A stretch of DNA of 61,755 nucleotides, the filler included, from Stramenopiles sp. TOSAG23-6 (lineage: Eukaryota), in assembly GCA_900128565.1 (NCBI GenBank). It is 18 parts of 18 records of this genome, joined end to end, with 100 filler letters (N's around TTAATTAATTAA, not from the genome) between each part and the next. Parts side by side here need not be neighbours in the genome. Positions count along the whole stretch, not along the records: positions 17,277 to 20,624 come from LT637547.1; 17 more parts are not named here. One strand, given 5' to 3'. A model generated the notes under the pieces. That model did not search any database. It worked only from the letters and a program-made list of their open reading frames with translations, and was not told the DNA's origin. The translations under genes were made by a program, and so were the position numbers. This document shows positions 1 to 61,755 of the stretch, one piece after another; position 1 is the first letter of the stretch; the number at the start of each line of letters is the position of its first letter.

Positions 1-12372: not shown

Positions 12373-13670
12373 TTAAAATGAAAAGAAAGCATCTACTTCA
12401 TTGTCTTTTGCCCATAATTTTAAATCGGTCATGATTGGCTTTCCACTTTTACGCATTAAAGTTTGACAATCAAACCCACTTGCATTGAGTAATGTAGCAG
12501 CTTCCGTCACAGATATTTGTGTTTGTAATGCCTTCAACGTAAACATCAGAAGTTTAGCTGCTCCTCCATAAATTACATATTCAGAGTCAATATTAGATAG
12601 AACCCATTTAAANTCAATGATCTGTTTTGCAATTAAAGTTGAAACAAATTCTGAAAAAAATTGCGGAGCTTTAGGTACGTCAATAGATATATCTTCCATA
12701 TTTTTGAGTGTATCAAATATACCAGTTTGTATGTTTTCTGAGGAAACGTATTTTGAATTAAATAAGGACACAACAAGTTCAATAGTGCGTTCCCGGGTGA
12801 CGGTTTCTTTTGGTGAACTATTTACAACAATGTTTAAAGCTAGTGTTACAAATATTTCTCTTTTTGGAAAGTTCATTTCTTTCATACATTCTTCTGCTTC
12901 ATTCACATCGTGTTCGTGTATGTATTCTTTAATTGTAGCATTACATTTTTTTGTATATAATTCTTCAGTCATTGGAACTGATTTTGGAGATTTTGCTACA
13001 GATTTTGCTACATTTTCAGTTGGAGAAATGACCGAAGGTTTTGAACTACCACCAGGTTTGAAGGACAAATTCAAATTTGATGGAACAGATGATTTTGCAT
13101 TTTTGAAGGCTCCTCGTACATCCTGAATATTCTGTTTGTTAGATGAATGAACTTTAGGCATGATGGGAGCACGATTACGTGAATCGCGATTTCGGTCACG
13201 ACGACGATTACCTCCACGATAATTACTTTTACCTCGAGAATGACCCATAGTTTCACGCGATTTAGCAATCTCTTCCTCCGCGGCCTTTTGACGAACTTCT
13301 GCCTTCGTAGTCGCTTTGTCTACTTCACGTCTTGGAATCCACTTATTGGCGCGCAACGCAATCACATCCTGAACCATTTATTTTGGAAAAATATTTCAAA
13401 ATTTTCTTAAAAAAAAAAATTGTTAGGTACAAAATTTCCTATAAAAAAAAAAAAAAATCATACAAAAATAAATAAAACATACATAAAACGCGTCCGACTG
13501 CACAATTTTTTATGTCTTGCTAGAATAGCCAGACGTTCGAAATATCGATCAACATAAGCTTTTACTTTTTTGTGATCAAAAATTTTACCAATATTAGTTA
13601 ATAGTTTACATACTGACTCCACGTAATCTTCTTCAGGAGTCTGAACATCAGTGAGGAGCATCGTAACGCA
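12373..13670 (-). CDS. EIF4G: Translation initiation factor eIF4G (end of MIF4G + MA3 domain), 5'-truncated
   Basis: VESVCKLLTNIGK, SRTRFM|VQDVIALRANKWIPRR, TIKEYIHEHDVNEAEEC, DISIDVPKAP. Confidence 0.9.
13376..13482 (-). other. Non-canonical intron GT...AT (ends AAT)
   Basis: TTT AT|GTATGT...CCAAAATAAAT|G GTT CAG restores RFMVQDV (family RFMLQDV). Confidence 0.85.
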
Positions 13671-13826
13671 AGTATTTTGGAAAAATATTTAAAAAAAAAA
13701 ATCGTTAGGTACAAAATTTCGTACGANNNNNNNNNNNNNNNNNNNNNNNNNNNNNNNNNNNNNNNNNNNNTTAATTAATTAANNNNNNNNNNNNNNNNNN
13801 NNNNNNNNNNNNNNNNNNNNNNNNNN

Positions 13827-13877
<51 letters not shown>

Positions 13878-13881
13878 ATAC

Positions 13882-14823
13882 TTGGTTCGGTCATATTCTA
13901 AAAGTTTTTTTTGTTGTGCTTCTGCAGCTTCAAGGGACATGGCTAATTTATCTGCTTGTGCACGTTGTCGATCAGCTCTTGTAGAGTAAATGCCTCGTCC
14001 TGTTCCATTTTTACGACTTCTTTGAACGTCCAATGCATTAAGAGGAGCTCCACAAAATTGGCATATTGTAAAAAAAAATATTTTTAGAAAAAAAAATATT
14101 AGGTTATATTATACAATTATAACAGGTTATATAATATAATATAATATAATATGTATATTACAAATGACAAATGACAAATGAAAAATGACAAAAAAATAAA
14201 TCATAGAAATGTATAGGATACATTTGCATAATACAATTGACATTTGAATTGGATGATAAAAACCTACATGGACCGAGTCCTTCAAGCTCACAAATAATTT
14301 TACCACATTCTAGACAATTTGTTAATACGCCTACTCCAGAACCATGCGTATAGTAATCTTTTCTATTAGAATCTTTACTGTTATATTGAGGAGTTTTCTT
14401 TACAACTTTCCATTTTTGTCTTGATAAAGTATTTGTTGCTTTCACTTGGTCTTGAGGCATTTGACCTTCTTTAGGTACATTATTTATTTTAGGCTTTCCT
14501 CGCTTCGTTTTATTTCGTGTCTTTCGTGTAATGGGTACAGCTGTGCGTGATTGACGAACAGGTTTATGTCTCTCATCTTCTTGTAAACGTCGTGCTATAT
14601 CAGCGTCACTCTCTTGAGGAGTTATACTAATACGTCTTTTTATTAGCTCTTTCGCAAATTTTCGAGCTGCATCTTCACTACCAAAGTATCCCATAGAAAA
14701 ATTAACCAATGTGGGCTCATCTTCAATACTAATGAGGTAATCTGCTATTTGATCTGTGTCATTGAATCCTAACTCTCGTCGGAGGCTTTTCTTTGCCCAT
14801 TTTTTCAAAGCAGCAGCATTCAT
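13882..14823 (-). CDS. TRIP4: Activating signal cointegrator 1 (C2HC5 zinc finger), 3'-truncated; intron 14063-14267 (GT...AT)
   Basis: NCLECGKIICELEGLGP|CQFCGAP and KLLEYDRT; the zinc finger is restored only by CCA T|GTAGGT...ACAATAT|GC. Confidence 0.85.
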
Positions 14824-15323
14824 TGTATTAAAAAAATGTAGCGAGGTGCTTTTGTTGGTGGCCAGGCCAACAACAACAACAACAACAACAGTTGACAAGT
14901 GCTTGACAAGTTTTATAATTATTCGCAATTTGCCGAGAGCGAGGCAAATGGCAGCTTTGTTCCAATTTATCAATTTACATCGATCGATACACATCGATAC
15001 ATGTCTTGCAAAACAAACACAACAAAGCGCTGGTAAATTAGCCCAGCGTCAGGAAGTACTACAATTACTGTCAGATAAACACAACTCTGAAATATTACTA
15101 CCAGTATAATCTTGGTTTTTATTTTTCAATATCCACATTTCTACATACTGTCAGTTCAGGAGGTGGCGTCCTAGGTCAGGAGCGCAAAAAAAAACATCGG
15201 AAAACGTTTTTGGATTTTAGCCGAAACACCGAAATACAATTTGTTTATTAAAGAACTTGGGATTCTGCAAATATTAAATGATTTCTGATGTTCGATCAAA
15301 ATACTTCAAATGTTGTAAAGTCA

Positions 15324-15611
15324 TTACAGGTGACGCAATAACGCAGCACTCAGAGCAGCGCCTGTCAAAAAGTATCCAGCAGCCTTAAGTGCCTCACGAG
15401 TTTGAAGAGCACTCAAAACATAATCAAGATAACCTTGTTGTGGTGGTTCGTTAGATCCTTGTTCAACGAGTGTTTGTGATGGTGGTTCGTTGGATTCTTG
15501 TCGAACGAGTACTCCATTATTAGCAGCCTCGCGAGCATCTTCAGGTAAAACCACGGTTCCCGGCGGAGATGCTGATGAAGTTATATCTGATTGATCTAAA
15601 AAAAATTGCAA
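15324..15611 (-). CDS. Small hypothetical protein with hydrophobic C-terminus
   Basis: GC-richer ORF with an internal repeat (QESNEPP/QGSNEPP); start uncertain. Confidence 0.4.
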   Translation of the reverse strand: MQFFLDQSDITSSASPPGTVVLPEDAREAANNGVLVRQESNEPPSQTLVEQGSNEPPQQGYLDYVLSALQTREALKAAGYFLTGAALSAALLRHL

Positions 15612-16082
15612 ATTTTCATTTTTTTCAAAATTTTAATTTCGAAAAAGTTTGAATTTTTGGAAATTTTTAACATTACTTTTTGTTGCGTACGAAATTTACT
15701 AGTACGACAAAAACAAATTGTAAAAAGAAATTATTTATGTACATTAGGTACAAAAAAATGTTACGAATTTCATAATACACACTACAACACTACAAATAGT
15801 CCATGTATTTTGGAAAATATTTCAAAAAAATCTAAAAAAAATTGTTAGGTACAAAATGTCGTCCGAAAAATGAATTCAAAATTGAAAAAAAAATATAATA
15901 CATACATTCACTTCTCTTAACATTAGATACAAAAGTAAGAGTAAAAAAAAGGTAAGAGTATAACCCTACTATAATATTTTTATTGAATTGAAAAAAAAAA
16001 TAAAAATAAAAAGCCTTATTGTAAATCATTTTTTCATTTTTTATCCATCAAAATTCAATTAAAATGTCCATTTCAAAACATT

Positions 16083-17124
16083 TTATGGTACACGTGAAAA
16101 TTCAACTATTCTAGAAGCAGGTCTGTACACCACAAAGGAAAAATCAGCAGGGAAAGATCCAGGATTCCTGCAATGTATGTATATATATACATTTTTTTTT
16201 AAATTATGAAAAATAAATAAAAATAAGAAAAATAAAAAAAAAAATCTGAAACATTTCAATGAAAAAACAATATTTCATGTTATATCAAAAAAAAATTCTG
16301 AAAAAACATACATTGCTTGACATCCTTCATAATGGTTAAGATACTGATCATAATCATCAGCTAAAATCATTGCATCAGGTAGTGGGTACAAATACATTGA
16401 ATGATCAAGTGCCCAATGGATAGGTTTGACATACATTTTCAGAAAATATTTTGTTTTTGTTTTTGTTTTTGTTAGGTACAAATTTTACTATGAAAAAATA
16501 AATCGATATGTAATAGAAATTAAAATGTACATGCGGAGGAAGAGGACATAAGTGTCCTTGATCACAGACTGTTTTCAATAAATGATTTAAAATAGGATCA
16601 CTTTTTTCATTATTTTCTTCAATGACGTCACCATTTTCATCCAAATTATGAATAATTTCTCCATTTTCATCACATTCCTGCTCGTCTGTTGTCATAACAG
16701 AATCATTTGGATGTATGATACAATTTCTTCTCAATTTACTTAAAATATTTTCACGAAATAATACAATTTCTTGAGTATAATAGCGAATGCGACACGGATT
16801 TGTCGCGAATGTTGCAGTGGGTAACAATTGCATTAATCTTTTTGTAAATACTTTAGGAATGGGAGCACGTGGTAAACATCCTGAACCTCCTGCATCTGTT
16901 GGGCCAGGGACGAAAATAAATCGCGATTTTGAAATCAAATTTTTATGAGGTGAAATGATGGATGTCAACTTATTAAAATAACTCGTTAAATTTCCTCGAT
17001 CATCTTCTCCCTGACCAAATGGTTGCGACGTGAAATTACCACATAGGATAAACAATGTCGGCGGGCATTCATTAAATCCTTCAAAAAGTGAACTTAATTT
17101 ACCCAGGACACGAGAGTCATCTAA
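16083..17124 (-). CDS. POLE2: DNA polymerase epsilon subunit B, 5'-truncated
   Basis: PPTLFILCGNF, FIFVPGPTD, TNPCRIRYYTQEIVLFRE, QGHLCPLP, YPLPDAMILAD, NPGSF. Confidence 0.93.
16168..16311 (-). other. Canonical GT-AG intron lacking the TACCTAAC motif
   Basis: GCA AT|GTATGT...TTGCAG|G AAT CCT GGA gives AMNPGSF. Confidence 0.85.
16431..16530 (-). other. Non-canonical intron GT...AT (ends TAT)
   Basis: CCG CAT|GTACAT...GAAAATGTAT|GTC AAA CCT gives PLPPHVKPIHW (family PLPLYVCPVYW); no AG between the motif and the junction. Confidence 0.87.
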
Positions 17125-17276
17125 ATGTATTTTGGAAAAATATTTCAAAAAAAAATCTAAAAAATTTGTTAGGTACNNNNNNNNNNNNNNNNNNNNNNNN
17201 NNNNNNNNNNNNNNNNNNNNTTAATTAATTAANNNNNNNNNNNNNNNNNNNNNNNNNNNNNNNNNNNNNNNNNNNN

Positions 17277-18207
17277 GTGTAGTATATTGTAAAGGGATTA
17301 ACTTGACTGGAACTGATGGTAGCTGAGTTTCGACGGGTATGTATACGTCGTTACCCTCTGATCTGCTAATATCAACATAGCAGTACGTAAACATTAAAGT
17401 TCCATCAGCAACCACTTTAAAAGAAACAACTTCTTTATATGAAACAGTCTGATTTTTATCAAGAACGAACCTCGAGCTCAGTGGGTTGTTTTGACAGATC
17501 GGTGTCAACGCCAACGAGCCGTCAGAGAGCTTCAAGAAACTACATTGTGGCTTTGGTGGTTGTGTATTACTATCGCTAACACAAATTACACCAGTTGATG
17601 TTGTACTTGGTGGAACGGCAATTGTAATCGTTGGATTTTCTTGACAGTTCTGACAATCCTGTTTCCCGCAACTGCACTTCAACGAAAACTTGGTTATAAC
17701 ATTTATATTTTTTTGTTTTACGTCATCCCTAGAAACTTTTATTGAATGTGCAAGGTTTGGTTGCTTTTTCGATACATCTGCTAACATTCCATTTTTAAAT
17801 GTATAATGGTATTGATATATTTTGCGGTGTTGTGGTAATGCGAAGCAAGCTATTACCAAAATTGGTCCTTTTGTAAACAACTTCGTGTCTCCTTGTTTTT
17901 TACAAAATGAGTCAGCGGACGGTTTAATTGTTATTATCGGATATGTACTAAAGCTACAACCCCACACGTTAGGATCTGAAGCAGAGTCTATTTTGAATAA
18001 TCCATAATGAATATTCTGAGGGATAAAGGCTAAAACATTTGTGCACGGCAAATAGAAACTTGTGCAATCCTTGTTTGAACAGAGAAAACCGGGAAGGTTA
18101 GGATTGTCGCACGTGCATGGAGTTAACACTCCCAAATTCGAACCACATACTCGTGATGGTTGAAGTTCAATTATAATGGCTAGAAACAGGGGGAATAATT
18201 TCATCAT
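17277..18207 (-). CDS. Secreted cysteine-rich hypothetical protein, 3'-truncated
   Basis: Signal-peptide-like start, many Cys, intronless open frame to the contig end. Confidence 0.65.
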
Positions 18208-18479
18208 AATCCAGTGTATTGTTGTGTTTTTACCCTATGATGTTCTTTTTTTCACAGCGTTACCAAAAAGACGTTTGAAAAAAAAAATTTAAAAAAAAAA
18301 AAAAACACGAAAAATATTCCCTTTTTATTTTTGGAAATTAGTATTGAATTTCTAGAAAATAATGAAAGATAGAAACAAACCAATACTAGAATATGCTTTT
18401 TTTTTTCAACAGAAATAAAGCAATTGTACTCTTTTTTTCAGAGTCACTCATCATTTCCAAAATTTTACGTAAAATTGAC

Positions 18480-20482
18480 TTAGAAGCTGGAATTCCTTCT
18501 GCGTCTACTTATGTTTTTTCCAATTGCATGTATTGTGAAAAAAACAGGAAATAACAAAAAAAAATCGTTAGGTACGAAAGTTCGTACGAAAAAAATAATT
18601 TAGATAAAAATTGAAAAAAATAAAATAAAACGTACATGCACTTCAAATCCAATCGTTTCAACTTCTTCATGATTGAGTATATTTCTACCATCAAAAAGAA
18701 AAGCCGGTTTTTCCATACCATCATAAATTTTTTGGTAGTCAAATTCTTTAAAACAGTCCCATTCAGTTAAAATTGCAATTGCATGAGCTTTCTTCATCGT
18801 GTCATATGGTTTATGATTTTCCAAAGAAATCATCTTTCGTAAACCGGGTACCGTTTCTTCAGTGATACCACAGGTGTACTTTAACTCTTTGAACATTTCT
18901 TCTTCAGTCACTTGTGGGTCGTATACAGCAATAGTAGCTCTTTCGCCGAGTAATGCTTTAGCAATGTACGCAGCGGCTTGAAATGCAAAAAAATATTTGA
19001 AATTTTTTTTTTTTTTTTTTTGTTAGGTACGAAGTTTCCTATGAAAAAAAAAAGTCGACGTACAATAGCCATTATGTAAACATACAGTTTCTCGAGTATC
19101 GCCTGTATTTTTTTTAAATGCAAATCCAAGTAATGCAATTTTCTTTCCCGTAACTGTGTTAAACATACTTATTTTGTAAAAAATATTTTTTTTTTTTTTG
19201 AAAAAATATTTTTTTGTTAGGTACAAATTTTACTACAAAAAAAAATTTAAAAAAAAAAAAAAATTTGACATACTTTGAATAATTCTTTGAGAAAAACGAT
19301 TTTTTTGATAATTATTCATTGTAATCACAGATAGCCAATAGTCAGCAACTTCAGGTAAATTAAATGATTTACAAAGATATACCAAATTCAAAATATCTTT
19401 TTGAAAACAAGATCCTCCAAAGCCAACACTTGCTTGTAGAAAATTAGATGTATGAAAAAAAANATTTNAAAAAAAAAANTNGTTNGNTANGNTTGAATTC
19501 TCTAGGGTTAGGGTTAGATGTTGAGATTGAAAAAAAAATTTTAATTTTTTTTTTTAAATTAAAAATACGTCCAATACGTGGATCTGTGCCAATGGCATGA
19601 GCCACCTCAGCAACATTTGCATTCGTTTTTTCACACAATGCACTGATGGAGTTAATTGATGAGATCCGCTGTGCAAGGAATGCATTGGCCACTAATTTCG
19701 ATAATTCTGAAGACCATGGACTACAAAAAAAATATTTCAAAACAGTTTGAAATCGTTAGGTACGAAATTTCGTACGAAATGTTTTTTTTTGGAAAAAGGG
19801 GAAAATTAATGAATTATGAAAGCATACACAATGATGATGTAATTATTTTAGCTTTGGGTACCCAATGCGCATAAATAGCACACAACTTCGCTATCGCTTT
19901 TTGTCCGCTGGGTGTTCCCTGACCACCAATTAGAACTCGTGAAGGATTAGACAAATCGCGGATGGCAGTCCCTTCGGCTAAAAATTCAGGATTTGATAAA
20001 ATATCGAAAGTGACACCATTCTTACATGTTGATGATAAAATGCGTTGCAATGCGTAAGCTGTTTTTACTGGAACTGTAGATTTTTCAACCACAACTTTTG
20101 ACGTTGTTGATACTTCTGCAATTTTGCGGGCCGCTTTCTCCAGATTTGTAAGATTTGAAGCACAACCAGCGCCAATACCGTACGCTTTAGTCGGAGTATT
20201 CACACAAACAAAAATGATTTCTGCATCAGCAATCTCTTTATCAATATTTGTATTAAAAAAAAGGTTTTTTCCACGTACTTTTTGAATAATTTCCTCAAGG
20301 CCAGGTTCAAATATTGGAAGTTTTTCTGAGTTCCAACGATCAACCTGAGCTTGACTAATATCTACAACTGCGACGCGGATATGAGGGCATTTGTTTGCAA
20401 TCATTGCCATTGTTGGCCCTCCAACATACCCAGCTCCAATGCAGCATATACGCGTCGTAAACTGATTTGATGCGGATGACAT
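18480..20482 (-). CDS. UGDH: UDP-glucose 6-dehydrogenase, complete, 6 exons
   Basis: [69 protein letters not shown]; introns 19716-19827, 19448-19568, 19169-19273, 18978-19085, 18528-18635. Confidence 0.97.
18528..18635 (-). other. UGDH intron 5, GT...AT
   Basis: GTG CAT|GTACGT...CAATACAT|GCA ATT GGA = FEVHAIGK. Confidence 0.87.
18978..19085 (-). other. UGDH intron 4, GT...AA
   Basis: GAA ACT|GTATGT...GCATTTCAA|GCC GCT = RETAAAYIAK; using the AG one nt later frameshifts. Confidence 0.85.
19169..19273 (-). other. UGDH intron 3, GT...AA
   Basis: CAA A|GTATGT...CAAAATAA|GT ATG TTT = IQSMFNTV. Confidence 0.85.
19448..19568 (-). other. UGDH intron 2, GT...AT
   Basis: GGA C|GTATTT...CATACAT|CT AAT TTT = [12 protein letters not shown]; some Ns inside. 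Confidence 0.8.
19716..19827 (-). other. UGDH intron 1, GT...AT
   Basis: TTG T|GTATGC...GTAGTCCAT|GG TCT = LWSS; the AG 5 nt upstream is out of frame. Confidence 0.88.
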
Positions 20483-21012
20483 TATAAAACACTAAAATAT
20501 TTTCAACTTTCTTGTTCAACAAGGACTTGAAGTTGATTGGTTGTTGATTGATGATTTTTAAACGTAGGTGGTAATATTTTGTTTAAAATGTTTTCGGGTT
20601 AGGGTTAGGGTTTGAGAAATAAATNNNNNNNNNNNNNNNNNNNNNNNNNNNNNNNNNNNNNNNNNNNNTTAATTAATTAANNNNNNNNNNNNNNNNNNNN
20701 NNNNNNNNNNNNNNNNNNNNNNNNTTGTACCTAACAAAAATTAATTTTTTTTTTTGAAATATTTTTCCAAAATACATGTTTCCGTGAATTCTTTTTACTT
20801 ATTATTATGTTAATTATGTTTGTGTGTACTTTTTTATTTATGAAAATTGTACCAAAACCTTAGTATTATTTGATTTTCTTTACTAGAATGATGATAAATT
20901 GTTGTTTATTTTTGATATTTTGTGTTTACTTATAAAATTCTTAAAAATCTGTTCATTCAAATGTTCATTCAAATGTTCATTCAAAGGTTCATTCAAATGT
21001 TCATTCAAATAA

Positions 21013-22968
21013 TCATGATATAGACCATTTAGGTGTAATATTAAAACTTTTTGGAATTTTTGGTGTGTTCTTATCTTTATGATTTCGTGGTGACGCTCGT
21101 GAAATTTGTCCTGTTCTACTCGATGATCTCGATGATTGTGTTCTTTCCTGCTGAACACGTTTCTTACCTCTTCGATTGCGACGTTTTTTATTTTTTTGAT
21201 CATTTGAGCGAATTGGTTGTGGTCCCCATCCGGGCATCCCTTCACAATCTTTGATAAGCGATGGAGGAGTATAATCCATTTTATATTTTGGATCATTTAA
21301 AATGGATTCTGGGATAAAAATATCTTTTCCTTTTTTACCACGTGGACCTCCCATGTGAGAATAAGATTTTCGAAGCTCTCCATTCTTATTAGCCATAACT
21401 GGACCAAATGAACTTTCTACAAAATCATTATAACTATCATTGATGTCACCACTTTCAAAACTCCGTCTTGAAGATGAACTCATAGTACGTTCTTTTTCAT
21501 GGCCTACGGAAAGCATATGCTGTACAAATTCTACTTTTTCCCTGCCAGTAGCAGGTCTACTACCACCTCTGCTGCGACTTCGAGTGGAATAACCAGCAGC
21601 AGTGACAACTCGTTTGCCTCCACGAAGGCGAAGAAAACGCGCAGTATTTGTCATACTAAAACTACTTGTCGCTTTAATACGGCCACACGTTTCGTCATCA
21701 AACTTAAAACCCTGTATTAATTTAGAAAGATCTTCTGTTTCACTAAAATCATCAACTATAATATCTGTTTCATTCTCATCATTTGCATTCCTGAATTTTG
21801 TCAAATCGGCTACAATACATGTGAACCATTCAGACCATTCTTCAAAATAAAGTTCCTCGTTATTACTATGTTCACACAATGCAAGTAAAGGCCGACTCAA
21901 CTCCTTCCTCATTTCAGGTCCAAGATTTGAACCACCAGGTAAGAACGATGACCAAACCCAATCTGTTAACATTTNNNNNNNNNNNNNNNNNNNNNNNNNN
22001 NNNNNNNNNNNNNNNNNNNNNNNNNNNNNNNNNNNNNNNNNNNNNNNNNNNNNNNNNNNNNNNNNNNNNNNNNNNNNNNNNNNNNNNNNNNNAACACTAC
22101 GCCGCGAAACACTACGCCGCGAAACACTACGCCGCGAAATACTGCGATTTGATCGAGCTCTACTAGATAATGCTCTATTGGAGATTCCCCTACTTGATAT
22201 AGCTCTACGAGAAGAAATATGTCTACTTATTGCATGACTTGATCCAATTCTACGGCTAAGAGCCCGACTAGAATTAATACGTTTACTAACTGGTCTTATT
22301 CCACTGGAACCACTCATACGACTATTTCGTCCACTGCTAAAGTCATCGAACATTTCATCGTGAAGCGTTCTACTTATTGTATCATCGTCATCTTCATCAC
22401 CATCTGACAAAGACCCAATCTCATTTAGTGGTGTTAAAAGTAGTGATTCCATTAACTCTAATAATTCTACTCTTTCACGATTATTATAACCAGATAAAAT
22501 ACCAAAGTCAGATGCAAAACCCGCAGCACCCAATTCTCTCTCTAAATGAACATTAATTTCTTCTTCAATGTTCTTGTTAGAATTGTTTCCCTTGCTTTTA
22601 ATATTTTGAGTGATATGATTTGGTAATTGTGACTTCATGTGTCCAACAATATCATCTTCAAGGGCAGCGATTGATAACAATGAACAAACACCATTCCACA
22701 TTTTTATCTTTTGTTTTTCTTTTACTATTTTATTTTCATCGTAAACATTGATTTCAACGGTGTTTTCCTCTTTTGTTTCCTCTTTTGTTTCCTCTTTTGT
22801 TTCCTCTTTTGTTTCAACTTTTGTTTCAACTTTTGTTTCAACTTTTGTTTCATCACTCTTTTCATCTTGTGTTTCATTATTTGTTTCATTTCTATTTCTA
22901 TTTGGTGTTCCATTATTTGTTTCATTAGTATTATCTATTGGTACCATTGGTGCATTTGTCTTTGATTC
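21013..22968 (-). CDS. Large low-complexity hypothetical protein (ETKV/ETKE and Ser/Arg repeats), spans a gap
   Basis: Long ORF; upstream intron end ...CACTATACAT|GAA is in frame. Confidence 0.6.
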   Translation of the reverse strand, partial: ESKTNAPMVPIDNTNETNNGTPNRNRNETNNETQDEKSDETKVETKVETKVETKEETKEETKEETKEENTVEINVYDENKIVKEKQKIKMWNGVCSLLSIAALEDDIVGHMKSQLPNHITQNIKSKGNNSNKNIEEEINVHLERELGAAGFASDFGILSGYNNRERVELLELMESLLLTPLNEIGSLSDGDEDDDDTISRTLHDEMFDDFSSGRNSRMSGSSGIRPVSKRINSSRALSRRIGSSHAISRHISSRRAISSRGISNRALSSRARSNRSISRRSVSRRSVSRRSVXXXXXXXXXXXXXXXXXXXXXXXXXXXXXXXXXXXXXXXXMLTDWVWSSFLPGGSNLGPEMRKELSRPLLALCEHSNNEELYFEEWSEWFTCIVADLTKFRNANDENETDIIVDDFSETEDLSKLIQGFKFDDETCGRIKATSSFSMTNTARFLRLRGGKRVVTAAGYSTRSRSRGGSRPATGREKVEFVQHMLSVGHEKERTMSSSSRRSFESGDINDSYNDFVESSFGPVMANKNGELRKSYSHMGGPRGKKGKDIFIPESILNDPKYKMDYTPPSLIKDCEGMPGWGPQPIRSNDQKNKKRRNRRGKKRVQQERTQSSRSSSRTGQISRASPRNHKDKNTPKIPKSFNITPKWSIS

Positions 22969-23299
22969 ATGTATAGTGAAATATATATTAATGAAATAAA
23001 AGTTAGAAAAAAATATTATTTTGAAAAAAAAAATGGCTTAATTTCTAGGGTTAGGGAAAAATGGCTTAAATTCTAGGGTTAGGGTTTCGTAGGCTTAGGG
23101 TTGGGGGTTTTGAACACAGATTTGTTAGGTACAAAATTTACTATGAAAAAAAAAACGATATAAAAATTTGTTNNNNNNNNNNNNNNNNNNNNNNNNNNNN
23201 NNNNNNNNNNNNNNNNNNNNNNNNNNNNNNNNNNNNNNNNNNNNNNNNAAAAAAAAAACGATTTTTTTGGGGGGGTTAAAAAAAAAAAAAAAGACATGT

Positions 23300-23780
23300 A
23301 TTGGAAAAGGTGAAGGAAACACAAAACACAAAACAAAACACATACAATGTTATCCATGCGAATGGATGCGAATGTATGATATAGTGTGTGAGAGAGAGAC
23401 AGAGAGATCAAGGTTAAAAGGTAAAAGTGAAAGGAGAAAGAGAAATGGAAATCGATTGAGGGGGGAAACAATTAGGTTAAACATGGAGGAAATAATGAGG
23501 TTAAACAAGAAATAAAACAAAACACAAACAAAGGAATCCATGCGAATGGATGCGAATGTATTATGTAATGAGTGAGAGAGAGAGAGAGAGATGAAAAGGG
23601 GAACAGAAAAGTGAAAAGAGAAACACAAATGGAAAGCGATTTTCTTTTGTAAATGGGGGAAACATTGGGGGAAAGAATATGGTTGTAGTTAGGGAAAAGT
23701 AATACACAAACAAGGCAATCCATGCGAATGGATGAGAGAGTTAGATAGGGAGAGAGAGTTAGATATGGAGAGAGAGTTAC
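23300..23780. repeat. ~183-bp diverged tandem repeat (about 2.5 units) containing ATCCATGCGAATGGAT
   Basis: Core at 23352, 23536 and 23718, each followed by a GA tract. Confidence 0.8.
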
Positions 23781-24320
23781 ATAGTGAAACTTACATTGGT
23801 CTCCTCCATTGTTTTGGCTTTAGTTTAGAGTTTTGTCTACTACTCTTTACAGCCACTCAATCTTTTGCTGAGCAAAGATCCTATCCGATCTTCTTCTTAA
23901 CGGATTGGCACAAACCTGTCGACGATATTATCGAAATTTCAAAAATTAAAATATTTCGTGTCTTTTTATATTCTATTTATATTTATGTTGTTTTTGATTA
24001 TAAAAATGGACATTTGCAGGTATGTGATTAATGTCCTCCGGACGGGCTGCTCGCCGCAGGGGCTGTGNNNNNNNNNNNNNNNNNNNNNNNNNNNNNNNNN
24101 NNNNNNNNNNNTTAATTAATTAANNNNNNNNNNNNNNNNNNNNNNNNNNNNNNNNNNNNNNNNNNNNTAAATTTTTTTTCGTACGAAATTTTGTACCTAA
24201 CAATTTTTTCTAAAATTTTTTTGAAATATTTTTCCAAAATACAAATGTCATTTTACTACACGAAACAGGTAGTAAATATTCTGGTAAACTCAAATTTCGT
24301 TTTGGGATTTCTATTTGGCT

Positions 24321-25843
24321 TTATTTAGTATCAATTGTGTTACCAATGTTTTCATCATTTTGTTTTTGATGTTTTTGAAGATTTTTGATGTTTTTGATGA
24401 TTTTTGATGATTTTGATGATGATTTTTGATGATGTTTTTGATGATGGTTTTGATGATGATTTTGAAGATTTTGATGATGAAAAATTATAAAAATTAACTT
24501 TTGATGATGAGTTTTGTTTATCAAATAATAATTTCTTTTTTAAAATCTAAAACGTTTGGAATTTTTTCTCTTTTGATTTTTTGTCAAATGTAAAACATCT
24601 GAATATTTTTCTCTTTTGTCTCTTTTGATTCGTTTAAAATGATTTCTGTTCTTATTTACTGTTTGACTACCCAAATTAAGTACAGATTTTCGTAGGGTTT
24701 TTGGTGTGAGCTTTATTTATTTTGGAAAAATATTTATTAAAAAAAATCTAAAAAAAATTGTTAGGTACAAAATTTACTATGAAAAAAAAATTTAGGAAAA
24801 AAAATATTTCAATTTCAAATTTCAAAAAAAATTTTCAATTTCAAATTTCAAAAAAAAAATAAAATATACATCATATTTACACGGGAAAGTTTCAATGTGT
24901 TTTCTCTGATATGTTTTCTTAAACGATGACGACCAGCTATACATGAAATGTAGAAAAATATATATTTTTTTTTTTTATTCAAAATTGAAAAAAAAAAAAC
25001 CTACTAGGCATTAGATGTATAGGTAAAGGCAAAGAAGAAGTGGGAGTATTGTAATCATCATTTGTAGTCCTTGTCATTCTATTAATATTTGTGAATGTAA
25101 TACTTTGTTTTCTATCTTTTTGGTCTTTTTGGTCTTTTTCGTTCGAATGTTTTTTTGAGTCTGAAAAATAAAATGAATCTGGTGAAAGATCGGGTGTAGC
25201 TCGGTGTAGTTTTTTACGATGTGCTGTTTTTGGTCGTTTTTTCATTGAGGATGTATTTGTATATTTCATATATCTTGGTATATCCAAATCATTCACAGTA
25301 TTACTATGAGAATTTGTATTCTTTTGATTCCTACTAATAGAATTAATATTTTTATTATTTTGAGTGTTTTGTTCATTTGTAGGGTTAGTAGGGTAAGTAG
25401 GGTTAAGGTTGAGAGTAGTATTCAAATCTATATTTAAATCTTTACTAATATATTGTTGAAGAAATGTAGGTAACCTCCGCATGTATTCATCATTTGATCT
25501 TTGAATATTTTGTTTTGTTTTCTTTGTTTGTAAGCAAACTTCTGGTATTTTTATAGCAACATTTGAATATTTTTCAAATTTTTTTTGCACAGTTTTTGAT
25601 CTCGGTGACTTTTTTACTTCAAGTATTTTTAATAAGCTTTCGCAATCAATCATTCTATTCTTAAAAGTCATTTTACCATTTTTCCTATTTTTCCTATTTA
25701 ATTCATATTTTTCTCCAGTGTTTATTGATATGATATTATCAAATATAGTTCCTAAGAGCTCTCGATCGAAATTTCCAAAATAATGCATGCCTCTTACAAA
25801 ATCAATAAATGATATTTCGTCATTTAAATTATTATGCTTACTC
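24321..25843 (-). CDS. Hypothetical multi-exon protein fragment (EF-hand-like EISFIDFVRGM near its start)
   Basis: ORF 24979-25845 plus downstream exons linked by intron 24715-24869 (GT...AT); 3' end uncertain. Confidence 0.45.
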
Positions 25844-25954
25844 ATGGACTTTGGAAAAATATTTCAAAATTTTTCTAAAAAAAAAAATTGTTAGGTACAA
25901 AATTTTCAAAAATAAATAAATTCGATTTTTTTGTAAAAAAAAAATAAAACATAC

Positions 25955-26795
25955 ATTCACCAACATAGTTTTCATTTTCTATCATAGGTGGCTCCCACTC
26001 TCCATCATCATCATCATCCCAGTCTTCTGGTTTTTCTGCATCTGGATCTGGGATATTTTCAGGTTCATCATCAAAACCTTCTGGTTTTACATCAGTTGGA
26101 TCTGGAATGAGTTCCTCATGCACCCAATTTTTTGGTTCACTCTGCGTTGGATCTTTGATCATTTTTGGCTTGAGAAATGACCAATCGTCTTCAAGTCTTC
26201 CAGACTTTTCAAGTTCACCATCAATTTGCATTTCATACGTATTATCTTTACGTAGTATAAGAGTATACACGTGGGACAGTTGGTCCAATTCGCATCGAGG
26301 TTCGTTTTTAGTCTGTAAATTGTTTCCCTTGTAGGACAATATAATATGCGTTTTACGGGTGGAATGTCCACAAATATCAGGGCCAAACATTACATTATAT
26401 TTCGTGTCGCCACCAAAACTGTCCTGATCTATACCAGGTGGGAGAAGTTTAATGTAAGCACCACCACAATCAATGTTTTGCTCGTGTTTTACGGAATATT
26501 GAACAATAAGATCTTTATCCTTGTTATCAAACACTTCAGAAAAAATAGCAGATAAACCAAAGAACTTTGCATCATTTGTTGTTTGAATACCCCTGTCACT
26601 TTTCTTTCCATACCATTGACCAGCTGAAGAAGTCCACTTTCCCATCTGAGTTGAAGGTTTCCACTTCGTTGGTTGAACCCATCGGTCTTCCCATCCTTTC
26701 CCAAAACTTTCTTGGAAATAAATCTTGGCGTCCGAAACCTTTAACATTGACAATACTGTCAATATCGACACTGTCAGTGCAATGACACGTAACAT
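25955..26795 (-). CDS. CALR: Calreticulin, exon 1 only
   Basis: Signal peptide, VKHEQNIDCGGAYIKL, MFGPDICG, IPDPDAEKPEDWD, GEWEPPMI; donor GTATGT at 25954. Confidence 0.95.
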
Positions 26796-27291
26796 TGCTT
26801 TGATTTCTGCTTTAAATAAGTATTTACTCTTTATTAAATTTAAAGACGTACTATATCTGGGAGGGAACAAACTTTTTCTGGCCACTCATCATAAGTAGTA
26901 GTCATCTCTGATATGAGATCTGATCATTCAAAAATTGTAGGGTTAGGGCAAGTTACCGGGTATTTGTTGAACAGATGTCTGTAATTATTCATATTATTCA
27001 TAATATTATGGCGAATAATGTGAATAATTTCATAATGATTTTACAATAGAATAGATATTTGACAACAGAATGGATTAAAAAAAAATAATGATTATCTACT
27101 TTGAATAAACAAAAAAAAAAGAAAAAAATACTTTGAGTTGATTTTTATACAATTTAAATAAAAAGCATTTTCTGAAACATCATTGGCTTATTATGAATCA
27201 ACTTTTTGACTGTAGCTAGGATTCGGAAAAAACACATCATTATTGTTACATTTAAAAAAAATGTTTTTTCTTTCCATTATTGAAAACCTCT

Positions 27292-27508
27292 TCACGCATT
27301 GCTGTTCTCTTCTCCACCTCGTGAGCTTGAATATCTGTCATCCCGTCCATATTTGTCTTCAGATCGAGAGTTAGAATATCTGTCACCACCTCGTGAACTA
27401 GAATATCTGTCCCCTCCACGTGAACTAGAATATCTGTCACCTCCACGAGAATATCTGTCATCATATCTCGAGTTAGAATATCTGTCACCTCCACGAGAAT
27501 ATCTGTCA
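27292..27508 (-). CDS. C-terminus of an RGG/RS-repeat protein
   Basis: Repeats translate as DRYSSSRGG, ending EENSNA*. Confidence 0.55.
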
Positions 27509-28677
27509 NNNNNNNNNNNNNNNNNNNNNNNNNNNNNNNNNNNNNNNNNNNNTTAATTAATTAANNNNNNNNNNNNNNNNNNNNNNNNNNNNNNNNNNNN
27601 NNNNNNNNGAGCAATTGGCATATTTCTTCNCGTNTACTTGGTATTCTTGTTGTTAAATGGTATTTGGTATAACACAATTAGCAATTAATAAATCTCAAGT
27701 TCCTGTATTTTGTAAAAAAGTGTAAATAAAATGTTTCATTTGTAAGTAAAGTTACATATTGGTTATAATAATACAAATTAAGAAATATAATAAGCATTCA
27801 TAGTTTTCAGAATTGTTGAACATTTTGTACATTTTTCTTGAATTTGTACAAATTAAAATTATGTACAGAAATTCTATTATGTGTTGTTGTTGTCTTCCAA
27901 AAATAATTGACGTCAAAAAGGAAGCGACAGACTATATAAAAGTCTCTTTTTGAATGGTATTGGCCATTTAAGTATTGTCGTAAGGGGAATAACATGCATC
28001 TTTCATTTGTATGAGTTGTTTATGCTTTCTTTCAAAAAGCGTTCATTTCTTCTGGTCTATATTCTTTCCTTACTCTGTGGTACTGTTAACCAAATGTTGA
28101 ACGTTACTTTTATAAATCGTTCTCTACATTATAGTTATAGTTTTCTCCCTTGAAACAAATTATACTCGTATTGCATAATTTATTTAGATGATATGGTGTA
28201 TGGATATTGTTTATAAAATATTATGAATAATGTACAACGTACCTTTTTGTGAGGGTTAGAGATTTGGGATTGCTGTTGGTTCCAGAAGTCTGTTCAAGGG
28301 AATGGATACTGAATAGATAGATCTTCTTGCGATCTTCTTTTGATAAATGATAACGGACGAAATTACACGAAAACCCACGCAAGCGATCGTTGCCGGTGGA
28401 GCGGTTGGCGGGGCCAAAAAAAAAAGTAAAGATAGCAACTACTTTTCTATAATTTACTCAAACATAATTGAATTACTATGTAATATGTTTGATACAGTAC
28501 CAAATAAAAAACTTTAATTTTGATAGTCGATTCAGGTAAGAATGTACACCGTACCAATTAGGTACGAAATTTGTATATACATAATAAAACTCTTTATTAT
28601 ATGATATGAAATTCATTTAGTATTCATCTTAAAAGTATATGTACACGATCTGAATACAGAGTTCTCCCTTAATTCAA

Positions 28678-30237
28678 TTATCTAAAAAACACGTCCAGTG
28701 CAGACCACATTTTTTGTGACTCTTTACCCTGTGGGTCAACCATATCAAATGTAAATGGCCCAATACCTCCCAAGTTTATGTATTTCTAAAAAAATAAAAA
28801 ATTTGAAATTCATTAGGTATGAAATTTCATACGAAAATATTAAAAAAAAAATGTTTTTTGTTTTACTATGAAAATTTCGTATGAAAGATAGTCAATCACA
28901 AAAAATGAAAACTGAAAAGGAAAGACCAAAACATACATTGAACGAGCAAACGAATATTTTAAAGCCAAACTTTCTGCATCATCAAACCAATATTGATACA
29001 CGGTACCATTCTCGACACTATTAAAGAATGGAGCTGACATAATTTATGAAAAANTATTTGAAAAATTTGATTTTTTTTGTTAGGTACAAAATTTACTACA
29101 AAAAAACAATTCGAAATTTCATGCTGAAATTGTACATATTATCGTCCCATTGTAGAGCAGTAGAAGCAACAGGGCTATGTTGTAGTTGGCGGATATCTTT
29201 GAATGAGATTTCGGACCCCGTGTATCATGAAAAAATATTTTTAAAATTTTGAATTTTTTTGAAATTTGTTAGGTACAAAATTTCATATAAAATAAAAATT
29301 AGCTACAACAATTCATATTGAAAACGTATGCCGCATCACTACATTTAGCTCCACGAAATGGTACAGGTTGAATGGGACAATATCGTGCTATTTGTTTTGT
29401 TCCTGGTAAACAGGCGTAGCGGTAACCATACCATGGAACACCTAATATTAGCTTTTTTTTCGGAACACCAATATCAAGAAATCTGTGAATCCCTTTCATA
29501 ACTGTGCTAATGGGTGAGTTAGCACTCGCTATACAAGCATTTGTTATTTGGCTTTGAACATCATAGTCCATAACGTATAGTAAGTCACTCGCCATAGCTA
29601 ATGATGTGTAATTATACGCCCGACCGTCAATATCATCAGGTGAATACGCAACACAAACACTCACTTGATAGGAAGGGTTTATTTTTTGTAGTTCCTTTCG
29701 TGTCAATGAAACAAGGGAAGAATATGTATGCATATCAGGTGTTCCTGCAAGAAGAGGGGATTCATAGTCAAACACCACACCATCAACAAAACGTGTAATT
29801 ATCTGAGTTATTACGGCTTTCACCCAAAGCAGACGGGCCGAAACTGTCTTTAATAAGCCAAGGTCAACGGAAGGAGCTGCGAGTAAAGCTCGGCTTCCAT
29901 GGGCGTGTGCTGCACAAGTCATTACATCGTTTTGGCTCCAGGCAACAGTAGATACATGTGTCCAATTCATTGCAGTTGGGGTCGAATTAGATGATAGGAA
30001 TCCGTATACCTCACCACTTGAGCGGACTGGTGGTCCAGAGATTGGTTTACACAGAGAATCATTTGCACAAGGACACCGTCTCCTTGGTCCAGGACGCCAA
30101 GTATCAGATAGGCTACGTGCGTAGTTAGATTCGTGACGCCATCGTGTACGGGAAAATCTCATTATATTCGCGCTACATGGGTCAAAAAACAACAGTAGCA
30201 AAATGATAGCGTTCGTAAACATTACAAAGCTGCACAT
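28678..30237 (-). CDS. CTBS: Di-N-acetylchitobiase (GH18), 4 exons
   Basis: CPCANDSLCKPI, VDGVVFDYE, DLLYVMDYD, LILGVPWYG, PFRGAKCSDAAG; introns 29220-29329, 29039-29135, 28778-28936. Confidence 0.9.
28778..28936 (-). other. Non-canonical intron GT...AT
   Basis: TCA AT|GTATGT...AAATACAT|A AAC TTG GGA = ARSINLGGIG. Confidence 0.82.
29039..29135 (-). other. Non-canonical intron GT...AT
   Basis: AAT AT|GTACAA...AAATTAT|G TCA GCT CCA = WDDNMSAPFFN. Confidence 0.82.
29220..29329 (-). other. Motif intron AT...AC
   Basis: GCG GC|ATACGT...TACCTAAC...CATGATACAC|G GGG TCC = CSDAAGSE. Confidence 0.78.
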
Positions 30238-31066
30238 GAGATGACTTTTTTATGAAATGAAAGAGAATGTCGTTTTTCTTTGTCTTTTTGTGTCCGTTTG
30301 TCCTGTGCGCTCAAAAGAAAATTAACTGCGATTTTGATTCAACTTTTTACTCGAATTTTTTGTTTTTGTTTTTTCGTGTAATTTTTTTTTCTTTTTTTTT
30401 TGAATATTTATTCTTTAGGTAAGAAATTTTGGTAGGGAAATGTGGACAATGAATGCAACATGAAGGAAAAGAGAGGCATTGAAGAAAATCCATCAAAACA
30501 AACTTCAGTCCATAATGGTTTATATACTGAAAACTACAGCTTTGAAAGTAAAAACTCCGTCCTCTGACTTTGTCAAGAATTTCTGAAAAATCTGCAATTT
30601 TACATATTGCAGCAATATACATATTTTTTTTTCGGGTACCCGGGTTACCAAAAAGTTGTACCACCAGCAACGATTAACTAATTGTTCTGTCTCAAAACAG
30701 TTAGATTTCGTGATGTTTGTATCAACTGGCCATTATTCAAATGATACCTCAATGATAAAACAAATAAATACACAACAATGATATCAAATATTGTTGTATT
30801 GATTAATACAATATGTAAAACACCTACAACACCATCAACAATACCACAATGATAAAACAAATGAATACACAACAATGATATCAAATGTTGTTGTACNAAA
30901 CCCTAACAATTCCAGATACTTTTTGTTAAGAAATTCTAGTCNNNNNNNNNNNNNNNNNNNNNNNNNNNNNNNNNNNNNNNNNNNNTTAATTAATTAANNN
31001 NNNNNNNNNNNNNNNNNNNNNNNNNNNNNNNNNNNNNNNNNATCTCGGAATTCTACCGTCTTTATA

Positions 31067-32476
31067 ATGAGGAGTGGTAAATCCCAACGAAGAAAGCAGA
31101 ATAGCGAGAACAGAGCACAAGTTAGAAATGTTTTACCCAAAGTTCGGTGCAAAACTGTAAAGAACAATAATTATGAAAAGAAGCGTACTACGACGATTTC
31201 TGCTGTCAACTTAGCTCCGTTTTTGCACAAGGAAGTTACTGCTGTAAAACTAGTAGAAGTGGAAGAGATGCCTTCCATTAAAGTTGGGGGTGAGTGGCGA
31301 AGAGCTATAGAGTACAAAGAAAAACTTGAAGCTACTGTCAAAAAGCTATCTTTCGATCTATCTGAAGCTCAAACAGTTATTTCTGAAATGTCTCGTGCTA
31401 ATTCTAGAAATTTGCTCCAGAGATTTGGTTTTCGTGTCGCTCTTCTAGAAAGTAGTAAAGAAAACCTATTTTTGACCAGTAAGCTTGAGCACTGTAGTAA
31501 TGAGACGACCACATTACACTTAGCGTTAAAGAATCAGAACGCCAAAATGGAACAACTAGAACAAAGAAATAAAATATTATTGGAGAAATTTCAAAGACTT
31601 CAAACTAGTGAAGTAAGTATGTCCAAAAATATAGAAGAACTACAAAAACAATGTGTGGCAGCAGATTCACAAATACAACAGTTTATCAAGAACAGAAATG
31701 AACAGAAAAGCAAAAATGAACAACTCCTAAAACAGTTAAATGCTGAAAGCCAAAAAGTAGGGATATTTCGTAAAGCCAAGGAAGGTAAAGATACACAAAT
31801 TCTTTTACTTCTAAAAGAAAAAGAACGTATCAATAAAAAGCTTGAAAAGTTTGAAAAGGGAGCACATTGTAACCATCGAAGTAGATCTAGATGGGCAAAT
31901 ATTAATAATGATCATCCGCATATAAACCAAGTATCTTCCAACACTTTGCAAAATACAGTACCAGAAACCATTTCACTTAGTATAAATGGATTGGCTAGTT
32001 TTAATCCGTGGCTTCAGTCACCGTTTAGTCCAAATGTATCATCAAACAAACAGAATTGTAAAATTTCAACATGTGCATCAAATTTTAAAAATTTTGTCAC
32101 AGTGAACACTCAAGTATCACAAGAGCTGAAACATCATCAGCGTTTTCCATCAGTTGAATGTGAAAAAGATTTAAAAGATGGTAATAATAAATCAATTTCT
32201 AGCAAAGAATTAGAAAATTTTGAAATANATAATAGAAACCGATACTGGTCTAGCCAAGTAAACAATTATTCTCAAAAAAATGCTGCAGTAATAATTAAGA
32301 AATTAGGTATCGAAAAAGAAGAATTACTGAACCGATTTCGAGCCGCTACACGAAGGGCACAGAAAGCCGAAGCAAGATGTAATAAGATATCAGGTATCTC
32401 TCAAAGCAAAAATAAATACAAAAATATCGACACTAAAAGCAATAAAATAATGCCACACATTGAAAGATGGAAGTAA
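31067..32476 (+). CDS. Coiled-coil hypothetical protein
   Basis: 469-codon ORF with a heptad-like central region. Confidence 0.65.
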   Translation: MRSGKSQRRKQNSENRAQVRNVLPKVRCKTVKNNNYEKKRTTTISAVNLAPFLHKEVTAVKLVEVEEMPSIKVGGEWRRAIEYKEKLEATVKKLSFDLSEAQTVISEMSRANSRNLLQRFGFRVALLESSKENLFLTSKLEHCSNETTTLHLALKNQNAKMEQLEQRNKILLEKFQRLQTSEVSMSKNIEELQKQCVAADSQIQQFIKNRNEQKSKNEQLLKQLNAESQKVGIFRKAKEGKDTQILLLLKEKERINKKLEKFEKGAHCNHRSRSRWANINNDHPHINQVSSNTLQNTVPETISLSINGLASFNPWLQSPFSPNVSSNKQNCKISTCASNFKNFVTVNTQVSQELKHHQRFPSVECEKDLKDGNNKSISSKELENFEIXNRNRYWSSQVNNYSQKNAAVIIKKLGIEKEELLNRFRAATRRAQKAEARCNKISGISQSKNKYKNIDTKSNKIMPHIERWK

Positions 32477-32599
32477 AACTCATTATTTTTTACTGTAGTT
32501 TTATATCTATGATGCGATATATGTACATGGATTACACCAAAGAGAAGTAGCGGAAAACTATTTTACGTTGAAGAATATTTTTATTTTATTAAAAAAACT

Positions 32600-34165
32600 C
32601 TATATAACAAATTCATTTACAACCGTTGAACCTTCATTAGGAACATTTATATCAGTTGGTATTGCCACTTCATTTTCAACAATATCCGGTTCATCATCAG
32701 AAACTTCGACATTTTCATGATTGGTACTAGTTTGTATAGGCACTTCATTTTCAATTTCGTCCGGTTCATCGTCAGAGAGTTCGATAGGGGCATCATTTCC
32801 GCCTTTTCCATCGTGCTTCATCATTGTTAAAGGTGGAATAATATTTACTTTAGTACCATGAAACTGAATATTATTATTATGCTGATACTGCATGGATTCA
32901 CTACCTATATTTTGTTGCAAATGTGCATTATTTACTGTGTCATATTCTTGTACGTGTGAAGGGTTTCCAGCAAGATTCATACTTATAAGAGGATACCTGC
33001 GCTGAAGATCAACTACCAACTCATCTCCTTCGATATAACGGTCTACAACAAACTCTACTTTTTCATCAGTATTGACAAATGCACCACCTACACCATAATG
33101 ATTTTCGTCATCACCAGCATAAATATAATCCTTTTGATAATATAAAACAGATTCAGGGTGACCAGTATAAAAACGTCCAGTATCTTCATCTGAGTGATAT
33201 TTACCTTCACTTATATGTTCATCTCCACTTTCTTCACTAACAGTACGCTCTTCACTACTCGAATCTCCTAATTCGACGGGTTGCTCCCCTGTACCATCGC
33301 CTATTGTAGATATTTGTTTTTTTATACCCAATACGGAATTTATTGCGTGTTGTATATGTGGATATTTGGAAGCTATTTTTAACATCCATTTCCGAACTGG
33401 CGCTTGGTGAGGTTTTCCGGATGAAACTATCCTAAATACTTCTTTTGGGTTCCAAGGTAAATTTTCTTCTGAAATGTATTTGAGAACGTTAAGGTGTCCA
33501 CCCGATCCAGCAAATTCAGCTGTTTTCTCTCGCACATCAACACCCTTGCTTCGTAGCCAAGTGATTAATTCAATCCACCCTCCGGAAGCCGCCAAGTCAC
33601 AGGCGTCAGTGAGATCGAGCTCAGGCCATTTATGGTGTATCCATTGGGTCATATCTAAACTACCTACTCGTGCTGCAACTACACTCAATAACCATTCAGC
33701 CTTTTCTGGTGTCATTGCCCAAAAGTTTTTGACAAAAGCATATAACCACAAAAGATCTGTCTTTCGGTTACCAAAGCCTAACTGAATAAGACTATCGATT
33801 AAGGGTAAATTAATATTTAAATTATGGGCTGAAGGATACGGAAATGTAGACATATCCAACCAAGTTTTACTCGCACAAAATCTGAGCGCAACACCTGTAC
33901 ACACTTTGTCACCAAAACAACAAAATCGTGAAATGAGTGCAGCCAAATCAGGAGTCCTTCCAGAATTAATTTCAACTGCTTCGGTAGTAAATACTCGATG
34001 CGCAATGGAACGCATATTTTTGTTTGACATTTTTAACCTCTTAGGAGCAGCTTGATCAGTGCTTGCCCCAACTTTTGATTCATCGTTTGCTTCTTCTGTT
34101 GAATCTTTTGCTTTTGCTACAGATTCTTCTTTCCCGCTGGCATCAGCTATCGCTCTTCCCAACAT
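32600..34165 (-). CDS. Ankyrin-like repeat protein with acidic tail
   Basis: ACDLAASGGWIELITWLRSKG / TAEFAGSGGHLNVLKYISEENLPW; intronless. Confidence 0.7.
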   Translation of the reverse strand: MLGRAIADASGKEESVAKAKDSTEEANDESKVGASTDQAAPKRLKMSNKNMRSIAHRVFTTEAVEINSGRTPDLAALISRFCCFGDKVCTGVALRFCASKTWLDMSTFPYPSAHNLNINLPLIDSLIQLGFGNRKTDLLWLYAFVKNFWAMTPEKAEWLLSVVAARVGSLDMTQWIHHKWPELDLTDACDLAASGGWIELITWLRSKGVDVREKTAEFAGSGGHLNVLKYISEENLPWNPKEVFRIVSSGKPHQAPVRKWMLKIASKYPHIQHAINSVLGIKKQISTIGDGTGEQPVELGDSSSEERTVSEESGDEHISEGKYHSDEDTGRFYTGHPESVLYYQKDYIYAGDDENHYGVGGAFVNTDEKVEFVVDRYIEGDELVVDLQRRYPLISMNLAGNPSHVQEYDTVNNAHLQQNIGSESMQYQHNNNIQFHGTKVNIIPPLTMMKHDGKGGNDAPIELSDDEPDEIENEVPIQTSTNHENVEVSDDEPDIVENEVAIPTDINVPNEGSTVVNEFVI

Positions 34166-35029
34166 GTTAAAAATTGAATACTTGGAATTTATCAACCAAC
34201 AACAGTGTACAAAAAAAGAAAAGAAAAATTATTTTGACCCGACCGCATTTTTGACGGACGATTTGATTTCGTACCGGGTACCCACTTCGAAGAAATTTGA
34301 AATTTTGCGCATTTTTTTTTATTCAAATTTTTCGATTCGCTTGATTTCCAATTTGAAATTGAAATATTTAANNNNNNNNNNNNNNNNNNNNNNNNNNNNN
34401 NNNNNNNNNNNNNNNTTAATTAATTAANNNNNNNNNNNNNNNNNNNNNNNNNNNNNNNNNNNNNNNNNNNNCTTTAATACCAGATTGAAGAATCTTTGAA
34501 ATTTCATGGAGCATTTTAATCTTCTTGAATGAATCTTTTATTTTTAGCCGATAAATTTTTATGATTATAGGTTTATAATTTTAGTATTTCTAAGGTAGGT
34601 TGCAGTCTACATTGTGTGTTGAAACAACTTTACTATCCTTCGCTTCGGTCTTTTCTAGAGGTGCAATTCGATCAGTTGTTTCCATATTTCTTGCTCGTCG
34701 CTTAGCTGCACGTCTCTTTAGATGTTTAGTGAACTTCAAAACCCGAATGTAATTGGAAATCATATAATATAATAAATATATTGTGTACAGACACAAGAAG
34801 CACCACGGGAAAAATGATTCAAAAATCGCTTCTCCGCTTCTTCTTTGAATTTGAACAGCGAAGAAACATCTCCTTTTTCGTGTTTTTATAGTTTTTATAA
34901 CTGTTATTTGGCCATGGTCTCTTCGTATTTATTTACAGCCATTCATCTTTATAGCCTTATTCAAAGTATTGTTGAAAACGAAAATAAACTTTTCAAATTC
35001 CTCCACGTCATTTGGTGTACGAATTTCAA

Positions 35030-36304
35030 ATGAAATGTATACTGTTATTTGCTCTTCCAATGTTTGTTGTGGCAAACATTCGCGTGGTTTCCTCTGTTTT
35101 GGAGAATCCCAGTTTTCACATTGATGCTTTGCTGCATCGTAATATGACAGACCCGCACTCACTTGCGGTTGAGCTTGCAACTTCTGAGCTTGCCGCTGTC
35201 GTCAAGTGGACAAGTAAATCATCCGTTGATTGGCCAAATAAAACGCATACATCAATTCCTGTGATCATGGCTCATGGTATGGGAGATTCATGTTTTAACT
35301 CTGGAATGAAACAAATCGCAAAGGATGTTGGTGCCCATGTAAATTCAGTTGCTGTTTGTGTACCAACTGGGTCTAACTGGCTCACGGACACTTTAAATGG
35401 ATTTTTCAAATCAATGGATAGTAGTGTTGATTATTTTGCAAAGCGTATTCAGTCCGACCATCGTCTCAAAGGTAGCACATTTGTAAATATGATTGGTTTT
35501 TCGCAGGGTAATTCAATTATTCGTGGATATATTCAAAAATATAATGGTGAACCGGGTTACCCTACAGTACGCACTTTTCTATCTGTACATGGTACTGTAC
35601 AGGGAGTAGGTGGGTTTCCACAATGTAATCCAGAGCATGGTATTATATCTTCATTTTGTCGTGTTCTTGATCGAATCCTTGGTGAATTTGCATACAACTC
35701 CCTTGTACAAAATATGTAAGTTTTATTTTTTTTCAATTTTTTATCTATAATTTTTTTTCGTACGAAATTTTGTACCTAACGATTTTAATGTTTGAAATAT
35801 TTTTTCATAATCTATTCTATTTCAAGCGGATTATTATCGAGATCCTTATAAAACACATGATAAAAGTTATTTAAAACATTCTCAATTAGCAAAATGGAAT
35901 AATGAAGGTAGTAATCCAGACCCAAAAATCAAAGAACGATTTTTAATGACTGATAAATTTGTGATGGTAAAAGCTCTCGGGGATACAATGGTATTTCCAA
36001 ATGAAGGTGTACATTCAAATTTTTCATTTTTTTTTTTTTAATTTGTACCTAACAAATTTTGAATCTAACAAATTTTAATTTTTTTTTGAAATATTTGTTT
36101 ACAATTTGTGAGCACTGGGGATGTTTTGCTGATAATTCATTTACAAAAATATTGAAAATGAACGAGACCATTTGGTACAAATCGGATTTGTTTGGATTAA
36201 AGACTGCAGATGATCAAGGTAAAATTTATTTTGAAGAAACTCCAGGGAACCATCTTCAATTTAGCGAGAAACAATTATTTGGTTGGTTAGATAAATACTT
36301 TTAA
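35030..36304 (+). CDS. PPT1: Palmitoyl-protein thioesterase 1, 3 exons
   Basis: PVIMAHGMGDSC, IGFSQG, QADYYRDP, DLFGLKT, GNHLQF; introns 35716-35815 and 36009-36109. Confidence 0.93.
35716..35815 (+). other. Non-canonical intron GT...AT
   Basis: AAT AT|GTAAGT...ATAATCTAT|T CTA TTT CAA = VQNILFQA. Confidence 0.83.
36009..36109 (+). other. Non-canonical intron GT...GT
   Basis: GAA GGT|GTACAT...ACAATTTGT|GAG CAC TGG = PNEGEHWG. The in-frame AG three nt later would drop the Glu, so it is not strictly excluded. Confidence 0.6.
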
Positions 36305-36733
36305 TACTTTTAATTGTTAACTACATTATCATAAAAGCCATATTGTTGATGGTGTTGCTCTTTGGAAATGTTCTTATTTAGATTATGTATTGGGGGTTAG
36401 GGTTAGGGTTCATGCAATTGTACTTGGCTAGGTGCATTGGTAGTACAATTTCAATGATTTTAGATATTATAATGTGAATAGATCTAGCCACAATAGTATT
36501 GTAATTTTTTATGAGTAGTATTCAAGACAATAAATCTTTAATTCAAGAAACAATGAAAAAATAATTATTAATTTATATTACACAGAAAAAAAACAGGTTT
36601 GTCCAATGAAACGTTAATTGTTTAAAATACGTAAAAAAGCTGTGAAGTCGTAACCGCTACCTCTATTTTTTATATTTGTGTAACATCTTCAGACTTGAGA
36701 CCATACATGCATTTATGATGCTTCCTTGAAATA

Positions 36734-37716
36734 ATGAGTCAGCATTCACTGAACGCATCAATATCAATGGCGGCAGAAATGCCAAACAAATTTAAGAGTG
36801 CAAAAGAAGTCCAACGTTCAATAAAGTCTATGCAAAAACAGTGTATCGACTACAAAATGAAGATTGAAAAAGCCCAAAATACAGAAAGTAGTTTAGATAA
36901 AGAAATAATAAAACTTAAAAAGATGCTAAGTAGCCACCGAGCTGCTATCGGTGGACCAACAGCACTAAGGGAAAATAATGCCGCCGTAAAACAACAACTA
37001 GATATTATGCAACGACGCTTAGTCCACGCGCAACGTCGGAAGCTCAACTGCAAAAGCGACTTGAAAACGTTGGTGAATTCCATCAATTCTATACGAGTGG
37101 ACAACGTGAGACAATTAAAGGGATTGGATGAATTGACCTGTGATCAGCTTAAGATTGATTCTGCGATATTACGTATAAATAAAAGCATTCGCCAACTAAA
37201 TTTACAGTGTGAAGAATGTGAAGCAGATGAACATGAACTATTGGAAAAGTCAGAAATATTTGCTGAAAAATCTAGGGCTCTTCTCAATAAAAAGGAATCA
37301 GAAGAAAAAGTTATCACTGTCTTAGAAGAGGATGTGGCTAAAAAAGAAGATTCTCCAGAACCAACTATAAGAATAGGATCATTATCTCTTGAACAAGAAA
37401 GAAGAATGCAAGATCAGATAGACAGTGCTGTGACCTGGAGAAAATCGACTAAAAAATCAGTTAAGGAAGCAAAGGAAAAGATTGAGACGTATGTTTTATT
37501 TTTTTTTTTAACAAAAAAATCGAATTTTTTTTCATAAGAAATTTTGTACCTAACAATTTTTTTTGAAATTTTTTTTGAAATATTTTTCCAAAATACACGT
37601 ATAGTGAATTGTTTAATCGCGTGAAAATTGTTTCTGGAGCATCGAATCTAAATGAGTTTATTGAAATGTACAAAAGTAGGGACGAGGAAAACTTTCGAAA
37701 ATTAGTCTTTGTAAAT
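36734..37716 (+). CDS. Outer dynein arm docking complex subunit (ODAD1/CCDC114/DC2-like), 3'-truncated; intron 37489-37598 (GT...AC)
   Basis: Coiled coil, then IETYSELFNRVKIVSGASNLNEFIEMYKSRDEENFRKLVFVN; GAG AC|GTATGT...AAATACAC|G TAT. Confidence 0.7.
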
Positions 37717-37964
37717 GTATGTTTTATTTTTTTTTCAAATTCGATTTTTTTTTTTATAAAAATTTTGTACCTAACAAATTTAAGTTTTTTTTTTTTCAAA
37801 NNNNNNNNNNNNNNNNNNNNNNNNNNNNNNNNNNNNNNNNNNNNTTAATTAATTAANNNNNNNNNNNNNNNNNNNNNNNNNNNNNNNNNNNNNNNNNNNN
37901 AAATCGTTAGGTACGAAATTTCGTATGAAAAAAAAATTAAATTAGAAATTCATATCAAACGTAC

Positions 37965-40900
37965 ATATTCACCAGTTTCCTCAACTTGCATTACTTTACA
38001 CATCATTTCAAAATTCATTTCACCTGATCCTGTAGCATCAAATTCTTGAAATTTTACAAATGCAAGTTCTAAAAAGTCTACATCTACATTATTATCTGAC
38101 TGGAATTTTCGCATAAGTTGTTTCTTTTCAGCTTTAACTACTGCCCGTTTTTGTTTATCAGATGTACCTTCGGCTTTTGTTAATAATGCACCAACTTTAT
38201 CGGCTGCAGGTGGACCAGCGATTGCAGGGGGTGGTGGAACTCCAGCAGCACCAAAGCTTGGAGGAGGTGGGATCCCACCAGGACCAAAACCAGCACCTGG
38301 ACCAACTGATGTTGAATTGAAGTCATGACGACTAGGATCAGGATGTTTGCATAATTTATAAAATTCTTCATATGAAACTTGTCCATCATGTATTGTGAAT
38401 TTTTTTTTTTTTTTGGTTTAAAAAAATCGTTAGGTACAACATTTCGTATGAAAAAATAATTAGATACAATATTGAAATGAAAACGTACACCATCCAAATC
38501 AACCATTTTAATCATTTCATTGATTTCTTCATCTGTGATCATTTCACCCATACATATGAGACAATGCCGCAACTCTGCCGCACCTATAAACATATTTTTA
38601 TCTAAATCTAAGAACCGAAATGCATCAAAAATTTCCTTATCTGAAAATTCATCTGATGCTGCAAAAGTACCCTCTTGAATATCAGCTTTCTTTTCCTCAA
38701 GTTCTTCTTCATTTCTTTCCGCTTGTAACTCTGCTTCTTCCTCCTCAGCTTCTTTATCGATTCTATCTCGTTCATCAAATGCATCAACAAGGGGTTGTCG
38801 TTGAGGAAACGCAGCACCAGCAGGAGCTGTAAAATCAAATCTAATTAATAATTCACCAGCTGTATCCTCCTGACCCCATCCTCTTTTCTTATTATAAATG
38901 GGTATCCATTCTTCTATATAGCCTTTTTTGAAATATGGAAGTAAACTGATTTTTTGTTTTCCTATTAAATCATCACTAGAGATCATATCTTCATCAAATA
39001 CTTCTAATATTAATTCATATTGATCAACAATCATAAATTCTACAACTTCATCCCACATTGGTTCAGTACCACCATCAGTATCCGTTTTTGTTCTCTTTAC
39101 TTCCTTGCCTGTGTTTGCACCCTCTAATGTAAATTTAATATAAGGATCTTGTCTACCTAATGAATCTGCATCAAATAGTTTACGTCCTTGTTTAGGAGTA
39201 ATTTTTAATTTACCTGCAGCAAAAAATTCAAATGCAAATTCAATTTCACCTGCATCTTTCTTTTTTTTATCAAATATTTTGATGAATTTCTTATCTCTTT
39301 GACCAACGTCCATTCTAGTATACGGAACTACAGATAATTCAGTTTCACCTATTAAATCATCCGCGCCCACATCTTCATCATAACATGAAAGTTTTAGTGG
39401 ATGTTGCCATATTGTATTATCAATATAAAACTCAAACTCTTCCTCCTTAAAGTATGGATTCTGTCCACCATCTTTTATAGTCTTTCCCCGACGTTTAAAT
39501 GTTTTATTTGAACCTAAAGAAAATTTCAAATATGGATCTTGCTTCCCCCAACTATCCATATTCTTAAGATTTCGACCATCAAATGCAGTTAGAACTAATG
39601 TACCTTGTTTTACTGGTTCAAACCATATTTCTAATTCTAATTCTCCAGCAGGTTGCTGTTGTCCTGATTTCTTATGAATCCAAGTTAAGTCATACCAGTC
39701 TCTTTCTGCTTCTAATCCTTCAAAAAAAGGTAACATTGAAATCGCCGTTTCCCCAAGTAAATCATTACTAAAGCTACCTTTATTCCAAACACGAAGTAAG
39801 AGAGGCATGTCATTGTCTTTTAACATATGCTCTGGATTAAATAAATTGAAAAAGCAAACTTGCTTTTTAAAATCAGGAAACATTGATTGACCTTTCACCA
39901 CTTTTGTTTTCTTTACAGGTCCTTTTTTCAAAGAGGAAACTTTGAACTCACAAAATATATTTAATTTTTCTTCTTTACCTACTTTTGTACTTCGACCAGC
40001 AGAATGTTTATGAATGTCTCGTCCTTGATGTAATCGTACCATAAAACGACCAGGTCGAGGGACCCAACTTTCTTGCATATCTGGTGGTGGTGGCGGAGGA
40101 GGTGGACCACCAACACCTGAAGCACCATCTGCTCCTGGTGGTGCAAATGAAGGAGGTGCCATAGTAGGTGGTGGCGGAATATCACTTGGTGGTGGTGGAA
40201 CACCAGGCGCAGCTGTTGGCGGCGCATCAGGTTTTGGTGGAGGCGAACCAGGCTTTGGTGGTGCACCAGGTGCACCTTCTTTTGCTGCTACAGTTGCTGC
40301 ATCTTCTGATGGCGGAGGTGCTGATGGTGCTGGTGGACGAGCTGGTGGTCCTGGTCTTGCTGGTGGTCCTGGTCTTGCCTGTGGTGGGAGCGGACGTCCA
40401 GCACCCACTTGGGCAGTCTTTGGAGCACTACCATCAGGGGGTCTTTTAGATGGTGGCGGTGCTCGTTTGGTTGGACTACTAGGAGCTTTTGGTTTTGGCC
40501 TTGGACCAGGTGGACCAGGTCGTTTGGGTTTTGCTTGTGCAGCTAAAGCTCTTGCATTTGGTTTAGGTGGCGGCCTTGATGGTGCAGGTCGCTTCGATTT
40601 TGCTACAATTTTAGCTGCCATTGGCGGTGCTCTACCCTGACTTTCTAATGGTGCCGCTCCCGCTGGTGCCTGACTTTGTGATGGCGGCGCAGTAACTGGT
40701 GCAGATATTCCAGGTGAAGCTCCAGGTGGTAAAGGTCGACCTATTGCAGCAGATGGTAATTTCATTGGTGCTGCACCCTGAGGCATTGAGGGTGGAGGTC
40801 TTCTGCCCGCCGGACTTCGAGGTGGAGGTCTCTTTGTTGGTATCGTAGTAGTAGTAGTTGTAGTTGTTGGTGCAGCTGAAGGTGCAGGTCGTTGAGGGGG

Positions 40901-41226
40901 GAGCGGTCTTTTACCTCCACCTGGCATCCCCAAAGGTGCAGGAGGCTTTGATGGTGGAGCTCGTTTAGTTGGTGGAGCTCGTTTGTTTGGTGGTGCTCTT
41001 TTAGTTGGTGGAGCACGACCAGCAGCTGCTACATTTGCATTACTGTCTGTTGAAGCACCCATCTTTCTATTTGCACCACCTGGCATTCCTAAAGGTGCGG
41101 GTGGTTTCGATGGTGGTGCTCGTTTTGTGCTTTGAACTTTTTCTAATGACATCGGAGGAGCTTTATTCGGTGGCGGCCTCTTGGTTGCAATTGTAGCTTG
41201 ACCAGGTATTGGTTTATTTGGTGGCG
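37965..41226 (-). CDS. Pro-rich, 3x C2 domain, EF-hand protein (partial); intron 38388-38488 (GT...AT)
   Basis: GKQDPY/GRQDPY C2 motifs; GGT|GTACGT...ATACAT|GAT GGA restores the EF loop DLDGDGQVSYEEF. Confidence 0.9.
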
Positions 41227-41390
41227 NNNNNNNNNNNNNNNNNNNNNNNNNNNNNNNNNNNNNNNNNNNNTTAATTAATTAANNNNNNNNNNNNNNNNNN
41301 NNNNNNNNNNNNNNNNNNNNNNNNNNAAATCGTTAGGTACGAAATTTCGTATGAAAAAAAAATTAAATTAGAAATTCATATCAAACGTAC

Positions 41391-44300
41391 ATATTCACCA
41401 GTTTCCTCAACTTGCATTACTTTACACATCATTTCAAAATTCATTTCACCTGATCCTGTAGCATCAAATTCTTGAAATTTTACAAATGCAAGTTCTAAAA
41501 AGTCTACATCTACATTATTATCTGACTGGAATTTTCGCATAAGTTGTTTCTTTTCAGCTTTAACTACTGCCCGTTTTTGTTTATCAGATGTACCTTCGGC
41601 TTTTGTTAATAATGCACCAACTTTATCGGCTGCAGGTGGACCAGCGATTGCAGGGGGTGGTGGAACTCCAGCAGCACCAAAGCTTGGAGGAGGTGGGATC
41701 CCACCAGGACCAAAACCAGCACCTGGACCAACTGATGTTGAATTGAAGTCATGACGACTAGGATCAGGATGTTTGCATAATTTATAAAATTCTTCATATG
41801 AAACTTGTCCATCATGTATTGTGAATTTTTTTTTTTTTTTGGTTTAAAAAAATCGTTAGGTACAACATTTCGTATGAAAAAATAATTAGATACAATATTG
41901 AAATGAAAACGTACACCATCCAAATCAACCATTTTAATCATTTCATTGATTTCTTCATCTGTGATCATTTCACCCATACATATGAGACAATGCCGCAACT
42001 CTGCCGCACCTATAAACATATTTTTATCTAAATCTAAGAACCGAAATGCATCAAAAATTTCCTTATCTGAAAATTCATCTGATGCTGCAAAAGTACCCTC
42101 TTGAATATCAGCTTTCTTTTCCTCAAGTTCTTCTTCATTTCTTTCCGCTTGTAACTCTGCTTCTTCCTCCTCAGCTTCTTTATCGATTCTATCTCGTTCA
42201 TCAAATGCATCAACAAGGGGTTGTCGTTGAGGAAACGCAGCACCAGCAGGAGCTGTAAAATCAAATCTAATTAATAATTCACCAGCTGTATCCTCCTGAC
42301 CCCATCCTCTTTTCTTATTATAAATGGGTATCCATTCTTCTATATAGCCTTTTTTGAAATATGGAAGTAAACTGATTTTTTGTTTTCCTATTAAATCATC
42401 ACTAGAGATCATATCTTCATCAAATACTTCTAATATTAATTCATATTGATCAACAATCATAAATTCTACAACTTCATCCCACATTGGTTCAGTACCACCA
42501 TCAGTATCCGTTTTTGTTCTCTTTACTTCCTTGCCTGTGTTTGCACCCTCTAATGTAAATTTAATATAAGGATCTTGTCTACCTAATGAATCTGCATCAA
42601 ATAGTTTACGTCCTTGTTTAGGAGTAATTTTTAATTTACCTGCAGCAAAAAATTCAAATGCAAATTCAATTTCACCTGCATCTTTCTTTTTTTTATCAAA
42701 TATTTTGATGAATTTCTTATCTCTTTGACCAACGTCCATTCTAGTATACGGAACTACAGATAATTCAGTTTCACCTATTAAATCATCCGCGCCCACATCT
42801 TCATCATAACATGAAAGTTTTAGTGGATGTTGCCATATTGTATTATCAATATAAAACTCAAACTCTTCCTCCTTAAAGTATGGATTCTGTCCACCATCTT
42901 TTATAGTCTTTCCCCGACGTTTAAATGTTTTATTTGAACCTAAAGAAAATTTCAAATATGGATCTTGCTTCCCCCAACTATCCATATTCTTAAGATTTCG
43001 ACCATCAAATGCAGTTAGAACTAATGTACCTTGTTTTACTGGTTCAAACCATATTTCTAATTCTAATTCTCCAGCAGGTTGCTGTTGTCCTGATTTCTTA
43101 TGAATCCAAGTTAAGTCATACCAGTCTCTTTCTGCTTCTAATCCTTCAAAAAAAGGTAACATTGAAATCGCCGTTTCCCCAAGTAAATCATTACTAAAGC
43201 TACCTTTATTCCAAACACGAAGTAAGAGAGGCATGTCATTGTCTTTTAACATATGCTCTGGATTAAATAAATTGAAAAAGCAAACTTGCTTTTTAAAATC
43301 AGGAAACATTGATTGACCTTTCACCACTTTTGTTTTCTTTACAGGTCCTTTTTTCAAAGAGGAAACTTTGAACTCACAAAATATATTTAATTTTTCTTCT
43401 TTACCTACTTTTGTACTTCGACCAGCAGAATGTTTATGAATGTCTCGTCCTTGATGTAATCGTACCATAAAACGACCAGGTCGAGGGACCCAACTTTCTT
43501 GCATATCTGGTGGTGGTGGCGGAGGAGGTGGACCACCAACACCTGAAGCACCATCTGCTCCTGGTGGTGCAAATGAAGGAGGTGCCATAGTAGGTGGTGG
43601 CGGAATATCACTTGGTGGTGGTGGAACACCAGGCGCAGCTGTTGGCGGCGCATCAGGTTTTGGTGGAGGCGAACCAGGCTTTGGTGGTGCACCAGGTGCA
43701 CCTTCTTTTGCTGCTACAGTTGCTGCATCTTCTGATGGCGGAGGTGCTGATGGTGCTGGTGGACGAGCTGGTGGTCCTGGTCTTGCTGGTGGTCCTGGTC
43801 TTGCCTGTGGTGGGAGCGGACGTCCAGCACCCACTTGGGCAGTCTTTGGAGCACTACCATCAGGGGGTCTTTTAGATGGTGGCGGTGCTCGTTTGGTTGG
43901 ACTACTAGGAGCTTTTGGTTTTGGCCTTGGACCAGGTGGACCAGGTCGTTTGGGTTTTGCTTGTGCAGCTAAAGCTCTTGCATTTGGTTTAGGTGGCGGC
44001 CTTGATGGTGCAGGTCGCTTCGATTTTGCTACAATTTTAGCTGCCATTGGCGGTGCTCTACCCTGACTTTCTAATGGTGCCGCTCCCGCTGGTGCCTGAC
44101 TTTGTGATGGCGGCGCAGTAACTGGTGCAGATATTCCAGGTGAAGCTCCAGGTGGTAAAGGTCGACCTATTGCAGCAGATGGTAATTTCATTGGTGCTGC
44201 ACCCTGAGGCATTGAGGGTGGAGGTCTTCTGCCCGCCGGACTTCGAGGTGGAGGTCTCTTTGTTGGTATCGTAGTAGTAGTAGTTGTAGTTGTTGGTGCA

Positions 44301-44652
44301 GCTGAAGGTGCAGGTCGTTGAGGGGGGAGCGGTCTTTTACCTCCACCTGGCATCCCCAAAGGTGCAGGAGGCTTTGATGGTGGAGCTCGTTTAGTTGGTG
44401 GAGCTCGTTTGTTTGGTGGTGCTCTTTTAGTTGGTGGAGCACGACCAGCAGCTGCTACATTTGCATTACTGTCTGTTGAAGCACCCATCTTTCTATTTGC
44501 ACCACCTGGCATTCCTAAAGGTGCGGGTGGTTTCGATGGTGGTGCTCGTTTTGTGCTTTGAACTTTTTCTAATGACATCGGAGGAGCTTTATTCGGTGGC
44601 GGCCTCTTGGTTGCAATTGTAGCTTGACCAGGTATTGGTTTATTTGGTGGCG
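41391..44652 (-). CDS. Duplicate copy of the C2/EF-hand gene contig
   Basis: Contig 41327-44652 appears identical to 37901-41226 (offset 3426). Confidence 0.9.
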
Positions 44653-45669
44653 NNNNNNNNNNNNNNNNNNNNNNNNNNNNNNNNNNNNNNNNNNNNTTAA
44701 TTAATTAANNNNNNNNNNNNNNNNNNNNNNNNNNNNNNNNNNNNNNNNNNNNAAAAAAAAAAATTTTTTAAAAATAAAAAAAAACAAAATATCATTTTTT
44801 TTTAATTGTTCGTTTTCATCATACATGTATAATTTTTTTTTTTTTTTTTTTTTTTTTTAGTTTTCATACGAAAATTTGTACCTAACAAAATTTTTGATTT
44901 TTTTTCAATATTTTTTCACACCATTGGCAATCATATTGTATACACTATACATTATTTATGTCATTTGGGCTGCTATTAATTGTCCCTGTCAGTGCTATTG
45001 TTGATTATTATGTACATAATATAGTGATGACTAATGTAGGTTCAAATGTTATAATTTGAAAAGAAACACTGAAAAAAAAAATTTTGATTTTTTTTGAAAA
45101 ATATTTTTTGAAAATATTTTTTGATTTTTTTTTTCAAAAATTTTTTTGAAATTTTTTAATTTTCTTTTTGGTTCTATTTTTCAAAAAATTTTCGTCACAT
45201 TTTTTATACATATTTGTTATGTAATATGTTATATTAATAATCCTATTATTATTTTTGTATGGACATTTCATACATGCTAATTTTATTCAAAACCAATGAC
45301 ACAATTTTTNTCCCNAANCCTAATCTAAAATTTTTATTTGAGTCTTTTGTATTTATTTTAATTTTTCTTAACCCTAACCCTAACGTTAAACCCTATATTT
45401 TTTATGNTACATTTGAGTCTGNTAGGAGTTCTTTTAATTATTTTAGGTTTACTTTTGTTTTTGTATTCAAATATTTTTGATCGTCAAATGCAGAATTCAT
45501 GATNGNGTCTAGATTTTTTTNAAGTACGCATATATATATATAGAATAAAAACACACCAAAAAATATTGTCAATTTTTTTTTTAAATTTTTGTTAGGTACG
45601 CATCGAGTCAATCAATTAAAAAAAAGAAATTCAGAATTTACCCATTTAATTTTTATTTTACCATGTTTA

Positions 45670-46803
45670 TTAAATTAACATGATAGTTACGTCGCTAATA
45701 GCACGTCGTGTTCGCATTTTCCAATATGCAGAGCTAGAAATATTTCTTCGCAATTGCCGCATCAATTGCCGCATCGTCGTATCATCGCCAAGCACTTCTC
45801 TCATAAAATACGCTAAGGAAAGATAAAAACAGTCCCCAGCACCACCTGCATCTACGACTCTGTACCTTTTCCCTGAGGGATAATGTCTTGTATCAGCATC
45901 AGTAGGTATTATTGCCTGATAGTGATTGTCATCGATTCGATTTAGATAAACTATCCGATCCTTACCTTCGTCTGAACATTTTTTTTCGGCTTTAGCCATG
46001 TCATCAGCATTATAACCAACCACAAAATTTTCAAAGTTTTGTACGGCATGCGGGTTTTGGTAATATTGGTAATATACGTAGTATGTAAGCTGTCCCGTCA
46101 GGTGAGGGGTATCCTGAATTATGAGACAAGTGTTTTGAGGTTGAATAGCAACAAAACTTTGTACTTCAATTTGGCCTGCCCACTCACGTGTTGATTTTAC
46201 CATATATTGTAAAGCTCGTTGAAAAGGTGATGTATCATCGTCATCATCGTCTGTATTCACGGCGGCAACAAGCTCGGATTTAAAATCGTTTTCAGATTTG
46301 TCAATTTTACCAGCACAACAATGATAAACGTTTCCTGCCGTTTCGTTAGACATTCGTCGTGAAACATTTTCCTTACTAACATTATAATGTTCCAAGCATT
46401 CTTTCGCATTACCCGTCTTTGGCAATTTCTTAATCGCGCGCGATATCTCCTCTGGCGACATGTCCCTCTGATACTCAACACGTTTTCTATCTTCATCTTC
46501 ATCTTCAAGCGACATCGCTAACGCTTTTGCCAAATTGGCATCTTCTTGTTCTTTTCGAGTTCGTGCTGCGATCCTCCCATGTTCACGCGACTCCCGTAAC
46601 GCTCTTGCCAAAATGGCATCATCTTGTTCTTTTCGAGTTCGTGCTGCGATCCTCTCTTGTTCACGCGACATCTCTAACGCTCTTGCCAAATTGGCAGTTT
46701 CTTCTTCTACAGTTCCTGGTGCGCTGTGCCTTTGCGCTAAAATAGATCCATATATTCCAAATGGTATTGCCGAAGCAAGAATCGTGAAAATAATAGCCTT
46801 CAT
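45670..46803 (-). CDS. Secreted protein with 3 UIM-like repeats and OTU-like motifs in permuted order
   Basis: Signal peptide; EDANLAKALAMSL-type repeats; EWAGQIE, NHYQAI, then GGAGDCFYLSLA. Confidence 0.72.
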   Translation of the reverse strand: MKAIIFTILASAIPFGIYGSILAQRHSAPGTVEEETANLARALEMSREQERIAARTRKEQDDAILARALRESREHGRIAARTRKEQEDANLAKALAMSLEDEDEDRKRVEYQRDMSPEEISRAIKKLPKTGNAKECLEHYNVSKENVSRRMSNETAGNVYHCCAGKIDKSENDFKSELVAAVNTDDDDDDTSPFQRALQYMVKSTREWAGQIEVQSFVAIQPQNTCLIIQDTPHLTGQLTYYVYYQYYQNPHAVQNFENFVVGYNADDMAKAEKKCSDEGKDRIVYLNRIDDNHYQAIIPTDADTRHYPSGKRYRVVDAGGAGDCFYLSLAYFMREVLGDDTTMRQLMRQLRRNISSSAYWKMRTRRAISDVTIMLI

Positions 46804-47078
46804 TGTAGTGTAAATAACTGTGTTAAATTCAAATTTCAAACTGCTGTTTGTTATTAAATAAAAAAGATACTTCCAACGGCCAAGATACCAAGGGATGCAC
46901 AAAAAACCGTTAAAAATTTATTACACGACGGTTAAAATAAAACACAAGTCTTGAAGTCTATCAATTTTATAACTAATATAATAATATCGATGATAGTATA
47001 ACAGTAACATCGCTTATATACCACAAAATTGCNCTTTACATTTTCCTTTCTAGTTCTACTTTGATTACTCTATAGAGN

Positions 47079-47989
47079 ATGTCAGTGGTACATATATATN
47101 ACATGCTTATCATTCTCATAGCAGTGACTACTCTACAAATACAGTGTACGACAGTTCTTGGGGATAATGTTAAAGCCACAGCTCAGCCAATTCAACGACA
47201 AGAGCAACGTGATGGATCTACTATAGAACAACTACAACACAGAGAGATATCTACAACAATACTCAAGGATGCATCAAAACCTTCATTTAATGCTACAGCA
47301 ATACCATCACCACTACTAACAACAACAGCTAATAGTTCTCTTTTCTTTCAAAACATCTCCAAACTATTACAAGNAAGAAAATTCACGGAAACNATGCAAT
47401 TACTTAGTCAAGTCATTCACTCAGAAACACCAAAACAAACAAAAAAAACTTCTACTTTTTTGATACATTCGAAACTTCGACGAGGAGCACTTTCATTACG
47501 AGGTAGGCTACATGTTGTATTTGGCGATTTTTCATCNGCTTTAGATGATTTTGTTAATGCAGGTGAAAATAATGATTTAATTTGGAAAGTATGTGTTCAT
47601 TTTTTTTTTTTTTTTAATTCGTACGAAATTTTGTACCTAAACAATTTTTTTTTTTTTTTAATTTTTTAAATTCGTACGAAATTTTGTACCTAAATATTTT
47701 CATTTTTTTTAAAATTTTTTTTTCACAATACATACAAAACAAAAACGTAAAGATTTCGTGGATGCAAAAGTAAAATTTTCTGAAGAAAGATATCCAGAGG
47801 CATGGCATGCCTTGAGTAAATTAATAAAAGCTGGAAGCATTGAAAGTTCAATTTTATATCTTAAAAGGGCTGAAGCTGCAAGATTAGATGGTGCATACAC
47901 AGCTGCTCGAGGTGATGCAATTCGCGTTTTACAAAATGATCGATTTAATGCTGATGCGGCAGCTATTGTAGCAGATAGTTTTTTTTCCG
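47079..47989 (+). CDS. Signal-peptide TPR protein (possibly DNAJC3-like), 3'-truncated; intron 47589-47733 (GT...AT)
   Basis: TPR-like helices (RGRLHVVFGDFSxALDDF; YLKRAEAARLDGAYTAARGDA); TGG AAA|GTATGT...ATACAT|ACA in frame. Confidence 0.6.
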
Positions 47990-61545: not shown

Positions 61546-61755
61546 TTTCAATCGAATATTCTTTTAAGATTTACAATAGAGGACTTTGGAGTTCGCGAAT
61601 CGGCGAATGACATCAAAGAAATCAAGACTTTGACGCGACTTTTTTTTGACATCTGAATTTTTCCTTTTAGTTACCGGGTAATCTAATATAATCGAACATC
61701 CTAATTCTCAAAGGGCATGAGTATGAAAGTAATGAACTAATGAAGAAATTACATT

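Follow-up and report, generated by a model that had tools for sequence, protein, structure and literature searches.

Nearly all eukaryotes need an AG for the second step of splicing. The eIF4G-like gene (MIF4G/MA3) studied here contains a 107-nt intron that starts with GTATGT and ends in AAAT. How is the 3' cut placed where no AG marks it? A sequence-only reading of this DNA proposed that position rather than sequence defines the acceptor, with an AAATA element about 16 nt upstream as the mark from which the distance is counted. We examine this proposal in the window, the whole stretch of 61,755 nucleotides analysed. The features of the focal intron are as follows.

13376..13482, minus strand: intron W, eIF4G-like gene, 107 nt, GTATGT...AAAT, end without AG
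13477..13482, minus strand: 5' splice site GTATGT, from the sequence and the family consensus
13422..13429, minus strand: branch-like box TACCTAAC, preceded by a T-run and ATAGGAAATTTTG; 39 copies of the box in the window against 0.93 expected
13392..13396, minus strand: AAATA, start of a 21-nt 3' block, from block conservation
13376..13391, minus strand: the 16-nt stretch TTTTTCCAAAATAAAT from AAATA to the junction, from the distance count

The reading frame permits a 3' end only 13, 16, 19 and so on nt after this AAATA, and the terminal AT of TTTTTCCAAAATAAAT repeats the last two exon bases (13483-13484). The exon upstream aligns to the MIF4G domain of eIF4G as far as ...RF, and an MA3 domain lies downstream; the exon downstream of W gave no match against PDB.

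The window is a chain of scaffolds of ~3.3 kb with linkers between them. A donor and an acceptor that a linker separates are not the two ends of one intron; an example is the acceptor at 13670, which has nothing to do with the donor at 13880. Scaffold breaks also fall inside family introns. The names of the gene models in the window start with GSMAST32.

The intron family and its architecture

Our best reading, in which as a whole we place modest confidence, is that these introns belong to one repeated, introner-like family of an AT-rich marine stramenopile, typically 100-115 nt long. The set comprises 24 introns (A, c1, c2, D, E, F, G, H2, I-M, O-U, W, X, Y1 and Z), a small sample from one 62-kb scaffold chain in a low-quality assembly with N bases. 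Distances are tabulated for 22 of them; G and H2 were read by hand and added. The introns other than W are listed here, each with the distance from AAATA to its end (AAATA+16, for example) and the support for its junction; the last four lines give an ordinary intron and three family introns outside the set.

1145..1305, plus strand: intron Z, GTATTT...CAT, AAATA+16; frame-compatible
2267..2376, plus strand: intron A, consensus copy, GTATGT...CAT, AAATA+16; the frame allows only 10, 13, 16 or 25; full-length likeness to F and I
35716..35815, plus strand: intron D (PPT1), GTAAGT...TAT, AAATA+16; residues 150 and 153 of PDB 1eh5_A flank the junction codon
36009..36109, plus strand: intron E (PPT1), GTACAT...TGT, AAATA+16; 1eh5_A residues 214 and 215 on either side
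37489..37598, plus strand: intron F, consensus copy, GTATGT...CAC, exon end also AC; frame and copy alignment
49936..50091, plus strand: intron G, GTACGT...AAAG, AAATA+16, sole AG-ending member; read by hand, frame-compatible
50153..50264, plus strand: intron H2, GTATGT...TAT, AAATA+16, box TACCTAAA; read by hand, frame-compatible
58620..58728, minus strand: intron I, consensus copy; frame and copy alignment
55629..55741, minus strand: intron J, consensus 3' block; frame
49241..49409, minus strand: intron K, GAATT in place of AAATA, ends CTACAATTCAT; sequence
38388..38488, minus strand: intron L (C2/EF-hand gene), without AAATA, ends CACAATACAT; frame; identical copy at 41814-41914 on a duplicated scaffold
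28778..28936, minus strand: intron M (chitobiase), without AAATA at -21..-17, ends AGAAATACAT; exactly one residue between P0143 positions 353 and 355
29039..29135, minus strand: intron c2 (chitobiase), GTACAA...TAT, AAATA+16; ...DDNM|SAPFF against homologues
29220..29329, minus strand: intron c1 (chitobiase), ATACGT...CAC, the AT...AC member, AAATA+16; homologues
24715..24869, minus strand: intron O, GTATAT...AAT, AAATA+16; sequence
19716..19827, minus strand: intron P (UGDH intron 1), GTATGC...CAT, AAATA+17, upstream AG skipped; L-W as in P0008 and P0009
19448..19568, minus strand: intron Q (UGDH intron 2), GTATTT...CAT, AAATN+15, CTAACCCTAACCCTAG in the box's place, single N bases in the stretch; RIG-P-NFL as in P0008 and P0009
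19169..19273, minus strand: intron R (UGDH intron 3), GTATGT...TAA, AAATA+15; P0008 and P0009, junction slides -2 to +6
18978..19085, minus strand: intron S (UGDH intron 4), GTATGT...CAA, AAATA+16; TRET|AAAY as in P0008 and P0009
18528..18635, minus strand: intron T (UGDH intron 5), GTACGT...CAT, without AAATA; GFEVH|AIGK as in P0008 and P0009
16431..16530, minus strand: intron U (POLE2), GTACAT...TAT, AAATA+16; gap-free extension of 5vbn_A blocks places residues 457 and 458 on either side
14063..14267, minus strand: intron X (zf-C2HC5/TRIP4-like gene), GTAGGT...TAT, AAATA+16, box AACCTAAT; frame; zf-C2HC5 profile positions 17-33 directly precede the junction
9829..9995, minus strand: intron Y1, GTATGT...CAT, AAATA+16, box TACCTAAA followed by ACCTAAA repeats; frame
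16168..16311, minus strand: ordinary GT...AG intron of the POLE2 gene, without the TACCTAAC box or the 3' block; 5vbn_A alignment, gap-free extension from residue 490 setting residues 496-498 across the junction
25844..25954, minus strand: intron N (calreticulin), where a GT start with AAATA+16 gives a stop codon; frame and relatives
5265..5443, plus strand: intron B (COMM-domain gene), end approximate; to keep the frame, the 3' cut must fall 2 nt upstream or 1 nt downstream of ...AATACAT
8709..8814, plus strand: intron C, end approximate; frame shift as in intron B

All but one of the 24 introns start with GT, the exception being c1 with AT. The 5' consensus is GTATGT, with G in 19, T in 20, A in 19, T in 15, G in 14 and T in 18 of the 20 introns counted, X being included with an offset of 5 nt at its 5' end. 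Further in, a T-run and then C(A/G)TA(C/G)GAAATTTTG precede the box. TACCTAAC itself, or a near variant with a CTAAC or CCTAA core, occurs in 24/24 introns as a putative branch site. A spacer of variable length separates it from the conserved 21-nt 3' block, AAATA-TTTTT-YY-A-N-AAT-A-C-AT, whose first five bases are AAATA and whose last base is the intron end, normally ...A-T|G. The 21-mer AAATATTTTTCCAAAATACAT has 17 copies in the window at three mismatches or fewer, against 0.08 expected. In conservation AAATA is matched or surpassed by the T-run, by A at -7, by T at -5 and by A at -2. Exactly five Ts are present in 13 of the 14 copies with a ...CCAAA... core; the sole copy with four is V at 15851, outside coding sequence.

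Introns A, F and I are similar across their full length (~110 nt) and lie in unrelated genes, and every copy with long open reading frames on its flanks is in sense orientation. The genes that carry the consensus copies A, F, I and J yielded no informative Pfam family, and for gene J no homologue was found. The 24 introns end in AT (18), AC (2), AA (2), GT (1) or AG (1). The terminal trinucleotide does differ among introns, as had been claimed from the sequence, but less than that claim implied: position -2 is A in 23/24 and position -1 is T in 19/24.

The last two bases of the intron are also the last two bases of the exon before it in 15/22 introns (shuffled pairings, mean 9.7; P=0.00035), an excess that rests mainly on three non-AT pairs, AC/AC, GT/GT and AA/AA, the other 12 of the 15 being AT/AT. 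An exon that ends in AT precedes the ordinary GT-AG intron as well. This identity looks like a target-site duplication, and the terminal bases would vary because they are the target-site duplicate. Both the common descent of these introns as copies of one family and the mirroring of exon ends had escaped the earlier reading. Two hallmarks of introners are thus present, many near-identical copies in unrelated genes and, in this small sample, target-site duplication at the borders. Terminal inverted repeats amount to consensus-level complementarity of GTAT and ATAC, and the 5' and 3' ends show no covariation. A search confined to the window saw no transposase or autonomous element.

Readings that rest on folding were considered as well. 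A terminal helix between the intron ends was rejected, the observed pairs equalling the shuffled mean (P=0.40), as was a conserved hairpin at GTACGAAATTTCGTAC, where changes in the left arm are uncompensated by eye. A stable overall fold fared no better: z-scores for the folding of 14 introns span -2.5 to +0.7, and the minimum-energy structure includes a terminal 4-bp helix only in A, F and I.

Junctions placed by homologous proteins

From 13 junctions placed at the protein level, we infer that the exons are joined at the bases listed above. Homologues fix nine of the 16 junctions of the sequence-only reading to the residue: four in UGDH (19716, 19169, 18978 and 18528), two in PPT1 (35815 and 36109), one in POLE2 (16431) and two in chitobiase (29220 and 29039). 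The junctions at 13376 and 14063 are frame-compatible with partial homology support; those at 2376, 9829, 37598, 55629 and 38388 have the reading frame as their sole support. Thirteen junctions in all are fixed at the protein level, with conserved proteins restored exactly. Among them are five in UGDH, which agree residue for residue with the full-length relatives P0008 and P0009 and none of which can be GT-AG, three in chitobiase, two in PPT1 and one in POLE2. For c1, only the cut given above yields CSDAAGSE, as in homologues P0122, P0125, P0126, P0129 and P0143.

Could familiar borders be recovered by sliding the junctions? AT-AC borders by a 2-nt slide are impossible in 5/20 introns, P and S included, and AG ends by a 1-nt slide are impossible in D, Q, M and others. 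In three more family introns (B, C and N), a GT start with the block end breaks the frame, which would require the junction to move by ±1-2 nt or the sequence to be wrong by 1 nt. At intron N, four of the five full-length relatives listed read Y/F-K-G-E-W and the fifth (P0250) Y-K-G-P-W, with Trp in all five; a TGG codon results only when the +1 G of the intron is joined directly to the G that follows ...CCAT.

RNA came from two runs of one seawater metatranscriptome sample, with 6% of sampled words matched. Contigs on 17277-19462 reach an exon depth of just 1-5 with zero joints and are neutral on splicing. More than 100 contigs of the RNA library stack on 18556-18595, the box region, in keeping with a family of many copies, and one extends 9 nt into intron S and so derives from unspliced RNA or from DNA. 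A metagenome scan with the 16-mer AAATTTTGTACCTAAC found at least 118 loci, which were rejected as family relatives and taken for chance matches because each locus has a single match and the family 3' block is absent among the matches listed.

Placement of the 3' cut

All 14 distances from AAATA to the junction in the earlier reading could be reproduced, 16 nt at 12 sites, 15 at 19169 and 17 at 19716. AAATA (or AAATN) is present in 20/24 introns; the 3' end follows it by 16 nt in 17 of these, by 15 nt in two (R and Q) and by 17 nt in one (P); the 22-intron table has 16 nt in 15 of 18 AAATA-bearing introns, 15 in two and 17 in one, and the hand-read G and H2 both have 16. The junctions of R, Q and P are all fixed by homology. 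Position thus describes the acceptor better than any terminal trinucleotide does, as had been proposed, but not exactly: 16 nt holds in 17/20 and the range 15-17 in all 20. CAT or AAT triplets upstream, at +9 to +14, are skipped in D, U, S, c1, c2 and X, as is an AG at +12 in P. A rule that takes the site nearest 16 with A at -2 and no G at -1 finds the end in 18/18 introns, though it was fitted afterwards and the AG at +16 in intron G weakens its last clause.

No such constancy holds elsewhere in the intron. The box was said to lie 35-47 nt from the end; the range is wider, 34-59 nt in 21 of the 22 introns measured, and a ruler starting from TACCTAAC was rejected on this ground. The box lies 14-39 nt from AAATA and 37-162 nt from the 5' site (22 introns). 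The near-constant 16±1 nt beside these variable spacers supports a position-defined acceptor. Against it, the constant length could be plain inheritance of a short block without indels.

We lean, by a little, towards an acceptor defined by position (16±1, with A at -2) within a repeated introner-like family. The family would have spread as insertions that duplicate 2 bp of the target site; the intron would then be the element plus the second duplicate, and its terminal dinucleotide, being derived from the target, would be variable. The splicing machinery would have to position the second-step cut with reference to signals carried by the element itself, in a window 16±1 nt after AAATA and the T-run in which A at -2 is preferred, and the end motif ...ACAATACAT may give redundant aid in placing the cut. 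The more specific claim that the spliceosome counts from an intron-internal signal instead of reading AG seems to us plausible, yet somewhat short of probable.

What if nothing is counted? The 21-nt block as a whole could act as an acceptor signal recognized by its sequence, through a protein or through snRNA pairing, with the spacing a product of recent copying without indels. Conservation spans the whole block, including T5 in 13/14 of the ...CCAAA... copies, and the end motif is best preserved in the introns without AAATA. Yet the final 9-11 nt of S, P, D, U, c1 and c2 are little like the consensus and the cut still falls at 16-17, and the terminal dinucleotide co-varies with the exon, not with the block. 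We consider this alternative unlikely.

It is more doubtful still that the cut is measured from AAATA, acting as branch site or as protein-binding site, with TACCTAAC in some other role. The order of AAATA, U-run and junction resembles branch, pyrimidine tract and acceptor at their usual spacing, 17/20 AAATA-bearing introns have the 16-nt distance, and AAATATTT persists in the diverged introns S, P, E, D, U, X, c1 and c2 despite differences in their last 9 nt. AAATA is dispensable, however. It is lacking at 18528 and 38388, as noted before, and in K and M as well; these four of 24 (L, T, K and M) all still end ...ACAAT(A/T)CAT, would be removed at this homologous, best-preserved end motif, and include two that are verified by homology (T and M). 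AAATA is part of the larger conserved block, where its conservation is no better than that of the rest, and is not an isolated mark; the three homology-fixed introns with 15 or 17 nt also argue against the strict ruler. The suggestion that AAATA is the branch site is also unlikely, because every intron has a (TA)CCTAA(C) or CTAAC box and not every one has AAATA. The CTAAC-type box, present in 24/24, is close to the classical yeast branch consensus, and judged by its sequence the branch point most likely lies in the TACCTAAC/CTAAC box.

Known systems and consequences

Measured against canonical U2-type introns, the family has a GT start within the 5' consensus and a branch-like motif upstream of the 3' end; AG ends one of 24. 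The family might instead be spliced by a transformed minor, U12-like spliceosome, with ordinary GT-AG introns such as 16168-16311 left to the major one, an idea that we regard as improbable. Extended motifs, tolerance of non-AG ends, AT...AC ends and positional choice of the acceptor are U12-type behaviours, and work from the Padgett laboratory is said to have found that the U12-type acceptor is chosen largely by distance. The family likewise has extended, very conserved 5' and branch-like motifs, several terminal dinucleotides, an AT...AC member (c1) and apparently positional acceptor choice, and POLE2 holds two intron classes in one gene. The U12-type 5' site has the consensus RTATCCTT, and the U12 branch motif TCCTTAAC lies ~10-15 nt before the 3' end. 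The family instead has GTATGTTTT, with a GTATGT start that the ordinary intron shares, and its box lies at 34-59 nt, far past that distance; U12 introns are rare and the family is abundant. Rfam profiles gave 0 matches in the window, which holds no snRNA gene. Passages of PMC10639083 record U12-type AT-AA and AT-AT ends and, in the stramenopile Blastocystis, hundreds of short, mostly AT-AC minor introns.

Removal of the elements from DNA, as with ciliate IESs, or no removal at all from dead or mis-assembled genes, would suit the short direct repeats at both ends, the weakly inverted termini and the unspliced copies in RNA-library contigs, yet is very improbable given the spliceosomal-type 5' site and branch box, the strictly sense orientation inside long open reading frames, and the exact recovery of conserved proteins at 13 junctions, of which five belong to a single gene that looks essential; we know of no precedent for DNA elimination in stramenopiles.

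A splicing-based, position-defined acceptor also has partial parallels. Giardia and Trichomonas introns have a fused branch/acceptor motif and an AG end, and their fixed motif is the branch site; the family resembles them in its short fixed distance from motif to 3' end and its yeast-like 5' site and differs in ending without AG. The non-canonical introners of the dinoflagellate parasite Amoebophrya are variable at both ends and carry inverted repeats of 8-20 nt whose hairpin joins the exons, according to passages of Farhat et al. 2021 (PMC7789003). As far as those passages describe them, they share with the family a repeated nature in a marine protist, ends other than GT-AG, broken gene prediction, short direct repeats over the exon/intron borders, and a likeness to non-autonomous transposons. 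Unlike them, the family has a normal GTATGT 5' end, a strong branch-like box and a 3' end fixed in a conserved block; no stable fold is predicted in 14 introns and the ends do not covary. The introners of Micromonas and Aureococcus have terminal inverted repeats and target-site duplications in the portions of PMC12130899 and 10.1101/2022.06.06.494994 consulted, and passages of PMC7789003 describe families of this type with canonical splice motifs. On these partial accounts they too are multi-copy and made by insertion, the spliced unit being the element plus one target duplicate; in the family the duplicate itself supplies the last two bases, and AG would be unneeded. Many introns without GT-AG are also reported in appendicularian tunicates (bioRxiv 10.1101/2025.08.15.670264) and in euglenozoans and diplonemids (PMC12621601), other lineages with other boundary rules, whose abstracts mention neither a TACCTAAC box nor a fixed 3' block. 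Our search found no published description of the present introns; supplementary files, which lay outside it, may hold relevant detail.

If the account is true, widespread uncultured ocean protists remove most of their introns without the AG of the second step but retain a normal 5' site and a normal, yeast-like branch box. They would offer a natural system for setting 3' site docking by distance against docking by sequence, and would show clearly how an insertion can give rise to a new intron whose end is the target duplicate. If counting in particular is true, transposon-derived introns would be excised exactly with their 2-bp target duplicate wherever they inserted, the family would be self-sufficient for its precise removal, and GT-AG gene finders would miss most of the introns in an entire marine lineage.

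A GT start without an AG end breaks ordinary gene prediction. The public UGDH model P0005 errs at each of the five junctions and has 438 aa where its relatives have 478-479 aa, and the calreticulin model P0241 continues into the intron. Since gene models are broken at family introns, we infer that the published numbers of genes and inventories of functions for genomes of this kind are probably too low. Table 1 of PMC5778133, the part of that paper drawn on here, lists only 2,694-3,289 genes for assemblies of ~19-21 Mb.

Junctions fixed by homologous proteins

Because everything else rests on where these introns are cut, independent proof of the junctions was required. Homologous proteins fix 12 junctions of the repeated family, and a 13th that belongs to an ordinary intron. 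In the UGDH gene all five are fixed by two full-length relatives, P0008 (478 amino acids) and P0009 (479 amino acids), with 75% and 74% identity to exon 1. Given these junctions, a GT-AG reading of the UGDH introns is impossible in five of five; the first passes over an AG five bases upstream of its cut. The remaining introns were judged by reading frame, with the donor fixed at GT.

Homology-fixed junctions (a slash marks the junction; single letters, c1, c2 and H2 are handles of single introns)
18500-20491, minus: UGDH gene, introns 1-5 (P, Q, R, S, T)
UGDH junction 1: KIITSS-L-WSSEL, relatives KIITTNLWSSEL; intron GTATGC...CAT
UGDH junction 2: relatives RIGPNFL[KR]ASVG; intron GTATTT...CAT
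UGDH junction 3: intron GTATGT...TAA
UGDH junction 4: TRET/AAAYIAK; intron GTATGT...CAA
UGDH junction 5: GFEVH/AIGK; intron GTACGT...CAT
PPT1 (D, E), two junctions: 1eh5_A alignment; one junction codon between residues 150 and 153, the next junction at 214/215
POLE2 (U), junction 16431: residues 457/458 of 5vbn_A, aligned blocks extended gap-free
Chitobiase (c1, c2, M), three junctions: tblastn, five homologues; CSDAA/GSE, DDNM/SAPFF, ARS-I-NLGGIGP
16168-16311, minus: ordinary POLE2 intron, GTATGT...TTGCAG; lacks both the TACCTAAC box and the 3' block

At the ordinary intron, residues 496-498 of 5vbn_A span the junction in an alignment extended without gaps from residue 490. As it lies beside family intron U in the same gene, an AG-using pathway is present and two intron classes coexist. 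One family member (29220-29329, minus) reads ATACGT...CAC, starting with AT and ending with AC; both of its junction bases are fixed by homologues.

Anatomy of the family

We measured 22 introns and read two more by hand. Most are 97-121 nt long. The 5' site is GTATGT, with variants GTACGT, GTAAGT, GTACAT, GTATTT, GTAGGT, GTATAT and, once, ATACGT; 37-162 nt downstream (usually 50-65) lies a box region comprising a T-run, C(A/G)TA(C/G)(G/T)AAATTTTG and then TACCTAAC. An A/T-rich spacer of 14-39 nt leads to AAATA, which opens a 21-nt block conserved throughout, and 15-17 nt further on the intron ends. The terminal dinucleotides of the 24 introns are AT (18), AC (2), AA (2), GT (1) and AG (1).

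Conservation at the 3' end (n = 20; the 5' end of intron X was entered 5 nt off)
Positions -21 to -19: A, 16-18/20
Positions -16 to -12: T, 17-19/20
Position -7: A, 19/20
Position -5: T, 18/20
Position -3: C, 13/20
Position -2: A, 19/20
Position -1: T, 17/20
First exon base: G, 14/20

The pattern is real and above chance. The window holds 39 copies of TACCTAAC where 0.93 would be expected, and 17 of the 21-mer AAATATTTTTCCAAAATACAT, with at most three mismatches, against 0.08. Introns A, F and I, from unrelated genes, are similar over their full length, which makes this one repeated family and not merely a common signal.

An intergenic copy at 15796-15905 (minus), which no coding frame follows, carries T4 in place of T5 in its 3' block, and AAATA+15 thus reaches the ...ACAT end; the other 13 of the 14 CCAAA-core copies show no such change in length. 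Two long introns, 49241-49409 (minus) and 49936-50091 (plus), carry two boxes apiece (TACCTAAG with TACCTAAC in one, TACCTAAC with TGCCTAAC in the other), which suggests internal duplication or nested insertion. Telomere-like CCCTAA or ACCTAAA repeats (ten CCCTAA runs of at least two units and one CCTAAA-type were listed) occur within or beside introns, for example at 19500-19530 (minus), 9868-9895 (minus), 20595-20610, 23060-23130 (minus) and 50783 (plus). At times, as in UGDH intron 2 and intron Y1, they replace the TACCTAAC box and retain the CTAAC core.

The window is AT-rich (GC 0.23-0.44 per 2-kb window) and does not represent a single locus: about 18 scaffolds, whose length falls from 3,359 to 3,319 bases, are strung together by N44-TTAATTAATTAA-N44 linkers (3360-3459, 13727-13826 and 17177-17276, for example). 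Adjoining pieces are unrelated; on the two sides of one linker, for instance, a TRIP4-like gene has its end at 13880 and an eIF4G-like gene its start at 13711. Numerous scaffolds start or stop within family introns, as expected if the repeat broke the assembly. Scaffolds 37901-41226 and 41327-44652 are identical (0 differences over 3,326 bases) and encode a 1,032-aa ORF with C2 and EF-hand domains; the pair reflects either duplication during assembly or a genuine copy in tandem.

Position and sequence at the 3' end

How is the 3' end of such an intron chosen? The sequence-only reading had placed the acceptor about 16 nt after AAATA by position, and its counts were reproduced exactly: 16 nt at 12 sites, 15 at 19169 and 17 at 19716, with AAATA absent from the introns at 18528 and 38388. 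Across the 24 introns, AAATA or AAATN is present in 20, of which 17 end 16 nt after it, two (R, Q) 15 nt and one (P) 17 nt; adjoining segments of the same introns differ in length by tens of bases. AAATA+16, with a (G/C/T/A)AAATA anchor, is in frame for 11 of 14 introns tested, the exceptions being P (17), R (15) and N.

The inference from these counts is partly right. In its favor, a CAT, AAT or AG further upstream within the stretch goes unused in P, S, D, U, c1, c2 and X, and the cut keeps its position in S, P, D, U, c1 and c2 even though their last 9-11 nt are little like the consensus. Against it, AAATA is missing from four of the 24 introns (L, T, K, M), and three homology-fixed introns are one nucleotide away from 16. 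We lean towards a spliceosomal, introner-like family in which each intron's own 3' block fixes the acceptor by relative position. The cut would fall 16±1 nt past AAATA and the T-run, with A at -2 preferred and the end motif giving redundant help. A rule fitted post hoc ('nearest to 16, A at -2, non-G at -1') recovers 18 of 18 introns; its non-G clause is doubtful, as the AG end of intron G falls at +16.

That the 21-nt acceptor is read purely by sequence is unlikely, given the stable cut at diverged ends, although the four introns without AAATA all end in the best-kept ...ACAAT(A/T)CAT motif, two of them (T, M) fixed by homology. We give a little less weight to AAATA as the branch site: AAATA is not universal and the CTAAC box is, so the branch point probably lies in the latter. 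A transformed minor spliceosome, which is compatible with the other readings, is a shade less likely again; minor introns with odd termini (PMC10639083) are among the closest published cases. Removal at the DNA level, or dead genes, is highly improbable, since copies between long ORFs are in sense orientation, which fits removal from RNA.

Three further family introns are awkward in frame. The frame of B and C calls for a cut either 2 nt short of ...ACA(T/C) or 1 nt beyond it. In intron N, of the calreticulin gene, a GT start with +16 gives a stop codon. Trp is kept there in five of five full-length relatives (four Y/F-K-G-E-W, and Y-K-G-P-W in P0250), and TGG arises only by joining the intron +1 G to the G after ...CCAT; either the 5' cut is odd or the poor assembly has a one-base error.

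A structural ruler is unsupported. Complementarity of the intron ends at the consensus (124 of 176 possible pairs, offset 0) does not exceed that of shuffled end pairs (mean 123.1, P=0.40), and 14 introns fold no more stably than shuffles (z from -2.52 to +0.72, ten within -0.8 to +0.8). In the palindrome-like GTACGAAATTT(T/C)GTAC left of the box, only one arm varies, as judged by eye.

Intron borders, occurrence and annotation

In 15 of 22 introns the dinucleotide that closes the upstream exon recurs at the end of the intron itself; shuffled pairings of 5' and 3' junctions give a mean of 9.7 (P=0.00035), and a smaller set of the same test gave 14 of 20 (P=0.0005). AT/AT makes up 12 of the 15 pairs, and odd ends match as well: AC/AC in F, GT/GT in E, AA/AA in R. 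Of the two read by hand, H2 agrees (AT/AT) but G differs. We infer a 2-bp target-site duplication from a small sample; the ordinary intron at 16168-16311 also follows an exon ending in AT. The intron would then consist of an element, GTAT...ATAC in its consensus form, and the second target duplicate, so that the target supplies the last two bases. This would account for the varied terminal trinucleotide of the sequence-only reading, and bases so derived could not specify the cut.

Two RNA runs from one seawater metatranscriptome sample showed no joints across 17277-19462, where nearby single-copy exon depth is only 1-5. Over 40 nt of box region (18556-18595), more than 100 different contigs match at 90-95% identity in the two libraries, and their depths add up to about 7,500 against that 1-5; the sample is therefore rich in the family or its relatives, whether as DNA or as unspliced RNA. 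Among the matches listed, a metagenome scan gave single chance matches alone, and Rfam had no match in the window.

As far as our literature search reaches, supplementary files excluded, the phenomenon is undescribed for this lineage. The accessible portions of PMC5778133 ('intron' twice in passing, 'splice' never), PMC12614181 (neither word) and PMC8163842 ('splice' once) hold no account of these introns. The kind, non-canonical transposon-like introns, is already known; Amoebophrya non-canonical introners (PMC7789003) and introners in general (PMC12130899) are also among the closest cases.

The family carries practical weight for gene annotation. Public models of the window's genes are distorted at its introns (18500-20491, minus; 25844-26885, minus), the EukProt models of the window's own genes being P0005 (UGDH) and P0121 (chitobiase). 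P0005 has five of five junctions wrong and is 40 residues short, and the calreticulin model P0241 reads through into the intron.

Follow-up and report, generated by a model that had tools for sequence, protein, structure and literature searches.

The 25-nt motif that recurs around the sequence TACCTAA in the window (the whole 61,755-nt stretch of DNA analysed here) probably forms the central block in a family of short spliceosomal introns in an uncultured marine MAST-3-type stramenopile, a family that has apparently spread as a miniature transposon. The introns constitute a repeat family with a short direct repeat at their ends, the TACCTAA box is specific to introns and to the sense strand, and removal runs from GT to a 3′ end that is not AG but mostly AT. 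An earlier note on this DNA had described the motif itself; the present analysis adds that the motif belongs, as one of three conserved blocks, to a repeated intron of introner-like type, and that these introns lack an AG end. All intron results derive from 61 kb of one fragmentary assembly.

Exact TACCTAA matches numbered 58 on both strands of the window, compared with 7.22 ± 2.68 expected (maximum 15 in shuffled sequences; 0 of 100 shuffles reached 58), which bears out an initial hand count of about 50. Three of these matches come from a contig that is present twice (37901-41226 and 41327-44652, identical at 3326/3326 bases), leaving 55 non-redundant matches. The context was intron-type for 40 of the 55, meaning that ...AAATTTYG precedes the box and that the box lies between a GTAYGT start and the common 3′ block, or is cut off by a contig end. 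A further seven fall in long ORFs or other sequence, about the number expected by chance, and the context of the remaining eight is ambiguous. In all 23 complete delimited introns, the ORFs on either side are read in the same direction as the box, so that the description of the box as intron-internal and sense-strand holds. Alignment of 39 copies returned the extended consensus nTTTTTTTTTCnTAnGAAATTTTGTACCTAACA, in agreement with the one first described, and supports the view of a yeast-like motif, longer by one C, whose upstream extension is conserved. Conservation upstream of the core amounts to ~10 bits in total, with 2.8 bits at the G immediately before the box, 0.3-1.2 bits in the columns neighbouring the core, and 40-60% variation in columns 12, 15 and 16 beside it; the last base of the box, C, reaches a weighted conservation of just 57%. 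All 27 sense matches selected by their flank alone carry the exact TACCTAA, and introns without an exact box mostly hold near variants (CACCTAAC, ATCTAAC, GTACGTAAC and GTGCCTAAC). Viral contigs yielded six single matches to the box motif (L004-L009), about the chance number, with one copy per contig.

The introns are 97-169 nt long (median 109) with an A+T content of 83%, and 25 aligned copies share three blocks: GTAYGTTTT at the 5′ end, the box, and a 3′ block ending in AATACAT. The box block, (T)nCRTAVKAAATTTYG-TACCTAAC, lies ~50-60 nt downstream of the 5′ end, and the 3′ block, TTGAAATATTTTTYC-AMAATAC-AT, closes the intron. The distance from box to intron 3′ end is 34-61 nt (median 41, 23 introns), and each of the 21 intronic matches to the 3′ block has a box at most 70 nt upstream. 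The 5′ GT is invariant (23/23 introns); the 5′ ends read GTATGT, GTACGT or GTAAGT, followed by T. At the other end, A occupies position -7 in 23/23 introns and position -9 in 19/23, and AAT at -7..-5 is nearly fixed. As a separate observation, a tandem array of GAAATATTTTT-type units occupies positions 1-230.

Full-length identity between introns of unrelated genes reaches 92%, and 25 intron pairs are at least 78% identical (median 60% and maximum 71% when shuffled). The youngest subfamily includes copies at 2267..2376 (+), 37489-37598 (+), 58620-58728 (-), 25844-25954 (-), 50153-50264 (+), 13376-13482 (-), 55629-55741 (-) and 15803-15905 (-); copies in unrelated genes are 83-92% identical over their full length. 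Host genes of the introns include those for UDP-glucose 6-dehydrogenase (UGDH), a thioesterase, a chitinase, an EF-hand/C2 protein and a COMM-domain protein. The last 2 nt of the intron equal the 2 nt preceding its GT in 18/23 introns (permutation mean 12.7, p=0.0003), and each of the non-AT ends AA, GT and AC is identical to the flank 5′ of its own intron (3 matches, p=0.0017). Near-identity in unrelated genes together with this 2-nt direct repeat are introner-like features, and the introns appear to have spread through genes as introners, much like a miniature transposon. The upstream 15 nt of the motif would then be kept largely by common descent, plus a weak constraint that totals ~10 bits. 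Terminal inverted repeats span 4-6 nt at most (GTAT...ATAC plus the AT repeat) and are confined to the GTATGT subfamily. Pairing of the intron ends (ATGTAT/ATACAT) as a conserved helix was rejected, since GTACGT donors retain the same 3′ end and there is hence no compensation. Read depth in a metagenome run (X3) was 13,096-106,171 at repeat bins versus ~2-8 over the exon stretch 25960-27415, which is consistent with many copies of the repeat but is not a copy count.

An AG end is obligatory in none of the 27 introns that could be delimited; most run GT...AT, with AA, AC or GT as less frequent ends. Protein homology fixes eight junctions (in UGDH, PPT1 and an EF-hand gene), the consensus end preserves the reading frame in 15 of 17 informative introns, and among five shifts it alone scores best in 17/23 introns. 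An in-frame AG alternative exists in only 4/23, one of them against homology. The UGDH gene, identified by Pfam (PF03721 and PF03720) and by homologs, lies on the minus strand, and its junctions were delimited by tblastn with the proteins P0008 and P0009. A TACCTAAC box found by sequence match at 19755..19762 (-), the copy at the site named in the earlier note, belongs to a 112-nt intron delimited by tblastn (19716..19827 (-), GTATGC...GTCCAT), for which only GT..AT, TG..CA or TA..TG restore the exact protein letters; an AG 5 nt upstream of the end is out of frame. The intron at 19448..19568 (-), GT...CATACAT, has ATCTAAC and CCCTAAC in place of an exact box and leaves the junction RIG-P-NFLQAS in frame, with 62 + 70 codons. 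Three further UGDH introns carry the box: 19169..19273 (-), GTATGT...AATAA with an AA direct repeat (GT-AA, or TA-AG by sliding); 18978..19085 (-), where only GT-AA or TA-AG is possible at the junction DTRET|AAAY; and 18528..18635 (-), GTACGT...CAATACAT, with the junction GFEVH|AIGK placed by homology that includes the P0008 C-terminus.

In the palmitoyl-protein thioesterase gene, the box-bearing intron 35716..35815 (+), GTAAGT...AATCTAT, leaves the junction VQN-I-LFQADYY (P0122, P0124, P0127), and a second one at 36009..36109 (+), GTACAT...AATTTGT (GT-GT), leaves PNEG|EHWG, where use of the in-frame AG 3 nt downstream would remove the conserved E. An intron with a box inside an EF-hand loop (38388..38488 (-), DLDG|DGQVSYEE) can only be read as GT-AT or TG-CA, with 912 + 145 codons in frame. 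In the chitinase gene, the intron at 28778..28936 (-) has the box TACCTAAT and the end AAATACAT, and the AG 8 nt upstream of that end leads to a stop. The consensus end breaks the reading frame in two introns. One, in the COMM-domain gene (5265..5426 (+)), is an exception with the variant box CACCTAAC, where the frame is kept only by an end 2 nt upstream (...AATAC) or 1 nt downstream (...ACATG). The other is the calreticulin-gene intron (25844-25954, 25891), the contig of which is probably chimeric inside the repeat, because the ORF that follows has no calreticulin domain and has its own ATG.

Metatranscriptome contigs support one full junction and two single boundaries. An RNA contig (X9 record 27) links 25002 directly to 24939, with flanking matches of 92 and 70 letters, across a 62-nt intron at 24943..25004 (-), GTAGGT...ACATTTCAT. 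This intron has neither the box nor CTAAC, but retains the 3′ block; the box is hence not indispensable. At 24168..24244 (+), where the contig start cuts off the 5′ part of a box intron with the end CCAAAATACAA, two RNA contigs (X9 record 25 and X10 record 3) begin matching at 24245 and continue elsewhere, and no AG occurs from the box to 24267. X9 record 27 ceases to match at 24870, the last exon base before the box intron 24715..24869 (-), GTATAT...AAATAAAT. Among the matches listed, no RNA contig spans the box introns 25844-25954 and 24715-24869, and this non-coverage is not evidence. A leftward shift of all introns by 2 nt, with AT...AC as the resulting common type, is contradicted by the RNA junction 25002|24939 and also replaces the conserved T of DTRET. 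The introns 8760+ and 29269- can be read as AT...AC, or as GT...AC with a weak donor. Because 3-7 other AT dinucleotides are skipped, the 12-nt 3′ motif rather than a dinucleotide may set the 3′ cut.

Taken more broadly, we give about even chances to a reading in which the MAST-3-type spliceosome has abandoned the AG rule. Most or all introns would run from GTAYGT to AT, or else to AA, AC or GT, by way of the 12-nt motif, the last 2 nt being the copied introner target; the GTACCTAA box would mark a co-evolved snRNA (U2 with an extra G, or U12-like), and the AG reader (U2AF-type) would have diverged or been lost.

The earlier note had also drawn attention to a 16-nt palindrome, GTACGAAATTTCGTAC at 19760-19775, and to a doubly substituted counterpart in the chitinase-gene intron, GTATGAAATTTCATAC at 28817-28832, and had proposed a hairpin beside CTAAC with compensatory change. 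Both palindromes are present, and the first, whose 3′ arm shares the first three box bases, folds as RNA at -6.5 kcal/mol (z -3.2). There is, however, no conserved hairpin across the box copies. Pairing over 39 copies was 72.8% versus 72.4% when shuffled (180/500 shuffles were as high), and the outer G-C pair forms in 15/38 distinct copies and the C-G pair in 17/38, with 18 unpaired. The compensatory change at 28817-28832 exists, but as a single case: two-sided changes across the aligned copies were found in one cell versus 0.7 expected, and 290/500 shuffles reach one. Folding is restricted to the CGTACG subfamily (-4.4 to -6.5 kcal/mol, z -2.4 to -3.9), whereas the CATAGTAAA and TATAGGAAA subfamilies have no fold (0 to -1.6 kcal/mol, z at least 0). 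Hence, despite the stability of the CGTACG copies and the one double substitution that keeps its pair, it is highly improbable that a hairpin adjoining the branch site is the functional unit, given that pairing and double changes are at shuffled levels, that sliding the partner by 2 columns (-2) pairs equally well (73.7%), that the helix is absent in 3/6 folded copies, and that it would cover the first bases of the box. The palindrome may be a by-product of self-complementary GTAC between A and T runs in one subfamily. It is scarcely credible that the elements are excised from the DNA itself, as are the internal eliminated sequences of ciliates, or that they are unspliced artefacts of assembly or amplification. 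A terminal 2-nt direct repeat also marks DNA excision, and contigs often break, or may be chimeric, within the repeat; yet the elements have GTAYGT ends and a branch-like box that is always sense, the same stretches with introns present occur in a separately filed seawater metagenome (X3), and among the matches listed no DNA contig is cleanly without an intron.

The yeast-type branch box is UACUAAC, and the standard branch-binding stretch of U2 is GUAGUA. Seven of the eight bases of the box described here agree with the yeast-type site in the same order, and the location is likewise sense, intronic and tens of nt before the 3′ end; a GTATGT-type 5′ end is also common to both systems. Based on this resemblance and on conservation, GTACCTAA(C) is a putative branch site related to the yeast-type box; a U2-type snRNA would recognise it, and the predicted branch point is the second A in its AA pair. 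GTACCTAA(C) differs from the yeast-type site in the extra C, for which U2 would have to supply an additional G unless the C is bulged out (pairing with the standard GUAGUA would need the bulged C), in its conserved upstream extension, and in an acceptor that is not the first downstream AG. An Rfam search of the window gave no match at gathering scores or at E ≤ 1. A 20-nt probe representing a U2 that carries one additional G gave three exact but chance matches among metagenome contigs (L001-L003), a result that is silent on the organism's own U2; none of the three was called U2 by Rfam, and their flanks are unrelated coding-like sequence.

Fused branch/acceptor motifs are a feature of Giardia and Trichomonas, and a branch in the 3′ block is conceivable here because A is found at -7 in 23/23 introns. 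In that case, TACCTAAC would not be the branch site, the 3′ block (TYCAMAATACAT) would specify both the branch point and the 3′ site, and the box would be a relic or a propagation signal, such as a transposase or replication site. The 19/23 introns with A at -9, the nearly fixed AAT, the RNA-confirmed 62-nt intron that has the 3′ block and no box, and the GAAATATTTTT-type units of the tandem array speak for this. We nonetheless regard it as quite unlikely, since the exact 7-mer persists in 27/27 flank-selected copies amid drifting element sequence, the box resembles the universal branch consensus, CTAAC-like variants mostly occupy the same place in box-less introns, and 7 nt from the acceptor is unusually near for a branch. 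U12-type introns, which have expanded in Physarum, have the 5′ motif RTATCCTT and a branch motif ~10-20 nt from the 3′ end. The introns here do not agree with U12-type introns on either count: they begin with GTATGT, GTACGT or GTAAGT plus T, without CC, and 34-61 nt separate the box from the 3′ end. It is unlikely that the whole extended motif pairs with a co-evolved snRNA, either a U2 with an extra G and an altered downstream stretch or a transformed U12-like system that is now the main one. The ~10 bits conserved upstream of the core would fit such pairing, as would agreement with the U12 consensus at 6/8 positions both for the box (branch) and for GTATGTTT (5′ end), and the two introns readable as AT...AC. 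Moreover, minor introns are described as having long, rigid 5′ and branch motifs and typically flexible 3′ terminal bases, with AT, AA and AC ends tolerated as here, and the stramenopile Blastocystis as having hundreds of them, mostly AT-AC (PMC10639083). Against this, the upstream columns due to pair (12, 15 and 16) are the most variable, the box is well past U12-type spacing, and the 5′ end is without the CC of the minor consensus; also, unlike in Blastocystis or Physarum, almost all of the window's introns belong to this one type.

The preferred reading, in which a U2-type snRNA would read the box of an introner-like intron, can be compared with introners described elsewhere. Those of Micromonas, Aureococcus and other surveyed families are also numerous, near-identical short introns in unrelated genes with short terminal direct repeats (PMC9860276, PMC11282704). 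As here, one splice site is borne by the element and the other lies within the duplicated target; the Chrysochromulina type, for example, carries its own 5′ splice site and co-opts the 3′ one (PMC9860276). In the window, by contrast, the duplicated target is just 2 nt and mostly AT, so that the 3′ end is not AG, whereas the introners described in these sources have canonical GY-AG sites (PMC9860276, PMC11282704); the inverted termini here are also at most 4-6 nt. MAST lineages have no occurrence in the main text of the introner survey (PMC9860276). The marine protist Amoebophrya is reported to have >60% non-canonical introns, with U1 given as not found, and its repeated introns also have direct repeats across exon/intron borders, for which a MITE-like origin was proposed (PMC7789003). 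Its terminal dinucleotides are described as free at both ends, with direct repeats of 3-5 nt and inverted repeats of 8-20 nt that form an end-to-end hairpin (PMC7789003), whereas 5′ GTAYGT is kept here, the direct repeat is 2 nt, and a yeast-like branch box and fixed 3′ motif are present. An Amoebophrya-type non-canonical introner was thus rejected, as GT is fixed (23/23) and end complementarity is 6 nt at most. In the tunicate Fritillaria borealis, most introns are described as non-GT/AG and MITE-derived, with 3′ ends of A followed by C or T, similar to those here, which diverged U2AF paralogs recognise (PMC13326754, PMC11282704). This is an animal whose commonest types, AG-AC and AG-AT, are also non-canonical at the 5′ end, unlike here, and a conserved internal box is not part of the descriptions drawn on (PMC13326754, PMC11282704). 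By analogy, diverged U2AF paralogs could plausibly account for the reading of AT ends here. A literature search, with supplements outside its scope, found no paper describing these introns.

The GT...AG rule is one of the most constant in eukaryotic gene structure, and to our knowledge only a few lineages (Fritillaria, Amoebophrya and euglenids) break it wholesale. An intron that keeps a textbook 5′ end and a branch-like box while dropping AG would separate the needs of the two splicing steps, and would provide an uncomplicated natural system in which to study 3′ site choice. Gene finders bound to AG mis-build such genes. Single-cell assemblies of MAST-3 (19-21 Mb) have only 2,694-3,289 predicted genes (PMC5778133), and, if they have the same intron type, functional conclusions based on "missing" genes would need rechecking. 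The nearest database protein has a MAST-3-type label and is seemingly mis-spliced at forced AG sites. Compared with P0008 and P0009, the database UGDH model (P0005) has extra residues at three junctions, misses two short stretches in its interior, and at its end continues into an intron; the model for the COMM-domain gene (P0241) shows the same mis-building.

The favored reading of the TACCTAA motif is that of a branch-site box in a family of introner-like introns with non-AG 3' ends. The motif is enriched (58 matches against 7.2 expected; 55 after removal of a duplicated contig) and, in line with the earlier note, mostly intronic, with 40 of the 55 matches in intron-type sequence according to our own reading of the contexts; of the remainder, seven fall within ORFs or other sequence, roughly as many as chance would give, and eight could not be clearly assigned. 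An alignment of 39 copies also reproduced the extended consensus proposed there. When flanks were extended and 25 complete introns aligned, three common blocks emerged: a 5' GTAYGTTTT, the box, and a terminal 3' block, TTGAAATATTTTTYC-AMAATACAT. The introns are 97–169 nt long (median 109; A+T 83%), and the end of the box lies 34–61 nt (median 41) from the intron 3' end. Introns of unrelated genes share up to 92% full-length identity, with at least 78% in 25 pairs; shuffled controls reached 71% at most (median 60%). In the seawater metagenome run X3, summed depth in three element-bearing bins was 13,096 to 106,171, which is not a copy number, and depth over the exon stretch 25960–27415 was approximately 2–8.

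Introns 47589–47733 (+) and 49241–49409 (-) each contain two boxes (53 and 80 nt apart, respectively), which would fit duplication of the element's middle or nesting of two elements. Introns 9829–9995 (-) and 24715–24869 (-) are longer, with additional short repeats of the GAAATTTGAAATTGAAA type situated between intron start and box, and one of the two also has ACCTAAAA repeats directly after the box. A tandem array at positions 1–230, with a period of ~13 nt, consists of a TTTTTTGAAATAT-like unit, with which the introns' 3' block also begins.

To describe intron ends, we considered 27 delimited introns (23 curated, the box-less introns 19448–19568 and 24943–25004, a partial intron ending at 24244, and the intron starting at 5265, with its consensus end). 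Under a GT reading, 22 end in AT, three in AA, one in GT and one in AC, and an AG end is obligatory in none of the 27. Of the 17 introns flanked on each side by informative ORFs, 15 kept the reading frame at the consensus end (chance, one third), and in 17 of 23 introns this end alone ranked first among five shifts. An in-frame AG alternative occurred in 4/23, and 5/23 had no AG whatever through 15 nt past the end. The misfits were intron 25844–25954, where the downstream ORF does not encode calreticulin and a chimeric contig is likely, and the intron starting at 5265, where frame is kept only at ...AATAC or ...ACATG.

Homology permitted individual junctions to be placed. The window DNA (G+C 24–44%) has long ORFs under the standard code and encodes ordinary eukaryotic proteins, including UDP-glucose 6-dehydrogenase (UGDH), a calreticulin-family protein, palmitoyl-protein thioesterase, GH18 chitinase, a C2/EF-hand protein, a COMM-domain protein, thioredoxin and a PP1-like phosphatase. 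For the UGDH exon, the top database hit is the UGDH protein P0005 (91% identity), followed by P0008 and P0009 (74–75%); because P0005 carries a EukProt label starting GSMAST32, we infer that the source organism is a MAST-3-type marine stramenopile. Five UGDH introns were delimited by comparison with P0008 and P0009. The junctions RIG-P-NFLQAS and GFEVH|AIGK give GT..AT, DTRET|AAAY gives GT..AA or TA..AG, and QSM|FNTV gives GT..AA (a 7-nt repeat along which the junction can slide allows other pairs), while a junction within 14 protein letters (not shown) permits GT..AT, TG..CA or TA..TG only. In the thioesterase, VQN-I-LFQADYY gives GT..AT and PNEG|EHWG gives GT..GT; the AG 3 nt downstream would remove a conserved E. 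The EF-hand loop junction DLDG|DGQVSYEE gives GT..AT or TG..CA. A 5' GT is the sole reading that all of these junctions have in common.

Relative to P0008 and P0009, P0005 (UGDH gene 18528–20491) has extra residues (FP, I and VS) at three junctions, is missing two short internal stretches, and reads into an intron at its end; P0241, the database model of the COMM-domain gene (4698–5327), likewise reads into its intron. Both models look mis-built, as expected under forced AG acceptors. Introns 8702–8812 (+) and 29221–29328 (-) have the usual ATGTACGTTTT start without GT (AT-ACGTT...) and end in ...ATACAC. Both an AT...AC reading and, given a weak donor, a GT...AC reading fit these two introns, which suggest a possible covariation of first and last bases (G...T versus A...C).

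Parts of the window also occur in seawater metagenomes and metatranscriptomes, and four runs (three metatranscriptomes, each of a different study, plus a metagenome) were aligned to 24168–27508. A 212-nt contig from X9, a poly(A) metatranscriptome run, links 25002 with 24939 (92 and 70 letters to either side), skipping 62 nt that read as GTAGGT...ACATTTCAT or as three other non-AG pairs. Its match ends at 24870, where the exon stops and the GTATAT of the next, box-bearing intron follows. Contigs from X9 and the metatranscriptome run X10 both start matching at 24245, exactly 11 nt past the 3'-block CC of a third, box-bearing intron, and run on for 146 and 100 letters outside this contig; no AG is present between the box of that intron and position 24267. 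This RNA support is modest, comprising one full junction and two boundaries, and is independent of the homology evidence. The exon after that third intron (24245–24328, +) begins at an ATG and runs for only 27 residues, with a hydrophobic tail, up to a stop. Junctions in the window are often AT|G, and therefore the spliced mRNA has ATG at the joint.

The last two intron bases repeat the two bases before GT in 18 of 23 introns (AT 15, AA 1, GT 1, AC 1), compared with a mean of 12.7 under random re-pairing (P = 0.0003; P = 0.0017 for the three non-AT matches alone). The simplest reading would be a 2-nt target duplication on insertion, such that the intron comprises the element plus one target copy, which accounts for the observed variation of the last two bases with the flank. 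This reading implies that the 3' cut would be positioned by the 12-nt 3' motif rather than by a dinucleotide, since the stretch from the box to the real end holds three to seven further AT dinucleotides.

The earlier note had proposed either a hairpin beside CTAAC, with a compensatory change, or extended pairing with a variant U2-like snRNA, for which a U2 with a matching extra G would be the hypothetical partner. Both of its palindromes are present (19760–19775 and the doubly substituted 28817–28832). Across 39 copies, the six-pair helix has standard pairs in 72.8% of cells versus 72.4% when shuffled (180 of 500 shuffles were as high), changes on both sides occur in one cell versus 0.7 expected, and a helix slid by two columns pairs equally well (73.7%). 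Among 38 distinct copies, the outer G-C pair is present in 15 and the C-G pair in 17 (unpaired in 18). Folding energies of the CGTACG copies are -4.4 to -6.5 kcal/mol, whereas CATAGTAAA, TATAGGAAA and CATACGAAATG copies do not fold (z 0.2 to 0.6); hence, the palindrome is a property of a single subfamily. With pairing and double changes at shuffled level and some subfamilies lacking a fold, we rejected the hairpin as a conserved unit. The palindrome probably arises from a self-complementary GTAC with A and T runs on either side, and TTTCGTAC-GAAA-TTTYGTAC-CTAAC could also represent the box region partly repeated in tandem. A putative branch-site role for the box itself appears moderately probable. 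Its position and strand within introns favor this role, as does its likeness to the yeast-type branch box. The exact box is kept in 27/27 copies chosen by upstream flank alone (our own count) while adjoining columns vary, it is found upstream of 21/21 intronic 3' blocks, and most box-less introns have near variants. Counting against it are the RNA-confirmed 62-nt intron without a box, an invariant A at -7 from the 3' end, and the only moderately kept final C of the box.

Comparable systems are described in the portions of the literature consulted. Introners with target duplications are known, some carrying a 5' site and borrowing the 3' site from the target (PMC9860276; PMC11282704); these use canonical sites, whereas the introns here end mostly in AT. 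The repeated, non-canonical introns of Amoebophrya carry long repeats that pair the two ends and lack fixed termini (PMC7789003), and in Fritillaria, AG-AC and AG-AT introns are recognized by diverged paralogs of U2AF (PMC13326754). Minor introns, a class that accepts AT and AA ends, are abundant in Blastocystis, also a stramenopile (PMC10639083); their 5' motif and spacing do not fit the introns of the window. A literature search of main texts found no description of the combination seen here, in which GTAYGT is canonical, the branch-like box invariant and the 12-nt acceptor motif fixed, with a 2-nt duplication and ends in AT. Intron boundaries are not discussed in the main text of the MAST papers examined.

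The window comprises ~18 contigs of ~3.3 kb each, sorted by decreasing size, with a first joint at 3360–3459 and further joints every ~3.4 kb (44 N + TTAATTAATTAA + 44 N). The contig at 37901–41226 is identical to its neighbor at 41327–44652 (3326/3326 bases), and its contents are double-counted unless removed. The element interior is a frequent start or stop point of contigs. Short telomere-like CCCTAA/TTAGGG runs are also scattered within contigs, several in introns (6428–6471, 19505–19530, 20599–20610, 23050–23120, 36397–36408, 45372–45383, 48379–48390, 49008–49019, 49617–49628, 50783–50800 and 57978–57989). On the sense strand, CCCTAAC includes the branch-like core CTAAC, as in the box-less UGDH intron.
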